64,000 nucleotides of DNA from a phage. Positions within the stretch are counted from its first letter, which is position 1, and every line of letters starts with the position of its first letter. The position numbers were made by a program, and so were the translations under genes. The notes below the pieces were generated by a model. That model searched no databases, was not told the origin of the DNA, and saw only the letters and a program-made list of their open reading frames with translations. Shown piece after piece: positions 1-64,000 of this stretch. The stretch lies in the sequence record PV805632.1; one strand, written 5' to 3'.

Positions 1-10
1 CGGAGAAGAA

Positions 11-271
11 ATGAATATTCATAACCTACGTTTGGTTGAAAGACTGTATGAAGAATACAACGACAACCGACAGCAATTGGCTAGTCTAAAAAAGTCCCCG
101 CATATGGTGAAAGTAACCTTCTGTGATACAGATTTGGGGGTACAAGCTCGTGCAAGCATAATCCCTAAATTACTAGCATTTTATCAAAAGAAAGTGGATG
201 ACTTAGAGAAACGCCTGAAGCATTTAGGAGTTGATCTATCTTTATTACCTGAAGAAGAGGAAGAAGAGTGA
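11..271 (+). CDS. hypothetical early protein (acidic EEEEEE C-terminus)
   Basis: 86-aa ORF in track; 4-nt overlap with next ORF; no recognisable motif. Confidence 0.4.
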   Translation: MNIHNLRLVERLYEEYNDNRQQLASLKKSPHMVKVTFCDTDLGVQARASIIPKLLAFYQKKVDDLEKRLKHLGVDLSLLPEEEEEE

Positions 272-453
272 AACTTACTCAGTCCCAAGCAATTTTCCTT
301 CGCATGGTTCAAGGTGGTTCTGCCACCAGCAACCGTAATAACAAAACCGCACAGTCTCTTAAGAAGCTAGGCTTAGTACAGTTCAATGCTGGTCTTGGGT
401 GGTCATTAACCCCTACCGGTGTACTTCAACTCAACGAGTTAAAAGGTAACTAA
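268..453 (+). CDS. hypothetical small protein
   Basis: 61-aa ORF with GTG start, tightly packed between neighbours; no motif. Confidence 0.3.
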   Translation: MKLTQSQAIFLRMVQGGSATSNRNNKTAQSLKKLGLVQFNAGLGWSLTPTGVLQLNELKGN

Positions 454-780
454 ATGAAAACTTTAATTGCTGTTGTTCTAGTAGCTCTATCAGTTCTGTC
501 ATTCGGTGCTCAAGCATCCAGTCGTGCAACCTTGTTGGAAGCTGCTGCTGATTACAAAGCCAATGAGGGTAACTTTTTGAACCAGGGTTACTTCATGGGC
601 ATGGTTACCATGGCAGCAGAGGCAGGGGATAACTGTGTACCTGATGGTATAAAGTTAGGTCTCCTTTTTGACAAAGTGGCTTCTATTATTCTGTATGACC
701 GAAAGGTTAATGCAGTAAAAAAACCATCAGACATGATTCTGTTAGCGATAGATACAGCGTATCCATGCGTTAAATCTTAA
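454..780 (+). CDS. putative secreted small protein
   Basis: 108 aa; N-terminus MKTLIAVVLVALSVLSFGAQA looks like a Sec signal peptide with AQA cleavage motif. Confidence 0.5.
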   Translation: MKTLIAVVLVALSVLSFGAQASSRATLLEAAADYKANEGNFLNQGYFMGMVTMAAEAGDNCVPDGIKLGLLFDKVASIILYDRKVNAVKKPSDMILLAIDTAYPCVKS

Positions 781-814
781 TTAGTAATTCCATTAACTTT
801 AGGAGAGTAAGTAA

Positions 815-1867
815 ATGGCGAGCATTGACTCCTTGACTGTATGTAATACACGTCAAGCCCGTAACTTTATTATCCGTGCCTTGCAAGCAGGTAACGTACC
901 GTTCCTGACTTCATCACCGGGTATGGGTAAGTCTGCAATTATTCGTTCTATTGCAGAAGAATTTGGTATGAAGCTGATTGACCATCGTCTGTCTACTTCT
1001 GCCCCGGAAGACTTATCTGGTCTACCATTCCGTAATGGTGACCGTGCAGAGTTTATTCCATTTGCTGACTTATTCCCTATCGAGGGTGACGAAGTACCAG
1101 AAGGCTATAATGGCTGGCTCCTGTTCCTTGATGAGTTCAACTCAGCTAAAAAAGAAGTAGTAGCTGCTGCATACAAACTGATTCTAGACCGTATGACCGG
1201 GCAGAAAAAACTTCACCCTAATGTGATGATTATCTGTGCCGGTAATAAAGCTACTGACCGTGCTATCGTTAACCCACTGGGTACTGCAATGCAGTCTCGC
1301 GTTGTCCACTTCGAAATGGAACTTAACTTCGACATTTTTGTTGAAGACGTAATGATTCCTCAAGAATGGGATGAGCGTCTGGTTGCATTCTTACATGCTA
1401 ACCCTGGTTATCTGCACGACTTCGACCCTGCCCATAAGAACAAAACATTCTGTTGTCCACGTACCTGGGACTTTGTTAACAAAGACCTCAAGAACCGACC
1501 AGAAGGTGCTTTGCCTGATGAAGATTCTATCTACTATGCAGGCCACGTTACTGCTGGTAAGGCTACAGAGTTTGTTCAGTTCACTCAGGTATACAATCGT
1601 ATGATTACGATTGATAAGGTAGTCAAAGACCCTTTGGGCTGTGCACTACCAGAGGATAATAACCTGTGCTGGGCTACCGTTAACCACCTGGCTAACAAGA
1701 CCACTGAAGATAACTTCGTTGATGTACTTAAGTACATTGAACGCTTTAAAACGTTCACCCATAAGATTCTGTACTTCCGTACAGCAGGCAAAGCATTACC
1801 AGAAATTCAGGCTACCCCTGAATGGCGTAAAGCTGCTGCCAATATATCTCGTTACATTCACGGATAA
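815..1867 (+). CDS. AAA+ ATPase, MoxR-like
   Basis: Walker A SPGMGKSA, Walker B LLFLDEFN, sensor-1 ICAGN; AGGAGAG RBS upstream of ATG. Confidence 0.8.
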   Translation: MASIDSLTVCNTRQARNFIIRALQAGNVPFLTSSPGMGKSAIIRSIAEEFGMKLIDHRLSTSAPEDLSGLPFRNGDRAEFIPFADLFPIEGDEVPEGYNGWLLFLDEFNSAKKEVVAAAYKLILDRMTGQKKLHPNVMIICAGNKATDRAIVNPLGTAMQSRVVHFEMELNFDIFVEDVMIPQEWDERLVAFLHANPGYLHDFDPAHKNKTFCCPRTWDFVNKDLKNRPEGALPDEDSIYYAGHVTAGKATEFVQFTQVYNRMITIDKVVKDPLGCALPEDNNLCWATVNHLANKTTEDNFVDVLKYIERFKTFTHKILYFRTAGKALPEIQATPEWRKAAANISRYIHG

Positions 1868-1874
1868 TCACAAC

Positions 1875-3050
1875 ATGAACCAGATACCTCAGCACACACT
1901 TAGTGATGAACAACTCATGCGTGAGTATGACCGTATTCAGGCGCAGGCATTTCTTGGACGCAGTGCAGCGTTTTTTGGTTCATTGCTGTGTAGTCTTAAG
2001 TTCTCATGGAAACGTGAGGGCTGTCCCACTGCATGTACCGATGGGATAGAACTCCATTTCAACCCAGACTTCTTTATCTGGATGTGCCCTGATGCAAGAG
2101 AAACGGTGCTAATGCACGAACTCTGGCATGTGGCATACCTACATGGCATCCGTTGTGGAAGCCGTGACCCAGAAGTCTGGAACCAGGCATGTGACCACTT
2201 CATTAACCTTCAGTTAGAGGAAGATGGTTACAAGTTCACTGGTATCGACGAAGGCATTTGCAAAGACCCTCAATATAAAGGATGGGTCGAAGAAGACATC
2301 TACGATGACCTGATGAAGAACCCTCAGAAAAGGCAGAAGCCGTCAGGGGGTGCTGGAGCAGGTCTTGCTGGCGACATGAAAGCTCCCTCTTCGGGGCAGT
2401 CCCAGGGTGCTGTTGTCAACAACGTAGTACGTGCAATGCAAAGCCAGAAGATGGCTGGTGGAATGATGCCCGGTAAAGGTGCTGGTCGTATGGAAGAGGT
2501 TATTACCCAATTCCTTAAACCAGTGGTTCCTTGGCAGGAAGTCCTGCTGAACTTCTTTACCGACATTGATGGTACACACTATACGTGGGCCAGACCTAAC
2601 CGTCGTTTCACTGACGTCTATCTACCTTCTCTGGAAGATGATGAAGGACGCTTACGACACTTAGCCTACTTTGAGGATGTATCTGGTTCTATTAGTAGTG
2701 CTGACTCTCTGCGTTTTAACTCAGAGGTTGCCTACGTTAAGAGCCAGTTCAATCCTAAGAAGATGACCCTAATTACCTTCGACGATATTATCCAAGAAGA
2801 AATAGACATCACTGAAGAAGATACTTTTGAAGAGATTAAGATTACTGGTCGTGGTGGTACAAACCTTGAACCAGTGCGTGAATGGATCATTAAGAATAAG
2901 CCAACCGCTGCAATCATATTCTCCGATATGTATGTTCGTCCTATGGAAGAATTGCCATTTGATATCCCTATCATCTGGTGTGTTCTGAATAATCCTAATG
3001 CTACCGTACCTTTTGGGGAGGTAGTTCATATCCCTAAAGGAATGAAATAA
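1875..3050 (+). CDS. VWA-domain protein (MIDAS motif) with HExxH-like motif, partner of the MoxR-like ATPase
   Basis: MIDAS-like DVSGSIS, HELWH motif; ATG at 1875 chosen because the track start at 1641 overlaps the upstream gene; ATPase-VWA pairing is a known arrangement. Confidence 0.65.
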   Translation: MNQIPQHTLSDEQLMREYDRIQAQAFLGRSAAFFGSLLCSLKFSWKREGCPTACTDGIELHFNPDFFIWMCPDARETVLMHELWHVAYLHGIRCGSRDPEVWNQACDHFINLQLEEDGYKFTGIDEGICKDPQYKGWVEEDIYDDLMKNPQKRQKPSGGAGAGLAGDMKAPSSGQSQGAVVNNVVRAMQSQKMAGGMMPGKGAGRMEEVITQFLKPVVPWQEVLLNFFTDIDGTHYTWARPNRRFTDVYLPSLEDDEGRLRHLAYFEDVSGSISSADSLRFNSEVAYVKSQFNPKKMTLITFDDIIQEEIDITEEDTFEEIKITGRGGTNLEPVREWIIKNKPTAAIIFSDMYVRPMEELPFDIPIIWCVLNNPNATVPFGEVVHIPKGMK

Positions 3051-3556
3051 TGATTGTTAATGGTAATTCTCTATACCGTTCATCTCAATTGCTGGATGTC
3101 CCAGACCGTAAGGTATCCGAGCATGGTGTAAGCTATGGATTAGGCGAAGCTGGTTATGATATTCGTATCAAACAAGACATTACCTTCTATCGCTTATTTG
3201 GGTTAATTCCAATGGTGAAAATCGTTGATGGAAAACAAGTATCACGCCATCTCGGTAAATTCGCATTGGCTTCAGCAATTGAGAAATTCAACATGTCTCC
3301 GTCCTGTGTAGCTATCGTTCACGATAAGTCCACATGGGCAAGACGTGCATTATCTGTGTTCAATACCGTAATAGAACCAGGATGGAAAGGGTATCTTACC
3401 CTCGAACTGGTCTATCATGGTCGTAAGAAACTGCATATCCCGGCTGGTGCTGGGATAGCTCAAGTATTATTTCATCTGGTTCAAGAGCCTGCTAATTACA
3501 ACGGCAAGTATCAGAACCAGGAGGACAAACCAGTAGCTGCAAGAAGCAGTAAATAA
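3050..3556 (+). CDS. dcd: dCTP deaminase (dUTPase-superfamily fold)
   Basis: 168 aa; start overlaps upstream stop (TAATG); sequence resembles dCTP deaminase family from memory. Confidence 0.7.
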   Translation: MIVNGNSLYRSSQLLDVPDRKVSEHGVSYGLGEAGYDIRIKQDITFYRLFGLIPMVKIVDGKQVSRHLGKFALASAIEKFNMSPSCVAIVHDKSTWARRALSVFNTVIEPGWKGYLTLELVYHGRKKLHIPAGAGIAQVLFHLVQEPANYNGKYQNQEDKPVAARSSK

Positions 3557-3565
3557 GGAAACAAC

Positions 3566-3766
3566 ATGTCAGTATTTCAAGTAACTCCTGTTGACAGTAC
3601 CCAACGTAAAACTATTGTTGCAACTAACGTAGTAGATGTAGATGAAACTCCGGCTGGTGCTGTAGTTCATCTGATTGATGGGCGAACTGTAACTGTAAAA
3701 GAAAGCTATCGTTCAGTACGTGGTTACGTCCGTAAAGCTTTAACTGCTGACTCTGACGCAGAGTAA
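3566..3766 (+). CDS. hypothetical protein
   Basis: 66-aa ORF with GGAAACAAC-ATG context; followed by palindromic terminator. Confidence 0.45.
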   Translation: MSVFQVTPVDSTQRKTIVATNVVDVDETPAGAVVHLIDGRTVTVKESYRSVRGYVRKALTADSDAE

Positions 3767-3776
3767 GTAGCTGCCT

Positions 3777-3803
3777 AAATAGCCCAGCATAGCTGGGCTA
3801 TTT
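3777..3803. terminator. palindromic hairpin terminator (9-bp GC-rich stem, 3-nt loop, AAA/TTT flanks)
   Basis: TAGCCCAGC-ATA-GCTGGGCTA at 3780-3800 flanked by AAA and TTT. Confidence 0.5.
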
Positions 3804-3839
3804 GTGAAGAAACTAACTCAACCCCACATAGGAACCATC

Positions 3840-4100
3840 ATGGAATCTTTAGCAGCAATTCTCGTTCTGTTATTTGCACTTGCTATATACCTTATCCCTA
3901 CTATTATTGCTTTTGCACGAGGCCATGCCTCTAAGTGGGGCATTGGTGTACTCAATATCGTATTAGGCTGGTCTTTAGTCTTCTGGGTAGTAGCACTGAT
4001 TTGGTCACTGTCTAATAAAGGACAGTCTCAGACTACAATCGTTAACGTTGGTAGTGGTAACCAGTACAACGTGTCTCAAACGAGCCAGTCTGATAAGTAA
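3840..4100 (+). CDS. small two-TM membrane protein, superinfection-immunity (Imm)-like
   Basis: IYLIPTIIAFARGH...LNIVLGWSLVFWVVALIWSL resembles the Imm_superinfect family motif as I recall it; AGGA RBS 7 nt before ATG 3840; the GTG at 3804 lies inside the terminator. Confidence 0.5.
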   Translation: MESLAAILVLLFALAIYLIPTIIAFARGHASKWGIGVLNIVLGWSLVFWVVALIWSLSNKGQSQTTIVNVGSGNQYNVSQTSQSDK

Positions 4101-4174
4101 CTAACTTAAGCATCATTGTATAGTGGTGCTTGTGGAAGTTGCTTCCAGCTCATTACTTATCCATCTCCTAATCC

Positions 4175-4201
4175 AAGCCCACCTAACCCGTGGGCTTTTT
4201 T
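4175..4201 (+). terminator. rho-independent terminator
   Basis: AGCCCAC-CTAACCC-GTGGGCT followed by TTTTTT. Confidence 0.6.
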
Positions 4202-4222
4202 AATTACAGGTAGTAAATACTA

Positions 4223-4666
4223 ATGCGTATCCCATTCCTAAGAAAAAGGGAACGAAATCCTGTTCTTTATAATAAAGGCATAGAGGATGAGTACGAACTC
4301 AACCGTAAAGCTCGTTCCTACGCAACAAAATTATTCATGGGGACTAGCAACCCTAATAGATTACTGGACTTTGTTTTCGAACAAGTCTTTATCATATACA
4401 GCTTAGCTATGTCTGCTGGTTCACAAGAAGTAAGTGATAAGGCAAGATATGCTCTCTGTATGCTCCGGAAAGAGTACGAAGCCATCCTGTATGAAGACTT
4501 GTACTCCTTTAAGAAAGAAACCGCTGTAGCGTGTTCTGTGGCTCTTACTGAAGGTATAGCAGTATTACAAGAACTGCCCCGTAGTGAGTTTAAACTGGTA
4601 TATGTCCAGGCCAGGAGAATTACAGAAAACCGTAGTGGTATTACCAACTATCTAAGGTCATTCTAA
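4223..4666 (+). CDS. hypothetical protein
   Basis: 147-aa ORF; stop overlaps thyX start (TAATG). Confidence 0.5.
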   Translation: MRIPFLRKRERNPVLYNKGIEDEYELNRKARSYATKLFMGTSNPNRLLDFVFEQVFIIYSLAMSAGSQEVSDKARYALCMLRKEYEAILYEDLYSFKKETAVACSVALTEGIAVLQELPRSEFKLVYVQARRITENRSGITNYLRSF

Positions 4667-5610
4667 TGATTAAGGCAACTGTCATTGCAGATTCCGTTCA
4701 TCATGTAACGGGTACTCGTATTACTACCTTTGAATTGGTTTATCCTCGATTCATTCACAGTGAGTTTATGACCCACCGTGTATTCAACCGCAATGCTTCA
4801 AGTAGTCGTGCTATCCCTACTTCTAAGTTTATTGAACAGGTTCGTAATGAACCAGTAATGCCAAGTCACTGGGGCAAGAACCAGAAAGGTATGCAGGCAT
4901 TTGAAGAATTGTCTGAAGACCAACGTAGTGATGCAACCTTTATCTGGGAACAGGCTGCATCCAGTGCTGCTACCTATGCAGAAATGCTACGTCGTGGACA
5001 AGTACATAAGCAGATTGTTAACCGCATTCTGGAACCATTCACACATATCCGTGTAGTGGTAACTTCAACTAGCTGGGCTAACTTCTACGGCTTACGTGAC
5101 CATGAGGATGCCCAACCAGAAATTCGTTTACTGGCTCAGGCCATGAAGAAAGCTCATGAAGAATCTGTTCCGCAAAAGCTCAAGAAAGGTGACTGGCATC
5201 TGCCTTATATTCGCAGGATTGATTGTATTAACGCTTACGATCATTGCAAATATCAACGAGTTACTTGTGATAAACCAAGTGATGAAGAAGTTTTAGGCTT
5301 ACTGCTTAAAGTCTCTGCTGCTCGTTGTGCTCGTGCCTCCTATAACAACTTTGAAGGCAAGCCATCTACTATTAGTGATGACCTTGCTCTCTTTGCTAAG
5401 TTGGTAGAGAAACAACCAATACATGCATCACCTACTGAGCATCAAGCTACCCCTATGGACTTCAGTACCAAGTTTGTTAACAACCAGAACCCATTAACCT
5501 GGGAACAAGGTGTTACCTCTATGGACCGTGAAGGTAAGCTGTATTCTGGTAACTTAATGGATTTCATCCAATTCCGTAAACTAATCCCCGGAGAAACAAT
5601 TACAGAATGA
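4666..5610 (+). CDS. thyX: FAD-dependent thymidylate synthase ThyX
   Basis: ThyX signature RHRVFNRNASSSR (RHRxxxxxxxSxR) at residues about 37-49; 314 aa. Confidence 0.85.
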   Translation: MIKATVIADSVHHVTGTRITTFELVYPRFIHSEFMTHRVFNRNASSSRAIPTSKFIEQVRNEPVMPSHWGKNQKGMQAFEELSEDQRSDATFIWEQAASSAATYAEMLRRGQVHKQIVNRILEPFTHIRVVVTSTSWANFYGLRDHEDAQPEIRLLAQAMKKAHEESVPQKLKKGDWHLPYIRRIDCINAYDHCKYQRVTCDKPSDEEVLGLLLKVSAARCARASYNNFEGKPSTISDDLALFAKLVEKQPIHASPTEHQATPMDFSTKFVNNQNPLTWEQGVTSMDREGKLYSGNLMDFIQFRKLIPGETITE

Positions 5611-5843
5611 AACGTCTAGCTATCCAAGCAACGATTATAAGTATCATCCTGGTTCTGGAATTTGTATTTGCACTGCATGGTGCACAGAGCCTGGAAGAGA
5701 TGTTTTTCGTAGTAGCCCGTTTCTCTGCGTGTGTTCTTGGTTTATGGTGTGTGTATTACTATGCACGCGACTATGTAGCTATCAAGGAACACGATGATGC
5801 TAAGGAACGTCTACGGCAATTCGTAGAAGAGAATCGTAAGTAA
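5607..5843 (+). CDS. small membrane protein
   Basis: 78 aa with two hydrophobic segments; 4-nt overlap with thyX. Confidence 0.45.
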   Translation: MKRLAIQATIISIILVLEFVFALHGAQSLEEMFFVVARFSACVLGLWCVYYYARDYVAIKEHDDAKERLRQFVEENRK

Positions 5844-5847
5844 ACCT

Positions 5848-5874
5848 AAGACCTCCTCCGGGAGGTCTTTTTTT
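5848..5874 (+). terminator. rho-independent terminator
   Basis: AAGACCTCC-TCCG-GGAGGTCTT followed by TTTTTTT. Confidence 0.65.
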
Positions 5875-5902
5875 GGTTTCAATTACTGTCCCAGGAGGAC
5901 TT

Positions 5903-6127
5903 ATGGCAAGTTGGTACGCAACTATGTTGGAGAAGGATTCCAATGGACTATACAGGGAATCCGTCGGTAGTTTTAAAAACATCTGTATAGATGGGCGTTT
6001 ACATGAAGGTAATGCAATGGATATTGCAGAAGAAGCCCTGTCTAAAGAGTCAGGTTATGCAGGGTTTAAGCTGGAAAAACTTAATAGAGCCTGGGATTAC
6101 AGAAATCCTTTTATTTATAAAAATTAA
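5903..6127 (+). CDS. hypothetical protein
   Basis: ATG 5903 preceded by AGGAGG (5894-5899); the track start at 5873 sits in the terminator T-run. Confidence 0.45.
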   Translation: MASWYATMLEKDSNGLYRESVGSFKNICIDGRLHEGNAMDIAEEALSKESGYAGFKLEKLNRAWDYRNPFIYKN

Positions 6128-6136
6128 GGAAACAGT

Positions 6137-6349
6137 ATGCCTGCTAAATACCGTATCAAAGACACTCCACTAATGTGTGAGGGTGAGAAGGGTGACATTG
6201 TATATGCCTGTATACAGGATGATTTCAATGCTGCTCTGATGTTAACCCAAATGACAAATACACTGCATGTATCAGTAACACTGGACCCTACCGGGGACTA
6301 TCCATGCTTCCCTATCCCTGCTCATAACCTGGAGCAAATCCGTGATTAA
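6137..6349 (+). CDS. hypothetical protein
   Basis: 70-aa ORF with AAGGAAACAGT-ATG context. Confidence 0.45.
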   Translation: MPAKYRIKDTPLMCEGEKGDIVYACIQDDFNAALMLTQMTNTLHVSVTLDPTGDYPCFPIPAHNLEQIRD

Positions 6350-6656
6350 TCCTGAAGTTATTCATAGTAAAACTGGTAAGGCTGTACCACTTAGTGATAT
6401 TGCAGTTACTGGTGATATTGCTGCTTGCCCAGCTAATATCGCCTCCCTATGTATGTGCATTGCTGCACTAGCAGAAGAACGTAAATTATGGCTGGAACCA
6501 AGCAAAGAAATGGTACTGGCTGGCATGTCTGAACTGAATGCACTTCTGAAAGAAATGTATGACGAGGATGGACAATTAGTTGAGCCAACTGATGATCAGA
6601 TTTCGGATGCTGTAGTATTCGTCCTTCAAGCAATGGCAGGTAAACGCAATGATTGA
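6342..6656 (+). CDS. hypothetical protein
   Basis: 104-aa ORF overlapping the upstream gene by 8 nt. Confidence 0.4.
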   Translation: MINPEVIHSKTGKAVPLSDIAVTGDIAACPANIASLCMCIAALAEERKLWLEPSKEMVLAGMSELNALLKEMYDEDGQLVEPTDDQISDAVVFVLQAMAGKRND

Positions 6657-6789
6657 AGTATTCATCTATTTCATGGCTCTACCCTACATACTTAATGAGT
6701 TATTGGGTACATACGGTACAGCCGTAGGCATTTCTGTAGTTGTATTCAGTCTTTTCCTATAAGCAACATTTAAACTGGAGAGTAAATAA

Positions 6790-9354
6790 ATGTTAGTCGC
6801 AGATACCAATCAATCAGCCACTTCAGCGACACTGGGTGGCAAAGAAGCAATCGCTTTTGCCATCTCAGATGACCCGGCATTCTTTCATGTATTAAGTACC
6901 TCCTTGTATAACAACCCTACTCTGGCAGTAGTCCGTGAGACTATCTGTAACAGTTGGGATGCTCATATTGAAGCAGGTAAGACTGATACTCCTATCCGTA
7001 TTACTATTGATACAGACAATTTTATTACCTTCCGTGACTTCGGTAATGGGATACCAGATGAACTCATTGGTTCCATTTACGGTGTCTATGGTGCATCTAC
7101 CAAGAAGTCCAACAGTAGTGTTACTGGTGGCTTTGGTCTGGGATGTAAATCCCCATTCGCTTATACAGATAGTTTCCAGGTTACTTCATGGAACCAGGGA
7201 AAGATGTCGGTATATAACGTAGCTAAGGCTGCAATTGAGAATGATGGTAAACCGGGTATTGTCCCTATTGTTACTGGTATTCCTACTGAAGAATCCGGTC
7301 TGGAAGTTAAATTCCAACTGGGTAAGCATGATGTAAATACCTTTGTACATTACATCACATCAATTGTATTTAACGGCGAGATTAAGGCTGAGCTTAATAT
7401 TCCTAAACTTGTTCGTGAAGAAACGGGTAATAGTATTCAGCAAGGTAACTACACTCTACTGAATACTCTAGGTATGTCATTTGAACCTGGTTCATATGAT
7501 ATGTCTGATAGATGGTATCAAGGCTATATGGGTAACAGCACCATCTTTGTTCGCTACGGTAACGTAATGTACCCAATAGTATCTAGTCCGGCTAGTGAAG
7601 AGGCTGTAGGTCTTATTCTCAACTTCATGAATATCATTGGAGCTGATAATTTAGTAGTTCAGGCTGCACCGGATACCTTAGCTATTGCCCCTAGTCGTGA
7701 AACTCTGTCTAACCAGAAGTTAACCGACGATGGTATTACTACTCTATGCGTAAATTTAGTAGATCGTATGGAGAAAGAAATTAAGGCTAAGATTCCTGAA
7801 GCTATTAAGCAGATTGAAGAATATGCCTCCAAATCTTCTACTCGCTACTGGGAATACCCATCTTTCATTCTTGCTGTTACAGATGAGATTGTTAGACGCT
7901 ATATGTCCTCTAGCTTGTGGGCTAAGCAACGTAAGCATCATATTAAGCACTGGCGTAATCTATCTAATAAGGCATTACTAGCTCGCCCTGAATATGCAGG
8001 TCTTAAAAGACTGTATGGTAAGGCTATGCGTGCTCTTAAGGATACCCGTGAAGATAGTACCAACCATTCTTTCCAGGATTTGGTATATCGTCATCTGCAC
8101 CTACCTCAGCTTGCTGCTTTAAAAGCTACAGGTATTAAGTGGTCTGGTTACATAATGAACCAAGGTAACTGTGTTGACTTAGTGAAGGGTAAACTTACTG
8201 ACTACTTTAAGATGGGTTATAACTCCCACCTAGGTATTGGTATTTTCACTACCAGGAACGTTGTAGTTACCCGACGTTTATCTGACTGTGCAGACTCTTT
8301 CTCATACTTCCCAGAGTACATCCAAGGTGACCTGGAGCGAACAGCTTTTGTTCACGTCGTTGGTCCTAAGAAAGGGGAAGCAGAGAAAGCTGTAGCTAAG
8401 TTCACTGCTATGGGTTATCGGGTTATTGACCTTACTCAATATAATGAGTGGGACAGGCCAACTAACTTCCGCAGGGAACAGGCTAAGATAGCTGCTGAGA
8501 AGCGGGCTAAGACAATAGCTGCCAATAAAACCAAAGCAGGTGGTAAAACTAATGCACTGGTTTCATTGAATGCAGTACTTGGTACTTCCCCTGTACGAGA
8601 TAAAAATGGAGATTTGGTATCTAAACCACACATTGACAAGGATTTTGCTGACCCAAGATTCCATGAGGAACCTAGATTCGTTGAGGTGGATCTGCCTAAG
8701 TACTACGTACCAGCCAGTCAGGTTGTTTCTGGTAGACCAGAAACTGCCAAGATTGGAACCATGTGGAAATGGTGGGAGTTGTCTGATGAGATGAAGGCAG
8801 AGACTGTTGTCTGTCGTAATCAAATCGAAGTTAACAAAGCCAAACGACGTGGTGCTATTCATATTGATGATGTTCGTTTTAACGAACTGATGTCCGTCAT
8901 TACCAGTAAAGGATTCAAGAAATATGCTACTGAACAGCGTATCGGTGTTCTTGAGTATCTTGATTTAAATGACAAAGAGTACTGTGAAATCCTCGACATT
9001 CTTGGACTAACATTCAAACCATTACAGAGTCTGGTTCTTAAACCAGAGTATGAATGGGCATGTAACTTCCTAAGAAATCATTCGAGTAACAAAGATAAAC
9101 TGGTTGAGAAGGGCCTCATTAAGTCAGTAGATGACTTGGAACCATATGTAAAGATGGTTAATCCTCGTATGCATAAGCATTTCGAAGTACTTAACGAGTA
9201 CAAAGGGTTATTTAGATATAGCTGGGCTAAAAATGACATCCTACAGACGCTAGACTTAGGTAGTTTAGTTAAACACCTCAAGAAGAATCCAGAGGATATC
9301 CCTGGGTTTAAGTCCCTCTACCGTAATCGTCTAAATAAACTGAAAGGTAAATAA
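6790..9354 (+). CDS. rIIA: rIIA-like protein (GHKL/HATPase-like N-terminal region)
   Basis: 854 aa; GHKL-type motifs NSWDAH, DFGNGIP, GGFGLG near N-terminus; GGAGAG RBS; adjacent to rIIB-like ORF. Confidence 0.7.
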   Translation: MLVADTNQSATSATLGGKEAIAFAISDDPAFFHVLSTSLYNNPTLAVVRETICNSWDAHIEAGKTDTPIRITIDTDNFITFRDFGNGIPDELIGSIYGVYGASTKKSNSSVTGGFGLGCKSPFAYTDSFQVTSWNQGKMSVYNVAKAAIENDGKPGIVPIVTGIPTEESGLEVKFQLGKHDVNTFVHYITSIVFNGEIKAELNIPKLVREETGNSIQQGNYTLLNTLGMSFEPGSYDMSDRWYQGYMGNSTIFVRYGNVMYPIVSSPASEEAVGLILNFMNIIGADNLVVQAAPDTLAIAPSRETLSNQKLTDDGITTLCVNLVDRMEKEIKAKIPEAIKQIEEYASKSSTRYWEYPSFILAVTDEIVRRYMSSSLWAKQRKHHIKHWRNLSNKALLARPEYAGLKRLYGKAMRALKDTREDSTNHSFQDLVYRHLHLPQLAALKATGIKWSGYIMNQGNCVDLVKGKLTDYFKMGYNSHLGIGIFTTRNVVVTRRLSDCADSFSYFPEYIQGDLERTAFVHVVGPKKGEAEKAVAKFTAMGYRVIDLTQYNEWDRPTNFRREQAKIAAEKRAKTIAANKTKAGGKTNALVSLNAVLGTSPVRDKNGDLVSKPHIDKDFADPRFHEEPRFVEVDLPKYYVPASQVVSGRPETAKIGTMWKWWELSDEMKAETVVCRNQIEVNKAKRRGAIHIDDVRFNELMSVITSKGFKKYATEQRIGVLEYLDLNDKEYCEILDILGLTFKPLQSLVLKPEYEWACNFLRNHSSNKDKLVEKGLIKSVDDLEPYVKMVNPRMHKHFEVLNEYKGLFRYSWAKNDILQTLDLGSLVKHLKKNPEDIPGFKSLYRNRLNKLKGK

Positions 9355-9358
9355 TCTG

Positions 9359-10462
9359 ATGAAAATCGAACTGATTTCTATCATCGCACTGGCAGTTGAC
9401 AGTCGAAACCTCACACTGTGGAAGCCTGATGGCTCCACGGTTGTATACCCTCAGAGCGACCCACGGGTTGCTCGTATTGTATCTGAAGCACAGACTAAAG
9501 GTCTGGGCACTACCCAGGATCAAATAGAAGTAAACATTGCACCAGAAGTAGAACTTCGTACTGAATACCTGGAAGCAGAGAAGAACACCAACGGATTCGT
9601 TCGTTTCTTTAAGGTAGCTAAAGCTAAACTCAAAGAGTTCTTCGAAGATGGTACAGGTGTTTCACCAGCCCGTACCGTTTCAGATATTAAGCTGGGTAAT
9701 CCTACTAAGACACTAGTGTCTAAAGCTATGGATACTTTTCTGGCTGTCCAGGCTAATGAACCAGAAGTAACGGTAGCAGATGGTTACTACGACAAACGTG
9801 ACAATCTGATGTGGGTTACCGGTTGGGATAAAGACCATAACCATCTTGCACTGGTTCGTTTTATTGACTACGTACTTTGTTGGAGTCATAAGCATACTGA
9901 TCATATTCTTGCACAGGAGTGGCCTATTGCAATTCGTGCAGTATCTGATGATGAAATGGGTGAGTTTGCTAAACAAGCCCAATACATCAAAGGTGTACAC
10001 ATTGTATTTACCAACCGTGGAGAAACACCACTGCCTTACGTGGAAGTAGCTAAAACCTCGAACCAGGATAAGCTGGCTGCTGCTTCAGAGAAACTGGCTG
10101 CATTAGGTGCTATCAGTACTGATGACACTAACTTCCATACTGATGTGAAGGAAGATGAAGTGGTTGTTGCTGTTACCAACAATGGGGTTATCCCTGGGGT
10201 TGAGAACCTGCAACGCCACCTGCGTCAGTCTGCCAAGCTGAAAGACTATAAGGGCTTTACTAAGTTCCTTGAGCGTCTGGCTCCGGTTATTAAAGACCGT
10301 CTGCACTCAGTGGAAGACCTGATGAAGTTCATGGAAACTGCTGAACTGCCTATCGCTGATGATGGCTCTATCCTGTTCCTGAAACGACTTAAGTTCAGAG
10401 GTGAAGAAATGGTAAGCGTGTATTCGTTGACTGTCACTCAGGCAACATTCGTCAGTGGGTAG
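9359..10462 (+). CDS. rIIB: rIIB-like protein, N-terminal segment (possibly a frameshifted single gene with 10543..11403)
   Basis: 367-aa ORF immediately after rIIA; the next frame is open from 10405 and the two ORFs together give about 680 aa; assignment by position and size only. Confidence 0.45.
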   Translation: MKIELISIIALAVDSRNLTLWKPDGSTVVYPQSDPRVARIVSEAQTKGLGTTQDQIEVNIAPEVELRTEYLEAEKNTNGFVRFFKVAKAKLKEFFEDGTGVSPARTVSDIKLGNPTKTLVSKAMDTFLAVQANEPEVTVADGYYDKRDNLMWVTGWDKDHNHLALVRFIDYVLCWSHKHTDHILAQEWPIAIRAVSDDEMGEFAKQAQYIKGVHIVFTNRGETPLPYVEVAKTSNQDKLAAASEKLAALGAISTDDTNFHTDVKEDEVVVAVTNNGVIPGVENLQRHLRQSAKLKDYKGFTKFLERLAPVIKDRLHSVEDLMKFMETAELPIADDGSILFLKRLKFRGEEMVSVYSLTVTQATFVSG

Positions 10463-10542
10463 GTTGTAAAGTACAGGTACGAGAAGACCTGGTAGACCCT
10501 GACCGTCGTCAGGACTGCTCTAATGGTCTGCACGTAGCATCT

Positions 10543-11403
10543 ATGAGCTATATCCGTACCTTCGGTGGTAACGTAACTATCCTTGGTAAAGTAGCACCAG
10601 AAGATGTATTTGCTGTTCCTGAGTACAACACTAATAAGATGCGTGTAGCTGCGTATCACATTATTGCTGAACTACCAGAAGAGGAACGTTGCAACGTTAA
10701 CAATGGTATCTATCTGTCTAATACAGAAGTGGGTAAGAAGTTACTTAATGATGCCATCGTTGGGAACCATAGTTCACCTACCACACTTGTTATGGTTGGT
10801 GGGCATCGTGGTACTAACCTCAAATACACCAATCTATCGTCTGGTTCTGTAGAACAATTCCGTACAGTTGCTAATAAAGAGGCACTGAATATGGAAGAGT
10901 CACTGAATGAAGCTGTAGCTGCTGAACCAGTGAAGGCTACTGACCTTAAACCTATTGTTAATAAGGCTCCTACCGTGAAAGAACAAATCCAGGAACTGAT
11001 TAAAGAGTTCCTTAACGCTGCTACTCCAGAAGATAAATTAGCTGCTGCTGATTTACTTGTGGAAATGCGAGGTAAGGCTCGTAAGCCATGGGCTGCTTTA
11101 GGTGTTGGTTCCGATGTGGTATCTAAGATTGCTGATGTACGTAGTACTCGCATTCCTGCACCAAAAGCGAAACCAGTGAAGAAAACTAAGGTTCACCGTT
11201 CGGCTACTGCTACTAAGGTAGCACCGTCTGGTAAACACGCTGATAATCTGCGTAGCATCCTGAATGATACGTCCTACTCTGACTATCAGAAAGGTCATGC
11301 TCTGCAAGACTATAAGCGTCATGCTAAGAAGTCATTCACTGCAATGGGTCTGACTGAAGAAGAAGCTAAGTTAGCTACCAAGCTGGTCAAGGCCGTTAAG
11401 TAA
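10543..11403 (+). CDS. rIIB-like protein, C-terminal segment (frame open upstream to 10405, no RBS at ATG 10543)
   Basis: 286-aa ORF; its frame continues 46 codons upstream and overlaps the end of 9359..10462. Confidence 0.4.
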   Translation: MSYIRTFGGNVTILGKVAPEDVFAVPEYNTNKMRVAAYHIIAELPEEERCNVNNGIYLSNTEVGKKLLNDAIVGNHSSPTTLVMVGGHRGTNLKYTNLSSGSVEQFRTVANKEALNMEESLNEAVAAEPVKATDLKPIVNKAPTVKEQIQELIKEFLNAATPEDKLAAADLLVEMRGKARKPWAALGVGSDVVSKIADVRSTRIPAPKAKPVKKTKVHRSATATKVAPSGKHADNLRSILNDTSYSDYQKGHALQDYKRHAKKSFTAMGLTEEEAKLATKLVKAVK

Positions 11404-11418
11404 TAGCCTGTTCAAATG

Positions 11419-11442
11419 CCCTCACTTATAATAAAGTGAGGG
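11419..11442 (+). promoter_or_regulatory. 9-bp stem-loop just after the rIIB-like stop (terminator-like, no U-tract)
   Basis: CCCTCACTT-ATAATA-AAGTGAGGG. Confidence 0.4.
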
Positions 11443-11465
11443 TAAATTTGAAGAGGAAATGTACT

Positions 11466-11861
11466 ATGAGTTCTGTATACAGAGTTAATCGCAAAGCAAC
11501 TGATGAAGACATCATTCGTATGAATGCTGTTGGTCTGTCCCTCGCAACTATCGCTAAGACGTTGGGGGTTCACCCCACTACGGTTACTTTGCGATTGCGT
11601 TCTTTAAACATTGAACCAGCCGACACACGTCGGACGTTCATGGAGAATGTACTCCGTCCATTACCAACCCATGTGGTAGATTGGCTATCAGAGCAAGTTG
11701 GTCCTGCTTATGAGATTCGTTCATATGTAAGGGACTTGATTCTGGAGGCATATAATAATCGCCACCTTAACCAAGAGAGTGAGCATGACAAGTTCATCCG
11801 TTTGTACGCTGGAAAACACACGGCAATGGTTTCTAAAAGCCGTACCAAATCCGACGAGTAA
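11466..11861 (+). CDS. small putative DNA-binding protein (helix-turn-helix-like)
   Basis: ATG 11466 with AAGAGG 9 nt upstream; segment GLSLATIAKTLGVHPTTV resembles an HTH. Confidence 0.45.
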   Translation: MSSVYRVNRKATDEDIIRMNAVGLSLATIAKTLGVHPTTVTLRLRSLNIEPADTRRTFMENVLRPLPTHVVDWLSEQVGPAYEIRSYVRDLILEAYNNRHLNQESEHDKFIRLYAGKHTAMVSKSRTKSDE

Positions 11862-11882
11862 GAATATTAGTACCCAGATTGG

Positions 11883-12239
11883 TTGCCATCTGGAAGAAGT
11901 AGAGGAAATGCTTCAGACCATTTATCCAATGGTAGTTACGATGCAGAACTACTACAACGTGCACAGGATGCCATTACAAATCTGGCAAACCATATGAAGC
12001 GTAAGGCCGATGCCTACCGTATTGACGTTAGTACTGACCTGCTGGATGCACTGGCAGACCAGATTGTTACAGCAACTGGCGTCGGTACTTTCCTTGGGAT
12101 GAATGTCCCCGGAGCATTGGCTGAGGTCAATCGCTCAAACTATTCCAAGTTCGAAGATGGGGAACCTATCTTCAACGAGAACAAGAAAGTCATGAAGGGG
12201 AAAGATTATACTCCCCCTGATTTAAAACCTTACATCTAA
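11883..12239 (+). CDS. putative MazG-like nucleotide pyrophosphohydrolase, C-terminal part (N-terminal motif lies in another frame, 11779..11997)
   Basis: TTG-start ORF; LLDALADQIV and EVNRSNYSKF resemble MazG-like helices; HLEEVEEML (EExxE-like) is in the overlapping frame. Confidence 0.35.
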   Translation: MPSGRSRGNASDHLSNGSYDAELLQRAQDAITNLANHMKRKADAYRIDVSTDLLDALADQIVTATGVGTFLGMNVPGALAEVNRSNYSKFEDGEPIFNENKKVMKGKDYTPPDLKPYI

Positions 12240-12259
12240 CCCTCTACGGAGGGTTTTTT
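12239..12259 (+). terminator. rho-independent terminator
   Basis: ACCCTC-TACG-GAGGGT followed by TTTTTT directly after the stop codon. Confidence 0.6.
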
Positions 12260-12272
12260 ACTGGAGATTTAA

Positions 12273-13583
12273 ATGTTTTCCAAACCTACCAAAGCCCCAT
12301 TGAACCAGGGGCAAGAAGCGGTTGCGAAGGAGTTCTTCGACTTCCTGCTCGACCCTAATGCCACAGAGTTCGGAATCAGTGGACCTGGAGGAACTGGTAA
12401 GACATTCCTGATGTCGCACCTCATTGATGACACTATGCCTGCATATATGGAAACCTGTTCTCTAATGGGAACCAAGCCTCTGTATAACGAAGTTGTCATG
12501 ACTGCGACCACGAACAAAGCTGCTGAAGTTCTGGCTCAAGCTACTGGGCGTCCAACGTCTACCTATCATTCCTTCCAGGGGCTGATTGTTAAGAATGACT
12601 TTAAAACCGGTGAGGCTACTGTCGTACCGTCTAAGTCATTCGCTATTAAGAAGAACAAAATCATCTTCGTAGACGAAGCATCCATGATTGACCGTCAATT
12701 ACTTAAGTATGCACGTGAAGGCACTCACCAGTGCAAACTGGTATTCGTAGGTGATGCTTCTCAGCTTCTGCCTGTTAAAGAGAGTAAATCTCCAGTGTAT
12801 GCTGGCAATATTCCAACACACTATCTGACTGAACAGATGCGTACCGATACACCAGAACTCAAAGCGTTGCATCAGCAATTGCGTGATACGGTGGAAGGTA
12901 AGACAGGCTTCCTGCCTATTAAATGTATTCCAGGCATTATTGACTGGGTACAGGGGGAAGAGATGGAGAAACTGGTTCTCAGTCACTTCACTCAACCCAC
13001 CAATAGCCGCATTGTTGCTTACACCAATGACCAGGTTATTAATTACAATAACTACATTCGTGAAGCTAACGGTTACGTGGGGGAATATTCCATCGGTGAG
13101 CAGCTAGTTTCTAACTCAGCCGTTCGCTTGGGCGTGGAAGACCGTCTGTCTATTGAGCAGGACGTAAAACTTATTGACCAGGATAGTAGTACTCGCATGA
13201 TTCAAGTCACGGGAGACCTGGAACTGGAAGTCCGTGATAGTACTCTAGACCTTGGTTATGGTGGTATTGTTAGTGAAGTACCAGTTCCTACCGACCCAGA
13301 CTACTTCAACCGTTTGGTTAAGTGGTTAGGTAAAGAGAAGAACTGGGAACCTTACTTCCGCCTTAAAGAAACCATTCCAGACCTGCGTGCTACTCATGCA
13401 TGTACTGTTCATAAATCACAAGGCTCTACTTACGACACAATCTTCATTGATGCAAATGACCTCTCAAGCTGTCGCCAACCTGATATGGTTGCCCGTCTGC
13501 TTTACGTCGCTGTGTCTCGTGCCCGTAAGCGAGTAGTGTTCTATGGCAATCTTGCCAGTAAGTATGGTGGTCTAACTTTCTAA
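12273..13583 (+). CDS. SF1 DNA helicase (Dda/RecD-like)
   Basis: Walker A GPGGTGKT, Walker B IIFVDEASM, C-terminal helicase-like motifs (TVHKSQGST, VAVSRAR). Confidence 0.8.
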   Translation: MFSKPTKAPLNQGQEAVAKEFFDFLLDPNATEFGISGPGGTGKTFLMSHLIDDTMPAYMETCSLMGTKPLYNEVVMTATTNKAAEVLAQATGRPTSTYHSFQGLIVKNDFKTGEATVVPSKSFAIKKNKIIFVDEASMIDRQLLKYAREGTHQCKLVFVGDASQLLPVKESKSPVYAGNIPTHYLTEQMRTDTPELKALHQQLRDTVEGKTGFLPIKCIPGIIDWVQGEEMEKLVLSHFTQPTNSRIVAYTNDQVINYNNYIREANGYVGEYSIGEQLVSNSAVRLGVEDRLSIEQDVKLIDQDSSTRMIQVTGDLELEVRDSTLDLGYGGIVSEVPVPTDPDYFNRLVKWLGKEKNWEPYFRLKETIPDLRATHACTVHKSQGSTYDTIFIDANDLSSCRQPDMVARLLYVAVSRARKRVVFYGNLASKYGGLTF

Positions 13584-13593
13584 GGGAGGGTAT

Positions 13594-14124
13594 ATGCCTC
13601 AGATTGGTTCAGCGACTATTGGTCAGGTTGCCAATAGTAGTGAGATAGTCAAACACCTGTTCTTAGCAGAGCTGGTTCGTCTTGATGGTGTGTTAAACGG
13701 CATTATTGATAAGAATGATCGTATCAATGGTGTAGATGTATCGGCTGGATTCCTTCACCAAGGGGAGTTCTATCAGCGTTCTAACGCTACCAGACCTCCA
13801 ACCTACGGTGAGCGATTAACACTTAATCCAGAACTTTGGCCTGCAATGGACAAGTATCTGAAAGCCTCCAGTCGTCTGATTATGGAAGTACACCTTGTGA
13901 ACCAGACTGTATATCGTCTGGTTCGTGGTTGTATGTCCTATCAGGATGTACGTGATGCTTTACCTGAATGTCTGGTAGCACAAGACCAAACTGGTCAGTA
14001 CAAAGGACTACCACGTACTCGTGAAGCAGCTTGGACTCTTGCTGGTGACGCTATGGCAATCAAACAGTATGAGAAGATTCTACCTTCTATTGAGTACTAT
14101 GCAGCTTCACATCTGATCTTCTAA
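13594..14124 (+). CDS. hypothetical protein
   Basis: 176-aa ORF between helicase and polymerase. Confidence 0.5.
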   Translation: MPQIGSATIGQVANSSEIVKHLFLAELVRLDGVLNGIIDKNDRINGVDVSAGFLHQGEFYQRSNATRPPTYGERLTLNPELWPAMDKYLKASSRLIMEVHLVNQTVYRLVRGCMSYQDVRDALPECLVAQDQTGQYKGLPRTREAAWTLAGDAMAIKQYEKILPSIEYYAASHLIF

Positions 14125-14133
14125 GGTAAAGCT

Positions 14134-16713
14134 ATGCGTTACATCACCTCTCAGGATACTGGCAAGTATCCTATTGCTATCCTCGGTCATCAAATCCGAA
14201 GGGAGGAGATGATTAAAACCTACCTGCTGCCTTATGACCTAAGCATGGAAGATTTCATCTTCCTTGAACTCCATTCTGCCCCCGGCAAGAAGAAAACTCC
14301 TGCAAGGGAGATTAAAGAGTTCATACAGCAGGAACTACAGCAAGTACTGGATGATGCAGAGACTCAGTACATTATCTGTACCGATTCTGACTACTTCAAA
14401 ATACTGACTAAAGAAGCTAAAGCAGAGGCTAACCTCGGCTATGTTTGTGATTCAGTATGGGGTAAGCAGAAGGTTATCTATACACCTAGCTACAGACAGG
14501 TCTTTTATGACCCACCTGTAGTGAAAGCCAAGATTGCTCAGGGAATGGATGCATTACTTAACCACATTCGCGGACAGTATGCTGAACCAGGGCAGGGAAT
14601 AATTGAGTTTGAAGCCTACCCAGATACACCCGAAAAGATTAAAGCCTGGTTGGACCAGTTGCTTGAGATGAATAAGCCTCTGGCTATAGACATCGAATCG
14701 TTCGGTTTAAAGCACTATAACGCAGGTATAGGAACGATTACGTTCTGTTGGAGTAAGACACAAGGCATAGCCTTTAATGTGGACTATGAGCCGATTAAGG
14801 GGGCTACTGAAGCTCCTTATGGGCGTATTAACAGGAACGATGTTGTTCGTAACCTGTTACGTGAGTTCTTCATTAAGTACACTCAACGGCAGATGTATCA
14901 CAACATTAGCTATGACGTGTACATACTTATCTATCAGTTATTCATGGATAACCTGATTGATACAGAAGGCTTACTACATGGCATGGAAATCATGCTGCGT
15001 AATTGGGACTGTACTAAGTTAATCACCTACCTGGCTACTAACAGTTGCGCCGGTAATCACCTTAGTCTGAAAGAACAGGCTCAGGAATATGCTGGTAACT
15101 ATGCTCAGGACGATATTAAAGACATACGTCTTATTCCTAATGAGCAACTGTTACGCTACAACCTCATTGATGGTTTATGTACGTGGTACACCTACGAGAA
15201 GCACTGGGATACTCTCATTGCTGATGACCAACTGGATGTTTACAACAACATCTTTAAACCAGCCTGTGAAGACATTATTCAGATGCAGTTAACCGGTATG
15301 CCCATGAACATGGAAACCGTTAACCAAGTGGCTGAAGAGATGGAAACTGACAGGAACCAGGCTTTGAAAACTATTCGTGAATCTAAGCTCATGAAGAATT
15401 TCACCCTGATGCTGCGTCAGGAATGGGTAGATGATAAGAATGCTAAGCTTAAGAAGAAGCAGGTAACACTGGCTGATTGTGACATTGAGTTTAATCCTAA
15501 CTCCGGTCCTCAATTACAGAAGCTGTTATTTGATTATATTGGCTTACCGGTTCTTGGTCTTACTAAGAGCAAGCAACCTGCTACTGACGGTGACACTATT
15601 AAAGCACTGCGTACACATACGCAGAGTGAAGATGTTAAGGAACTGCTCAATGCACTTATCGACTATAAACTTGTGGATAAGATTATCACTAGTTTTATAC
15701 CAGCTTTCAGGAATGCCCAACCGGGGCCGGATGGCTGGCACTATCTGTTCGGAAACCTCAATCTGGGAGGCACAGTCTCCGGCAGGTTATCGGCTTCAGA
15801 GCCAAATCTACAAACAATTCCATCCGGCTCTAAATATGCCAAGAAGATTAAGAAATGCTTCGAAGCCCCTCCTGGCTGGATATTTTGCGGTTTGGACTTC
15901 GCCTCGCTGGAAGACAGAATATCTGCATTGACTACTAAAGATCCTCAGAAACTTAAGGTGTATACCGATGGTTACGATGGTCATAGTCTTCGTGCGTATG
16001 CTTACTTTGGCGAGCAGATGCCAGATATAGTAGACACAGTTGAGTCAATCAATTCTATTCAGACGAAGTACAAGCACTTGCGCAGCGATTCTAAAGCCCC
16101 AACATTCTTGCTTACCTATGGTGGCACGTATATGGGCTTGATGAAAAACTGTGGCTTCTCAGAAGAGAAAGCTAAAACAACAGAGAAGCGTTATCACGAT
16201 CTCTATGTAGTTAGTGATGCGTGGGTTCAGGCTAAGCTAGACGAAGCTGCCAAGACTGGCTATGTTACTGCTGCATTTGGTTTGAGAGTGCGTACTCCTT
16301 TACTGGCTCAGGTATTACGTGGGACATGTAAGACTCCATATGAAGCAGAAGCTGAAGGTAGAACTGCTGGTAATGCTTTAGGGCAAAGCTGGTGTCTACT
16401 TAATAACCGTGCTGGTTCAGAGTTTATGCGTAAAGTCAGAGCCAGTGAGTTCAGGTTAGATATACGTCCTAGTATTCATATTCATGATGCTCAGTACTTC
16501 ATGATTCGTGACAACATGGATACTTTGCAGTACACGAACAAGCATTTGGTTGAGGCTGTTAACTGGCAAGACCATCCTGATATTGCTCATCCAGAAGTTG
16601 GTTTGGGTGGGGAACTATCCTTGTTCTACCCAACGTGGGCTAACGAGATTGAGATTCCAAATCACGCTACCCCGGAAGAAGTTCATCAAATAATTCAAAA
16701 GGCATTCGCATGA
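14134..16713 (+). CDS. DNA polymerase, family A, with 3'-5' exonuclease domain
   Basis: 859 aa; exo motif DIESFG, YHNISYDVY; motif-B-like KAPTFLLTYGG; motif-C-like HIHDAQYF. Confidence 0.85.
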   Translation: MRYITSQDTGKYPIAILGHQIRREEMIKTYLLPYDLSMEDFIFLELHSAPGKKKTPAREIKEFIQQELQQVLDDAETQYIICTDSDYFKILTKEAKAEANLGYVCDSVWGKQKVIYTPSYRQVFYDPPVVKAKIAQGMDALLNHIRGQYAEPGQGIIEFEAYPDTPEKIKAWLDQLLEMNKPLAIDIESFGLKHYNAGIGTITFCWSKTQGIAFNVDYEPIKGATEAPYGRINRNDVVRNLLREFFIKYTQRQMYHNISYDVYILIYQLFMDNLIDTEGLLHGMEIMLRNWDCTKLITYLATNSCAGNHLSLKEQAQEYAGNYAQDDIKDIRLIPNEQLLRYNLIDGLCTWYTYEKHWDTLIADDQLDVYNNIFKPACEDIIQMQLTGMPMNMETVNQVAEEMETDRNQALKTIRESKLMKNFTLMLRQEWVDDKNAKLKKKQVTLADCDIEFNPNSGPQLQKLLFDYIGLPVLGLTKSKQPATDGDTIKALRTHTQSEDVKELLNALIDYKLVDKIITSFIPAFRNAQPGPDGWHYLFGNLNLGGTVSGRLSASEPNLQTIPSGSKYAKKIKKCFEAPPGWIFCGLDFASLEDRISALTTKDPQKLKVYTDGYDGHSLRAYAYFGEQMPDIVDTVESINSIQTKYKHLRSDSKAPTFLLTYGGTYMGLMKNCGFSEEKAKTTEKRYHDLYVVSDAWVQAKLDEAAKTGYVTAAFGLRVRTPLLAQVLRGTCKTPYEAEAEGRTAGNALGQSWCLLNNRAGSEFMRKVRASEFRLDIRPSIHIHDAQYFMIRDNMDTLQYTNKHLVEAVNWQDHPDIAHPEVGLGGELSLFYPTWANEIEIPNHATPEEVHQIIQKAFA

Positions 16714-17015
16714 CTAAAAGTACTAAAGAAACCGTCGTCAAAAAATATCATTGGATGGTGGCAGCACAGGTAATCTTCCAGCTTCCTAAAGCCGATGATG
16801 GTTCCCTGCTTACCATGAACACAATGCTGCTCACTGACGAACCTCATGTGACTTATAAAGATTTGGCCCGTGTCAATCACTCCCTGAAAATTAGTCTGGA
16901 CCAGCGTTTCGACACCTCAGTTGACCTGAAAGATATTGTTTATCTGTCTCTTAGCAACCTGGGTCTGATGTCTGAACCAGAGTTCCAGGCAAACATGATT
17001 CCCAAGGGGGAATAA
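16710..17015 (+). CDS. hypothetical protein
   Basis: 101-aa ORF, 4-nt overlap with polymerase. Confidence 0.45.
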   Translation: MTKSTKETVVKKYHWMVAAQVIFQLPKADDGSLLTMNTMLLTDEPHVTYKDLARVNHSLKISLDQRFDTSVDLKDIVYLSLSNLGLMSEPEFQANMIPKGE

Positions 17016-17299
17016 TGACTAAGCTCTCCGGTGGTCTTAATAACTACTATGTAGTTTCAATTAAGAATCCCCAACGGAAAGAGCAAGAGCCATATCAAGC
17101 AGAGTGTGAGGATATTATCCAAGCACTGGGCATGACCTTCGATGAAGGTTGTGCCTTTAAAGCTCTATGGCGAAATGCTGCTGCCCGTATGGGTAATGGT
17201 AAACCTGGCAACTCTTCAGTGTACGACTCAGAGAAGATTGTGCATTATGCCAATCGAATATTGAAAAAGGCTTACAATGAAAGTAACCAACAATCATGA
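17015..17299 (+). CDS. hypothetical protein
   Basis: 94-aa ORF, overlaps the upstream stop. Confidence 0.45.
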   Translation: MTKLSGGLNNYYVVSIKNPQRKEQEPYQAECEDIIQALGMTFDEGCAFKALWRNAAARMGNGKPGNSSVYDSEKIVHYANRILKKAYNESNQQS

Positions 17300-18257
17300 T
17301 GTCTCACTGGCTCTGGCTGTATGGCTATTACATGATGAGTATGATTATGTAGACAATCCCAAGTACCTGTCTGCTACTACATTGCTTAAGCCCATTAAGC
17401 AAATCGTCATGAAGCATCGTGTAGATTTTAGTGACCAGTCCATTGATGTTATGGATTTTGTTTCCACATCAATGGGTACTGGCTTACATGATTCTATCGA
17501 GAAAGCCTGGAAGCTAGGCCATAAGACTGCATTGAAGAAGCTAGGTTATCCTCAGCGAGTAATTGATGCAGTAGTCATTAACCCAACCAAAGAAGACTTT
17601 GCTGCTAACCCTGACCTTATCCCAATCTACATTGAACAGCGTGGAACCAAGCAGGTTAAGGGATGGACTATTGGTGGTAAATTCGACATCGTAACAGAAG
17701 GTCTGTTGCAAGACTTCAAGTCTACCTCAACCTATTCCTGGGTTGCTGGTTCCCGTGATGATGAACACAAGATGCAAGGCAGCTTGTACCGTTGGATTCA
17801 CAACGACATCATTACTGAGGATGTCATTCGTATTAACTACATCTTCACCGACTTCATGAAACACATGGCTAACAGCAATCCGAACTATCCTGCTAATCGT
17901 ATTATGCATAAGGATATACCATTGCTATCTGTCGAGAAGACTGAGCGTTGGGTGGAAGAGAAGATTCACTTAATCGAAAAGTACTGGGATGCACCTGAAG
18001 AGGAAATCCCTGAATGTACTGACGAGGAGTTGTGGCGAACAGAGCCACAGTTCAAATACTTCTCTGATGCTTCTAAGGTAGATGTACCTGGGGCCAGAAG
18101 TACCAAAAACTTTGGCGATATGGCATCTGCCCGTATCTTCATGGCTGAAAAAGGTGGCAAGGGTGCTATCAAGGTTGTGGAGGGGCAGGTTAAACGCTGT
18201 TTATATTGCCCTGTCGCATCCATTTGCAAACAAAGAGAGAGATATTTTCCATCATGA
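17277..18257 (+). CDS. PD-(D/E)XK-family nuclease with C-terminal Cys cluster (Cas4/RecB-like exonuclease)
   Basis: GKFDIV ... LQDFKSTS (D...D/E-x-K-like) and C-terminal CLYCPVASIC (CX2CX5C). Confidence 0.5.
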   Translation: MKVTNNHDVSLALAVWLLHDEYDYVDNPKYLSATTLLKPIKQIVMKHRVDFSDQSIDVMDFVSTSMGTGLHDSIEKAWKLGHKTALKKLGYPQRVIDAVVINPTKEDFAANPDLIPIYIEQRGTKQVKGWTIGGKFDIVTEGLLQDFKSTSTYSWVAGSRDDEHKMQGSLYRWIHNDIITEDVIRINYIFTDFMKHMANSNPNYPANRIMHKDIPLLSVEKTERWVEEKIHLIEKYWDAPEEEIPECTDEELWRTEPQFKYFSDASKVDVPGARSTKNFGDMASARIFMAEKGGKGAIKVVEGQVKRCLYCPVASICKQRERYFPS

Positions 18258-20407
18258 GCATTGACCTTACCGGAGTAGTGCATCATCCAGCGATTGAAGA
18301 AATCGTAGATGTGCTCTGCAATAAAACCCAGAATAACGACCGGGGATTCTTCCGTGTCGAAGTAGCCTACTTCTTGGCTAAAATGGCATCCTGCATGGGT
18401 GCAACCATCGTAACTAAAGACCGTGGTGACCTGCCGGTAAACATCTACGCTATGGCGTTGGCTACATCTGGTTTCGGTAAAGGTCACTCGGTAAATATCA
18501 TTGAAGACGGGTTCATGACTGGCTTCCGTAAACGTTTTATGGAAGACACCATGCCCGTCATTGCAAATGACCGTTTATGGAAGATTGCTAACGAACGTGC
18601 TGCTCGTCAGGGTACGGACCAGAATGATGAGTTCGATAAAGTTGAGGCAGAGTATAAGCGTGCTGGGGCATTCCCATTCACATTCGACTCTGGTACAGCA
18701 CCTGCTGTAAAACAGCTTCGTCACAAGCTGCTTATGGCTGGTTGTGGTGCTATTAACTTACAAATTGATGAGATTGGTTCCAACCTCATTGCCAACGTTG
18801 AAGTTCTTAACCTGTTCCTTGAGTTGTATGACCAGGGGAAAGTAAAACAGAAGTTAACCAAGAACACTGCTGAAAGTATTCGTGGTGAAGAACTGGATGG
18901 TAAAACTCCTGCTAACCTGCTGCTGTTCGGTACTCCGAGTAAGCTGCTGGATGGTGGTCAGACCGAAGACCAGTTCTATGACTTCCTCGATACAGGGTAT
19001 GCACGTCGTTGTCTATTTGCCATTGGGCACTTAGATAAACGAGCACATGCAACGATGACTCCGGAAGAAATCTACCATAACCTGATTAAGCAGGATAACG
19101 TTCAGTCTCTTGGTAAGTGGGCCAACCACTTCCATAGTCTGGCTGACCCAAACCTGTTTGGCTTTAAGATGATTGTGGAAGATGCAGTGGGTATTGCTCT
19201 GATTGCTTACAAAATTGATTGTGAGAAACAAGCAGAGGCTATGGCTGACCACGAAGAAATTCGTAAGGCTGAAATCTCCCATCGTTACTTCAAGGCTCTT
19301 AAACTGGCAGGTGCATTGGCGTTTGTTGACCAGAGTTCATTCATTGAGATGTCTCACCTTAAACAAGCAATCCTGCTCGTAGAAGAATCTGGGGCAGCAT
19401 TCCAGGGTATTCTCAATCGTGAGAAAGCCTATGTGAAGCTGGCTAAGTACATTGCCTCCGTAGGTAAAGAGGTTACTCATGCTGACTTGCTGGAGTCGTT
19501 ACCATTCTATAAGAGTGGTAATGCAGCTCGTAATGAGATGATGACTCTTGCTACAGCATGGGGTTACAAACAGCACATCATTATTAAGAAGACCTTCAAT
19601 GAAGGTATTGAGTTCTTCCGTGGGGAGACTCTGAAAGAGACTGACACCAATGAGATGATAGTGGCATATAGTGATAGCTTTGCTTATGACTATGTTGGTG
19701 AACGTGTACCGTTTGACCAGCTACATGTATTAACCCAAGCTCCCGGTATGCACTGGGTAAACCATCACATGAAGAATGGGCATCGTTCTGAAGAGAACGT
19801 TATTCCAGGATTTAACATGATTGTTATTGACTGTGATGGTGGAGTACCACTGCATACGTGCCATGAACTGATGAAGGAATATAAGTTCATGACCTATACC
19901 ACTAAGCGTCATACCGATGAAGAGAACCGTTTCCGTTTGATTATTCCAATGAACTATGAGTTACACCTCGACACTGAGGAATACAAAGAGTTCATGAATA
20001 ACGTTATGGCTTGGCTACCATTCGAAACGGATGAGTCTGCTAACCAACGAGCTAAGAAGTGGATGTCCTGTGAGACTGGTTCCTATCATTACAACCTTGA
20101 TGCGAATCTGTTGGATGTACGTGACTTTATTCCTCGTACCAGTAAGAACGAGCAGTTCCAGAACCAGATGAAGGAAGTTCAGTCGTTGGATAATCTGGAG
20201 CGTTGGTTCGCTGGTCGTATTGCCTCCGGTAATCGTAATAATCAAATGATTAAATACGCACTGGCATTAGTAGACAGTGGTTGGGACTTTGCTCAGGTAC
20301 AGCAAGCCGTCTACTCATTCAATAAGAAACTGGCTAATCCATTACCAGATGATGAATTGAATTCAACCGTAATGGTCACCGTGGCTAAACGCTTCGCTGG
20401 CAAGTAA
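18254..20407 (+). CDS. putative DNA primase / replication protein
   Basis: about 717 aa from ATG 18254 (ATGA overlap with upstream stop, AGAGAGAG RBS); assigned by size and position, no motif confirmed. Confidence 0.45.
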   Translation: MSIDLTGVVHHPAIEEIVDVLCNKTQNNDRGFFRVEVAYFLAKMASCMGATIVTKDRGDLPVNIYAMALATSGFGKGHSVNIIEDGFMTGFRKRFMEDTMPVIANDRLWKIANERAARQGTDQNDEFDKVEAEYKRAGAFPFTFDSGTAPAVKQLRHKLLMAGCGAINLQIDEIGSNLIANVEVLNLFLELYDQGKVKQKLTKNTAESIRGEELDGKTPANLLLFGTPSKLLDGGQTEDQFYDFLDTGYARRCLFAIGHLDKRAHATMTPEEIYHNLIKQDNVQSLGKWANHFHSLADPNLFGFKMIVEDAVGIALIAYKIDCEKQAEAMADHEEIRKAEISHRYFKALKLAGALAFVDQSSFIEMSHLKQAILLVEESGAAFQGILNREKAYVKLAKYIASVGKEVTHADLLESLPFYKSGNAARNEMMTLATAWGYKQHIIIKKTFNEGIEFFRGETLKETDTNEMIVAYSDSFAYDYVGERVPFDQLHVLTQAPGMHWVNHHMKNGHRSEENVIPGFNMIVIDCDGGVPLHTCHELMKEYKFMTYTTKRHTDEENRFRLIIPMNYELHLDTEEYKEFMNNVMAWLPFETDESANQRAKKWMSCETGSYHYNLDANLLDVRDFIPRTSKNEQFQNQMKEVQSLDNLERWFAGRIASGNRNNQMIKYALALVDSGWDFAQVQQAVYSFNKKLANPLPDDELNSTVMVTVAKRFAGK

Positions 20408-20463
20408 GTAAACAGGAGTCTTTCTTTGGTTTGAAGGACTCCTAAACTAAACGAGGAAAAATA

Positions 20464-21216
20464 ATGTCCGAAGAAATCTCCAATGATATGAACACTCAGC
20501 TAATTCTGATTGCAGGATTCTCAGCGAGTGGTAAATCAGCATCATTGCGTAATATCCGGAACCAGGATCGCTGGTTGTATCTGAATACGGAAGCAGGTAA
20601 GCGTCTACCTTTCCGTAATAAGTTCAACACCTACAACATTGAAGACCCATATCAGATTTGGGAAGCATTTGATGTTGCATCTCCGGGTGGTGAAATGGCA
20701 GACGATGTTGATGGTATCATTATCGACTCTGCTACCTTCATGATGGACATGCTGGAATCCCAGTATGTATTGCCATCTGCTAATACCCAGAAAGCCTGGG
20801 GAGACTTTGCACAGTTCTTTAAAATACTGCTGCAACAAAAAGTCGTTAAGTTTGGTAAGCCAGTAATCATTACTGCTCATGCCAAAGATGAACTCGATGA
20901 AGCTGCTGGTGTGATGAAAACATTCATCCCAGTTAAGGGTTCACTGAAGAACAATGGCCTTGAGGCTTACTTCTCTACAGTGGTTTACGCAGAACGCGTA
21001 GACATTAAAGAGCTGGAGAAGTATGGCAACAAGATGCTTGATATTACGGAAGAAGAACGTGACTTAGGCTATAAGCACGTATTCCAGACACGTCCAACCA
21101 AGAAGTCTGTTGGTAAACGACTTCGCTCACCAATGGGTATGTTTGATAAGTCGCAGACTTATATTGATAATGATGCCCAAAAACTCTTAGACCATCTGGC
21201 TGAATACTACGCTTAA
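20464..21216 (+). CDS. P-loop NTPase (small phage ATPase, possibly recombination/replication-associated)
   Basis: Walker A GFSASGKS, Walker B-like GIIIDSAT; 250 aa. Confidence 0.5.
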   Translation: MSEEISNDMNTQLILIAGFSASGKSASLRNIRNQDRWLYLNTEAGKRLPFRNKFNTYNIEDPYQIWEAFDVASPGGEMADDVDGIIIDSATFMMDMLESQYVLPSANTQKAWGDFAQFFKILLQQKVVKFGKPVIITAHAKDELDEAAGVMKTFIPVKGSLKNNGLEAYFSTVVYAERVDIKELEKYGNKMLDITEEERDLGYKHVFQTRPTKKSVGKRLRSPMGMFDKSQTYIDNDAQKLLDHLAEYYA

Positions 21217-21256
21217 GCGTTTGCCTGGTTGTTAATCACTTATTAGGAAAAATATT

Positions 21257-22060
21257 ATGTCACTGTTCGGTAACTTGAAAGAAAAGACCAAAAACGTTGA
21301 AGCTGCAAAAGACACTCTTGGTGGTGGTGGCTTCGGTGTGAAAGAATCTGATATCTACACCGGTACTGTAAAAGTAGCTTACGTAGGTAAAGCTGATTCT
21401 GGTGCAGACTGGATGCAATTAATCATCGAAAACCTGAAAGGTTCTGACGGCAATAATGCTGGTGAGTTCCGTGCTCAGGTGTACTTTACTTCTGGTAATG
21501 CTAAAGGCAATAAGCCAACTTACGAGAAGAATGGTAAAGAATACTTCCTGCCTGGTTACACTGTCATTAATGACATGATGCTTATGGCTACTGGTTGTGA
21601 ACTGCCGGATGCAGACTTTGAAGAGAAGATTGTTAAAGTCTATGACTTCGATCTGAAAGCTGAAACCAACAAGTCTGTCATGGTTCCAGTTGACCTGGTT
21701 GGTCAGACTGTTACCTTCGCTCTGGAAAAGGTTCTGGAAGCTAAACAGGTTAAAGGTGACAACGGTTACGTTGACTCCGGTGAAACTCGTGAAGTAAACG
21801 AGATTCAGAAAGTGTTTCACCCGGAACTGCTGGTCACAGTCGTCGAGGCTCAGGAAGCAGAGAAGGCTGAGAAAGAACTGACTCCAGAACTGGCTGTATT
21901 CTATGGAGCATGGCTGGAAAAGAACAAAGGTAAAACCCGTGATAAGACCAAGGGTTCTGCTGGTGGCAATGGTAAAGGTGGATTGCCTCCTAAACCAGGT
22001 GCAGGTGCTGGCACTGGTACTACTCCAGCTGGTGGTAAATCTCTATTCGGTAAGCGTTAA
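21257..22060 (+). CDS. putative single-stranded DNA-binding protein (N4 SSB-like by position), Gly-rich C-terminus
   Basis: 267 aa; downstream of primase and ATPase; Gly/Pro-rich tail; positional call only. Confidence 0.4.
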   Translation: MSLFGNLKEKTKNVEAAKDTLGGGGFGVKESDIYTGTVKVAYVGKADSGADWMQLIIENLKGSDGNNAGEFRAQVYFTSGNAKGNKPTYEKNGKEYFLPGYTVINDMMLMATGCELPDADFEEKIVKVYDFDLKAETNKSVMVPVDLVGQTVTFALEKVLEAKQVKGDNGYVDSGETREVNEIQKVFHPELLVTVVEAQEAEKAEKELTPELAVFYGAWLEKNKGKTRDKTKGSAGGNGKGGLPPKPGAGAGTGTTPAGGKSLFGKR

Positions 22061-22614
22061 TGAAAATCCCAATTGTCGGCGCAGATATTAGCCTCCGCAA
22101 TTGGGGATTAGCTCGTGGGATGCTGGACATTGAGTCCGGCGTCTTCGAGCAGGTCGAACTTAAACTGGTTCAAACTGAAGTTGACCATAACAAACAAGTT
22201 CGAACCAACTCCAAAGATATACAAGCTGCCCATGATTTGTTTCTTGGTTGTGAAGAATGGTTACGGTCTGCTAAAGCAGTATTTGTAGAAGTACCAGTAG
22301 GCTCTCAGTCTGCTAATGGTATGAAGTCCTATGGTGTATGCGTAGGATTAATCGGTGCATTCCGTGCATTGGGTTGCCCAATCTTTGAAGTATCCCCAAT
22401 TGAAAACAAACTTGCACTGGTCGGTGATAAAACTGCATCCAAAGACACGATGATTCGTGCTGCTCATGCCATCTATCCTGAAGCCAACTGGCTCACGGAT
22501 AGTAAAGGTAAACTTCTGAATAAGAATGAGCACTTAGCTGATGCAATCGGTGCAATCCACGCTGGGGTAAATCTTCCAGCTTTCCAGAATCTCATTAAAT
22601 TAATAAAGGCATAA
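22060..22614 (+). CDS. RuvC-like Holliday junction resolvase
   Basis: N-terminal IVGADIS (catalytic Asp context), FVEVPVG, C-terminal HLADAIGAIHAG resembling the RuvC ADAxxxA/H motif. Confidence 0.55.
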   Translation: MKIPIVGADISLRNWGLARGMLDIESGVFEQVELKLVQTEVDHNKQVRTNSKDIQAAHDLFLGCEEWLRSAKAVFVEVPVGSQSANGMKSYGVCVGLIGAFRALGCPIFEVSPIENKLALVGDKTASKDTMIRAAHAIYPEANWLTDSKGKLLNKNEHLADAIGAIHAGVNLPAFQNLIKLIKA

Positions 22615-22615
22615 T

Positions 22616-23065
22616 ATGCAAATCGTTCTGAACCAGTCTGAAGTTGAAGCTGCTATTGAAGCTTATGTAAATGAGCAAGTTAATCTTGCCGGGGACATTA
22701 ATATCCTGGTGAATGCAGATGGTACTGCCACTATCGGTATTAATGAAGAGGCCGGTCATAGTGATGACACTCCCCCCGTGGTAGAGAAGAAGACTCGTCG
22801 TTCTCGTAAGAATCCACAAGAAGCCAAACACCGTCCGGTAGAACCGGAACCGGTTGTTGAGGATGAAGCTGAAGAAGAGGTAAAGGAAGAAGAAATCCAG
22901 ACCTCTACTGGTGGTGTGAACGGGAGTTCTACGCCGGAACCTGAAGAAGTAGTAGCTGAACCAGAAGCACAAGAAGAAGTTGTGCAGGAGGAAGTTAAGG
23001 CAGAAGAACCAGCAGAGAAACCTGCTGCGAAGCCTTCACTGTTCGCTGGCCTAAAACGTAGTTAA
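22616..23065 (+). CDS. acidic hypothetical protein
   Basis: 149-aa ORF rich in E/V/P low-complexity sequence. Confidence 0.45.
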   Translation: MQIVLNQSEVEAAIEAYVNEQVNLAGDINILVNADGTATIGINEEAGHSDDTPPVVEKKTRRSRKNPQEAKHRPVEPEPVVEDEAEEEVKEEEIQTSTGGVNGSSTPEPEEVVAEPEAQEEVVQEEVKAEEPAEKPAAKPSLFAGLKRS

Positions 23066-23296
23066 TCTGGTAGGTGGCTCAGAAGCTGCTGCTAGGTGTG
23101 GTAGTGTTTATAGTCCTGATGCTACTACTGGTCAGGATTATAGACGTGTCGGCTCCATACATAGCTTTTATCATCACTGTCATTATCCTGTGGAAATGCA
23201 GTGGTAAACACGGTGGTGACAAGCCGCCAGAATAACAACAACCGAACCAGTGGATTGGAATACTCTCCCCAGTCCATTGGTTCAACCGAGGCTAAT

Positions 23297-23467
23297 ATGA
23301 ACAAATTTACTATTCACTGGCTCAATGGAATAGTTAGTTCTTTCATGGGTGGGGAACCTGTTGAAGGAAACAAAGCATTCCACATTGATTCAGAAGGCTG
23401 CAAAATCTTAGTACCATACGCTTGGTATAAGAATGGTGAAGTTGAAGCATTGAAAAAGAGCAGTTAA
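23297..23467 (+). CDS. hypothetical small protein
   Basis: ATG 23297 with GAGG 8 nt upstream; the longer track ORF from 23201 lacks an RBS. Confidence 0.4.
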   Translation: MNKFTIHWLNGIVSSFMGGEPVEGNKAFHIDSEGCKILVPYAWYKNGEVEALKKSS

Positions 23468-24525
23468 TATCGTGAAGGGTTCTGTCAGAATCCTTTGAGA
23501 TAGGAACTCCTATCATAACCTTTCTTAACTTAATCTTTGCCGTATGGCACTGACGCTAGGGGTGGCCCCCCATCCGTCAGACAGACTATTTTAAGAATAG
23601 GTTATCTCAGAAAATGTAAAGCAACATTCGGGTTAATCAATGGCCTCTTCTATAGGGGCCATTTCTGAATCTTAGGCTATATCCCAAAGGTTAGTATCTT
23701 TGGGATAAGGCTTCAGATCCCTTATCAAACTAACTGCTCAATGTTGAGTATATTAACTAACCAAGCCCAGTAAGGGGGCGGGAGTTTAATGCCGGTAAGC
23801 ATAAGCCTATCCGTCTACGACATCGAACTGTTAGATCTTACGTGCAACATAGGGTAATGGGAGGATTCGTCCCCTCCCACCTATTATGAACCAATTCGAA
23901 GTAGCACTGATTGATTAGCTGTGGAAGGTAGGCCGATGTCCACAAGCATGGCCCAGAATCAGTGCTACCCCTAATTGGAAGAATTAAGACGGGTCTGGTG
24001 AAGTAGATGGGGTTCGATTCCCTCCGGTGGAGTAATCCACTAGCGTGCTTGGTGCACGAATAAGACTTAGTACTGGTGGTTCGATTCCATCCCCCGTTAC
24101 CCGAAGTCGCCAGGTACTTATGGCAAACAACGAGGTAGTAACGAACTAGTCATTCGTCAAACGCCTCACCTAATTATGAGTCAGCAAGAACGCCTTCACC
24201 TAAACTTAAACAAAAAAGCTTAACGCAATAATTATGTAGGGGTATGTAAGGATTGCGAAGAAGGAGCCAGTTAGAGCCTGGTATGACTCACCTATTTAGC
24301 AGTAACATAGTCCTGATTGCATAGCACTCTAAAGACAACACTGGTAAGACAGTCCAGTGGCTGCTAATGTATAGTTATTCCCCTCGACGGGAATTTCGCT
24401 AGTGAAGGTAACACTTAAAAATCCAAACCTACGTCTTACTACTATCGGGCTATCAACCCACGGTCGCTTAACCCACTGGTGGTAGCAGTTTGACGGCCTG
24501 CCTCGTTGACTGCGTTAAAGTCACT
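23468..24525. other. ORF-free, highly structured non-coding region (candidate ncRNA / degenerate tRNA-like / origin region)
   Basis: no ORF of 60 aa or more on either strand; many perfect inverted repeats; two GGTTCGATTCC motifs; see findings. Confidence 0.5.
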
Positions 24526-24562
24526 AAGTCCCTCGGAGCCGTCACTCTGGGGGACTTTTTTA
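24526..24562 (+). terminator. strong rho-independent terminator
   Basis: about 12-bp stem AAGTCCCTCGGAG / CTCTGGGGGACTT followed by TTTTTT. Confidence 0.65.
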
Positions 24563-24590
24563 TTTGAGAACTACTTATGAGACGTTTTAT

Positions 24591-24743
24591 ATGATTGACC
24601 TAATCTTAACCCCGTATGCCTATGAGGTAACGGATAACCGAGGACGTAAGTCTTTGGTGTTTGCAGGTAGCGTAGCCTATAACAACGCAGTCATGTTTAA
24701 ATACAAACTTAAACCACTCTATGAGGCTAACAATGGAATTTGA
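24591..24743 (+). CDS. hypothetical small protein (50 aa)
   Basis: hand-translated ATG..TGA ORF; overlaps next small ORF (ATGGAATTTGA). Confidence 0.3.
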   Translation: MIDLILTPYAYEVTDNRGRKSLVFAGSVAYNNAVMFKYKLKPLYEANNGI

Positions 24744-24870
24744 TGATTTAGATTTTGAAGCTATTGAAAAGGCGAACCAGGAGAAGCTGGAACAGGCTAA
24801 TCGTGAAGCTGAAGAGCTAGAAAACGCTAAAGGTAACAACGATTGCACGAGTGGTGGTTGCACCATTTAA
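24733..24870 (+). CDS. hypothetical small acidic peptide with Cys-containing C-terminus (45 aa)
   Basis: hand-translated MEFDDLDFEAIEKANQEKLEQANREAEELENAKGNNDCTSGGCTI. Confidence 0.3.
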   Translation: MEFDDLDFEAIEKANQEKLEQANREAEELENAKGNNDCTSGGCTI

Positions 24871-24947
24871 CAAACAAGTGTAAGGTAGTTTTTACCGAAA
24901 GGTACTGAACTACTTACGTAGTGAGGCTGTAATAGCCAAAACAAAGA

Positions 24948-24969
24948 AAGCCCCTCATTTGAGGGGCTT
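24948..24969. terminator. bidirectional hairpin terminator between plus- and minus-strand blocks
   Basis: AAGCCCCTCA-TT-TGAGGGGCTT with T-rich flanks on both strands. Confidence 0.6.
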
Positions 24970-24975
24970 TCTTAT

Positions 24976-25578
24976 TTATACAGGATTTACTGTTTGAAAT
25001 ACCCTGACAGATACCTTAGTGAGTGTAATAGTTTGTCCACTAACGTTATGCATACCTAATTGTATGCCATTGACCATAAATGGGTCAGTGCTGCCCATGG
25101 TATATGTTGCAAGGTTTACTTCCTCGTTGCTTATATCATTACCCTGGAATTTAGAACTAAAAGCAGAACCCCTTATAGTTGTTCCATTGGGTCGTCTTGT
25201 TTGTGTTCTCCACTCTCTAACTGTCCCATCATCCCCGGCAATACTACCAGTAATCCGTACTACGAAAATTACTTGTGTATTGCCTTCTCTAGCAGGGAAG
25301 AGTAGATTGTTATCTAATATAGTAGTACCAGCAGTTCCTGCCGGATCCTTAGTTAAGCCTTCCAAACTAAAATAATTGAACCAGCTTGTATCAGTGATTG
25401 TCTGGCTTCCAGCCCAATCCCATATATCTAATAAAAAAGGATTTGGCAATTCTTTTGCCAAATCCTCGTCCGTTTTGGATGCAAGTATGCTTTTCCCCTT
25501 GTCTCCGATAAGGGTCATTCCACCCATAACCAAAGGCATTGCATCAAAACCCTGATCGTATTTGTCTTTAATGGTCAT
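24976..25578 (-). CDS. hypothetical protein
   Basis: about 200 aa from the internal Met (MTIKDKYDQ); the first Met of the track ORF lies inside the upstream terminator hairpin. Confidence 0.45.
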   Translation of the reverse strand: MTIKDKYDQGFDAMPLVMGGMTLIGDKGKSILASKTDEDLAKELPNPFLLDIWDWAGSQTITDTSWFNYFSLEGLTKDPAGTAGTTILDNNLLFPAREGNTQVIFVVRITGSIAGDDGTVREWRTQTRRPNGTTIRGSAFSSKFQGNDISNEEVNLATYTMGSTDPFMVNGIQLGMHNVSGQTITLTKVSVRVFQTVNPV

Positions 25579-25605
25579 AAAGTCCCCGTAGATAATAATA
25601 AAAAG

Positions 25606-25630
25606 AAAGCCCACACTACTGGTGGGCTTT
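25606..25630 (-). terminator. rho-independent terminator downstream of the giant ORF
   Basis: AAAGCCCAC-7 nt loop-GTGGGCTTT; on the minus strand followed by a T-rich tract. Confidence 0.55.
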
Positions 25631-25636
25631 ATTTTA

Positions 25637-28600
25637 TCAATTTACAAGGTTTATCCAAGGGTTCAGGTTGTGAGCACGAAGACCCTGACCAAAGCCCCAT
25701 GAGTAATCCAGACTACCCTTAGCAGCAATACTAAAGATGTTGTCCTGAATAGGTAAGCCAACATTACCAAACATGGTAGGAGTTGGAGCCAACATCGCCA
25801 TTGCTGCATGTACTGGGTTGTTACGAATCATGGACACTGCAACCTTAGCTGAACGAATCTTAAAGTTGTAGAACCACATCAAACCAACGCTTTCCATATA
25901 CCCACGGAAGCGACCAGGCAGACGGTCATAGTTAATGAACTCTTCGGTTACACGTCCCAGTGCTTCTTCACGAGTCTTACCTTTACGCTGGGTCAATTCA
26001 TCATAGATGATTGCTTTAGCGATAAAGTCAGAGTACTCAACCGTCTTCTGGATACCCTGGAACAGAGCAGTATCCTTAGTGATAAGTGCATAACGACCAG
26101 CAGCACGTACAGACTTAGGTAACTTATCCGCCAGCTTTTCCATGTATTCGTGAAGTTTACCTTCAGTAATCAGGATGTCATCACGACCAATACCAGCATC
26201 TGCAATTGAAGAGAACTCACCAGCTTCTATCAGAGGCCAGATACTCATACGCTTATGGCTATCAGTAATGGACTGAATCTCAGCCTTAAGTTTACGAATC
26301 TGGTTCGGGTTAGTAGCTGCACGTAATTCTGCTTCTGCATCTACCTGACGTAAACGAGATTTAAGGTATTGGTTAATCTCAGCAGTCTTCCGTGGAATGC
26401 TCTTAGCAATGCTCTTAACCGGTACACCACGAGCAACCATCTGGTAAAGGTTAGCCAAAAAGTTAACAACAGGTACGACTACTGACTTAACTACAATCAG
26501 AGTCTTAGCATCTTTAACTAAATTTTGAACCAGGTTCTCACCACCCATTAAGTACTTATAGGCACGGTTACCGGCTAAACCCAGAATAGCTTTTTTAAAA
26601 GTATTAAGCGTTTCCGGGGACCAACGAGAATTACCAGACCAAGCATCACCAATCGAAGCTGCACGATAGCCAAGTGCATCATTCAGCATGTCACGACGTA
26701 CCCACAGTTCACCCTCACCAAACAGTTTTTCTGCTTTCCGTCGAGTTTCACTGTTCATCAGCTTAAGAGCATCAGCAGTTACTGGGTCCAGTTTAGAACC
26801 AAAAAGGTTCACGTACTGGGACTTATTAGCAGCAGACATCTTAATGTCTTCCTTGTACATGCTATACAGGTTCTCAATCAGCATATCGTTGAAACGCTGA
26901 GCCTTAGCTTCTTCCACCTGACGACCACGCCATACACCAATTGCACGGGCAAGATGATTTTCACCTTCAATATGCTTCAGCATATTAGGGTTAATTGATT
27001 CCTCATAAGCAACCACATCACCTTTAGCATTATATACGGGCAATAGTGGTTCATTACCACGTTCACCACGAGCTAGTGCTTTAGCGATACGGTCTACAGA
27101 AGGCTTGTCAGTAATACGACCAGCTACCATGGAACCCATCGTAAAGCCTGTACCGAGGTCTACACCACCAGCAGTATTACGAACGTTCTGTAGAATACCT
27201 TGTGAGAACGGAGCCTGTGCCTGTACTGGGGCAAAGTAGTAGCTACGTGCCAGACCTCGGTTAGCAGAGCTACCTTGATAAGTACTCAGACGTACATAGG
27301 ACTTCTCTATCAAATCACCAAACTGGCTATCTTCAGCAACAACCAGACTAACACCCTGTTTAGTCTCACTAGGGATATACCCTTTGTACTGGTTCAGGGT
27401 TGCACGCATATTAGATTTGGCTTTAGCCATTTCATCTTTACGCTGCCCAACCAGGTAAGAAGTAGCAAAGTCCATTCCCTCAACTTCTGTCTGAGCCAGT
27501 GAAGATAACATCTCACGGTCGGACTTGTTCATTGCTTCCAGTGCATACAGGGTAATAAGTTTATCCAGTTGAGCTACATCTACAATAGAGCGAGTAGTCT
27601 TACGTTCACCTAACATACGAGAGATTGCAGTAGCATTCCGCAGCAAGTTTTTACCGACTGTGCCATTAATCATGTACTGAGCCAGTTGCTTAGATTTACG
27701 GTTAATCAGAGGCCAGTTACGACCAGCTTGTTTCTGCAAATCTGCTTCCAGCTTATTCACTTCACGGTCAACAATCTTCTGGTCAGATAGCAGGTCACGG
27801 ATTTCAGCCAGAGACATGGTGTCACGCAGGACAGCTAAGTCAGTTTTACCCATACCAGTGTACATTGCTTTCCACTCATCCTTAGTCAGCTTACGGCTGA
27901 ACTTAGATGCGATAGTGGTAGGCAGGTGTTCACGGAACTGCTGACGGTCAGCCTGCACCTGTGCACGAACTGCTTTAATCAAATCGTATACAGAAGCATT
28001 ACTCTTAGTACGACCGGTTAAGTCATTAACCAGGTCATGGAAAGGTTGCCATACTTTACCCTGGTTCATTGCAACCATAACGCCTTCAGCTACGTTTGCA
28101 CCATTCTTCTCTGTAGCAATAGCAGCCATTAGTTGTGCAGCATGAGCAGCACCCTTAACCAATGGATTTTTGGTATTGGCTGCAACTTCACGAGCACTTT
28201 CTAAAACACGGGTAGACAGTACATCAATAGAGTCCACCAAATACTGGTTAGCACGGTCAATAGCATTACCACTAGGAGTAGCAACGGAATCATAGAATGA
28301 CTGTGCATTAAGGCTAGTCTGCATGATTGTTTGAGCCAGTGCATCCATACCTTCCTGTACGTTGGTAGCTTTAGTGTCACCTGCTACACGAGCATTCAGG
28401 CTTGCCATTGCAGCAGTACCAATGTTAGTCAGCATTGCATCGACGGTATTCCCAGATTTCTTATCTGCTTTCATAACAGGAATGTTAGCCAGTACATTAC
28501 GTACCTCTTCACTTACCATTGCCAGACCAACAAAGGTAGGCAGTATTGAAGAACGACCCTGCGCATCAAACTCAATATTGTTAGCACCCATGATGGTATC

Positions 28601-31600
28601 GAACTTCTGCTGTGCATAGTAACGGTCAGCAGGGTTAGTACTATCTGGGTCAGTCATGAATGATTCAACAGTCAGGTTCTTAGTAACGTGTGCATAGTAT
28701 TCCTGTGCACGAGAAAGAGCAGCCGGACTAATAGCAGCTTCAGTAGCGAGTGCAGCAACAATGTTAGTAAAGAGACGCTGCTCCTGCATATTCATAGTGA
28801 AGCCATGAGCCTGAACATCACGGGTTACTTTAGTTGCGTGCTTTTTCGCATCAGAGAACTTACCTTCACGGATTACTTGCTGTACTGGTTCTGAACCAAT
28901 GTAGTTAGTAATCAGCTTATCAAATGTCTGTCCTAACTCTTCCAGACGGGTATTGTCACCATATGCTTTGTTATGGAACAAGGTAGTATCTTTGGCTACA
29001 GCAGCCGTAGGAGCCTGTCCACGCATAACTACTGAAGAGTTAAACAGTAAGCCAGAGAACATATCATCTGCATTAGCAGGTGCTTTCTTGCGACCAAATA
29101 CCAGACGTTTGATTGCTTCATATACTGACTGAACCATGGCTTTCAGTGCAGTGGTCTTCTTCTGCTTACTAATTAATTCACGGTTAGTTAAGCCCCAAGC
29201 CATGTACTCATTCAGTGCAGCAGCTTTAGCCATTGCTGGTTCAATAAAGCCGTTAGACAAGTGACCATTAATGGTATTAAGTGCATCAGCATATGCTTCA
29301 CGTACTGCCGGAGATTCATCCATAACATCCAGATTACGGAACTGGTTCATCAAGTCTTCAATATTCTGGACTGCTTCATTAGGAGTACCCTCATAGTGAG
29401 CCAGTACAGATTCAAAAGTAGAAGCATGTACTAATTCATGAACCAGAGTCTCTAGGGAAGGGGTAACTAAGTAGATGGTTTTATCATCAAAGTTAGTCCA
29501 GCCATACGCATTACCAGCTTCGGCAGCTTCAATATCTTCCGGTGCTGGACGAGTAATGTTCTTCTCAATAGCATAGGCATCCAGTTGAGCAGGAGTACCG
29601 TAAACAACTTTGTAGTCTTTAGCAGCAAGGGATTTCTGTATCTCTTTCAATACTGCTTGCTGTTCTGGAGACATCTCTTTAGCCAGCTTGGTAATAGCAG
29701 TATTAGACAATAGACGTACACCAGACTTAAGTACACGACCAACTTGTTCCATTGCTGGCACTTCTTTAACAGGTGCTTCTTTAGTAGGTACTTCTTTCAC
29801 TGGATCTGCTTTAGCAGCACGTACTGCATCACGACGCTTATTTAATTCAGCATCAAACAGTTCGTTCAGCTTAGCTACTTGCTGGTCTACAGTCAGTCCC
29901 TCAAGAGAAATTTTACCGTTGTTCACATAAGGAGCACCTACAGCAGCCATCTGGTCAACAGTGGTCTGTACCTGGTTCATTACTTTGTGGCGAATATCCA
30001 CACTTAAAGCAATGTTACGCAGGTTACGCTCAATAAGGTTAACACCTGAATTCTTAATCATATCAATCTTATACTGCCTGTCTCCCTCAACGCGACTGAT
30101 ATGAGAAAGCTGTTCAAAATCTAAAGCGGAACGGGCAATGTCATCAATTGTCTTATCTGACAACTTATCAAAGTCTACATTCTTCAAGAACTCAGAGAAG
30201 GATTCATATACAGCCTTGATAGGATTCCCCTGCCAGGAAGTGTATACAGCCTCGTTTGCTTTACGACTTGCATCAGTGATGTCACTAATACCAATGTTCA
30301 TACCATCAAAGATTTTCAGGGTATTCTTCGGAGCACCTTTCATAGTAGAAAGGGTCTGCATCATCATGCCATCACCAGTACCGATGGTCATAAATGGAAT
30401 ACCTGCAACACCTGCTTGTGAAGGAGCATAGATGCTCATTGGCACACGCATACGGTCATCTAAGTTGGTAGCCAGTACTTGGTTAGCAACGTCAGTACTC
30501 TCACTGCCAGCAAGGTAGAAAGTCTGTGAGCCAGTCTCAATCATTGGAGCCAATGGAGATAATGATTCCTGGATTTCATTCAGTTCTTTCTGTGTTAAGA
30601 AATCACCCTTCTTCCAGGTTGGGTCTTTTTCTTTTTCTGCTAGCTTAGCCTGTACTGCTTGCTGGAACATATCCTGCAATACCAGAGACTGAATCTGAGT
30701 AGCCTTCTGCAAGTTCTCAGTAGAGTACATCAGACCTTCACCAACAGTATTACGGATACCGGTACGCATTGGCTCAACGAACAAATGGAGCATGTTCTCT
30801 TGTAAGTTCTTCAGAGCATTACCGGATACGGTAAATTTCTGAGGGTCTAACTTACCAGTCAGAGCACCATCTACTTCCTTAATAAATAACTTACCTTTGC
30901 GCTTAGCTGGAATTTTACCAGTCAGTGCTTCCATAGAAGTAAGGAAGGTATCCAGCATAGCCTGAGCATCTGCCTCAGACGCAGCCTCTTTACCAAACAT
31001 TGCCATAGCCGGGGAAATGCTGGGGTCAGCAGCACGTGCTTGCAGAACGTCGCTGAAACGTTCGTAGATGGTGTCAGTAATTGCACCGACTATATTACCA
31101 GCAATACCACGTGCACCAGCACCATAGATGGTAATGGTCAGGGGGTTTTTAGCGATGCCACGTTTCAGGTCCAGAGTACCATCTTCATTCAGGTTAAAGT
31201 CTTTAATGAACAGGTCCATTAACTTCTGGAGATGATTTATCTGGTTTATAACTGGAACGTTGTTACGGTAAGTAGTACGTAACGCATTCAGTGCTTGTTG
31301 CAGACCATTGGTAGATGCTTCATACAAGTCAACATTATCGTCGATAGAACAATGTTCGTTCATCGTTTTACCAGCACGACCGAAGAACAAACCACCTTTG
31401 GCAGTATTCTTAATCCAGTCTGGGGTGAACTTACCACCAGTCATTAATACCATTGCGTTGATTGGGCCGTTGGTTACACCATCAGCTTCAACGTACAGAG
31501 GGGTAGTAAAATTAGCACGGTCATCACTGTTCAGGTAACGGGCATATTCCATCAGGGCCATGAGAGCTACGAAGGATTTGTTATCACCCAGAGAGGTTTT

Positions 31601-34600
31601 CAGAATATCTACTGCATCAGTAGGTAAATAACCAGACTTATCAAACTCAACCATCATATCAACAGCAGGTTTCAAATTACCTTCCAGAGCTTTGGTCAGA
31701 TTTTCAGACATAGCTTCACGGGACATTTTATGTACCTTGATGCCCAATGCCTGAGCCAGACCTAACTGGAAGTCAGAGAATGCTTGGCTGTTTTCATTAC
31801 TCAAGTCGATAGTGGAGAAGGTTGGCAGAATTGCTTCACGAACCAGTTTACTGGATTGTGGGTTATTCTTACCAAGCATCTGCATACGACCTACACGGGT
31901 CATGTTGTAACCGTAGTGAATGGGGGTATCCAAACCATTCTCTTGTTCTTTTAGCTGATTAATTAAACCGAACAAAGAATCATATGCCATAGATACCGAT
32001 AAGTTCTTACCTTCCAGAGATTTGGCAGTGTTTTCATTCAGCAAATCAGGATTAAGAGAACCAGCACCCATCAGTTCCAGAATGCCGTCTCGGCCTAATG
32101 CTTCATAGAAGTTAACCATCGGCATGTGTACACGGAACTCCGTAGCCTGTTCAGCTTTCAAAGCAGCTTTCTGTTCCGGGGTATTCCTAACAGCAGGGTT
32201 ACGTAACTGAGTTTGAGCCACGGAAGGAATGTCATCACCGAAGTACGTTTTCTCTTCCGGATTTACCAGCACAGCTTCCTCAATTGCTGTAGGGAAATTA
32301 TTAATAGGGTCTTTATCTGCCAACTTATTAATAGTGTACAAACCAATAGTCTTATTAGAATCCGGGTCAATCTCAGACACATCCAGCATAGTCTCAGTAA
32401 CTGCACCCATCTCGATGAGGGAAGACAGAATCTCTGTAGCCATTGCCACTGGAATACCCTTGGTATAACCCAGTGGTGCATTAGGGTTACGGTTTAAACC
32501 CCAGTAGGATTCAATCTTTTGAGCCAGTGAGTTAGTAGCCTCAATCAGAGTCTGGGCATTCTCGAACTCAGCCAGAATACTTTCTGGTAACAGAGATGCA
32601 TCTACACCAGTAATAGCAGCCACGTCTTTCATATCTTTAATGGCAGCATTCTGTGTAGCAGTCAGTCGCCATTGCAGACCAGCAAGTACAGCAGTCTCTA
32701 ACAACTGGTCATTGAACTTAAAGGTATCTCCATCTTTCTCTACGATGTTAAGTAACTTACCACCTACCCAACGGTTAGCCTCAGTACCTTCTGCAAAACG
32801 TTTACCAACATTTTTATTAGCAAGGAACTTAGCCAGTCGTTCAGACAGAGTAGCCTTCAGAGTTTCCCCAAAGTCCATCAAGTCTTGATAGCGTTCTAAC
32901 ACATCACCTGCGAGAACGTTATTTTCTTTTTGAGTGAACGCTTCAAAGCGAGCAGCAGAAGACAGTGCTTGCTTGATATCAGCCAAAGGAGATTCAGAAC
33001 CAATGGTACGGGACTTAGGTTCTTCCGGTAGGGTAAATGCCTTCAGGAACTGGTTCGGTGTCTTCTCATTGTTATAGACAGGGAACACTGCTTCCATTCC
33101 AGAAAGGGGTTTGCCACCCACTGTATAATCTGCTTTCAGCTGAGCCAGTGATACTTCATCCTTCTCCACGTTGTTAGTGTTACGACCAGTGGTATCTACA
33201 CCAACCAGAATCTGTGCATTATTGGCTTCAACGAAAGACTGAACAGTATTGAATTGTTCAGCAGTCAGCTTCTGATTATCAAACAGTTGCAGAGATACAA
33301 ATGGTTGTTCACTGCCTTTATAGAAGGTAGAGCGAATAGCACCTGTATCCAGGGACATATCACGATACCCATCATGCCCAAATACGTCGGACAGGCTGAT
33401 ATGGTCGCCATTAGAACCAACCACAGTACCATCAGCAAACAGCCATGGACTCTCCCTACGATCACCATACTTATTAAGAGTTTCCTGTGAAATAGTATTT
33501 TCTTTCACATAGGCATCTCTTTCAGATTCAGTAGGTTGCTCGATGGTATCCTCATTAGTGGGGGTAGCATCATCTACAACCGGGCTAGTCTTTTCAGACT
33601 TAGGTACTTTCTCTTCCTGTACAGGTGTAACTTCTGGCTGGGAGAATGTATTACGTACATAGTTCATAAAATCATTACGTGCTTGAGAAGGAGAAGACCA
33701 TACTTCCCGTGTGCTACGTAAACTAAAGATTCGACCTTCAGGAGTCATTACGTAAGGTACATTTGTTTTACCGTACTTAAATGAAGTGAGTACATCTGAC
33801 TTACCAGTAACAGTGCTTTCCCCTGGAATGACAATAGTCTTACCACCAGTAGAGGGAACAGCACGAACACCCTCAATATCCTTACCAAGAGAAATATACT
33901 CTTTACCGTTGTAATCAAAGTACTGACCTATCTGCATATAGGTAGCTTGTTGCTTACCAGTAAACTCAGCAGTTTTCATCTCCGGGCCGTTAGGTACAGA
34001 CGTACTTTCAGACTTAGGCTTAGATACTTTCTCTGGTTCTGACTTAGACTCTACAGTGTTAGGAGCAGTTTTATTGTTTACCACTGGTTTAGCTTTAGAC
34101 TGTACAGTAGTAGTGTCCTCTTGCACTGGTGCAGGGGTTTCATCAACCTGATTCACTGGTTCATTAGTCTGTTGGGACTGAGTGGCATTAAGACCACCTT
34201 GACGGAACTCTTTAACTACCTGGGCAGCTGGCTTGTTCAGACGTGAATCCAACGAGGTAACTTTCACATGAGAAACATTAAGCTCCGGGTAAGCCGTAGC
34301 AAGTGCGTTAGCAATATCAGCTACGGTCTTAGCTTCCAGCGCTACTTGCTGGGCAAACTTAACAGACTTGGTATCATAAGGATTAACACCGAGGCCAGTA
34401 CGACTACGTACCCATTCACGCGTAGGCGTGAGAGCCTGATAATGAACAGACTTATTCTTATCCGCATTCCCCGAAATCAGATGCTCATTCAACGCTCCGA
34501 CCTTATTCTGCATGTGCTGGGCGAACTTCATAAAATCGCTCAGATAAGCGGAGGCCAAATCGAAGTTACCAGAGTTATACGCAGAACGAATGCGTTTCGC

Positions 34601-36898
34601 ATGTTGCAACGCAGAGTACTGTCCTTCATTAGAACGAGACTCGTCGGTTTTAATCTGTTTACTAACGATGTCTTGACGACGTAAGCCCAGTTCTTCTGCT
34701 TTAGCATCATACTCACGTGCACCCTGTAACAGAGCAGCAGCTGATTGCAGGGCAGCACGTTGACGATTATTCAGTGTAATCTTACCCTCACTCGCATGCT
34801 TCAGAACCATGTTCACTGAATCTGCATCCAGTACTTCTGGAGACACATCAGCAGCCATAGCAATGTTGTTTGCTTGGGCTTGGTTAGCTTCTTCAGTAGC
34901 TTTCAGCTTACCTGCTTCAGCCTGTTCCTGAATCATAGAATGGATGGCACGGAATGCACGAAGTACTTTAGGGGTATTCTGTATGTTAGCCATCAGACCG
35001 GAGAACTGGTCTACGATTGCAGCAGCAGGGGAACCTTGTTCCAGATTAGCCAGTGCACCTGGGTCACGGTTAATGAAGCTATCCATAGACATGATGTTGT
35101 CATACATCTGGATTGCAGCTTCCATTTGAACGTTAGGGTCTTCAGCAGTATTAACCAGGTCAGCCATCTTCTGAATAGCTTCCACACGGTTAGTGGAACC
35201 AGAAACAGCTTCGCGGATTACTGGGTTAGCTTGCTCCAATTCTACTGGGTCAAACTTCATTGCCTGAGTTAAATCAGCAGCATACTGGGTAGCAGCAGCC
35301 TTCTCTTCTGGAGTGATATCCATTGCATCTACTGCTTCCTGTACAGTTGCTTGTGCTTGCTCTGCCTGAGCAGCAGCTTCCTGTGCAGCAGCATTAACCG
35401 TAGCATCAGCTACAGGGGATGCTTGTTCATTACGCTTAGCAACTTCTTCACCACGTTGAACCAGGATGTTAGTAAGAGGAGATGCAGCTTTTGCTAATGT
35501 TTTACCAACCAGAGAAGCACCAGCCAGAGTAGTACGAAGAGCAGGGCCAGCAGCAGCACCGGCAGCTTTAACAGTTGCACCAGGAGCTTGAGCAACCCCA
35601 GCACTACCGAAGCCATAAAGTGCACCAAGACCAGCTTGCTCACCAACCCCTTTGAGAGTATCTCGGGATGCATCAACATTTTCCTTGATTGCACGGTTCT
35701 GGGCATACTGACCAAAGCCTGACTGAATACCTTCTTCAACTGTTTCACGTAGCATATTGGAACCAGCACCAGCCAGTGAACCTACCTTAAGTGGGTTAAG
35801 TTCAAAGCGAGATACCAGTGGACCGGTAGCAGCAGCAACTGGAGCAGTTAAGCCAGCAGCAAGGATACCTGTTTCAGATGCAGTCTGACGACGTGCTTCA
35901 TCAGGAGATAAACCATCGGCAATATGTTGTTGGTAAACAGGAGACTTACTTGCCAGTTCTGGATGGGACATCTTCATGATTTCAGAAGCAGTCTGTTGGT
36001 ATGCACCACCAGCTTCCATAGCACCGATTGCAATAGCAGGTGCAGCAACACGACCAGTAGACAATGCAACCTGTGCAGGACGTGAACCCAACCCAGCAGC
36101 TAAGGTAATACCCTTAACAGCTTTATCACCACCTACCATTACTTTACCGAGTGCAGATACACCACGGATAAGTGGACCACCGGTAAAGAGGGAACCAACA
36201 CCTTCACTCAGTCCATCTGAGGCAGCCATACCATTATCAAGTGTGTTAGCAACAGAGTCGAAAGCGTCACGACCAATACGAGACAGGGAGGCAACCAAAT
36301 CGCTCTCCCCGTTTTTGATATCCTGTTCATAGAGTTTCTGGTTCTTTTGGGCAGAAATCTGGTTCTGATTCTGAACAACTTTACGGGTAGCATTCAGTGC
36401 ATCAGACTGTAGATTGTGTACACCTTCATTCAACCAATCCATCCCGGAAGCAATGGTTGCCCCGGCATTATCATTGACCAGACCTGCGCCAAGAGCAGCA
36501 ATGCCCCCAAGGGTATTAGCAACACCAAGACCAACACCAGAAAGAGTATCGCCAAATGCTTCTGCGTTAGTACGCTGTTTAGATAAGTCCTGACGTACAG
36601 CATCCGCAGCATTAGCTCGGCTATTAAGAATCTGTAAACCTTGCTCATTACCGTACTTATTAATGATTTCTAATGGGGAGGCTTGAGTGAAATCTGCCTG
36701 AAGTGAACCTGGTTCGAATGCACCGATTCCAAGATTACCTACTCGTCCAGTCTGGAGATTGTAAGCATTCTCTGGGGTTAATTGGAAAGGGTTTTGCCCT
36801 TGTGCAGCTTGCTTCTGAGAGGTTGCAGTAGAGACATCGACTTGCTTAGCATTAGTGATGCTGTCTGCGAAACCTGCCAGACGGTCAAATGTTGACAT
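25637..36898 (-). CDS. giant virion protein consistent with the N4-type virion-encapsidated RNA polymerase (vRNAP)
   Basis: continuous 11.3-kb ORF (3759 aa from the TTG in the track; 3753 aa from ATG 36898 with AGGAAA RBS); size and position in the late operon match the N4 vRNAP; catalytic motifs not verified. Confidence 0.7.
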   Translation of the reverse strand: MSTFDRLAGFADSITNAKQVDVSTATSQKQAAQGQNPFQLTPENAYNLQTGRVGNLGIGAFEPGSLQADFTQASPLEIINKYGNEQGLQILNSRANAADAVRQDLSKQRTNAEAFGDTLSGVGLGVANTLGGIAALGAGLVNDNAGATIASGMDWLNEGVHNLQSDALNATRKVVQNQNQISAQKNQKLYEQDIKNGESDLVASLSRIGRDAFDSVANTLDNGMAASDGLSEGVGSLFTGGPLIRGVSALGKVMVGGDKAVKGITLAAGLGSRPAQVALSTGRVAAPAIAIGAMEAGGAYQQTASEIMKMSHPELASKSPVYQQHIADGLSPDEARRQTASETGILAAGLTAPVAAATGPLVSRFELNPLKVGSLAGAGSNMLRETVEEGIQSGFGQYAQNRAIKENVDASRDTLKGVGEQAGLGALYGFGSAGVAQAPGATVKAAGAAAGPALRTTLAGASLVGKTLAKAASPLTNILVQRGEEVAKRNEQASPVADATVNAAAQEAAAQAEQAQATVQEAVDAMDITPEEKAAATQYAADLTQAMKFDPVELEQANPVIREAVSGSTNRVEAIQKMADLVNTAEDPNVQMEAAIQMYDNIMSMDSFINRDPGALANLEQGSPAAAIVDQFSGLMANIQNTPKVLRAFRAIHSMIQEQAEAGKLKATEEANQAQANNIAMAADVSPEVLDADSVNMVLKHASEGKITLNNRQRAALQSAAALLQGAREYDAKAEELGLRRQDIVSKQIKTDESRSNEGQYSALQHAKRIRSAYNSGNFDLASAYLSDFMKFAQHMQNKVGALNEHLISGNADKNKSVHYQALTPTREWVRSRTGLGVNPYDTKSVKFAQQVALEAKTVADIANALATAYPELNVSHVKVTSLDSRLNKPAAQVVKEFRQGGLNATQSQQTNEPVNQVDETPAPVQEDTTTVQSKAKPVVNNKTAPNTVESKSEPEKVSKPKSESTSVPNGPEMKTAEFTGKQQATYMQIGQYFDYNGKEYISLGKDIEGVRAVPSTGGKTIVIPGESTVTGKSDVLTSFKYGKTNVPYVMTPEGRIFSLRSTREVWSSPSQARNDFMNYVRNTFSQPEVTPVQEEKVPKSEKTSPVVDDATPTNEDTIEQPTESERDAYVKENTISQETLNKYGDRRESPWLFADGTVVGSNGDHISLSDVFGHDGYRDMSLDTGAIRSTFYKGSEQPFVSLQLFDNQKLTAEQFNTVQSFVEANNAQILVGVDTTGRNTNNVEKDEVSLAQLKADYTVGGKPLSGMEAVFPVYNNEKTPNQFLKAFTLPEEPKSRTIGSESPLADIKQALSSAARFEAFTQKENNVLAGDVLERYQDLMDFGETLKATLSERLAKFLANKNVGKRFAEGTEANRWVGGKLLNIVEKDGDTFKFNDQLLETAVLAGLQWRLTATQNAAIKDMKDVAAITGVDASLLPESILAEFENAQTLIEATNSLAQKIESYWGLNRNPNAPLGYTKGIPVAMATEILSSLIEMGAVTETMLDVSEIDPDSNKTIGLYTINKLADKDPINNFPTAIEEAVLVNPEEKTYFGDDIPSVAQTQLRNPAVRNTPEQKAALKAEQATEFRVHMPMVNFYEALGRDGILELMGAGSLNPDLLNENTAKSLEGKNLSVSMAYDSLFGLINQLKEQENGLDTPIHYGYNMTRVGRMQMLGKNNPQSSKLVREAILPTFSTIDLSNENSQAFSDFQLGLAQALGIKVHKMSREAMSENLTKALEGNLKPAVDMMVEFDKSGYLPTDAVDILKTSLGDNKSFVALMALMEYARYLNSDDRANFTTPLYVEADGVTNGPINAMVLMTGGKFTPDWIKNTAKGGLFFGRAGKTMNEHCSIDDNVDLYEASTNGLQQALNALRTTYRNNVPVINQINHLQKLMDLFIKDFNLNEDGTLDLKRGIAKNPLTITIYGAGARGIAGNIVGAITDTIYERFSDVLQARAADPSISPAMAMFGKEAASEADAQAMLDTFLTSMEALTGKIPAKRKGKLFIKEVDGALTGKLDPQKFTVSGNALKNLQENMLHLFVEPMRTGIRNTVGEGLMYSTENLQKATQIQSLVLQDMFQQAVQAKLAEKEKDPTWKKGDFLTQKELNEIQESLSPLAPMIETGSQTFYLAGSESTDVANQVLATNLDDRMRVPMSIYAPSQAGVAGIPFMTIGTGDGMMMQTLSTMKGAPKNTLKIFDGMNIGISDITDASRKANEAVYTSWQGNPIKAVYESFSEFLKNVDFDKLSDKTIDDIARSALDFEQLSHISRVEGDRQYKIDMIKNSGVNLIERNLRNIALSVDIRHKVMNQVQTTVDQMAAVGAPYVNNGKISLEGLTVDQQVAKLNELFDAELNKRRDAVRAAKADPVKEVPTKEAPVKEVPAMEQVGRVLKSGVRLLSNTAITKLAKEMSPEQQAVLKEIQKSLAAKDYKVVYGTPAQLDAYAIEKNITRPAPEDIEAAEAGNAYGWTNFDDKTIYLVTPSLETLVHELVHASTFESVLAHYEGTPNEAVQNIEDLMNQFRNLDVMDESPAVREAYADALNTINGHLSNGFIEPAMAKAAALNEYMAWGLTNRELISKQKKTTALKAMVQSVYEAIKRLVFGRKKAPANADDMFSGLLFNSSVVMRGQAPTAAVAKDTTLFHNKAYGDNTRLEELGQTFDKLITNYIGSEPVQQVIREGKFSDAKKHATKVTRDVQAHGFTMNMQEQRLFTNIVAALATEAAISPAALSRAQEYYAHVTKNLTVESFMTDPDSTNPADRYYAQQKFDTIMGANNIEFDAQGRSSILPTFVGLAMVSEEVRNVLANIPVMKADKKSGNTVDAMLTNIGTAAMASLNARVAGDTKATNVQEGMDALAQTIMQTSLNAQSFYDSVATPSGNAIDRANQYLVDSIDVLSTRVLESAREVAANTKNPLVKGAAHAAQLMAAIATEKNGANVAEGVMVAMNQGKVWQPFHDLVNDLTGRTKSNASVYDLIKAVRAQVQADRQQFREHLPTTIASKFSRKLTKDEWKAMYTGMGKTDLAVLRDTMSLAEIRDLLSDQKIVDREVNKLEADLQKQAGRNWPLINRKSKQLAQYMINGTVGKNLLRNATAISRMLGERKTTRSIVDVAQLDKLITLYALEAMNKSDREMLSSLAQTEVEGMDFATSYLVGQRKDEMAKAKSNMRATLNQYKGYIPSETKQGVSLVVAEDSQFGDLIEKSYVRLSTYQGSSANRGLARSYYFAPVQAQAPFSQGILQNVRNTAGGVDLGTGFTMGSMVAGRITDKPSVDRIAKALARGERGNEPLLPVYNAKGDVVAYEESINPNMLKHIEGENHLARAIGVWRGRQVEEAKAQRFNDMLIENLYSMYKEDIKMSAANKSQYVNLFGSKLDPVTADALKLMNSETRRKAEKLFGEGELWVRRDMLNDALGYRAASIGDAWSGNSRWSPETLNTFKKAILGLAGNRAYKYLMGGENLVQNLVKDAKTLIVVKSVVVPVVNFLANLYQMVARGVPVKSIAKSIPRKTAEINQYLKSRLRQVDAEAELRAATNPNQIRKLKAEIQSITDSHKRMSIWPLIEAGEFSSIADAGIGRDDILITEGKLHEYMEKLADKLPKSVRAAGRYALITKDTALFQGIQKTVEYSDFIAKAIIYDELTQRKGKTREEALGRVTEEFINYDRLPGRFRGYMESVGLMWFYNFKIRSAKVAVSMIRNNPVHAAMAMLAPTPTMFGNVGLPIQDNIFSIAAKGSLDYSWGFGQGLRAHNLNPWINLVN

Positions 36899-36965
36899 AG
36901 CATGTTTCCTGTTCAAACTTATATCGTATATAGGTAACCTACTCTACAGTAAGCCAGTGTAAGAA

Positions 36966-36985
36966 AAAAGCCCCGTAGGGCTTTT
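36966..36985. terminator. hairpin terminator between the 648-aa virion gene and the giant ORF
   Basis: AAAAGCCC-CGTA-GGGCTTTT (8-bp stem). Confidence 0.5.
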
Positions 36986-37001
36986 ATTAGTATGAAGTAT
37001 T

Positions 37002-38948
37002 TTAAGGCATTTTCACATACCCAGGTATGCCTTGGGCTTGGCGTATATACCGTATAGCACGCTCCTGGTTTTCTTTCTCAGCCTCCCGATCTACAGAAGC
37101 CTGTGATCGAAAATTACGTGGAGCCAGGTTTTGAGGGTCAGCCTGAACTTGGCCCTGGGCATTTTTAAGCATTTCAGCAGCTCTACGTACTTGTTCCTGT
37201 CGTGCAGGTAACAGTGCAGTAAGTCCAGTCTGCCCAGTAGCAATCTTATTCTGAGTATTTGTCAGTGCAGCTACAGCAGCATCATATGCAGTCTGTGCTG
37301 CCTGAATATTCTGCATAGCCTGAGCACGACCAAGGTTACGTACACTTGCTTCAAGGGGTTCACCACGTTTTAGCCCCTCAATCATTTGGTCTACCTGACG
37401 GTCATTAAGTCGCAAGCCATTACCGGCTTCTGGGGTTTGTCCTATGGTTAGATAATCAATAAGACGTCCTGTATTACTTTCCGGTACGTTAGTCATTGCA
37501 CGTTGAACAACAACACCTGCCATAGCCGGGGATACATTAGCACGCTGAGCAATATCATTGATACGAGCCACAACCCATTGTTTATCTGCCCCCTTAAAGT
37601 CACCCTCTAGTAATCTGTTAGCAACTTCCCCAACAGTAGAAGTGTCATTTAAGGCAGGTAAATAATCGGGGGCAATACTTCCAGCATTGTCCTCCATAGA
37701 ACGAGTACCAATCATACCGGTAGCCAGAGTAGATACTGCCTGATTGCCCTGAGCCATAGCAAGTGGGTCAGCCCCTACTTCAGCTTGAGCAATAACAGGT
37801 TTCATCTCTTCCCATGTCTTATCCTTATAAGCACCTGGAGTAGCGTTAGGCAGAGCAGCCCAGGTATCTTTAAGGTTACCGTTCTTACGAGCCTCGAAGA
37901 TAGCCCTACCAATCTTATCCTGGTTCTCAGGAGAAAGAGGCTGGCTTTGCCAATCTGAACCAAGAACTTTGGGAGCGAAGTCTAGCAGAGTAGCTTGGTT
38001 AATCTGGAATGCACCAACAGGAGAAGCACCCTGCTTCGTCTTCATACTATCCTGGTGTTTAATTACATCACCAATACTCATTTGAGTAATAGGGGTAGAT
38101 GTACCAGCAAACTGGTAAGTAACATCATAAGGGGAACCCTGACGAGTACCAGCAGTGCCTGGTGCAGACGTAGCACCAACATTGTTACCGTAAACACCTG
38201 GATATGCTCGTGCAAGCATTTCCTGCAAACGTGCCTGTGCAACCGGAGACAGATTCTTACTATAGGATTCTGCCAGAATACGGGCATCGTCAGCATTCTC
38301 AGCACCTCTAGTAATCAGTGCCATTACACCCGTAGCAGCCTGACTATCAGCATCATTACGTTGAGCAACACCCAAATCAAAACGGTTCTGTGCCTGATTA
38401 ATAGCCTGACCACTTTGGCCTTGAAGACGGCTCAGCATGTCCAATTGCTGGTCAGCAGGGAGTGCAGACAATGCATCGCGGGTCTGACTTAATGCAGCAT
38501 TAATACGGTTCTGGTCTCCAGACTGATAAGCCTCAGACAGTAAACGAATAGCTGGGGAAGCATTATCTAATGCAGAGTTAGTATCTTGTAACCGTCCAAG
38601 GTTATAAGAATTGTAGTCATTGGTTCCCTGCTGACCTTGTTGAGTCAGCAATGTACCTGCTCGCTCATCCAGGTTTTGGAGGGTACGCTGGTTTATCAAT
38701 GAACGGTCAACCCCCTGAAATAATGCACCAGATGCCAAAGCATTACGGTACTCAGTAGGGTCTTGGTACTGCATAGCATTCATCATGACGGCATTGCCAG
38801 CCTCCTGCTTGGCAGCGTTCTGGAAATTACCCAGTGCATCACTTAAGCCGGAGGTGGCGTTACCAATCATGCTACCAAATGTGCGAATGCTGTCACCAAC
38901 TCCGGAGAAGTTAGGTGCATCAACATTTCTCCACGTTATCTGAGCCAT
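37002..38948 (-). CDS. virion-associated protein (Q/A/N-rich)
   Basis: 648-aa ORF immediately upstream of the giant ORF; positional call. Confidence 0.45.
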   Translation of the reverse strand: MAQITWRNVDAPNFSGVGDSIRTFGSMIGNATSGLSDALGNFQNAAKQEAGNAVMMNAMQYQDPTEYRNALASGALFQGVDRSLINQRTLQNLDERAGTLLTQQGQQGTNDYNSYNLGRLQDTNSALDNASPAIRLLSEAYQSGDQNRINAALSQTRDALSALPADQQLDMLSRLQGQSGQAINQAQNRFDLGVAQRNDADSQAATGVMALITRGAENADDARILAESYSKNLSPVAQARLQEMLARAYPGVYGNNVGATSAPGTAGTRQGSPYDVTYQFAGTSTPITQMSIGDVIKHQDSMKTKQGASPVGAFQINQATLLDFAPKVLGSDWQSQPLSPENQDKIGRAIFEARKNGNLKDTWAALPNATPGAYKDKTWEEMKPVIAQAEVGADPLAMAQGNQAVSTLATGMIGTRSMEDNAGSIAPDYLPALNDTSTVGEVANRLLEGDFKGADKQWVVARINDIAQRANVSPAMAGVVVQRAMTNVPESNTGRLIDYLTIGQTPEAGNGLRLNDRQVDQMIEGLKRGEPLEASVRNLGRAQAMQNIQAAQTAYDAAVAALTNTQNKIATGQTGLTALLPARQEQVRRAAEMLKNAQGQVQADPQNLAPRNFRSQASVDREAEKENQERAIRYIRQAQGIPGYVKMP

Positions 38949-38960
38949 GATGGTTTCCTA

Positions 38961-39443
38961 TTAACGGGTTAGTTTATTAGCTGCAATGTAAGCGTCAGCC
39001 GAAGACTGGTCACGGTTCTCTGCTGTAGCACGACTACGAGCACGGTCTTCCAGTGCAGTGTTATAAGACTTAATCTGATTATTCAGGTTAGTGTTAGTAA
39101 CGCTCTTAGCAAAGTTCAACTGGTTTTTGGCTAACTTGTTAGCCTGGAAACCGCCATAGATATTGGCTAAGGAACCAAGTGCATCCAGACCTAGTTGGAA
39201 GGTAGGAATGTTCATGCCCAATTGGTCAGTCAAGCCTGAATCGTTACCAGAACCAAACAAAGAACTATCCAAACTACCATTTAAAAAATCCATGCCAACT
39301 GTTTGTCCGGGCCGATAATTCATTGCCGGAGTACTAAAGTTTTGCTTCTGGTTGTTACCAGATAACCAGGACAAAGCCCCTGGCTGAAGGGTTTGGTTGC
39401 CTGTTAAGAATGACAAATCCATGGGGATTCTCCTGTTAAACAA
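38961..39443 (-). CDS. hypothetical virion protein
   Basis: 160-aa ORF in the structural operon. Confidence 0.45.
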   Translation of the reverse strand: MFNRRIPMDLSFLTGNQTLQPGALSWLSGNNQKQNFSTPAMNYRPGQTVGMDFLNGSLDSSLFGSGNDSGLTDQLGMNIPTFQLGLDALGSLANIYGGFQANKLAKNQLNFAKSVTNTNLNNQIKSYNTALEDRARSRATAENRDQSSADAYIAANKLTR

Positions 39444-41571
39444 GGTCTGTATTAAGAGTCATATCAGAGTAGCTGCCAATCATGTTTAAAGACATGTCAG
39501 CTATATCCGAACCAGTCATAAGAGTACGTGAGAGGAAAGAATCCAACGACTCCATTGACACAAATTGCATAGGGTCAATTACACCCTGCCCAGCAGTACC
39601 AAACATTTCTTCATACTGCTTATTGATTGCCATCATATCAGTATTGTACTGCTGCATTACATTCTCTGCTTTCTGAATAGTAGCAGCCGTAGATGCATTA
39701 ATATACTGGCTAATACCATTACCTACTGAACTGGTAAGCTGCATAATGTTCTGAGCATTCATCATTTCACCGGCTAAGGTAGATAAGGATGTACCAGTAG
39801 ACATAGCAGTACCAACGTTCATAGCCACCATTGAAGCAATAGCAGCAATGATAAAACCTAGCTTATCACCAAACAGAGAAGTGGATACTTTAGTGACAAT
39901 AGATATCATAATCATTGCAGCAATGGCGTTTGCTACAGCACCTACTATTACAGCAGCTAATCCAACAAAACCTAGCGATGCACCAACTGCACCATAAGCC
40001 CCAAGAATACCTGCACCACCAGCACTACCAGCACCCATAGTAAATACGGATATAACGACAGCAACTACAACAACCACAATCTTAAAGGCAGAGGACTGAT
40101 ACCACTTTTTCTTAACCTTTTTATATGAGTTCATTACTAAGTAAGAGCAGGCAGTAGATAACTGAGTGCTACGAACTAGTGACATTGAACGATAGATGTT
40201 GGTGTGCAGGGGAATAATGAATCCACTCTCTTCTGCATCACCCATTGCTTCAGCAACATCAATATTTACTGACTTATTTTTATATACCTTGTTGCTATGA
40301 TGAAGGCCCAATACCCTAAGTTTACGGTAGGTATTATTACCATCCTGCCAAAGCAACTCATATTCTTGCATAGTATAAAACGTAGGGGTAACTTCCAGCT
40401 TTTTGCTAGCACCAGCACGCATGTTCTTACGGGTAAGGGTTATATCCCCTGCATATCTGGCTCGAAGTTGTCCTTGTTTAGCACCAGCCCATGCTTCACC
40501 GGAATGGGTAGTTTCAAATACGTAGTTCCAACTAATAGTCATATCATACTTATAATGCTTACTACTATGCACCCTAAACTCCCGCTTAGGTATAACAGGG
40601 TATTCTGGCAGAGGTGGAGGTGTTCCAACAATTTGACCTTCCTGCCTGTTCCACCATTCCTCATATGCATCAACTGCATCATTTGCTGCCTGATAACCTG
40701 CAATCACTGCTTCCAGTGTAGGGTAGGTTGGATCAGGTGGAAATGCTTCAGTAGCCATCTGAAAGAAACGGTAGATGTATTCCTTAGCAGTATCTTCTGG
40801 AGTATTAAGAGATACACCGAATGTGCCATAGATGTATTGAATATCGCCTATGTCATCATTCTTCTTAAGCTCAGTCACTACTTTATCTAGCTTACCACCA
40901 GTAGCTTTATAGAGTGCCTTCTTACAGTGGGGGTAGATTGTGTCATTCTCTACCCATTGCTTATCATTCCTGATTGGAATAAATGGATAGAATCGGTTAT
41001 CAGTAGCCTCAGTTTCAAACAGTGAATCGAGTGTAGCGTTACCTGAGTTCTTCTTATAGATAAGCATCTTAGGTGTACCAACAGCAGTCATCTCAGTGTC
41101 AGTACGAGTAGTCTGGGATGAGTACTTACGAACCAGTGTCTCTGTGGTCGTGGTGATTGTATCTGTGCGAGTAACACCACCACCTAAATTAACTACATTA
41201 GTGGTTACAGTAGTACTGGATTGAACCTCACCGAACTTTCTATGAGTCATTACCCTATCAGATACAACTACAGTTACATCATCAGGCTTCTCAGTGAATC
41301 CTCTACGGTAAACCTTAACGTAAGAGTTCCAGTTATCCACACTTGGTACAGTAACAGTACTGTCTTCATATGGTCTACCATCAGAGTAAACAGAATGAAT
41401 CTGTATAGTCTTAGTAAGATTGGTTGTGTTAGCCGTCGTATTACTTGAGATGGTAGTCCATAACAGAGTAGACGGTAAGTCATTTTCGCTGTTATAGACA
41501 GTAGTCGGACCTACTACCGGTGGATTGGTAGCCGGGGACTTATAGAACGTGTAATCAGCATAGAGATACAA
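39436..41571 (-). CDS. virion structural protein, C-terminal part (likely one gene with 41514..42086)
   Basis: 711-aa ORF with TTG start and no RBS; its frame is open upstream to 41643 and overlaps the preceding ORF. Confidence 0.5.
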   Translation of the reverse strand: MYLYADYTFYKSPATNPPVVGPTTVYNSENDLPSTLLWTTISSNTTANTTNLTKTIQIHSVYSDGRPYEDSTVTVPSVDNWNSYVKVYRRGFTEKPDDVTVVVSDRVMTHRKFGEVQSSTTVTTNVVNLGGGVTRTDTITTTTETLVRKYSSQTTRTDTEMTAVGTPKMLIYKKNSGNATLDSLFETEATDNRFYPFIPIRNDKQWVENDTIYPHCKKALYKATGGKLDKVVTELKKNDDIGDIQYIYGTFGVSLNTPEDTAKEYIYRFFQMATEAFPPDPTYPTLEAVIAGYQAANDAVDAYEEWWNRQEGQIVGTPPPLPEYPVIPKREFRVHSSKHYKYDMTISWNYVFETTHSGEAWAGAKQGQLRARYAGDITLTRKNMRAGASKKLEVTPTFYTMQEYELLWQDGNNTYRKLRVLGLHHSNKVYKNKSVNIDVAEAMGDAEESGFIIPLHTNIYRSMSLVRSTQLSTACSYLVMNSYKKVKKKWYQSSAFKIVVVVVAVVISVFTMGAGSAGGAGILGAYGAVGASLGFVGLAAVIVGAVANAIAAMIMISIVTKVSTSLFGDKLGFIIAAIASMVAMNVGTAMSTGTSLSTLAGEMMNAQNIMQLTSSVGNGISQYINASTAATIQKAENVMQQYNTDMMAINKQYEEMFGTAGQGVIDPMQFVSMESLDSFLSRTLMTGSDIADMSLNMIGSYSDMTLNTDLV

Positions 41572-42086
41572 AGCACCTGGTTCAAAGTTAGTAGGTGTGA
41601 ATGTAATGGGGGAACTCCATCTAAGGAGGTCATAGTGATTACATTAGTATCTTCATCAATGTCTATGTCGAATCGTTCCATGATTCGACTTGGGGCATTC
41701 TCATAAAGATACTGATCACACCATTGCTCAAAGTCAGCAAAGCCAATCTCTGCTGCCTGAACATAGACAGATTCTCCAGCAGGTGGGGTAATTTGATCCT
41801 CTATAACAGTAGGGTCAATCTTAGCCAGTACACCTAACGAAGAACCTGCCATACCAACTTCTGAATCATAGTGATTCTTACTCCAGCTAGAAAACAGTCG
41901 CATACGTATACCAGGCCCCTTCAGATAACTATCAGAGATAGTGTCTGCCATAGTGAATCCTGTATCAGCAACAATCTTACCGATGACTACAGTCTTCATA
42001 TAGTTTGGACGCTTGTGTATATCCCCTGCCATGTTATAGACAGAGGATGCTACGTATACTTTGGTCTTACTACTGAATAAGCCCAT
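41514..42086 (-). CDS. virion structural protein, N-terminal part (possible frameshift at GGGGG 41607-41611)
   Basis: 190-aa ORF overlapping the 711-aa ORF by 58 nt in another frame. Confidence 0.45.
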   Translation of the reverse strand: MGLFSSKTKVYVASSVYNMAGDIHKRPNYMKTVVIGKIVADTGFTMADTISDSYLKGPGIRMRLFSSWSKNHYDSEVGMAGSSLGVLAKIDPTVIEDQITPPAGESVYVQAAEIGFADFEQWCDQYLYENAPSRIMERFDIDIDEDTNVITMTSLDGVPPLHSHLLTLNQVLCISMLITRSISPRLPIHR

Positions 42087-42087
42087 A

Positions 42088-42930
42088 TTAATTCAGCCCG
42101 TTGTTAATCTTCAGCTTGGACAAAATGGTATCAATACTTGCGTTGGTGAAACCATTAGGTGGGTTCAAGCCTTCATCAATAGTCTTCTGTGTAATCCATG
42201 CATCAGTAAACAGCTTAGATGCTTTAACTTCTGCATCACGTTGGTAAGAAGTAATCTGTTGAGAGTACAACTCTTTCTGCTTACCTACGGAACCCCTAAC
42301 GGCTGCACCGTCTGTACGAGTATCCAATGTCTGTGCACGTTGTGCCTCAGTCTGCTCAGTAATCAGTTTAAGCTGTTGAGGTAACATCTGGTTAGCATTA
42401 AACAATGCAGCACAGTATGTTTCAGACTCAGTAGCAATCTTCATCTTAGTGAGGGCATATTCACTTTTAGCAGACAGTGCCTGAATCTTAGCCAGCACAT
42501 ACTGAGCTTTAGAAGTAGCCAATGTAACACGAGCAGTAACAGCCTGAATCTGTGCCATAGCAGCAGCCCAGTATGCTTGGTCACGACCAAGTAAGAACTG
42601 AACAGCATTACTCATGCATGATTCCATCATGGCAATATAGGCTTTGGTATATTCACCACCAGTAATACGGTTAGCTTTAAACTCAGCTTTAAGATGGTTG
42701 TGTGCAGATTCCATTAAAGCATCAAACGTACCGCTACCACCCACTTCACGGGTAGTAAGTGATTCATTAGTTACTTTAGTAATAGCATCAAAGATTGGGG
42801 AATCATCTCCACCAGGGATATCCCATTCAGGACCAGACATATCAATGTCAGGGAGGGTAAAGTCATCACCCTTTGTTAACTCTTCTAGGAGTCGGTTAGC
42901 TTCTACCTCAGCAGAACAAGACATAATCAT
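42088..42930 (-). CDS. hypothetical virion protein
   Basis: 280-aa ORF in the structural operon. Confidence 0.45.
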
Positions 42931-43000
42931 TCCTCTTGGTTCAAAAAGAAACGGCCCACGGAGTTACCCCAGTGAGCCGTGTTGAACTGTAGCTTATACG

Positions 43001-43642
43001 TTAATCGTTCAGGCTACCAGCAGCAATCTGTGCTTGAGCCAGTTGAGCCAATTCTGCTTCAGTCAGCGGAGGCAATACTTCAATGGAGAACTCACGTGCT
43101 TCTGTTGCACGGATATCCGGTAAGCCATTCTTACCTTTACGAGTCGTAATGTTGATGAACTTACGCTCTTTAAGGAACTCGTAGATACAGTACGGAATAT
43201 GATAACCATTGTCGGTGACTTCACCGAACGGAACAAACTTACGTACAGTACCCATATATTCGTTAGCTACGGTGATAATCTCACCCGGCAGGTCTTTCTT
43301 CTTAGGATCAAGGTTCTGGATACGTACACGAATCAGTCGAGTCTGCTCTGCACGAATCTTCTGACCCAGAGTCATCTTCTTAACACCAGCTTCCTGTTTT
43401 TCACCCAAAGGGTTAACAGCAGCTTCTTTTACTTCTGGTTCATCTTTTGCTTGTGCAGCTTCAATCTTCTCACGGAGTTTCTCAACGGAGATGTTGTTAG
43501 AGAACTTAATATTCATCAACGTTGCACGTTGCTTAAGAACCTCAAGTTCGCTAGGCATTGCAATATCGTTAACGGTATCTTCGTTGCCCTGTACGTCCAG
43601 TTCTACGCCAGTGGTCGGTTTATCGTTAATGCTCATGTTCAT
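43001..43642 (-). CDS. hypothetical virion protein
   Basis: 213-aa ORF downstream of the capsid gene. Confidence 0.45.
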   Translation of the reverse strand: MNMSINDKPTTGVELDVQGNEDTVNDIAMPSELEVLKQRATLMNIKFSNNISVEKLREKIEAAQAKDEPEVKEAAVNPLGEKQEAGVKKMTLGQKIRAEQTRLIRVRIQNLDPKKKDLPGEIITVANEYMGTVRKFVPFGEVTDNGYHIPYCIYEFLKERKFINITTRKGKNGLPDIRATEAREFSIEVLPPLTEAELAQLAQAQIAAGSLND

Positions 43643-43672
43643 ATTTCCTGTGGTTCAACTAGTTTTATTAAG

Positions 43673-43692
43673 AGGGGGACACTAGTCCCCCT
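43673..43692. terminator. hairpin downstream of the capsid gene (attenuator/terminator-like)
   Basis: AGGGGGAC-ACTA-GTCCCCCT (8-bp stem). Confidence 0.4.
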
Positions 43693-43709
43693 TATTTTAT
43701 TTAGGACTA

Positions 43710-44912
43710 TTACAGAGGAGCAACAGTCTTAATCAGAGCCAGACGTTCCGGACGTTTAACCAGGATACCGTAGTACCACTTGATGGAGCTGAAGCCAGTC
43801 TCACCATACGGGTCATTACGGTCAGCAGTTTCTCGACCAGGCATCTTAGTCATGATGGAGAACTTAACAGACTTACCATCAGTCTGGAAGCCAATGGTAG
43901 AGAAGGAGTCATCACCAACTACCAGCATCGGGAATACGTCGTAGTGTTCTTGACCACTAACCATAGAAGAACGGTAACCTGGGTTAGTAGAGACTTGAGC
44001 ACCAGCACCTGCCCAATGCAGCATCTCAGGAACCTGGATAATACGGAACTTGTCGATACAACCAATCTCACCATTCATCAGAGTACCAGCATCAGCATAG
44101 TGCTGAACCTCGATGAATGCTTTATTACCGAACAGATCTTTCATCGCTTTCAGTTCTGGAACCAGTTCAGAACCAACGTACATTACACGAGTACCACCAA
44201 GTACTTTGGTATCGGTAAGTTTAGAGCCAGTGATGATAGTAGTCTGAGTCGGAGTACGGTTCTCAGTAAGAATCTGGTCAAGACGCATCAGGTTCTTATA
44301 AGAAACTACAGACGGGGTAGCACCTTCACCAGTGATGGTAGCATCGGAGGTAGCAGCACCTGCATACAGTACAGTACCAGCAGCAGCCAACAGGTCTTTC
44401 TGGAGAACAGCTTCAGTCAGCTGTACAGCACCGTTCATCAGTTCGCGAGACAGGTGTTCTTTCAGTTGGTCATCAGAATCAAAGTCCAGGGACTCTTGAG
44501 TAAATTCGTAGAAGAAACCAAACTTATGAATGGAACCTTCACGAGACAGACGGGTAAAGCCTACACGGTTAACACGACCACCGTTCTCTGTCAGCAGAGG
44601 CAGTTTAGAGGTGATGTTACCAACGTCTCGGGAAGAACCATACAGGTTACCGTTAACGATGGTAGCACCATTAGCATCAATACCCTGGTCGTTGATGTTC
44701 TTATCGTCAAGCAGTGGAACGTACTCATACACCTTAACAGTCTTACCATAGTTCTTCGGCATGTTAATGGTGTTAGCCAGTGGCATGAAGTACTGGTCTT
44801 TACGGGACTGAATAATAGCTTTCTTCAGCCAGTAATAGGTATTCATCTGGTCGGAACCAGCACCATCAATGCTAGATTTCTGGCCGTCAATTGGGGCGTT
44901 ATAGTTTAACAT
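43710..44912 (-). CDS. putative major capsid protein
   Basis: 400 aa, between scaffold-like gene and terminator hairpin; size and position match the N4-type major capsid protein; not motif-verified. Confidence 0.6.
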
Positions 44913-44928
44913 ATCATCTTATTCCTGT

Positions 44929-46161
44929 TTAAAGACTACCCGGTACTGGGAGTTTAGCGAAATCTTCATCACTCATGGCGAGTGGGTTTACAATAGGTGT
45001 TGCTTTACGTGTAGCAGCCCGATTAAGGGAAGCTGCTTTAGCTTGCTCACTGTTAGCCAGAGTCTGCTTAGGTTGTGCTACTCGCACTACCGGCTGAACC
45101 ACTGGTTTAACTGCTTGTACCGGTTCTGGCTTAGCTACTCGGTTAAATGCCCCCTGCTGTGCAAGGAGGTTACCGACGTGGTTATAAGCCTGAATGAACG
45201 GAGTACCTACCGGAATCTGGCCTAACATCTGAAGACGGTTCACTTCGTTTGCAATGGTGTCATAAATACCATTCTCACGTTGTTCGTGAATAGTCTGGAG
45301 TAGGCCACGATTCTGGTAAAGAGCTTCTTTACTGGCAGCATCCCATGTCGAGCCGATAACACCTAATGTAGCTTGTCCTTCTTGAGTAGACTTTAAGTCG
45401 TCAATTTCGGTTGCAAAATCTGCTTCGGTGTCGGTAACACGGTGATTGCCACCCTGGTAGTTAATTTCCTCATCTGGGTTAAAGTCCAGAGGATCTGTAC
45501 CAGAGTCTTTGAGCAACTTCTTAATGGCTTCTGGATTCTTTTTATCCAGGTCAATCAGGAAGGAAAGTTTATCCTCATCCATTAAACCGTTGTTCTGTAA
45601 CATCAGCATTACCTTACGGTAAGGCTTCAGTTCTTGCATCTTACGAGTATAGTTAGCACCCATCTGCATCAGGCTAATGGCCTCCTCCGGTGAACGGGGA
45701 GTAATCACTTTGCCGTTAGCTTTAAAAGGAGCCATCAACTTCTCGTAACCTTCCTTATAGTTGAAGTCAGCAGGCAGACCTTCAGACTGTTTGCCTTCTT
45801 CTTTCTGTTCCTGGCCTAGTTCAGTAGTAGAAGGTTCAGCTTTAGTAATCGGCTCACCGTTACTATCAACTTCTGTGTCAACAACTTTATCAACAACTTT
45901 ATCATCAACTTTATCAGAAGTTAAAGAATTTGCTGAATCTTCTTCATCAGGTTCGGCTTCAGGGGGGGTTTCTTCGGTTGGTAGGTCTTCAACAGCAGGA
46001 GTGTCAACTTCTTCTTCAGGAGTCTGTACGCCGTTGGTTTCTGGGTTGTTCTGAGTGGAAGTATCTTCCTCAGCAATAATTGCTGGGGCTTCCATATTCA
46101 GAATCTCATCATCCGACATTGCGAGAATGTCGGAAGCTGTGGTTGCAGCTTCCGTAGTCAT
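44929..46161 (-). CDS. putative scaffolding protein (acidic, low-complexity N-terminus)
   Basis: 410-aa ORF directly upstream of the capsid gene; E/D/T-rich. Confidence 0.4.
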   Translation of the reverse strand: MTTEAATTASDILAMSDDEILNMEAPAIIAEEDTSTQNNPETNGVQTPEEEVDTPAVEDLPTEETPPEAEPDEEDSANSLTSDKVDDKVVDKVVDTEVDSNGEPITKAEPSTTELGQEQKEEGKQSEGLPADFNYKEGYEKLMAPFKANGKVITPRSPEEAISLMQMGANYTRKMQELKPYRKVMLMLQNNGLMDEDKLSFLIDLDKKNPEAIKKLLKDSGTDPLDFNPDEEINYQGGNHRVTDTEADFATEIDDLKSTQEGQATLGVIGSTWDAASKEALYQNRGLLQTIHEQRENGIYDTIANEVNRLQMLGQIPVGTPFIQAYNHVGNLLAQQGAFNRVAKPEPVQAVKPVVQPVVRVAQPKQTLANSEQAKAASLNRAATRKATPIVNPLAMSDEDFAKLPVPGSL

Positions 46162-46180
46162 AGGAAATATCTCCGGTTAA

Positions 46181-46525
46181 TTATTCGTCTTCAGGTTCAG
46201 CACGAACTGCGTCGAGTTCTTCTTCTACCTGTAGAATAACGTCAGCTTCGTTTTCGCCCATACGAATGGCAAGATCAAGCCAACGACGTAAGTGACCAGC
46301 AGCTTGAGCCATGTTCAATGCATCTGCACGGTTATTAGGTTCAAGCAGTGGGTCACCAGACTCTTGCACGTAACGTGCACAATCTTCCGTACAGAACTGG
46401 CGAAGAATTACTTTACGGAACAGTGGATTCTCCAGAAGTTTACGTACATCTTCTGCATGTGCAACTGCACCTTTAGCAGCTTCCAGTCGATGTTCCAGTC
46501 CAGCGATTGTTGATTCTTTACTCAT
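46181..46525 (-). CDS. hypothetical protein
   Basis: 114-aa ORF between portal and scaffold-like genes. Confidence 0.45.
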   Translation of the reverse strand: MSKESTIAGLEHRLEAAKGAVAHAEDVRKLLENPLFRKVILRQFCTEDCARYVQESGDPLLEPNNRADALNMAQAAGHLRRWLDLAIRMGENEADVILQVEEELDAVRAEPEDE

Positions 46526-46538
46526 GTGAAGGTCTGCC

Positions 46539-48809
46539 TTACAGGTTCATGCCAAGAGCCGATGCTGGGTCTTGGCTAGGGTCATAGTATTGGGAACTAA
46601 GTGAATAAGCTGGGTCTTGCTGAGCAGCTAAATCCCGTTCTGGTATAGAGTTCACGTTAGTCAAAGTATTATATCCAACAGCTGCAGATATGTTGGGGGT
46701 AGTTTCCCCTTCTTTAATAGGTGTTGTCAATGCCTTAGTTATCTGAAGGTTCTGGTTTCCTTGGGATTGTGCTTTTTGTTTTTCCATATCACGAGCATGT
46801 TTAGTACCAGATTCCTGTTCCAGATAATCCAGGTCTTTAAGGTCACCACTGGAAGCAGCCTCTTTAGCCTTAGCCATATTGAGTGCAATCTTACTTTGTA
46901 ACTCTTCATTCTCAAGCTGTGCTTTCTGAATTGCCAATTGCTTAAGCTGTTCTTCCATAGGGTCTGGCTGTGGTTGCCAGGTACGTAACTCATGAGCCAG
47001 GTCGGGCATACGTTTAAGTTCTGCAATCTTAGCTACGAGAGATAACGTAATAGTTTGGTCAACCGTATTACCCAATGTTTGAACCATGAAGCTCAAGTCC
47101 TGGGATTTCTGGTTATCAATTTCAGCAGTGTTGATATCAACCTCAATATCGAAGTTACCTTTAAGGTCTTCACGGTTAATCTCTACATACTGCTCGTTAG
47201 TAATACGTACTACTTCTTTCTCAGATAAGAACACAGCATTCATTGCACAAATCTTAGTACCAATGTCTGCCATGCCCTTAGCTAATCGGCGAAGGATTGC
47301 CATCTCACGTTTGGATGCTGCATCAAGTGCACCACGAATACCGGCAGCCACTTCCCCGTATGCTGAACCAGTTACACCACCAGAGAATGCTTTAACACCA
47401 GTTAATGATTCAGCTTCCTGGTTTTGCATCTGGGTCATTATTATTGCCGACTGAGGTAACTCAGGGAACTTATGTTCCATAATGGCCTGACTAGGATTAC
47501 CCTGCATTGGGTTGTATTCGTAGTCTTGCCCATCGTCATATCGACGACGGTTTAGTGTATCCAACATCCCTTTAGGATAACCACGTTGACCGTTTGCACT
47601 TCGACCTAACAGGTCAATCATCCCACGCATAGTTGCACCAAGAATTGCTTGGTTATCCCCTAACAGTTCAGCATCAGCTTCACCGAAGAGTTCGCGTTTA
47701 CGGGGCATGTAAGGAACAACTACTAAAGGTAATTTACCGTCAGGGAATGGGTTCCTCTCCATACGAATAAGAGTAGAACCAATCCAGGTAGCAACAATAG
47801 GTTCCAGAGAACCATCATCATTGATGTCGTAAAATCCCCAGTATTCGTAGGCAACAACTTTCTTACGAAGTGCATCCTTAAACTGAAAGTCACTTGGAGT
47901 CTTACTTTCATGGTCTGGGTCGGTCATAGGGCTAGAACTTTCCCAGTCAATCTTATCTAAATTGTGATAACGATCTTTGTTCTTCATGAGGTCTGCTTTG
48001 CATGTCTCAAAGGAGATAACTGCATACAGAGCCTTATCCAAATCACCGTTACAGCTTGGGTCAATAACTACGTTATTAGGGTTAAGCATTTCAACGGTAG
48101 GTCTGTTAACTAGTGCCTTCTCTACTTCTACTTCAGTAACTCCAGTCTGGATTGCATAGGTAGCTTCCCCAGTTTCATTAAAGTAGTTAACAGCTTCCTT
48201 AATATCTTCCGGCATTGTCTCATCGTACTCACGAGGATTCTCTGCCTGAAGCTGTAAAGCCTGTTGAAGAACATCTGCTTGTTCCTGGTTCTCGATTGGA
48301 TATAACTGGAAGACTGGTGTTTCTGTTTTAATCTTAACAGTCTTACGTTCCCAACCAATACGAGCAATACCAGTACCGTCATCTACAACACTGTGTACGT
48401 AATCATCCACCAGTTTTACTTTATTAAGCTGGGTACGAAATTGGTAGTTAAGAACTAATTCATTCTGTCGTGCAGCTAACTCATCCTCAAAAGTAACCGG
48501 AGTTACTTTAAAGAGCTTATTAGATGAGAGGAATGGCTCAGACAATGGAGCATATCGCCACTCTGCCTGACGGCGAACCAGTCTGGGTTGGACTTGTGAG
48601 CGTCCCTTAACCTTTGGGGGTTTAGCCTTACCTTTAACTTCCATCAGGTCATTCCACTCACGAATCTGAGCCATAATTGCATCGTGAGCAGGTTTAGCCG
48701 ATTCCAAATCACCCTTCAGTAATTGGATACTTGGTTCCTTCTTCCAGTCCGTTAGCTTCTCTGATTGAGCTGGGTCTGGTAAAGGCTTAAAAGTGTCTTG
48801 GTGTTCCAT
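46539..48809 (-). CDS. putative portal protein
   Basis: 756 aa; size and position (upstream of scaffold/capsid) match the N4-type portal; not motif-verified. Confidence 0.6.
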
Positions 48810-48817
48810 AGTTAATC

Positions 48818-49345
48818 CTATTCAAAAAGTTTACGGTCAGCCTGAATTTGTTTACCCAACTCAATTAGTTGGTTGTCACGGAGTCTAACAGTTGCCCGGA
48901 GTTCTTCAACCAAACGTCTGCCTTCTTCAAGACTGTTGTCGAGTCTGGCTGCATGGCTTGCAAGACTTCTGCACTCAAGGGTTCCGGCTTCGGCTTGACG
49001 TTTATATACCGATGCTCGTCTTTCAGACTGTTGCATCCGGCTGTCGTAATCACTGCTAACGCGAGCAAGCTCGCTTGCGTAATTACTCTCAGCCGTCTGC
49101 AACCTAGAGGTGAGTATCCCGACTTCATAACTATGGTTTCTTTGGAGAGCATTGTATTTGTCCTGTATTTTTTGTGTTGCCTTCAGGTCTTCGGCTTTTT
49201 GGGCATCCCACTTCTTTTGAACAGTAGACTGTCCATTGGAATTGCCCCAAAAGTAAATGGTGGCCCCGAGGACCACCACCAGAAGATAAGGCCAACCTTT
49301 AGAGATTAGCATCTTCATTACATGCCTCCAGTGGTACATTACCAA
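48818..49345 (-). CDS. i-spanin (Rz-like): N-terminal TM helix plus periplasmic coiled coil
   Basis: TM segment [16 protein letters not shown], charged helical remainder; a later Met (49318 or 49312) may be the true start. Confidence 0.55.
48865..49128 (-). CDS. o-spanin (Rz1-like lipoprotein) embedded in another frame of the i-spanin gene
   Basis: signal peptide plus lipobox LAVITTAGC, Pro-rich mature part; fully embedded in 48818..49345. Confidence 0.5.
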   Translation of the reverse strand: MKSGYSPLGCRRLRVITQASLLALAVITTAGCNSLKDEHRYINVKPKPEPLSAEVLQAMQPDSTTVLKKADVWLKNSGQLLDSVTTN

Positions 49346-49934
49346 TTCGGTTAGCTACCCAACCATACGTAAAGTCTGGCATGTTCAATGAGGTGTAGTG
49401 GTTCAGTTGTTTAGCATCGAGTAACTTAATCATTACCTTACATGCTGCAACTTTGCCTCGTTTTTTCTGTAATGCTTTATATGCATTAACAGTACCTGCA
49501 CCGACTTTACCATCAACTTGTATTTTAGGGTAGTCTTTGCCATCACGGGACATTTCATTAAGAGATTGCTGCAACCACTTGGCTGGTCTGGTTACACCAG
49601 TGTTAACACCAGCATCAACCAGTTTGTGTGTTACAGCAGGAGATATATCAGCGAAGGCTACGAAGTTAGGCTTAATAACGTAGTCATCAATGTATATCTC
49701 AGCAGCCATCTCTTTAGATAAACCCTTCATGGAACCATCCCAACCATACTCAGTAGCCAGAACTTCTTTATGAGACTTAGCTACTGATTGGGTAATACCA
49801 TGATTAGTTTCCCCACCCGGGTCACGAGGATTGTTTACGTACCCTCCTTCCATATAGAACACTGCCCCCAGAATAGCAGCGATAACTCCTCCCACTGCAC
49901 CCCCTTTTGCAGCAAGTTTCTGTTTAGCTTTCAT
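49299..49934 (-). CDS. endolysin: GH108 N-acetylmuramidase with C-terminal peptidoglycan-binding domain, possible SAR N-terminus
   Basis: YMEGGYVNNPRDPGGETNHGIT matches the GH108 catalytic motif; Gly/Ala-rich hydrophobic N-terminus GGAVGGVIAAILGAVF. Confidence 0.8.
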   Translation of the reverse strand: MKAKQKLAAKGGAVGGVIAAILGAVFYMEGGYVNNPRDPGGETNHGITQSVAKSHKEVLATEYGWDGSMKGLSKEMAAEIYIDDYVIKPNFVAFADISPAVTHKLVDAGVNTGVTRPAKWLQQSLNEMSRDGKDYPKIQVDGKVGAGTVNAYKALQKKRGKVAACKVMIKLLDAKQLNHYTSLNMPDFTYGWVANRIGNVPLEACNEDANL

Positions 49935-50184
49935 GAGAATCTTCCTTTGGATGGAATCGTATTAGTCTGCCTACAATATTTAAGGCAAACAGTGCGATTG
50001 TAATACTGGAACCATGGGGAATATATTCAAGGATGTGACGTGGTAGTCCCGTCAACATTGGTTGGATAATATCTACTGTAGAAAACAGAATTAATCCAAA
50101 TGCACTAATCTGAACAGATGCCCACTTCCAGGACTTCTTCCAGTTAGGAACTAGCCCTATTTTTCTTTTTAGCTTGTGAACCAT
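49924..50184 (-). CDS. putative holin (two TM helices; possibly a pinholin if the endolysin is SAR-type)
   Basis: start taken at internal Met MVHKLKRK; two hydrophobic segments; directly upstream of endolysin. Confidence 0.45.
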   Translation of the reverse strand: MVHKLKRKIGLVPNWKKSWKWASVQISAFGLILFSTVDIIQPMLTGLPRHILEYIPHGSSITIALFALNIVGRLIRFHPKEDSHES

Positions 50185-50501
50185 GCGAATATCTCCCGTC
50201 TTGCAGCAGCCAATACACCAATAATTGCACCTGCACCAGCCCACACCCACTTACCAAAAATTCCAGCACCTGCAACCTTATGTTTAATGGTGATGAACTC
50301 TTCGATGGTAGGTTCAGACTTAGTGATGCTCTCCTCTACCCGTCTAAGTCGGGTACTAAGATCACCCATAGACTCGCTTAGCTTTTTAATAGACTCATCC
50401 ATTTTCTCCCTTTCCCTCGATTCACGAGTTTGGTTTTCGAAAATGTTTCTCAGTCTCTCTTCGAGTCGGGCTAGAGTTACGTTATCTGGTTCATTTCCCA
50501 T
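50169..50501 (-). CDS. membrane-anchored coiled-coil protein (lysis-associated?)
   Basis: 110 aa, charged helical N-terminus and C-terminal TM AGAGIFGKWVWAGAGAIIGVLAA. Confidence 0.4.
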   Translation of the reverse strand: MGNEPDNVTLARLEERLRNIFENQTRESREREKMDESIKKLSESMGDLSTRLRRVEESITKSEPTIEEFITIKHKVAGAGIFGKWVWAGAGAIIGVLAAARREIFAWFTS

Positions 50502-50577
50502 AGGGATTTTCTCAGGTTAGTTAAGTCGTAATTGACTGAAACAGTCTACATAAAGGTTTGATTGGGGTACAACAAAA

Positions 50578-50598
50578 AAGCCCCTCCCTCATGGGCTT
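50578..50598 (-). terminator. rho-independent terminator (second of a tandem pair)
   Basis: minus strand AAGCCC-9 nt loop-GGGCTT followed by TTTTTTGTT. Confidence 0.55.
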
Positions 50599-50631
50599 CG
50601 AAGATTAAATACTTTTTCTGATGATAAAAAT

Positions 50632-50649
50632 AACCCCGCCGAAGCGGGG
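50632..50649 (-). terminator. hairpin terminator CCCCGC-TTCG-GCGGGG (18-nt element also present at 53258-53275)
   Basis: minus strand hairpin followed by TTATTTTTAT; exact 18-nt repeat of the element upstream of the gene. Confidence 0.55.
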
Positions 50650-50677
50650 CATAATTTTAGTTAACTGCTATGCCAGA

Positions 50678-53233
50678 TTAGCCCACATTACCAATAGTCA
50701 TGCTGTACTCAAGAGTAAATAACTGACTAGAAGCAGACGTGTTATATAATCCTACATAACCAGATGTAGCTACAGTAGTAGAGAATGCAGACGTAGTTGC
50801 CGTGCCATCATCTGACTCTACGGTAAAGGTATGAGCACCAGTAGAGGCGGAAGTATATTCCCATACTTTAAAGCCTTTATCTTCACGAGTAGTATCACCA
50901 AATACTACCCAGTCAGTTGGGTTAGTATTGTTGAACGTACCGATGCACATATTACCTGCAGCATTCACACCGACTAACACACCAACATTAGTAAGTGGGT
51001 TATAGTTAAGTGCAATATAGGTGTTTTTCTTAAGACCTTTCGGTACAGCCAGATAACCTACAGATGCAGCATTATAAAGGTGAGAGTCTGCGGTTTTACT
51101 GAACTGAGTACCAGACAAAACTTCACCAAATACACCATAGTCATTGGCGTTAGACTGCTTCATTACTGGAGCAGGGCGGGTCATGTTAGGTTCTTTGCTA
51201 AGACGAACCATCGGCAGCTTAACCCCATCCGTTTTGTAAGAACCAAACTTCAGCATAGGGAAGTAAGCATCAGTAGGACTACCATCAATGATATAACGGA
51301 TAAAGTTCAAACCTTTACGTAATCGCCCCATATAGGTAGTAAGGGTTTTGCCACCCCCAAAGTAACTCATGGCAGTCTTGCCATTAAGCACGGTACGGTA
51401 GGCATTAATTTGAGTATTACGCTCTTGGTATTCACCGGACTCAATCAATGCTTTGCCCGCAGGAGACTCAACACGGATGTTGTGCTGTTGCCCAACAACG
51501 GCAGCATTAGTCCATGGTTCTAGAAGGGATACAGTCATACCTTCTTCTTCACACCATACCATTGTGGTCATGGTTACATTTTCATTAGTTACACACTTAG
51601 ACAGAAAACGGAATACGTTCAGAGCAGGAGCACCAGATACAGGTACATACTGTGGTGCATAGTGAGTACCGGAAGGATACCCTACACAATCCCAATAGTT
51701 TTCTACAGCAGCCTGAGTGATCATATCCCCCGGTCTAACACGACGACAGTACTTATTACCAAGGGTCTGCATATACATCGCATTACCCATAGCCATTTGT
51801 CCAAGTTCTTGTGGGTGAGTAGTATCCCAGGTTCCATCCTTCTTAACATAGTAGTAGTACCCAGTTTGCTCATTGCGGCTACTTGCACTAGTCAGATTTG
51901 GTCCCAAGTTAAAATACTCAACACCTAGTTTATCTGCCATGTACTTCTTAGTACTAAGCTCAAATGCCATACGTACTGAGTCATTATCGTTGACTGTTAC
52001 AATACCAACAGCACAACCGTAGCCCCATGCTTTACGAACAAACTTGTCAATCTGGTCACGGTAGGTAGCGATACTAGCACTACTGTCATTCCAACCCATT
52101 GCAAGGATACATACACGAGGAGCTTCTGCACCATAGCGTGTGTTACCGAAGAACCCACGGTCGAAGTTACGATAGCCCCAACCGTCGGATAACTTCTTAC
52201 CAGATACGGAACAGTTAGCTGATTGGTAAATAGTTTCACCACTACGACGAGACTGTGTGAGCAACAAGCCATTCATCCAGTGTTCAGTCCATGAGTGGGA
52301 ACCTCCAGATAAAGAATGATTGTATGTACTTGGGGCATCTAAGTCACCATCTGAGTTAGTTGGCGGAGAACTCCAGTCCTGTTTACCCCATGCACCATCA
52401 GTAATGGAATCGCCAATGATACCGATACGACAAAATGTCTGGTCACGGAATGCACAGTATATTTCGTCATTAACGGTTTTATTGTTACCATTCATTGAAG
52501 CAGCAATGTCAAACGTATGGTCCTTTGCATACCACTGGTTTTTAACAATAAGTTTGCCTTCCCCAACAAACTTACGGACATCATCATCGGGGAGTAAGTT
52601 ACAACGAATGGTAACACCCTTAGGGATAAAGATTTTACCGGGGAAAGCATAAGCAGCTGCACGGTTATCCGTAGTAGTATTAACAACAATACCAGGAACA
52701 TCATATACGGAAGTAGAACCAACAGGAGGAATTAGACCACTGTTTAATTCTTGTCGTATTAATTCATCATTAGCAATAACCCATGCAGTGGGAGAAATAC
52801 CACCTGCACTAAACGGAGTAGAGTTAAGTGGTACGCTCTTGGGTAACCCACCAGCCCAGCGATACTGCGTGCCATTATGAGTAAGCAACTCATTCTTGGT
52901 CTGTATAACTGAGCCAGAAGTAAACGTATCCGGTAAAGTTACATATTCTTTGCGAGTAACAGCTAATGCACCTAAGTCCACGCTACCAGCAGAGTGAACT
53001 AATACACCAGCAGGGCTAAGGCTTATAGCAGTAACACCTGAACCAATGTTAGCAGGTAAGGAATAAGCACGTTGTGTAGCTTTGTCATAGATGACTTTGT
53101 AACCAGTAAGCAGAGCACCCACTGAGAAGTAAACAACCTCAGATTGTTTAACCCCAAAGTGACGTGCTATTGCTTGTTTATTGGTTAGGATTCCTGTTGA
53201 ACCCTTACCGCCTTGTGAGAACATTTCGTTCAT
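50678..53233 (-). CDS. tailspike protein with SGNH/GDSL esterase domain (probable O-antigen/capsule deacetylase)
   Basis: all four SGNH blocks in order: GDSIT, SLSGGSHSW, AMGWNDS, TWDTTHP; 851 aa; in G7C-like N4 phages an SGNH tailspike deacetylates O-antigen (from memory). Confidence 0.75.
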   Translation of the reverse strand: MNEMFSQGGKGSTGILTNKQAIARHFGVKQSEVVYFSVGALLTGYKVIYDKATQRAYSLPANIGSGVTAISLSPAGVLVHSAGSVDLGALAVTRKEYVTLPDTFTSGSVIQTKNELLTHNGTQYRWAGGLPKSVPLNSTPFSAGGISPTAWVIANDELIRQELNSGLIPPVGSTSVYDVPGIVVNTTTDNRAAAYAFPGKIFIPKGVTIRCNLLPDDDVRKFVGEGKLIVKNQWYAKDHTFDIAASMNGNNKTVNDEIYCAFRDQTFCRIGIIGDSITDGAWGKQDWSSPPTNSDGDLDAPSTYNHSLSGGSHSWTEHWMNGLLLTQSRRSGETIYQSANCSVSGKKLSDGWGYRNFDRGFFGNTRYGAEAPRVCILAMGWNDSSASIATYRDQIDKFVRKAWGYGCAVGIVTVNDNDSVRMAFELSTKKYMADKLGVEYFNLGPNLTSASSRNEQTGYYYYVKKDGTWDTTHPQELGQMAMGNAMYMQTLGNKYCRRVRPGDMITQAAVENYWDCVGYPSGTHYAPQYVPVSGAPALNVFRFLSKCVTNENVTMTTMVWCEEEGMTVSLLEPWTNAAVVGQQHNIRVESPAGKALIESGEYQERNTQINAYRTVLNGKTAMSYFGGGKTLTTYMGRLRKGLNFIRYIIDGSPTDAYFPMLKFGSYKTDGVKLPMVRLSKEPNMTRPAPVMKQSNANDYGVFGEVLSGTQFSKTADSHLYNAASVGYLAVPKGLKKNTYIALNYNPLTNVGVLVGVNAAGNMCIGTFNNTNPTDWVVFGDTTREDKGFKVWEYTSASTGAHTFTVESDDGTATTSAFSTTVATSGYVGLYNTSASSQLFTLEYSMTIGNVG

Positions 53234-53257
53234 ATAAACCTCTTTGTTTTTCTAAGA

Positions 53258-53275
53258 AACCCCGCCGAAGCGGGG
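53258..53275 (-). terminator. hairpin CCCCGC-TTCG-GCGGGG between the two tail fibre/spike genes
   Basis: identical to the 18-nt element at 50632-50649; followed on the minus strand by TTTCTT and an AAAGAGG RBS. Confidence 0.5.
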
Positions 53276-53280
53276 GTATT

Positions 53281-56200
53281 CTACCTGATAATGAACTTAC
53301 CGAGGCTAATATCATTTATCAAAGTTGCTACTATGTTTGCCAGTTGGGTGGTTGTTAACGTGTTCACATCACCACCACGCAACTGTCCGGCGTTGGTGAA
53401 CGGGAACTGCTGAGGCTGAGCGCTATTGTAGAACTGGTTACCCTCTTCATACCGAGAAGACGGCGTAGAAGTGTAAAGGATTCCTTTAGTAGTCGCAGGA
53501 ACAGAACAATTCACGATGTTTACATGACCAGCGATGCCAACGCACTCGATAGGGCGATCAACAGTACCAAACGGTTGAACACCAACCAGGCGATGCACGT
53601 TCAAGCTCTGAGCTGCCTGCGCGTACAGATAAGAACTAGGCTGCCCGTTAACACCTCTGATGTTCCAGTTATCCACTTCAATATGACGGGCATTATGAAT
53701 CTGACAGATTGCTTGACCGTCTGCATCAGGAAATGCGCCAACAATACGCACGTTCTTCATAGTGATGTCGGAAGTAGCTGTTGCGTTCAACCCGCAGTTA
53801 ATCATAACAGCTTTAGACCCAGATTGTGTGCAGTGGATTGTTAACCCATCGAATTCAATATCACCTAGATTTACCGTGTGAGAGGATCCATCCTTACGCA
53901 AAAAGAATACAGCCCAATCTGTGTGACCTGTTATTAAGATATTACTAAATCGCAGGCGTGTGCAGACTACCGGATAATATCGACAGAGGATTGGCTGTGA
54001 ACAATTCTTGATTGTGATGTTGTCATACGTGACATCACTGGAACCCTCAATCGCAATACCCGCATTACATGCTTCAATGTAAGCACCGGTCACACTTCCG
54101 TTGGTGAAGTTTGCGCGGATGCCATGCGATTCACAGTTCTTAATTGTTACGTTGCTAATGTTGACGCGAGTAATTGCAGTACCATTACCGCCGCCAACAC
54201 CAGTAACCAAATCGTCAGACTGAAGACGCAAACCGTTACCGCCGGATCCATTAATACTAATATCATGAATCATCACATTAAGCGTGCGACCGGGACGTGT
54301 TGAAGTCATAAACACAGAAGATGCCCATGTGTCTCTAGTACGGATATGATGTATATGTGCTTCTGTTGCGTTCCCAACAATAATCGCCATACCCTGACGG
54401 TTGCTGCCGTCCGGCTGTTGGATTTGTCCACGCCCACAATCGTGAGAATACAGGTTGTTTGCAAGCGTCCATCTACCATAATCCATTGTTACGTTGCTAT
54501 TCCATGCCCCCTGCAATTCACACCCTGAAAGCTCAAGCGTACCAGCAGATTGCATAGCCAACCCAACGCCAGGGTCAAATGACGCATCCTGTCGGTAGAA
54601 ATCAAAAAGGAAGTTACCGACAATGCGGATGTCATAAGGGGTATAGTCATATTCATTGTTTGTATCATTCCATGTTCTCGGTGAACGCAGCCAGAACTGA
54701 CGCGAATCTACCGTCACTTTCGGTAATAGCGGTTTGAGGTGAATATCCCCCTGGATGGTGAATATACCCTCAACTGTAACCGGTGAATAGCCAATGTAAA
54801 TATTACCTGCCTTTGGTAGTAGGCGCGAAAGCTGCGCATCGTTCTGCGCAATCTTCCAGCCAGTGATCACTTCGTTGAAGAACGAAGCCGGATATAGCTC
54901 GTGAGCGCCGTTAATGACGGTCTGGTCGAAACTGGTGACTGTCACAGATGACGTAAGCGCGGAACCCAACATCATCAGATTGCCACTCACCCTGACAAAC
55001 AGTACTCCTGACGGAATAACATCACCGACAGACAACGAACGGTTATTTTCTGTTGGGAAGCACGAACCACCGTAAAAACCTGATGGTATGTTGGTGGTAA
55101 AACTATTGTATTCTACCCAGGCGTTTGCCGATACTCCGCCAGTATTTATCGGCGTAGAGTTAGCCCCCACTGTTTTTGGTAAGGTTCCACCCCAGGCGTA
55201 GCACTGACCAGCAGCAACATGCCATACGACATCTAATTTGCTAGTAACTGTTGCACCCTCCTCAAAACTACCATCAACAAGCGTTAAGCCAGCCTCTGCA
55301 AGACTACGACGCCATAGTTCTCTGGTATTTCGCTGTTGGTAGGAATCCAGCAGAGTAACAGTAATATTTCCGGGGGAATAAGTTAACTGCCCATTGGAGA
55401 CAGCGTTGATGTAAACATTAGTAGGTAGAGTGGGTAACCCATAAATGTGTTGTGTAACTACATCATAAATTACCTTCTTACCATTAAGTACCTGAGTAGT
55501 ATCCGTACTAAGGATTACTTCAGAATCTTTTACGTTAGCTGCACGAGCCACTTCCTGAATAGTGTGGTCTGTTATTTCAAGTACCTTAGCTTCACCGCCC
55601 AACTGAACAATAAGACGGTCATTGGTTGCCAATGGTTCAGTAAGAAGGATTCGGTTATTGTCTGAGTCAATCGTATAGGAGTTATTAGTTAACCCTTTAT
55701 GGAAACGTAAACCATTCTTGTATACAGCAGGTACAGACTGGAAAGTGAAAGGAATATCAATTACCTGCTCCCCACCAACAGCAGCACCATGATTGTACAA
55801 CCAGTTAATAGTTACCCAGTCGGATACGTTAGGGTTATCCGGTGTAGCAGGAACACCTGTACGCATAACAACAACAAAGTCACCCTGCTCCAGTGGAGTA
55901 GTAAACTTAATCTCAAAAGCTACTGGGTCATACTCAAAATCGTAACCCTCAGTCTGCCAATCACCATTAACAATCATAAATGGTGCACCAGCCGTCTCAT
56001 CTGGGATACGAATGGTAGTCTCACCACCATTAGCTGAACCAGAGTTATAAACCCAAGGGATATACCCACCACCATTGGTGGACTCACCACCACTTCCACC
56101 AGTACCGGAAGTAGCTACCTTAACCCATGAACCAGTTGCAGTAGTATCATCTGGTAGGATACCGGTACGATCACCATCTACGTACAAATAGTCAGTAACC

Positions 56201-56481
56201 TGACGGTCACCTGCACGGGAGAATCCGTAGATACGGGCATACTTAGCATCAGCAGTAAGAGCCTTAAGTTCAGCCTCAGATTGTACGCCAATAACCATTC
56301 CATATTGATTCAGAAAATCATACAGGAGTTTCAGGTTACCCAAATTACAATACACAGTTCGGACTACGTGGTAAGCATTACCAAGTAGTGCGTCTACCAT
56401 TGGGTCGTTGGATTTATTCTGGCAGTAAGGATTGGACCAATCCTGATTTGCATCGAAGGGGGTATGTGCGTTCATCGCCAT
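53281..56481 (-). CDS. tail fibre/spike protein with right-handed beta-helix (pectin-lyase-like) repeats
   Basis: 1066 aa; G/N/T/S-rich repeats (NISNVTIKNCESHGIRANFTNGS, DNITIKNCSQPI); upstream of the SGNH spike. Confidence 0.65.
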   Translation of the reverse strand: MAMNAHTPFDANQDWSNPYCQNKSNDPMVDALLGNAYHVVRTVYCNLGNLKLLYDFLNQYGMVIGVQSEAELKALTADAKYARIYGFSRAGDRQVTDYLYVDGDRTGILPDDTTATGSWVKVATSGTGGSGGESTNGGGYIPWVYNSGSANGGETTIRIPDETAGAPFMIVNGDWQTEGYDFEYDPVAFEIKFTTPLEQGDFVVVMRTGVPATPDNPNVSDWVTINWLYNHGAAVGGEQVIDIPFTFQSVPAVYKNGLRFHKGLTNNSYTIDSDNNRILLTEPLATNDRLIVQLGGEAKVLEITDHTIQEVARAANVKDSEVILSTDTTQVLNGKKVIYDVVTQHIYGLPTLPTNVYINAVSNGQLTYSPGNITVTLLDSYQQRNTRELWRRSLAEAGLTLVDGSFEEGATVTSKLDVVWHVAAGQCYAWGGTLPKTVGANSTPINTGGVSANAWVEYNSFTTNIPSGFYGGSCFPTENNRSLSVGDVIPSGVLFVRVSGNLMMLGSALTSSVTVTSFDQTVINGAHELYPASFFNEVITGWKIAQNDAQLSRLLPKAGNIYIGYSPVTVEGIFTIQGDIHLKPLLPKVTVDSRQFWLRSPRTWNDTNNEYDYTPYDIRIVGNFLFDFYRQDASFDPGVGLAMQSAGTLELSGCELQGAWNSNVTMDYGRWTLANNLYSHDCGRGQIQQPDGSNRQGMAIIVGNATEAHIHHIRTRDTWASSVFMTSTRPGRTLNVMIHDISINGSGGNGLRLQSDDLVTGVGGGNGTAITRVNISNVTIKNCESHGIRANFTNGSVTGAYIEACNAGIAIEGSSDVTYDNITIKNCSQPILCRYYPVVCTRLRFSNILITGHTDWAVFFLRKDGSSHTVNLGDIEFDGLTIHCTQSGSKAVMINCGLNATATSDITMKNVRIVGAFPDADGQAICQIHNARHIEVDNWNIRGVNGQPSSYLYAQAAQSLNVHRLVGVQPFGTVDRPIECVGIAGHVNIVNCSVPATTKGILYTSTPSSRYEEGNQFYNSAQPQQFPFTNAGQLRGGDVNTLTTTQLANIVATLINDISLGKFIIR

Positions 56482-57182
56482 CCTCGTTGTTCAAATTTAG
56501 TTTCGGTAATTGAAATACTTCCATTAGCCAGGTCGTAATCAACAACCTCACCACAGATGCTTTCATACGTTTGCAGATACTCTGCTGCTTTAGCGTTAGC
56601 TTCAGGAGTATTCAAACCAGTGTGGTAACGATAACCCACCCAGTTATGAAGTGCCGTCATTAGCGTATCAGTTAAATCAACTTCCTGTTCTTCATCACCC
56701 GTAAGAACTGGGTGCTTAGCTTGATACGTTACGTTAAGTGCCTCGAAGTGTCGAGGTCGCATACACTGAATAGTATCAGGCCGTGGGGTGAAAATAGCAT
56801 GAGGGTCTGAATCGTCGTTCAGTCTACGTCGATTCCCCGAGTTATCAAACACATTTAAGATTTTAATAACATCATCCTGGAAAGGTTTCATGAACCCATC
56901 CATGATGTACGGATATTGAACCTCAAGAGTAGGCTTAGTAAATTTGGAGTAAGCATATTTGGATTGAAGAGGGTAATCAGTACGCCCTTCCTTCATCTCC
57001 ACAATGCAGCTATTTGTCTTAAGAGGGAAACGACTATGCAGTCGTACCAGTCCTTCATTAATAGCAGCCAGTATCTCCGGCTTACTATCTGGTTCAATAT
57101 CTAGTCTGTCATCCGTGACTGCACCAGTACCTTTTAAGGTACTTAGTGCTAAGCCTCGGTATACTTCCGATAATTTCTGCAT
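56472..57182 (-). CDS. hypothetical virion/tail protein
   Basis: 236-aa ORF between terminase and tail fibre gene. Confidence 0.45.
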   Translation of the reverse strand: MQKLSEVYRGLALSTLKGTGAVTDDRLDIEPDSKPEILAAINEGLVRLHSRFPLKTNSCIVEMKEGRTDYPLQSKYAYSKFTKPTLEVQYPYIMDGFMKPFQDDVIKILNVFDNSGNRRRLNDDSDPHAIFTPRPDTIQCMRPRHFEALNVTYQAKHPVLTGDEEQEVDLTDTLMTALHNWVGYRYHTGLNTPEANAKAAEYLQTYESICGEVVDYDLANGSISITETKFEQRGWR

Positions 57183-57188
57183 GGTTCC

Positions 57189-58799
57189 TCACACAATGTA
57201 TGAACGTAGTGGGTTAACACTATCTTCTTCTTCCTCATCCCACATTGGGTCACCCTTGTTATCCACCAAAGTCATACCTGCTTGTGGTTTCCAAGGATTG
57301 AGATAACCCAGCATGGAGATAGTATCAATACAGTCATCCTTACCTTTAATTCCATTAATGGTAGCTAGTTTAATCTGGCCCATGAACAGACCCATAATAG
57401 TTGTATCTCTCAACTCTTCCGGGAAGTACATCTTACCAGCTTTGAACCATGGAACTACCAGGTTGAAACGTGACAGTTTAGAGGTTACAGGACGGATGCC
57501 TGGCTTACCACCCTCAGAGGATGCAAAGTTAAAGAAGACATTACGGTTAATCATTTCTTTCTGAAGGAGTGAAATGAATCCACCCTGCTGTCCTGTAATT
57601 TCAACACCAACGTTTTGTGGTTGGTATTCCTGAACCAGACGGAACAAGTCGTCGAAGTTCTTATCCATAAGCTGACGATTAGCCACACCATCAACCCAGA
57701 ACCAATCTCCATTAGAACTGTAAGCCCAAACTGATATGACACTATAGTCACTAGTCTGTTTCTCCGAAGTAGCAAAGTCAGTTGTAATGTAATAGTTATA
57801 GCAAGACTTCATCCTTAACAATTGCTGCCTGCTATACCATTTAATCTCACTATCCTGAACAAGACGTTCATCTTCAGAACTAATACGAAGCATAAGTTCC
57901 TGGTAGAAGCCAGCCAACTTACCAGTCTTAACTGCCATGTCGTATTGGGCTTTAATGTAGTCATACGAGAAACGGTCATCCCATGCACCTTGAAACTCTT
58001 CTCTACTACAAGGGAACTTCTCACACACAGGCCATACGTTGACATCCCATGCACCGGACTCTACTGCTTCAATGATAATGTCTTCCTTATTAAAGGGAGT
58101 ACCATTGAAAATTACTTTACGACGTGTTGGGTCAAGAGCATGGTTCACACCTTTATAGACAGTATCCTTAATAGCTTCCATGCTTGTCTTAGAGTTAGCA
58201 TCACCATCACTAATCAAGTCATCCAGTACACATAGTGTCGGACGTTTACCGTATATCTTCGTACCACGAAGACCAGTCTTGGCACCAAACAGTTTAACCC
58301 CTAGGCGATGACCTTCTGCATTACGAAACTCTAACAGGTTATCTGTAAAAATAGCTTCGGGTATCCACTGCTGAAGGAACTCACTATTCTTGTATCGGAA
58401 CTCAATGTTCTTACGTGCAGACTTAGCACCGTTATCCATTGAGTCAGATACGTAAATCATTCCTTCTACTTTACCAAGACTTGGTAAATGCCCAAACACT
58501 GCCAAGAACAAAGTAAAGTATTCCATGAACACAGCAGTCTTACCTGCACCACGGAAACACAGGTTAACTACATACTGATTCGGGGTAATCATCTTATCCA
58601 ACATCTTCAGGTGAACTGGGGGTGTTTTGTTGGATTCACCCTCTTTACCATTAACCAACTTAATAAAGTTGGCAAAGGTAAGAGCAAACTGACTAGGAAC
58701 ATAGTTAGATGAATTAAGGTGGGAGTAATCCACCTGGTCTAGCCATTCATCTAGTTCCTGTTTAATTAACTCAGACATCTGTAATGTCCTCATCTGCAC
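57189..58799 (-). CDS. terL: terminase large subunit
   Basis: Walker A GAGKTAVFM, Walker B-like LCVLDDLISD, C-terminal nuclease-like region; 536 aa. Confidence 0.85.
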   Translation of the reverse strand: MQMRTLQMSELIKQELDEWLDQVDYSHLNSSNYVPSQFALTFANFIKLVNGKEGESNKTPPVHLKMLDKMITPNQYVVNLCFRGAGKTAVFMEYFTLFLAVFGHLPSLGKVEGMIYVSDSMDNGAKSARKNIEFRYKNSEFLQQWIPEAIFTDNLLEFRNAEGHRLGVKLFGAKTGLRGTKIYGKRPTLCVLDDLISDGDANSKTSMEAIKDTVYKGVNHALDPTRRKVIFNGTPFNKEDIIIEAVESGAWDVNVWPVCEKFPCSREEFQGAWDDRFSYDYIKAQYDMAVKTGKLAGFYQELMLRISSEDERLVQDSEIKWYSRQQLLRMKSCYNYYITTDFATSEKQTSDYSVISVWAYSSNGDWFWVDGVANRQLMDKNFDDLFRLVQEYQPQNVGVEITGQQGGFISLLQKEMINRNVFFNFASSEGGKPGIRPVTSKLSRFNLVVPWFKAGKMYFPEELRDTTIMGLFMGQIKLATINGIKGKDDCIDTISMLGYLNPWKPQAGMTLVDNKGDPMWDEEEEDSVNPLRSYIV

Positions 58800-59460
58800 G
58801 TACTAGTTTAGAACCAGCAATCTCTTTAGTAGGTACACCACTATTGATTGCATTAATTTGCTGTTCAGCCAATGCAGCAAGCGTTGCCTTGAGGTCAGTC
58901 AACCCAGAGTTTTCTCTTAAGTCCAGATTGATATTCGTTACCTGATCTTTCGGTTTAGCTAAGTGGGTAAGGATAGAGTTAGCTGCATCACATCTTACCT
59001 TCTCACTTACCGCTGTAGTCATCAGTTCAACCTGAACATTGATTGCCTTCTGATAGTTGTCTTGGTTCACAATCCACACCGGAACCAAACTTTGTTCCAT
59101 GATGAGGTTAACTAACTTACCTCTGTGATAAGCAGATACGTAAGCACTAATATCTTTCTCACTGGTTCCTCGAGCTACAAGTTCTGCTTGTCGGTTAGGG
59201 AATGTTTTGAAGTAGGCTTCCTTATTTGAATAGCCCATGTGTTTGTAAGTCACATACTGAACTGCATTCATGTAGTCCTGTGTCTTAAACTTACCCTCCT
59301 TCATAACACCAGAGTAAGAGATGAAGTTTTCACGGAATGCTTCAGCAACCAGTTGGTCTTGGGTTATGTTGTTAATCGTGTCTACCAACTCCTGGCTTAC
59401 ACTGTTCTTGAAGTTAGCAGGTAAGGCATTAATGATCTGCTGCTTAGTTAGCTCTCTCAT
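58771..59460 (-). CDS. hypothetical protein upstream of terL (possible small terminase subunit)
   Basis: 229-aa ORF overlapping the terL start; positional guess only. Confidence 0.35.
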   Translation of the reverse strand: MRELTKQQIINALPANFKNSVSQELVDTINNITQDQLVAEAFRENFISYSGVMKEGKFKTQDYMNAVQYVTYKHMGYSNKEAYFKTFPNRQAELVARGTSEKDISAYVSAYHRGKLVNLIMEQSLVPVWIVNQDNYQKAINVQVELMTTAVSEKVRCDAANSILTHLAKPKDQVTNINLDLRENSGLTDLKATLAALAEQQINAINSGVPTKEIAGSKLVRADEDITDV

Positions 59461-59631
59461 ACTTATCTCTCTACAAAGTTATGTCTATTATCGAAGATTC
59501 TTTTCTTGGGGTGGGATACCCCTTGAAGAAACTCTAACACACAGTTACACTTTAGTCATGATATAGAAAAAGTTCATGATACTAAATAGTATGTAATGTT
59601 CCGATGACCCTATCCCCAAAAGGAGTAACCT

Positions 59632-59922
59632 TTGAGAATCTATATGAGAGTCATCGACTCTAAAGACGAATACTCAGAGATAGACCATACCAAAGCTGGC
59701 TTTATGGCTGGTGACATAATCCTTACCCATGACGAAGATACATTCCATGAGTTATCTGGAATGATGCTATTAGAGAACCGTCCTGGTATTACCATCTTAG
59801 AACCGCAAGAAACTTACTCTTTAGAAAAGTCTATTCCATCTCTTGTGTTCTTCACAAAATTACCTCATAGTGTCCCCATCAAACGAAGCAAAGATAGCGT
59901 TCGGATGACGGTGATGATGTGA
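59632..59922 (+). CDS. small early protein, member 1 of a tandem paralog family
   Basis: TTG start with AAGGAG 7 nt upstream; shares the motif DEDTFHELSGMMLLEN...ILEP with the next three ORFs. Confidence 0.4.
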   Translation: MRIYMRVIDSKDEYSEIDHTKAGFMAGDIILTHDEDTFHELSGMMLLENRPGITILEPQETYSLEKSIPSLVFFTKLPHSVPIKRSKDSVRMTVMM

Positions 59923-60071
59923 TTAGTCATACCGCCTAGTAGACAGTGGCGGTACTCGTAAAGAGTTAATAACTTCTACAGTCAGGGTTCCCCGGCTCCT
60001 TTCCTACTCCGTAGGTCTAACGGTACATAAGTACCTAGGGGGGTGAACTGACCCGTGATTGAAAACGGTAA

Positions 60072-60108
60072 GGGGTAGGGTCGAGAGGCTCTACCCCATT
60101 TCTTTTTC
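60072..60108 (+). terminator. rho-independent terminator-like hairpin
   Basis: GGGGTAG...CTACCCC stem followed by ATTTCTTTTTCT. Confidence 0.45.
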
Positions 60109-60123
60109 TGGAGGCATGCAATT

Positions 60124-60522
60124 ATGAGCATCTACGCTTTTGATATTGATATTACTGGAGTACTCCGTAAACAGGAACCCTATTACCTTGGGGAACCAGA
60201 AGTAGTAAGTAAGTTCACTGCCCCGTCACAATCAGTATTCTTACCAGATTGCGAAGAGTCCCATGAAGTAATTGGTTCTCTTTTTTTATCCAACCTTCAA
60301 CTTAACACTGTGATATTGTCTGAACCAAGGGTGTATGACCTTACCTATTATGATGGGTTTAACGAGTTCTTCCCCGGCATACGCTTCTATAAGATAGATG
60401 GTTGGGAATTGATAGCTGACCATAACGTCTTTAATAAAACACTTTCCATTTACTTCAGACCTATTCCTAAAGGAAGGAAAATCAATCATGAAATTCATAA
60501 TGACTATCCCCAGTTTTGCTGA
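60124..60522 (+). CDS. small early protein, paralog family member 2
   Basis: motif CEESHEVIGSLFLSN...VILSEP. Confidence 0.45.
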   Translation: MSIYAFDIDITGVLRKQEPYYLGEPEVVSKFTAPSQSVFLPDCEESHEVIGSLFLSNLQLNTVILSEPRVYDLTYYDGFNEFFPGIRFYKIDGWELIADHNVFNKTLSIYFRPIPKGRKINHEIHNDYPQFC

Positions 60523-60802
60523 AAATGAATCCATGTACACAACTGACTTCACTTTAGAAGAGGTCATGAACAGCAACCCTCATCAAGTAATCCTGGTTCC
60601 TACTTTAGAGGATTATCACGAAGTAAGGGGTCAGTTATTCTTAGCAGGCAATGACCGTAAGGTTGTATGCATTATCCCACCTTCTGTCTATACCAACTAT
60701 AACGCTAATGACCCCATACCGTACATGCTGGTATCCGATGAATACCAATGGGGGAGTCGTTACGAGAATGGTGAATATCATTACTACTATGTAAGGAAGT
60801 AG
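60488..60802 (+). CDS. small early protein, paralog family member 3
   Basis: motif LEDYHEVRGQLFLAGN...CIIPPSVY aligns with member 2. Confidence 0.45.
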   Translation: MKFIMTIPSFAENESMYTTDFTLEEVMNSNPHQVILVPTLEDYHEVRGQLFLAGNDRKVVCIIPPSVYTNYNANDPIPYMLVSDEYQWGSRYENGEYHYYYVRK

Positions 60803-60805
60803 GGT

Positions 60806-61102
60806 ATGCACCTGTACTGCCTGATTAGCTATGCCACTACCTGTTATCTATCCCCGTATACAATGGATAATATCCTGGCAGGTAAGGGGAGTGTTGCCAC
60901 CATCCTATATGAACCAAGTGAAGAAGCAGAAGTATTCCTGGGTACTTGCTTAATACTGGGGCAACCTATCCAGTTCATTAAGATAGTGGATTCTGTGGAA
61001 ATACCGGAGCACACCTGTGTGTACATACTGTCTGATAAAGAACCTATGGTAGCTACTACTCTTACAGGTAGACTCATTACCCGAAAGCTCCCTCCTATTT
61101 AA
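60806..61102 (+). CDS. small early protein, paralog family member 4 (more diverged)
   Basis: motif SEEAEVFLGTCLILGQ. Confidence 0.4.
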   Translation: MHLYCLISYATTCYLSPYTMDNILAGKGSVATILYEPSEEAEVFLGTCLILGQPIQFIKIVDSVEIPEHTCVYILSDKEPMVATTLTGRLITRKLPPI

Positions 61103-61128
61103 CTGCTTATAAGTGAGATAGCTATAAT
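61099..61128 (+). promoter_or_regulatory. candidate sigma70-type promoter
   Basis: TTAACT (61099-61104), 18-bp spacer, TATAAT (61123-61128); by-eye match only. Confidence 0.3.
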
Positions 61129-61206
61129 ATTTTTGCATGTCAAAAATGTGATAGTTATGTATGGCTACAGTGGTGTGGCTAGGGCTACACCCTTACACGT
61201 TAACTA

Positions 61207-61220
61207 CCCCCCCCCCCCCC
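61207..61220. repeat. homopolymeric poly-C tract (14 nt)
   Basis: CCCCCCCCCCCCCC read directly from the sequence. Confidence 0.9.
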
Positions 61221-61326
61221 GGTATGTTGACTCATGGGTGTACTACCCTACCCCACCTTACACGTTACACGTTGCTCCGCAACTTATGGACATGTCGTCC
61301 TATCATCAACTATTGGAGCTATCATC

Positions 61327-61650
61327 ATGACTACTACCGCTACTGTACGTATGACCGCAGGAACTCTGCTGGGTACTGTTAACTCTGCTGCTACTACTGT
61401 TGCAGATTCATTCGGTGCTGCTACTAAAGCAGTTGGTATGCTTAATTCTTACGTAGCTACTATGGCAAAGAAACAAGCCATTCGTACTAAATTAGAAATG
61501 CATACTTTCGAAAACAAATTAGCTGAAGAAACAGCTATGAACGAGACTATGCGTAAGAAAAGTATCGAAGAATTCTGCAAAGATCCAGAAAACGCTCGTA
61601 TCTACAACGCAGAATATTCAAGAATAATTGACATCCTGTCTAAAGACTAA
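61327..61650 (+). CDS. hypothetical protein
   Basis: ATG 61327 with GGAG 8 nt upstream; the longer track ORFs run through the poly-C tract. Confidence 0.45.
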   Translation: MTTTATVRMTAGTLLGTVNSAATTVADSFGAATKAVGMLNSYVATMAKKQAIRTKLEMHTFENKLAEETAMNETMRKKSIEEFCKDPENARIYNAEYSRIIDILSKD

Positions 61651-61653
61651 ATC

Positions 61654-61680
61654 AATAGGAGGCTCTTCGAGCCTCCTATT
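61654..61680. promoter_or_regulatory. perfect 12-bp stem / 3-nt loop hairpin (terminator or hairpin-type promoter)
   Basis: AATAGGAGGCTC-TTC-GAGCCTCCTATT immediately after a stop codon; no U-tract. Confidence 0.5.
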
Positions 61681-61740
61681 AAGGGCATTAGATAGATAGA
61701 TAGTCAGTTCTGTATAAAAAGATAGGAGAGATACCTACTA

Positions 61741-61886
61741 TGAGCAAACTAAAAAACGCATTCATGCTGATTGTCAGTGTCCTTGCACTTGTTGCTATGG
61801 TTTCCGTATACATTGGAAAACCTCTGGTAAACACTGACTATGGTCATGGTCAGAAAGTAAAATCCATCCTGCTAATGGATAAGTAA
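61741..61886 (+). CDS. hypothetical small membrane protein (48 aa)
   Basis: hand-translated; single hydrophobic helix FMLIVSVLALVAMVSVYI. Confidence 0.3.
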
Positions 61887-62070
61887 AATGTCCCTGAATC
61901 TAAATCACCGTAAGAATCTCTGGATATCTTACATACCCTAAAAGACAACGACGCTCCGCGTCTTATGGATGATGTAAATGCATCCACTAATCATTGAAAT
62001 TTTATCCTTTTGTTTGGGTGTTCTCACCGACGAGTTCACCCGTAAATCACATAAATCTGGAGAGTACAAA

Positions 62071-62454
62071 ATGTCTATTCAAAAATTCACTTTCGGTCAA
62101 TCTAACGCTGCTGCTACTTCTACTGCTAAAACTGATAAACCAAAAGCTCAGTTCTGGCTGAACATTGGTTATGTAGCTAATGAAGGCTCTGATGATGAGA
62201 AATTCATCTCGCTGCCTACTGGTATTCCACTGGATACTCAGGAACCACTGCCAACTAACAGCAGCAATGCTGACTTCCGTGCTATGCGTTGTGCACAGAA
62301 CGATTTGTTAGAACAGTTAATCGAATATGCTCAGAACCTGAAACCAGGTGAAGAAGGCATCATTAACCTGCAAGTTCAACTTCGTCGTGTGAAAGCAGAG
62401 GCTGCTGACATCCCAGCAGACGAGAATAAATATGCTCGTAAACTGACTTTCTAA
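62071..62454 (+). CDS. hypothetical protein
   Basis: ATG 62071 with GGAGAG RBS; the track start at 61978 lacks an RBS. Confidence 0.45.
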
Positions 62455-62463
62455 TCAACCACT

Positions 62464-62492
62464 GGACTCCCTTCGGGGAGTCTTTTATTTTT
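62464..62492 (+). terminator. rho-independent terminator
   Basis: GGACTCCC-TTCG-GGGAGTC followed by TTTTATTTTT. Confidence 0.65.
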
Positions 62493-62597
62493 AACTCAGC
62501 GATAAACTAAGTTTAACTTTTAGGGGCTTTTCGACGAAGAGTCACTAAAACTTAAACGTAAACAGAAGCAGATAACTTAGAGTAAGGAGTAATCAAG

Positions 62598-62897
62598 ATG
62601 CGTACACTATGTAACCGTTATAATCCAACCGGACTGATTAACATCATGGCCTTATATGGTAGCAAAATGACTTATGGTGCTCGTTGGCAAGTGTCTGTAG
62701 AAGACAAGAATGGCAAATGTCATGACCACTACTTCGTAGCTAAGCCTACTCGTAAACAAATCCGTAAACTTCACAAAGTACGTAAGCATTACTTACTAAG
62801 TAAATGCTACGAATGTGGCAAAAGGATAGAACTAGGTAAAGAATTTACTTTTGATGATCTCAACTATGCTCACAATAACTGCTTAGGAACTAAATAA
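62598..62897 (+). CDS. hypothetical protein with Cys/His cluster (possible zinc ribbon)
   Basis: CHDH ... CYECGK ... HNNC. Confidence 0.4.
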   Translation: MRTLCNRYNPTGLINIMALYGSKMTYGARWQVSVEDKNGKCHDHYFVAKPTRKQIRKLHKVRKHYLLSKCYECGKRIELGKEFTFDDLNYAHNNCLGTK

Positions 62898-62898
62898 A

Positions 62899-63303
62899 AT
62901 GACTACTCATAAAATTGTAAAAAGCTGGACTACTGAAGCTGGTTTATCTGCTGTAATCCTGCTAGTAAATGATGGTTCTCACCATTGTGGTTACGTAGCA
63001 TTGCCTGCTGATTTAGCAGACAAAGACTTTATTAATTATGATCCAGAAGAATCCATTTCTGTTCATGGTGGTGTTACCTATCAAGATGCACTTCCTCAAT
63101 TAGAGGATAAAATCGCTATCGGTTTTGATTGTGCTCATCACGGTGACCTCATGAAATGCCCTGAGAAGTACAAAGGTACTCCTCTGGAAGGACTGCGCAT
63201 GTATTCAGAAGGTGTATGGCGAGATGAGCAATATTGCACCAATGAGTGTGAGTCTATGGCTAAACAACTAATGGCAATGTTGCCTAAACAACTAGAAGGA
63301 TAA
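62899..63303 (+). CDS. hypothetical protein with His-rich motifs (possible metal-binding)
   Basis: GSHHCGY ... CAHHGD. Confidence 0.4.
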   Translation: MTTHKIVKSWTTEAGLSAVILLVNDGSHHCGYVALPADLADKDFINYDPEESISVHGGVTYQDALPQLEDKIAIGFDCAHHGDLMKCPEKYKGTPLEGLRMYSEGVWRDEQYCTNECESMAKQLMAMLPKQLEG

Positions 63304-63307
63304 TGCT

Positions 63308-63460
63308 ATGAAGCTACTAGCAGAGATTCTGTGTATTTTATTAATGATACTGCTGGTAGCTGCATTTCCGTGGCTATTAGCCGTAGGCATTATTATTGGT
63401 ATGCTCGTAGCCGGAGCGAGTGATGCTCGTGGCAGAGATGAGCCAGGTGGAGATGTGTAA
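63308..63460 (+). CDS. small hydrophobic membrane peptide (50 aa)
   Basis: hand-translated MKLLAEILCILLMILLVAAFPWLLAVGIIIGMLVAGASDARGRDEPGGDV. Confidence 0.35.
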   Translation: MKLLAEILCILLMILLVAAFPWLLAVGIIIGMLVAGASDARGRDEPGGDV

Positions 63461-63658
63461 ACACTGCCAGAAGAGTATGTACGGGGGAACCAGTGATATT
63501 CACTAACATTGAGGATGCCATTGAAGAATGTATCTTCCGTAGATATCACACTGGAGTACAGAAACGACACTATGGTGTTGTGCAACTCAATGGCTATCAA
63601 ATGGCTGTAAGAATTGTACGTAACAATAAACCTTTTAACTTTATGTGGAGTACTAAAC

Positions 63659-63787
63659 ATGCGTAAGTCATTAATCATGGGAACCAAAGCTGACGTACAA
63701 AAGATGAAAGAGCGTCTGGCTGCTAAGCAACAGGCATCTGAACCAGTACGTAAGATTGTTACCTTCAATCATCCGTGCATCAAATAG
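63659..63787 (+). CDS. hypothetical small protein (42 aa)
   Basis: hand-translated ORF ending just before a strong terminator. Confidence 0.3.
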   Translation: MRKSLIMGTKADVQKMKERLAAKQQASEPVRKIVTFNHPCIK

Positions 63788-63789
63788 TA

Positions 63790-63821
63790 AGGAGTCCTCC
63801 AATAGGAGGCTCCTATTTTTT
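63790..63821 (+). terminator. rho-independent terminator
   Basis: AGGAGTCCTCC-AATA-GGAGGCTCCT (1-nt bulge) followed by TTTTTTATTTTT. Confidence 0.65.
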
Positions 63822-64000
63822 ATTTTTGAATAGTTAGATATGTATTTAAATAGGAGAAAGAACCTTGAATGAAATAGTATGCATACTTCCACACTTAGCT
63901 AAAGTAGCTGATAGGAATATACGGATACATTTACCCTTCCCATTAAGTAACCCATTCACTCGTAATGAAAGAACCACAGTAGAGGATATAGAGGTAGCTT

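Follow-up and report, generated by a model that had tools for sequence, protein, structure and literature searches.

Features of the locus

The window analysed is a stretch of phage DNA of 64,000 nucleotides (record PV805632.1). The region of interest, 61103-61326, lies upstream of the gene at 61327..61650 and contains the following features, some of which extend past its borders.

61099..61128, plus strand: sigma70-like hexamers TTAACT-18-TATAAT, a 10/12 consensus match
61124..61161, plus strand: conserved blocks just outside the repeat, ATAATATTTTTGCATG and then GATAGTTATGTA, found by alignment
61168..61172, plus strand: CAGTG, a YAGTG motif adjoining the cleavage position
61174..61176, no strand: probable physical left end of the virion DNA and left boundary of the direct terminal repeat, by homology
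61176..61585, plus strand: probable direct terminal repeat of ~410 bp, with the right boundary from IME11 and Mimir124 homology
61182..61198, plus strand: terminal block GGGCTACACCCTTACAC, with the first two YACAC repeats and a CACCC box (-18..-15 from the tract)
61207..61224, plus strand: C14 (61207-61220) and GGTA, a conserved C(n)GGTA box expanded from the usual C7
61246..61257, plus strand: C-rich box CCCTACCCCACC, with a CCCC core conserved at +30..+34 past the tract
61257..61273, plus strand: CTTACACGTTACACGTT, YACAC repeats 3 and 4 (tandem ACACGTT)
61271..61283, plus strand: predicted early promoter P1, hairpin GTTGC-TCC-GCAAC, with a 5-bp stem (61271-61275/61279-61283) and a 3-nt loop
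61274-61280, plus strand: P1 heptamer GCTCCGC
61288, plus strand: predicted transcription start G (+1; template C), from the spacing rule in PMC4496689
61315-61318, plus strand: ribosome-binding site GGAG of the gp1 homologue
61327..61650, plus strand: N4 gp1 homologue, the first early gene (phrog_5020, E = 5e-44)
61950..61962, plus strand: predicted second virion-RNAP hairpin promoter P2, GACGC-TCC-GCGTC followed by TTATGGA, with a predicted +1 at G61967
62071..62454: N4 gp2 homologue

A sequence-only reading of this DNA had listed the C14 tract, two pairs of direct repeats and the hexamer pair, and each of these is correctly placed. The repeat CTTACACGTTA occurs at 61192-61202 and 61257-61267, with the second copy running into a tandem ACACGTT (61260-61273), and GGCTACA occurs at 61163-61169 and 61183-61189. 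The hairpin GTTGC-TCC-GCAAC is the most informative feature of the region and had been missed. The module is C-rich, with 41% C in 61176-61270.

The open reading frames 61133..61330 and 61161..61382 and the 5' extension from 61234 were rejected as coding because they contain a 7-nt indel in comparison with G7C. The equivalent region bears annotations in several GenBank relatives, of hypothetical proteins and also of a 'DNA primase' pseudogene. The large terminase gene lies 2.4 kb from the region. The protein of the adjoining gene, the gp69 homologue at 58771-59460, has no Pfam match, falls in the function-less phrog_2109 in PHROGs, and belongs to no recognisable family in either; by position it is a candidate for the small terminase.

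Identity of the phage

By its sequence, the window derives from a Gamaleyavirus genome (G7C-like, N4 family, Schitoviridae) in a circularly permuted assembly. The window is 96% identical to G7C across the region, with ~94% over 61100-61330, and the two are colinear with clean flanks. Matches were found in 59 N4-like records, and nucleotides 1-153 of N4 align with the region at ~73% identity.

Probable left end of the genome and terminal repeat

Homology to the mapped ends of relatives indicates that a direct terminal repeat starts inside 61103-61326. The mapped left ends of four relatives (G7C, IME11, Mimir124, and N4) all align to 61174-61176. Nucleotide 1 of G7C, whose ends were verified by Sanger run-off (PMC11640937), aligns to 61176. 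The IME11 read-start pile-ups GTGGCTGGGG, TGTGGC, and TGGCTG (PMC3896407) map to 61175, 61174, and 61176, respectively. The Mimir124 repeat start annotated with PhageTerm aligns to 61175, and nucleotide 1 of the N4 record to 61176. The suggestion that the region is packaging-associated was thus well founded, since these four termini fall inside it and it straddles the repeat boundary.

The right boundary read of IME11 (reverse complement CGAAGATTTCTGCAAAGATT) aligns with its end at 61585, and many GenBank relatives are linearised at the equivalent of 61584-61594. The repeat is 401 bp long in IME11 and Mimir124, 390-440 bp in N4, and 1160 bp as annotated in G7C; by homology it would be ~410 bp here. 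The terminal-repeat sequence is single-copy in the window, the assembly being circularly permuted.

Most lineages have 39 nt between YAGTG and the C-tract; in LUZ7 and LIT1, whose records start at (T)CAGT, the interval is 28 nt and thus shorter by about one helical turn. Outside the repeat, distant relatives (39 non-redundant contexts, anchored alignment) again have a (G/C)ATAGYTA box, ~55 nt before the tract.

The C-tract across the family

The C14 tract is the sole C run of at least 7 in the 64 kb, and the iid expectation for a run of at least 14 is 3e-5. It is non-coding and belongs to no promoter spacer: the genome end precedes it and P1 follows it, the sigma70-like -10 lies ~80 nt before it, and the predicted virion RNA polymerase (vRNAP) start comes 68 nt after it. 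The difference in the tract is a 7-nt indel in the case of G7C and 3-8 nt for other relatives.

A comparison with related phages, which the sequence-only reading had proposed, finds the tract conserved and its length varying. All 22 of the 22 aligned GenBank relatives have it at the equivalent place and on the same strand, as C7 in 19 and otherwise as C8, C9 (N4), or C11. Among relatives in general the tract comprises 6-14 C, mostly 7, and is usually followed by GGTA. Metagenomic loci have it as well: in 50 that were sufficiently long, a tract of at least 6 C is present in 48 and one of at least C7 in 43. The run of at least C7 is located 0.9-3.9 kb beyond the terminase gene in 43/50, and of the remaining seven loci, five show C6 in this context. 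In 39 non-redundant contexts the tract is followed by G (0.95), G (0.95), T (0.87), and A (0.72); a subgroup including N4 itself lacks GGTA after the tract.

Homopolymers were counted in 80 metagenomic Schitoviridae loci (1.08 Mb). C runs of at least 7 number 52 on this strand and 5 on the other, against iid expectations of 65 and 46. Homopolymers are therefore otherwise avoided in Schitoviridae loci. Of the 52 same-strand runs, the context is canonical for 44 and a variant for 6, and only 2 are unrelated. The statement that long homopolymers are rare in compact phage genomes is true, and this rarity makes the conservation of the tract more telling, as a family-wide element and not an accident.

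The position is also kept. In records that begin at mapped ends, the tract starts at nucleotide 32 in N4 and G7C, 29 in LUZ7, and 30 in LIT1. LUZ7 and LIT1 are Pseudomonas phages that are otherwise unalignable, yet their tract lies at a like distance from the left end. By its strand, spacing, and conservation, the C-tract is a family-wide cis-element tied to the terminus. No account of the motif, whether as CCCCCCCGGTA, TACCCCCCCGG, or the N4 and T7/T3/SP6/phiKMV strings, was found in the searchable literature, although older papers may have one.

The other boxes of the module are shared to varying degrees. CCTACCCCACCTTGT is common even to Pseudomonas phage LIT1 and N4. CTTACAC, with 4 occurrences in the window against 4.4 expected, is unremarkable alone, but YACAC, its underlying motif, shows a 13-fold enrichment when the equivalent region is examined in 39 non-redundant relatives. 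On this sequence comparison, the direct repeats are part of a family-wide YACAC array.

Length and structure of the C-tract

The sequence-only reading had also allowed for an assembly artefact. The tract itself is real, and the doubt concerns only the extra 7 C's. A sequencing or assembly error, either a homopolymer miscall or a repeat-collapse mis-join, is a possible though not probable source of the length of 14, with a true value of ~7. Fourteen is exactly twice the family mode of 7, which is also the length in G7C. The tract lies 31 nt from the physical end within a collapsed repeat, where coverage changes abruptly, and long-read assemblies, like some short-read ones, commonly contain homopolymer errors (PMC10438801). 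However, expanded tracts are present in independent assemblies of other lineages, as C9 (several), C10, C11 in K57alpha1.2, and C13 in L044, so that biological expansion is plausible. The flanks, clean and colinear with G7C, also count against an error.

Two structures of the tract were also considered. The imperfect palindrome GTTAAC-TACC[Cn]GGTA-TGTTGAC might form a hairpin or cruciform, but its DNA folding is at shuffle level (z = -0.5 and +0.6), and its upstream arm is weakly conserved (A at -1 0.69, T at -2 0.41) in comparison with GGTA. Double-stranded recognition is therefore more likely than a hairpin. A G-quadruplex or i-motif on the C-rich strand would need loops of ~30 nt between the usual C7 and the distant C4 boxes.

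Predicted virion RNA polymerase promoters

P1 is predicted to be the real promoter of gene 61327..61650 and to be read by the virion RNA polymerase. At promoters of this type, initiation by the injected polymerase is resistant to rifampicin and requires gyrase and SSB. N4 promoters have a GC-rich heptamer centred at -11 with inverted repeats around it that form a 5-7 bp stem and a 3-nt loop, and the template bases contacted by vRNAP are -11 A/G, -10 G, -8 G, and +1 C (PMC4496689). The template strand of P1, 5'-GCGGAGC-3', has -8G, -9C, -10G, -11G, and -12A, so all the reported vRNAP determinants are present. G61288 follows the loop centre by 11 nt and precedes the gp1 ATG by 39 nt. The non-template base is G at both 61288 and 61967, which gives template C at +1.

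The P1 and P2 hairpins are each the minimum free energy fold of the template strand (-3.7 kcal/mol for P1), and they are the only two full copies of the hairpin promoter in the window. P2 sits upstream of the N4 gp2 homologue. The P1 stem is GTTGC/GCAAC here and CATGC/GCATG in aligned close relatives, a difference of two compensatory pairs that leaves the contacted bases unchanged. Of 39 non-redundant distant contexts, 29 have an equivalent hairpin, whereas shuffles give 3.2 on average and at most 9; the distant set was chosen by pairing, and the unbiased evidence consists of the shuffle control and the compensatory changes in close relatives. The distant hairpins have at least 10 different stems, a loop centre at a median of +56 past the tract, and G at +11 in 24/29. 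In LIT1 the nearest hairpin is at +102 from the tract.

P1 resembles N4 P1-P3 in its -11-centred heptamer, 5-bp stem, 3-nt loop, and template -8G, -10G, -11 purine, -12A, and +1C. The promoters also share a left-end location, preceding the gp1 and gp2 homologues. In both this phage and G7C, P1 has the loop TCC (template GGA), against TTC (template GAA) in N4. The equivalent of P2 in N4 is AGAAGC-TCC-GCTTCT, before gp2. An exact-pattern scan of IMG/VR with GCTCCGCAACTTATGGA gave, besides G7C, only chance coding-DNA matches in contigs L003, L004, and L007, with neither a stem nor a tract nearby.

The sigma70-like pair and phase variation

A candidate sigma70-like promoter had been noted at 61099-61128, and a variable regulatory region upstream of gene 61327..61650 had been suggested as one possibility. 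The -35 overlaps the stop codon of the open reading frame 60806..61102, and the pair lies in unique DNA outside the terminal repeat and precedes the predicted vRNAP start by ~160 nt. In the left-end virion DNA, the motif is consequently not at the molecule end that carries gp1. Matches at 10/12 number 6 in the 1.3-kb region, against 3.7 +/- 1.9 in shuffles, which is not significant. The -10 of 21 aligned relatives is TATAAT in 6 and TATCAT or TATGAT in 10. A sigma70 promoter driving the gene is not supported: the pair is outside the repeat, at background level, and intact as TATAAT in few relatives, and a canonical vRNAP hairpin promoter stands 39 nt upstream of the gp1 ATG instead.

The further idea that the slippage-prone tract acts with this pair as a phase-variable switch for the downstream gene is very improbable. 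Tract length does differ among relatives (6-14), and the 10/12 match is accompanied by a TATNAT kept in most close relatives. However, the tract is neither between -35 and -10 nor in a coding frame, and N4-family early genes are transcribed by the virion RNA polymerase from hairpin promoters, and the region has a canonical one. That 7 C is the mode even in very distant phages suggests that a lower length bound is under selection, and not an on/off switch. The tract is thus variable in length among relatives, but a role in regulation is not supported. Homopolymer contingency loci, the phase-variable tracts of bacterial and some phage genes, resemble the tract in being long G/C homopolymers whose length differs between close relatives. 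They differ in that the tract here is outside reading frame and promoter spacer, has a minimum length kept across a virus family, and is tied in position to a DNA end and not to a gene.

Comparison with other phages

The left end of N4, G7C, IME11, and Mimir124 (Enquatrovirinae) shares with the present one the terminus, C-tract, CCCTACCCCACC, YACAC repeats, P1, TTATGGA start region, and gp1. The tract comprises 14 C here; N4 has 9, and G7C, like most others, has 7.

T7-like phages (Autographiviridae) have a same-strand run of C4-8 followed by RTAG at 26-38 nt from the mapped left end, within the terminal repeat. It is C5+ATAG at nucleotides 26-34 in T7, C8+ATAG at 26-37 in T3, C4+ATAG at 29-36 in SP6, and C5+GTAG at 26-34 in phiKMV. 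Short direct repeats surround the tract in both groups, of CCTAAAG type in T7 and of YACAC type here, and both groups are short-tailed and have exact left ends and T7-like RNA polymerases. In contrast, the homology ends at the C run, with RTAG as the flank in T7-like phages and GGTA here. The T7 pac site comprises PacB and PacC, and the small terminase recognises PacB (PMC9860248). The likeness of the T7 C-tract to the present tract is best taken as resemblance and not membership.

Possible functions of the module

On balance, the region is probably the left end of a G7C-like genome in a permuted assembly, a terminal module whose C(n)GGTA box acts in end recognition and packaging. Virion DNA would begin at ~61175, with a direct terminal repeat running rightwards to ~61585 by homology. 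The first 110 bp would comprise YAGTG at the cut, the YACAC repeats, the C-tract with GGTA ~31 nt in from the end, the CCCCACC box ~30 nt past the tract, and P1. The tract would be an obligatory cis-element on one strand, with a minimum of 6-7 C and a near-fixed distance from the terminus, and its length would be expandable by slippage (8-13 C elsewhere, 14 here). The box would be part of a double-stranded signal that lets the packaging or end-processing machinery cut the left end at a set distance. Once injected, the virion RNA polymerase would read P1 and start the gp1 transcript at G61288.

For the C(n)GGTA box, the most likely role suggested by the sequence is thus that of part of a terminase or end-processing recognition signal. 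As expected of a pac- or cos-like site, a conserved sequence stands at a fixed distance from the cut (29-32 nt at four mapped ends). The analysis shows the place of the terminus by homology, the anatomy of the promoter, and how the tract is conserved, spaced, and biased to one strand, whereas the protein that would bind the tract and the effect of its binding are inferred. Several points weigh against a packaging signal. The searchable literature has no paper linking the tract to terminase, the candidate small terminase (58771-59460) is without a recognisable family, and GGTA is absent after the tract in the N4-containing subgroup. Lengths of 6-14 C should not be tolerated by a complex touching the two flanks in helical register; only one flank would therefore be measured from, or the tract would act differently. 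Tract and P1 hairpin are also separated by a roughly constant ~50-57 nt, and a role in early transcription or injection fits this spacing equally well.

One such role is rather unlikely. The C(n)GGTA and CCCCACC boxes would anchor the leading end after ejection, closing a domain for gyrase supercoiling and P1 extrusion; P1 is ~100 bp from the end, and the binder would be an ejection protein carried in the virion, or else the virion RNA polymerase through a non-catalytic domain. N4 early promoters require gyrase-driven supercoiling of the first ~500 bp entering (PMC4496689). A free linear end holds no supercoils, so a constraint is needed within ~95 bp left of P1, and the conserved boxes fill exactly this interval. 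The tract-to-hairpin distance is fairly constant, and P2, deeper in the genome, has no such tract. However, the model is purely inferential, and its spacing is not universal, as LIT1 demonstrates. A similar C-tract also stands equally far from the end in T7-like phages, whose early promoters are not known to require such supercoiling.

A replication element at the genome end, serving either for priming or initiation or as a polymerase pause while the terminal repeat is duplicated from concatemers, is quite improbable. G/C homopolymers are known slippage and pause sites of polymerases, and the tract has a fixed near-terminus position on one strand. Terminal repeats are thought to be made by extension synthesis from staggered nicks (PMC5557969). 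In contrast, origin-like features (iterons and an AT-rich unwinding element) are not evident in the C-rich module, and the literature examined does not place the N4 origin here. Phages with terminal repeats solve end replication via concatemers, which makes a terminal primer site unneeded.

A combination of packaging and anchoring is a tentative and rather doubtful proposal. The C(n)GGTA, YACAC, and CCCCACC elements would form an undescribed end module of Schitoviridae, with a T7-like counterpart, that is dual-purpose and bound by protein. A virion or packaging protein would bind about three helical turns from the DNA end and set the exact left-end cut in packaging. After ejection it would hold the leading end while gyrase supercoils the first few hundred bp and the hairpin promoter fires.

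Significance

The region is best regarded as the true genome start; it should not be treated as a plain intergenic spacer under a host-type promoter, nor should open reading frames be annotated in it. Genomes of the Gamaleyavirus group are accordingly best linearised at ~61175 (window numbering). In therapeutic-phage genomes, the C-tract is also likely to give rise to assembly and indel errors. One same-strand homopolymer per genome, kept ~30 nt from the end even where the DNA around it cannot be aligned and with a counterpart in T7-like phages, represents a small mutable target for studying how podophages with terminal repeats define their exact left end. In N4-like phages, the C-tract may further provide a handle on how the first DNA entering the cell is made supercoilable, and a dual-purpose module, if true, would explain what turns a linear DNA end into a template that can be supercoiled for the N4 virion polymerase.

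Identity and features of the region

The 1.8 kb around 61103-61326 matches 59 phage records, every one N4-like and nearly all Gamaleyavirus, with G7C the closest (96%). Gene 61327..61650 is a homologue of N4 gp1, the first early gene. These matches, the gp1 homologue and the presence of a large terminase gene indicate that the window is a circularly permuted assembly, the genome itself being linear with direct terminal repeats. The region comprises the predicted left end, terminal repeat and P1 promoter of an N4-like phage, a kind of region already well characterised in N4.

Main features
57189..58799, minus strand: large terminase gene
61271-61283: P1 hairpin GTTGC-TCC-GCAAC, then TTATGGA
61950-61962: second, near-identical hairpin GACGC-TCC-GCGTC-TTATGGA, ahead of the gp2 homologue

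A 229-aa protein, a homologue of N4 gp69, is encoded on the minus strand directly upstream of the large terminase (58771-59460). It has no Pfam match and only an unknown-function PHROG in PHROGs; its position makes it a small-terminase candidate.

Window 60400-62200 was read directly and checked by script. The C14 tract (61207-61220), the CTTACACGTTA repeats (61192-61202 and 61257-61267, with tandem ACACGTT) and the GGCTACA repeats (61163-61169 and 61183-61189) are all present as the sequence-only reading described. No C run in the 64-kb window other than C14 reaches 7; a run of at least 14 has an iid expectation of 3e-5. The sigma70-like pair TTAACT-18-TATAAT is also present (61099-61128, 10/12 match), but it carries no statistical weight, since the surrounding 1.3 kb holds 6 such matches compared with 3.7 +/- 1.9 in shuffles.

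Left end and terminal repeat

By homology to mapped ends, the region straddles the predicted physical left end of the genome. Four independently mapped left ends (G7C, IME11, Mimir124 and N4) converge on window 61174-61176, which bears out the earlier suggestion of a packaging-associated region. The G7C record begins at its mapped left end, the ends having been verified by Sanger run-off (PMC11640937), and its nt 1 aligns with 61176. High-throughput read starts of IME11 pile up at GTGGCTGGGGCTACACCC +/- one base (PMC3896407), corresponding to 61175 +/- 1. The PhageTerm-derived repeat of Mimir124 (401-403 bp) starts at the aligned base 61175, and nt 1 of the N4 record (TGGTGGGGCTACAC) aligns with 61176.

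IME11 and Mimir124 place the opposite boundary of the repeat at about 61585, inside the 3' part of gp1, and many GenBank relatives are linearised at 61584-61594. The terminal-repeat sequence is single-copy in the window. The G7C record marks a longer region of 1160 bp as 'contains terminal repeat' (L002 1-1160, L001 2278-3437), which leaves the right boundary in the window uncertain. IME11 (401 bp, read pile-ups) and Mimir124 (PhageTerm; L009 1576-1978) have N4-sized repeats with the left boundary common with G7C. The repeat length of G7C-type phages thus looks inconsistent between records. In N4-type phages the left end is exact and the right ends vary (PMC5557969; PMC3896407).

The Pseudomonas phages LUZ7 (L029 620-660) and LIT1 (L030 615-655) have a G-rich stretch before the right repeat boundary, with GGGG 6-12 nt from the cut, so that the 5'-ending strand is C-rich when read inwards from either end. 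No comparable G-rich feature was found at the coliphage right boundary inside gp1. Just outside the terminal repeat, ATAATATTTTTGCATG and GATAGTTATGTA (61124-61161) are conserved across Enquatrovirinae, and distant metagenomic relatives also have the GATAGTTATGTA box, about 55 nt ahead of the tract. These boxes could be the outer half of a cleavage signal or a middle-promoter element.

Conservation of the C-tract

The C-tract is a conserved element that is expanded in the window. In the comparison with related phages that the sequence-only reading had proposed, it is kept at the aligned position in all 22 GenBank relatives fetched, including N4, Moovirus and Kaypoctavirus, and its length varies: C7 in 19, C8 in NAN33P5, C9 in N4 and C11 in K57alpha1.2. 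A more distant set, 1.08 Mb in total, came from 80 IMG/VR loci surrounding terminase homologues with amino-acid identities of 67-100%. C runs of at least 7 number 52 in the plus-strand orientation of the window and 5 on the other strand, against iid expectations of 65 and 46, which shows that these genomes otherwise strongly avoid homopolymers. The 52 comprise 44 in the canonical context, 6 in a variant context resembling N4 (Cn then TGTCTTT, or aactat-Cn) and 2 unrelated. A run lies 0.9-3.9 kb beyond the terminase start in 43 of the 50 loci long enough for the region, and 5 of the other 7 have C6 in the same context. Tract lengths in these loci are 6, 7 (the clear mode), 8, 9, 10 and 13.

The length of C14 may be a sequencing or assembly error rather than a true expansion. 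G7C, 96% identical, has exactly half the length, the tract lies within a collapsed repeat beside a read-start pile-up, and homopolymers are error-prone (PMC10438801). In contrast, independent assemblies carry C9-C13, which makes biological expansion at least plausible.

An alignment anchored on the tract covered 39 non-redundant contexts, whose flanks are unalignable apart from the following positions.

Conserved positions relative to the tract (39 contexts)
About -55: (G/C)ATAGYTA
About -40 to -35: YAGTG
-18 to -15: CACCC
-1: A, 0.69
+1 to +4: G 0.95, G 0.95, T 0.87, A 0.72
+30 to +34: CCCC core, up to 0.85

The terminal module has a 13-fold excess of YACAC over the rest of each locus, which accounts for the CTTACAC and ACACGTT repeats seen at first reading. 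In a sub-lineage of L071, L072, L074, L084, L086, L092 and N4 (L008 nt 32-40), a C7-C10 tract is followed by T or A (TGTCTTT, ATGTAG), not GGTA; in its metagenomic members the tract lies past the terminase gene by only about 0.9-1.3 kb. The same element may exist here as a variant whose partner specificity differs. In PD205 (L025) an insertion of 26 nt separates the YACAC repeats from the P1 hairpin, and the IMG/VR locus L044 has a C13 tract and a replaced upstream flank, cttaaaaaatttgtt in place of cttacactatgagta; the terminal module therefore tolerates local rearrangement. In several GenBank relatives this module carries annotations of hypothetical proteins or a pseudogene (L010 1534-1632, Bas96_0088; L009 1665-1775, Mimir124; L012, K57alpha1.2 'DNA primase' pseudogene; L019 627-872), but the 7-nt indel in the tract between G7C and the window shows that it is not coding.

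Tract and terminus in other phages

Across subfamilies, the position of the tract follows that of the terminus. LUZ7 and LIT1 belong to a different subfamily, and their records start at ends determined by run-off sequencing. LUZ7 has GGTACT-C7-GGTGG (tract nt 29-35) and LIT1 has GGTTAT-C7-GGTACC (tract nt 30-36); it begins at nt 32 in both N4 and G7C. CCTACCCCACCTTGT is common to LIT1 and N4. In most lineages CAGT lies 39 nt before the tract; in LUZ7 and LIT1 the distance is shorter by about a helical turn, at 28 nt. T7-like phages, the other large podophage group with exact terminal repeats, have a parallel left-end C-tract.

Left-end elements of T7-like phages
T7, nt 26-38: C5-ATAG-GGGG
T3, nt 23-37: GTA-C8-ATAG
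SP6, nt 29-38: C4-ATAGGG
phiKMV, nt 26-35: C5-GTAGG

P1 hairpin promoter

Promoters of the N4 virion RNAP have a GC-rich heptamer centred at -11, inverted repeats on either side and a 3-nt loop, and the enzyme recognises template bases -11 A/G, -10 G, -8 G and +1 C (PMC4496689). The template strand at the hairpin reads 5'-GCGGAGC-3', giving -8G, -9C, -10G, -11G and -12A, and a coding-strand G lies 11 nt past the loop centre in both hairpins (61288 and 61967). The hairpin is the minimum-energy fold of the template strand at both sites. In sequence-aligned relatives the P1 stem is GTTGC/GCAAC or CATGC/GCATG, which amounts to two compensatory pairs with the heptamer unchanged. Hairpins with a stem of at least 4 bp and a 3-nt loop occur in 29 of the 39 contexts from distant relatives (shuffled sequences: mean 3.2, maximum 9). 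Their loop centres follow the C-tract at a median of +56, their stems vary, their loops are chiefly TCC or TTC, and 24 of the 29 have G at +11. This conservation supports the hairpin structure at 61271-61283, the predicted P1 of the N4 scheme. P1, which the sequence-only reading missed, is the expected driver of gp1, rather than the sigma70-like promoter which that reading listed.

Directly after the gp1 stop is a perfect 12-bp-stem hairpin, AATAGGAGGCTC-TTC-GAGCCTCCTATT (61652-61682), with a terminator-like score on the minus strand only, the strand on which a T-run comes next. A comparable hairpin follows gp1 in N4, whereas G7C has at this position a different sequence and an extra promoter-like hairpin, AACGC-TCC-GCGTT.

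Proposed function of the tract

The comparisons establish the terminus, by homology to mapped ends, and the promoter anatomy, and they show that the tract is conserved, biased to one strand and regular in its spacing. The C(n)GGTA box (61207-61224) would be a double-stranded recognition element for a protein acting at the DNA end, and we favour its being part of the signal for the exact left cut by the packaging machinery. A rigid complex touching both flanks in register is hard to reconcile with a tract that can have anything from 6 to 14 C. A hairpin formed from the palindrome around the tract was unsupported by DNA folding.

The main rival holds that a protein bound to the terminal boxes retains the leading DNA end so that gyrase can supercoil the P1 region. 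N4 early promoters need gyrase-driven supercoiling of the first ~500 bp entering the cell (PMC4496689), yet supercoils are lost from a free end, and only some 100 bp separate P1 from the end; this makes the conserved boxes in that interval obvious candidates for an anchoring site. The constant spacing from tract to P1 agrees with this, but the T7-like parallel favours a packaging or virion-related role. Both roles could be true.

The open literature searched gave no description of a C-tract kept across the family at a nearly constant distance from the end, and none of its T7-like counterpart. The region is ordinary as an annotation but singles out a compact, testable cis-element found at the genome ends of two major podophage families.

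Follow-up and report, generated by a model that had tools for sequence, protein, structure and literature searches.

The analysed window is a 64,000-nucleotide stretch of phage DNA (PV805632.1) with ~96% identity to phage G7C, and it belongs to a Gamaleyavirus, a G7C/N4-like coliphage. The genome's left end, matching position 1 of G7C, lies at ~61177, and the hairpin region described below thus belongs to the early region, which the virion RNA polymerase (vRNAP) transcribes. The genes flanking it (59632-64000) are all rightward. The open reading frame list places gp1 (107 aa, 61327..61650, + strand) first; it is the homologue of N4 gp1, is annotated in G7C as similar to N4 gp1, and has homologues at 18 loci detected by tblastn. 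It is followed by a small gp1.1-like open reading frame (48 aa, 61740..61886, + strand, whose G7C homologue is gp1.1) and by gp2 (61978..62454, + strand), labelled 'RNA polymerase RNAP1 subunit A' in the G7C record and described as a cofactor of RNAPII (PMC4496689). Further right lies a gp6 homologue (42 aa, 63659..63787, + strand), identified from the G7C annotation and from relatives. Among these genes, vRNAP hairpin promoters of the canonical type can be placed at two sites and predicted terminator hairpins at three, which positions the early-region signals for a G7C-like phage.

The homologue of vRNAP early promoter P1 (GTTGC-TCC-GCAAC-TTAT, 61271..61288, + strand, predicted +1 G at 61288) is upstream of gp1. 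Its hairpin spans 61271-61283 with the GCTCCGC heptamer at 61274-61280, and it aligns with N4 P1 at N4 90-106. The P2 homologue (GACGC-TCC-GCGTC-TTAT, 61950..61967, + strand, predicted +1 G at 61967) is directly upstream of gp2 and has its hairpin at 61950-61962 (N4 P2 is at N4 positions 559-575); it differs very little from the putative P2 of KP8, AAGACGCTCCGCGTCTTATGGA (PMC6950046). The GCTYCGC pattern matches the early region only at 61274 and 61953. The canonical N4-type promoter can be written NNNGC-TCC-GCNNN-NNNN-GG, with a 5-bp stem, a GC-TCC-GC heptamer, a 4-nt spacer and a GG start. The same architecture is kept in 19 of the 19 genomes compared: all 55 promoter-like sites in these genomes have a perfect 5-bp stem, a GC-TYC-GC heptamer and a 4-nt spacer, and all but one have the GG start, the exception being a G7C copy with CG.

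Two hairpins drew attention in an earlier note on this DNA, which described both as lying directly after a stop codon. This is indeed the case: hairpin 1 (AATAGGAGGCTC-ttc-GAGCCTCCTATT, 61654..61680, + strand) begins 4 nt past the gp1 TAA (61648-61650), and hairpin 2 (63791..63827 including its T-run, + strand) begins 4 nt past the gp6 TAG (63785-63787). What the note says of hairpin 1 is likewise correct, in that its 12-bp stem is perfect, its loop has 3 nt and no T-run follows; so is its description of a long T-run after hairpin 2 (TATTTTTTATTTTT). By our own arithmetic, chance would give about 0.004 perfect 12-bp palindromes per loop size in 64 kb, so hairpin 1 itself is not a chance occurrence. 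Its RNA has a minimum free energy (MFE) of -20.8 kcal/mol in a 61-nt context (z = -3.4) and its template-strand DNA folds at -11.9 kcal/mol (z = -5.8). The full 12-bp stem is followed by AAGGGC, and a weak UAUU tail appears only when the stem is limited to its 8-bp GC core. Hairpin 1 was not called in a terminator scan of the + strand; this, together with the lack of a U-tract after the 12-bp stem, makes efficient intrinsic termination at hairpin 1 doubtful. An Rfam search of both strands of 61000-64000 (E <= 1) returned 0 matches. The gp1.1-like open reading frame sits between hairpin 1 and P2, and no promoter of its own was detected, with no promoter-type hairpin between 61681 and 61739.

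Hairpin 2 is a predicted canonical intrinsic terminator, as indicated by its fold, the terminator scan and its relatives. The favoured and conserved stem (63791-63813) pairs GGAG(t)CCTCC (63791-63800, T63795 bulged) with GGAGGCTCC (63805-63813) around an AATA loop, with the T-run at 63814-63827, and the fold of its 61-nt context is -18.1 kcal/mol. In 10 relatives, the 5' arm GGAGTCCTCC and the T-run are invariant; the 3' arm and the loop (AATA, AACA, ATTA or ATTG) vary and the pairing is kept. The remaining predicted terminator follows gp2 (GGACTCCC-TTCG-GGGAGTCT, then TTTATTTTTA; 62464..62493, + strand). It was identified from the fold and the terminator scan, carries a terminator annotation in SP5M and PhAPEC7, and is near-identical in all relatives. 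Similar TATTT(T) tails also follow other terminator-like hairpins of the window.

Since IMG/VR yielded only 5 gp1 loci, relatives were drawn from GenBank phage records. An orthologue of hairpin 1 lies directly past the gp1 stop in 15 of 17 relatives, N4 included. The G7C orthologue is 85 bp further downstream and has the same TTC loop, and Jgk1 carries an unrelated hairpin at the post-gp1 position. The post-gp1 hairpin is a conserved feature across the N4, G7C, Moo19 and Klebsiella N4-like phages compared. Its usual form is GGAG[G/A]CTC-TTCG-GAGTCTCC followed by a short T-run, with covarying stems that include G·U pairs. Most orthologues have a UUCG loop, and 12 of the 15 end in a UUUUAU or UGUUUUG tail, which is missing from ZQ2 and the two Klebsiella phages. 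Across the alignment 98.3% of cells are paired, five of the nine pairs have changed on both sides, and the covariation score was reached by none of 500 shuffles. One pair varies between G·U, A-U and G-C; as a G·U pair can form only in the + sense RNA, this argues for a structure acting at the RNA level and not at the DNA level.

The N4 hairpin after gp1 (EF056009, 493-516) reads GGAGGCTC-CTCG-GAGTCTCC-TTTT and resembles hairpin 1 in its position directly after the gp1 stop, its GGAGGCTC 5' arm, its orientation and its location upstream of P2. Its stem is 8 bp long and includes a G·U pair, its loop has 4 nt and its tail is TTTT, whereas the window has 12 perfect pairs, a 3-nt loop and a TATT that is absorbed into the stem. 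In Escherichia phage vB_EcoP_SP5M (MT682708), another Gamaleyavirus, terminators are annotated computationally, not experimentally, at the homologous sites after gp1, gp2 and gp6 (455-501, 1661-1701 and 2498-2544). The first of these hairpins (AGGAGACTC-TTCG-GAGTCTCCT) is followed by GTTTTG, a U-tract, unlike hairpin 1. Compared with the family consensus GGAGGCTC-UUCG-GAGUCUCC-UUUUAU, hairpin 1 carries a 1-nt loop deletion (UUCG to UUC), a U-to-C change that converts a G·U pair to G-C, and a change of TTTT to TATT. Because of the latter, a pre-existing upstream AAUA pairs with the UAUU tail, which lengthens the stem from 8 to 12 bp and weakens the U-tract. A single T-to-A change turns a hairpin-plus-U-tract terminator into a longer hairpin without U residues, making hairpin 1 a natural variant for testing the need of vRNAP for a U-tract in termination.

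Both hairpins are quite probably RNA stem-loops of rightward early transcripts that delimit early transcription units at their 3' ends. On this reading they are conserved early-region terminator stem-loops after gp1 and gp6, and the finding is ordinary. Each is a stable GC-rich RNA stem-loop past a co-oriented stop codon, and each shows compensatory changes at the orthologous site (the covariation of hairpin 1 and the preserved pairing of hairpin 2). N4 early transcripts reportedly end at such hairpins. A GC-rich stem-loop directly past a stop codon is also characteristic of the class I terminators of T7-like single-subunit RNA polymerases and of bacterial intrinsic terminators. Both the hairpin and the U-run of these are complete in hairpin 2 and in the gp2 terminator, whereas hairpin 1 lacks a free U-run and its UAUU pairs with the AAUA upstream, in the manner of symmetric A-tract/U-tract terminators. 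The non-canonical terminator that the earlier note had offered as one option for hairpin 1 is supported by the post-gp1 orthologue in nearly all relatives and by the SP5M terminator annotation. Mini-vRNAP is reviewed as keeping the termination properties of the polymerase (PMC4496689).

The sequences themselves show the two hairpins, how they are related by orthology and covariation, and where the true promoters lie; for both hairpins, we infer the termination activity, its efficiency and the responding polymerase. After gp6, hairpin 2 would act as a factor-independent terminator of the canonical type. Directly after gp1, hairpin 1 would represent the conserved terminator or attenuator in the form that this phage has, probably a leaky terminator that also stabilises the 3' end of the P1-gp1 transcript, and read-through past it would supply gp1.1, which lacks its own promoter. 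Leaky, stage-dependent terminators with regulated read-through have been mapped by ONT-cappable-seq in the N4-like Pseudomonas phage LUZ7, in which an N4-like transcription programme and substantial read-through at many terminators give rise to nested transcription units (PMC9163698). However, LUZ7 is only distantly related and shows no sequence homology at the hairpin sites.

The weak tail of hairpin 1 could also mean that it is a decayed terminator that stops no polymerase, retained as a 3' or internal structure stabilising the RNA against exonucleases, or effectively neutral. The U-tract has indeed degraded to UAUU-AAGG, ZQ2 has a similarly T-poor tail (GTTAAGGGC), the Klebsiella relatives likewise lack a T-run at this hairpin, and the downstream gp1.1 needs read-through. 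We regard this as unlikely, however, as the stem is fully kept and even improved, with 12 perfect pairs and G-C in place of G·U, which argues for continuing selection on the structure, and as G7C, the closest relative, retains a TTTT tail. A strong hairpin followed by only a few U residues can affect single-subunit polymerases, which also counts against decay.

The earlier note had raised a second option, in which hairpin 1 is a hairpin-type signal for vRNAP. Here, hairpin 1 would be an extra DNA-hairpin promoter, extruded from supercoiled DNA, that starts a gp1.1 transcript. Like the N4 promoters P1-P3, hairpin 1 has a 3-nt loop, a template C-G(A/G)A-G and a location in the leftmost early region. 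Its template strand (...CTC-GAA-GAG...) presents a 3-nt loop, 5'-GAA-3', closed by C:G, which fits the reported needs for extrusion as well as -10G, a purine at -11 and -12A (PMC4496689, the review from which the vRNAP promoter requirements are taken). The orientation is correct for rightward transcription, and the gp1.1 that lies downstream has no canonical promoter. However, N4 P1-P3 have stems of 5-7 bp, a GC-TYC-GC heptamer, template -8G, a 4-nt single-stranded spacer and template +1C, and hairpin 1 departs from them in stem length, at -8 and at +1. Template -8G and +1C are specifically required by vRNAP (PMC4496689), but hairpin 1 has a template T at both (coding strand TC-TTC-GA, with A at -8). 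Counting 8 nt downstream from -8 leads to 61678 (A), within the stem, and the 12-bp stem would bury positions -4 to +3 including the would-be start, whereas every predicted promoter in the 19 genomes has a 5-bp stem. The window vRNAP, 68.6% identical to that of N4 over the mini-vRNAP domain, keeps the N4 contact residues K114, R119, W129, D901 and R904, the last of which reads -8G (PMC4496689). With these promoter-reading residues conserved, the N4 promoter rules are applicable to the window. In addition, the orthologous hairpins have 4-nt UUCG loops, and their G·U pairs would be A·C mismatches on the template strand. The comparison with N4 promoter hairpins leads elsewhere, to the canonical P1 and P2 homologues, and a promoter role for hairpin 1 is hardly credible. 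A promoter read from the opposite strand was also considered and rejected, as the + strand loop is TTC and not G-N-A.

At N4 promoters, extrusion of the DNA hairpin is reported to be promoted by the motif C-GAA-G (PMC4496689), which hairpin 1 has at its template-strand loop, and hairpin 1, a perfect 27-nt palindrome, might extrude as a cruciform in the gyrase-supercoiled injected DNA. It would then act at the DNA level, through binding of vRNAP or SSB, as a pause or decoy site, or as a vRNAP-specific stop independent of a U-tract. We consider such a role very unlikely.

The two hairpins share a 13-mer, CAATAGGAGGCTC, which the earlier note had located at 61653-61665 and 63800-63812. Both copies are exact, and a search of the window found 0 further + strand copies, giving exactly two; the other near-matches are - strand palindromic partners. 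The 13-mer is not a signal common to both hairpins, because its structural role differs between them: in hairpin 1 it forms the 5' arm, whereas in hairpin 2 it spans the final base of the 5' arm, the loop and the 3' arm. An alternative fold of hairpin 2 with the 13-mer as 5' arm (AATAGGA-GGC-TCCTATT) is not the MFE fold, and its pairing is disrupted in the four relatives whose loop is ATTA or ATTG. By itself the repeat is weak evidence: the number of repeated 13-mers is 105 in the window and ~40 in first-order Markov (resampled) random sequences, and a repeated 13-mer turns up in 8.6% of random versions of the 3-kb region made in this way. Only three of the related genomes fetched have the 13-mer at both sites (F22, Bas96 and IMGVR_3300018472), and in most relatives only TAGGAG is common to the two. 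We suggest that the 13-mer is a by-product of two terminators both built of GGAGG/CCTCC-type arms flanked by AATA...TATT, inherited within one sub-lineage, rather than a recognition motif.

The 13-mer could instead result from sequence exchange between the terminators by gene conversion or recombination, with terminators serving as short homology patches at the borders of mosaic early-gene modules. The early region is highly mosaic among relatives, they differ in the genes that lie between conserved hairpins, and in G7C there is an insertion of 85 bp as well as an HNH gene with duplicated motifs on its flanks; the inheritance of the same 13-mer at both sites in F22, Bas96 and the IMG/VR contig also agrees with exchange. 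Nevertheless, 13 nt is very short, no recombinant junction was seen at the 13-mer, and the random expectation, the differing structural roles and the restriction to TAGGAG in most relatives all weigh against it. We give exchange very little credence.

Several other roles of hairpin 1 were considered and set aside. RNase III normally needs roughly two helical turns, and processing by this enzyme was ruled out on size, the 12-bp stem being too short. The terminator scan called a leftward terminator with the - strand tail TTTAGTCTTT; this was judged incidental, as the tail is complementary to the gp1 codons AAA GAC TAA and the flanking genes are rightward. A link to the terminal-repeat boundary was also rejected: the direct terminal repeat (DTR) annotated in Mimir124 stops at 403, which is within gp1 and some 70 nt short of the hairpin.

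Over its final 3.5 kb, the window matches coliphages of the genus Gamaleyavirus (G7C-like, N4-like). Positions 61183-64000 share 95.7% identity with Escherichia phage vB_EcoP_G7C (its positions 7-3290), and identity to this phage over a 12-kb internal segment is 96.6%. Window position ~61177 corresponds to G7C position 1 and is thus the left terminus of the genome, joined to the right end. The hairpins after gp1 (hairpin 1) and gp6 (hairpin 2) therefore fall in the early region, the part of the genome that the injected vRNAP (virion RNA polymerase) transcribes in N4 (PMC4496689). The right-end/left-end junction (61177-61220) reflects a circularly permuted or collapsed-terminal-repeat assembly; after it come 14 consecutive C (61207-61220), at a place where the C-run of N4 is shorter. 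Among the small rightward ORFs of the right end there is also a terminator-like hairpin with a T-rich tail (GGGGTAGGGTC-GAGA-GGCTCTACCCC, 60072-60097).

Hairpin 1 (AATAGGAGGCTC-ttc-GAGCCTCCTATT, 61654-61680) has the 12 perfect pairs and 3-nt loop described in the earlier note; it starts 4 nt past the gp1 TAA, and the bases after the stem are AAGGGC, with no T-run. Its 61-nt RNA context folds at -20.8 kcal/mol (0 of 200 shuffles as good). Folding covered the 75 nt past the gp1 stop codon in each of 17 related genomes. An orthologous hairpin lies a few nt past the stop in 15 of the 17; G7C and Jgk1 have an unrelated hairpin directly after it. The form found in N4 and most Gamaleyavirus genomes is (A)GGAG[G/A]CTC-TTCG-GAGTCTCC(T), then TTTTAT or GTTTTG, while Moo19 and two Klebsiella phages have other stem sequences at the same post-gp1 place. 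The G7C homologue, which lies beyond an 85-bp insertion, is GGAGGCTC-TTC-GAGCC-CC-TTTTAAGGGC, with the TTC loop of the window's hairpin 1 and a TTTT tail.

In the alignment of 16 hairpin 1 sequences, 98.3% of cells are paired (slid controls only 37-62%), both sides have changed in five of nine pairs, and the covariation score was reached by none of 500 shuffles. One pair is G·U in four sequences, A-U in six and G-C in three. G·U pairs and a UUCG tetraloop are properties of a plus-sense RNA, not of a template-strand DNA hairpin. Compared with the consensus, the window has a UUC loop in place of UUCG, a U-to-C change that turns G·U into G-C, and TATT in place of TTTT. The upstream AATA is ancestral (found in F22, Bas96 and others), so a single T-to-A change completes the AATA/TATT pairing, giving the 12-bp stem and the weaker U-tract in one step. 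The T-poor tail is shared with ZQ2 (GTTAAGGGC). A second post-stop perfect 12-bp stem with a 3-nt loop (AAATAGCCCAGC-ata-GCTGGGCTATTT, 3777-3803) sits between ORF 3566-3766 and the ORF from 3840 onward; it has AATAG...CTATT outer pairs like those of hairpin 1 and no free T-run, which suggests that pairing of the U-rich tail with an upstream A-rich stretch is frequent among the terminators of this phage.

Hairpin 2 also follows a stop codon as reported, starting 4 nt past the gp6 TAG, with TATTTTTTATTTTT after the stem. Its minimum-energy fold pairs GGAG(t)CCTCC (63791-63800) with GGAGGCTCC (63805-63813) around an AATA loop. Neither the 5' arm GGAGTCCTCC nor the T-run varies across 10 relatives; the loop is AATA, AACA, ATTA or ATTG, and the 3' arm varies with pairing kept (GGAGG-CTCC, GGAGGGCTTC, GGGGGACTTC or GGAGG-ATCC). 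By its sequence, hairpin 2 is a predicted intrinsic terminator of the textbook kind. An alternative fold with AATAGGA as the 5' arm was ruled out, its conservation being absent among relatives.

The 13-mer CAATAGGAGGCTC, proposed as a motif common to both hairpins, does occur exactly at 61653-61665 and 63800-63812; the only other near-matches are its palindromic minus-strand partners. It forms the 5' arm in hairpin 1 and the last 5'-arm base, loop and 3' arm in hairpin 2, so no structure-recognising reader can treat both copies alike. First-order Markov (resampled) random sequences yield ~40 repeated 13-mers where the window has 105, and when the 3-kb region is randomised in this way, a repeated 13-mer turns up in 8.6% of the versions. 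The repeat is thus not beyond chance, whereas the hairpins themselves are far beyond it. Among the genomes fetched, only three related ones (F22, Bas96 and one IMG/VR contig) have the 13-mer at both sites; in other relatives the two sites have only TAGGAG in common.

The earlier note had also raised the possibility that hairpin 1 is a promoter-type signal for vRNAP. Three N4 promoters, which precede gp1, gp2 and gp15, carry the heptamer GCTYCGC: P1 (heptamer at 93-99), P2 (562-568) and P3 (4551-4557). The heptamer occurs only twice in this part of the window (61274-61280 and 61953-61959), within predicted plus-strand homologues of P1 (GTTGC-TCC-GCAAC-TTAT-GG, 61271-61288, upstream of gp1) and P2 (GACGC-TCC-GCGTC-TTAT-GG, 61950-61967, upstream of gp2). 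Both are canonical, with a 5-bp stem, TCC loop, TTAT spacer and GG start. The pattern NNNGC-TYC-GCNNN-NNNN-GG is found at corresponding places in all 19 genomes scanned (the window and 18 relatives), always with a perfect 5-bp stem and in 2-5 copies per early region, and agrees with the putative promoters of Klebsiella phage KP8 (PMC6950046). Over the mini-vRNAP domain, the vRNAP ORF (25637-36916, minus strand) has 68.6% identity to its N4 counterpart. It keeps the promoter contacts K114, R119, W129, K268, K849, K850, D901 and R904, with N in place of K267; K114, R119, W129, D901 and R904 read -10, -11, -9/-10 and -8. N4 promoter rules should therefore apply here. Extrusion needs a closing C:G pair and a template-strand loop with 5'G and 3'A, and specific recognition involves -11A/G, -10G, -8G and +1C (PMC4496689). 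The template strand of hairpin 1 (CTC-GAA-GAG) fits in its loop and closing pair, but has T, not G, at -8 and T, not C, at the +1 distance (61678), and its 12-bp stem would bury -4 to +3 where N4-type promoter stems have 5-7 bp. On these three defining features the promoter reading is not supported. A DNA-level role of this perfect palindrome, as a cruciform or in pausing, is very improbable; its one point of support is the C-GAA-G loop motif.

The note's other option, a non-canonical terminator, is supported for hairpin 1 by orthologues across relatives, a covarying stem and annotation. Both hairpins most likely belong, judging from comparative evidence, to a known kind, the N4-like early-region terminator hairpins: they are orthologous to N4's own structures, and a phage of the same genus already carries the annotation: in the GenBank record of SP5M, terminators follow gp1, gp2 and gp6 at the homologous positions. 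An Rfam search of 61000-64000 (both strands, E <= 1) gave no matches. The main weakness of the terminator account is that hairpin 1 has no free U-run and was not called by the plus-strand terminator scan. Under the terminator reading, vRNAP would start at P1 (+1 ~61288) and transcribe gp1, and hairpin 1 would form in the transcript. Some transcripts would end or gain stability there, and the remainder would continue into gp1.1, a gene that lacks its own promoter. Transcription of gp2 would start at P2 (+1 ~61967), and the gp2 unit would end at a strong terminator (62464-62493), and the small genes downstream would end at hairpin 2. We infer the termination activity at these hairpins, its efficiency and the polymerase involved. 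Leaky terminators that make nested transcription units have been demonstrated in the N4-like phage LUZ7 (PMC9163698), and, according to a review, mini-vRNAP still terminates in the manner of the full enzyme (PMC4496689).

An exact 12-mer, TTTTCGACGAAG (62528-62539), lies some 45 nt past the gp2 terminator and is also present at L002 1145-1156 and G7C 2338-2349. It is identical in N4, G7C, Bas96, Moo19, Jgk1 and two Klebsiella N4-like phages; the remaining relatives have CTTTAGACGAAG at this spot, and IMGVR_3300018472 alone has TTTTCGGCGAAG. This strongly conserved non-coding element may be a middle promoter or bind a factor. The inserted HNH gene of G7C has a copy on either side. The ~85-bp G7C insertion between the gp1 end and the hairpin 1 homologue (462-546) carries the hairpin AATCCCCA-GAAA-TGGGGATT, also found in Jgk1, and a promoter-like hairpin lacking the GG start (AACGC-TCC-GCGTT-GTTT-CG), and is flanked by the similar short repeats AGGACTAA and AGGCTAAA.
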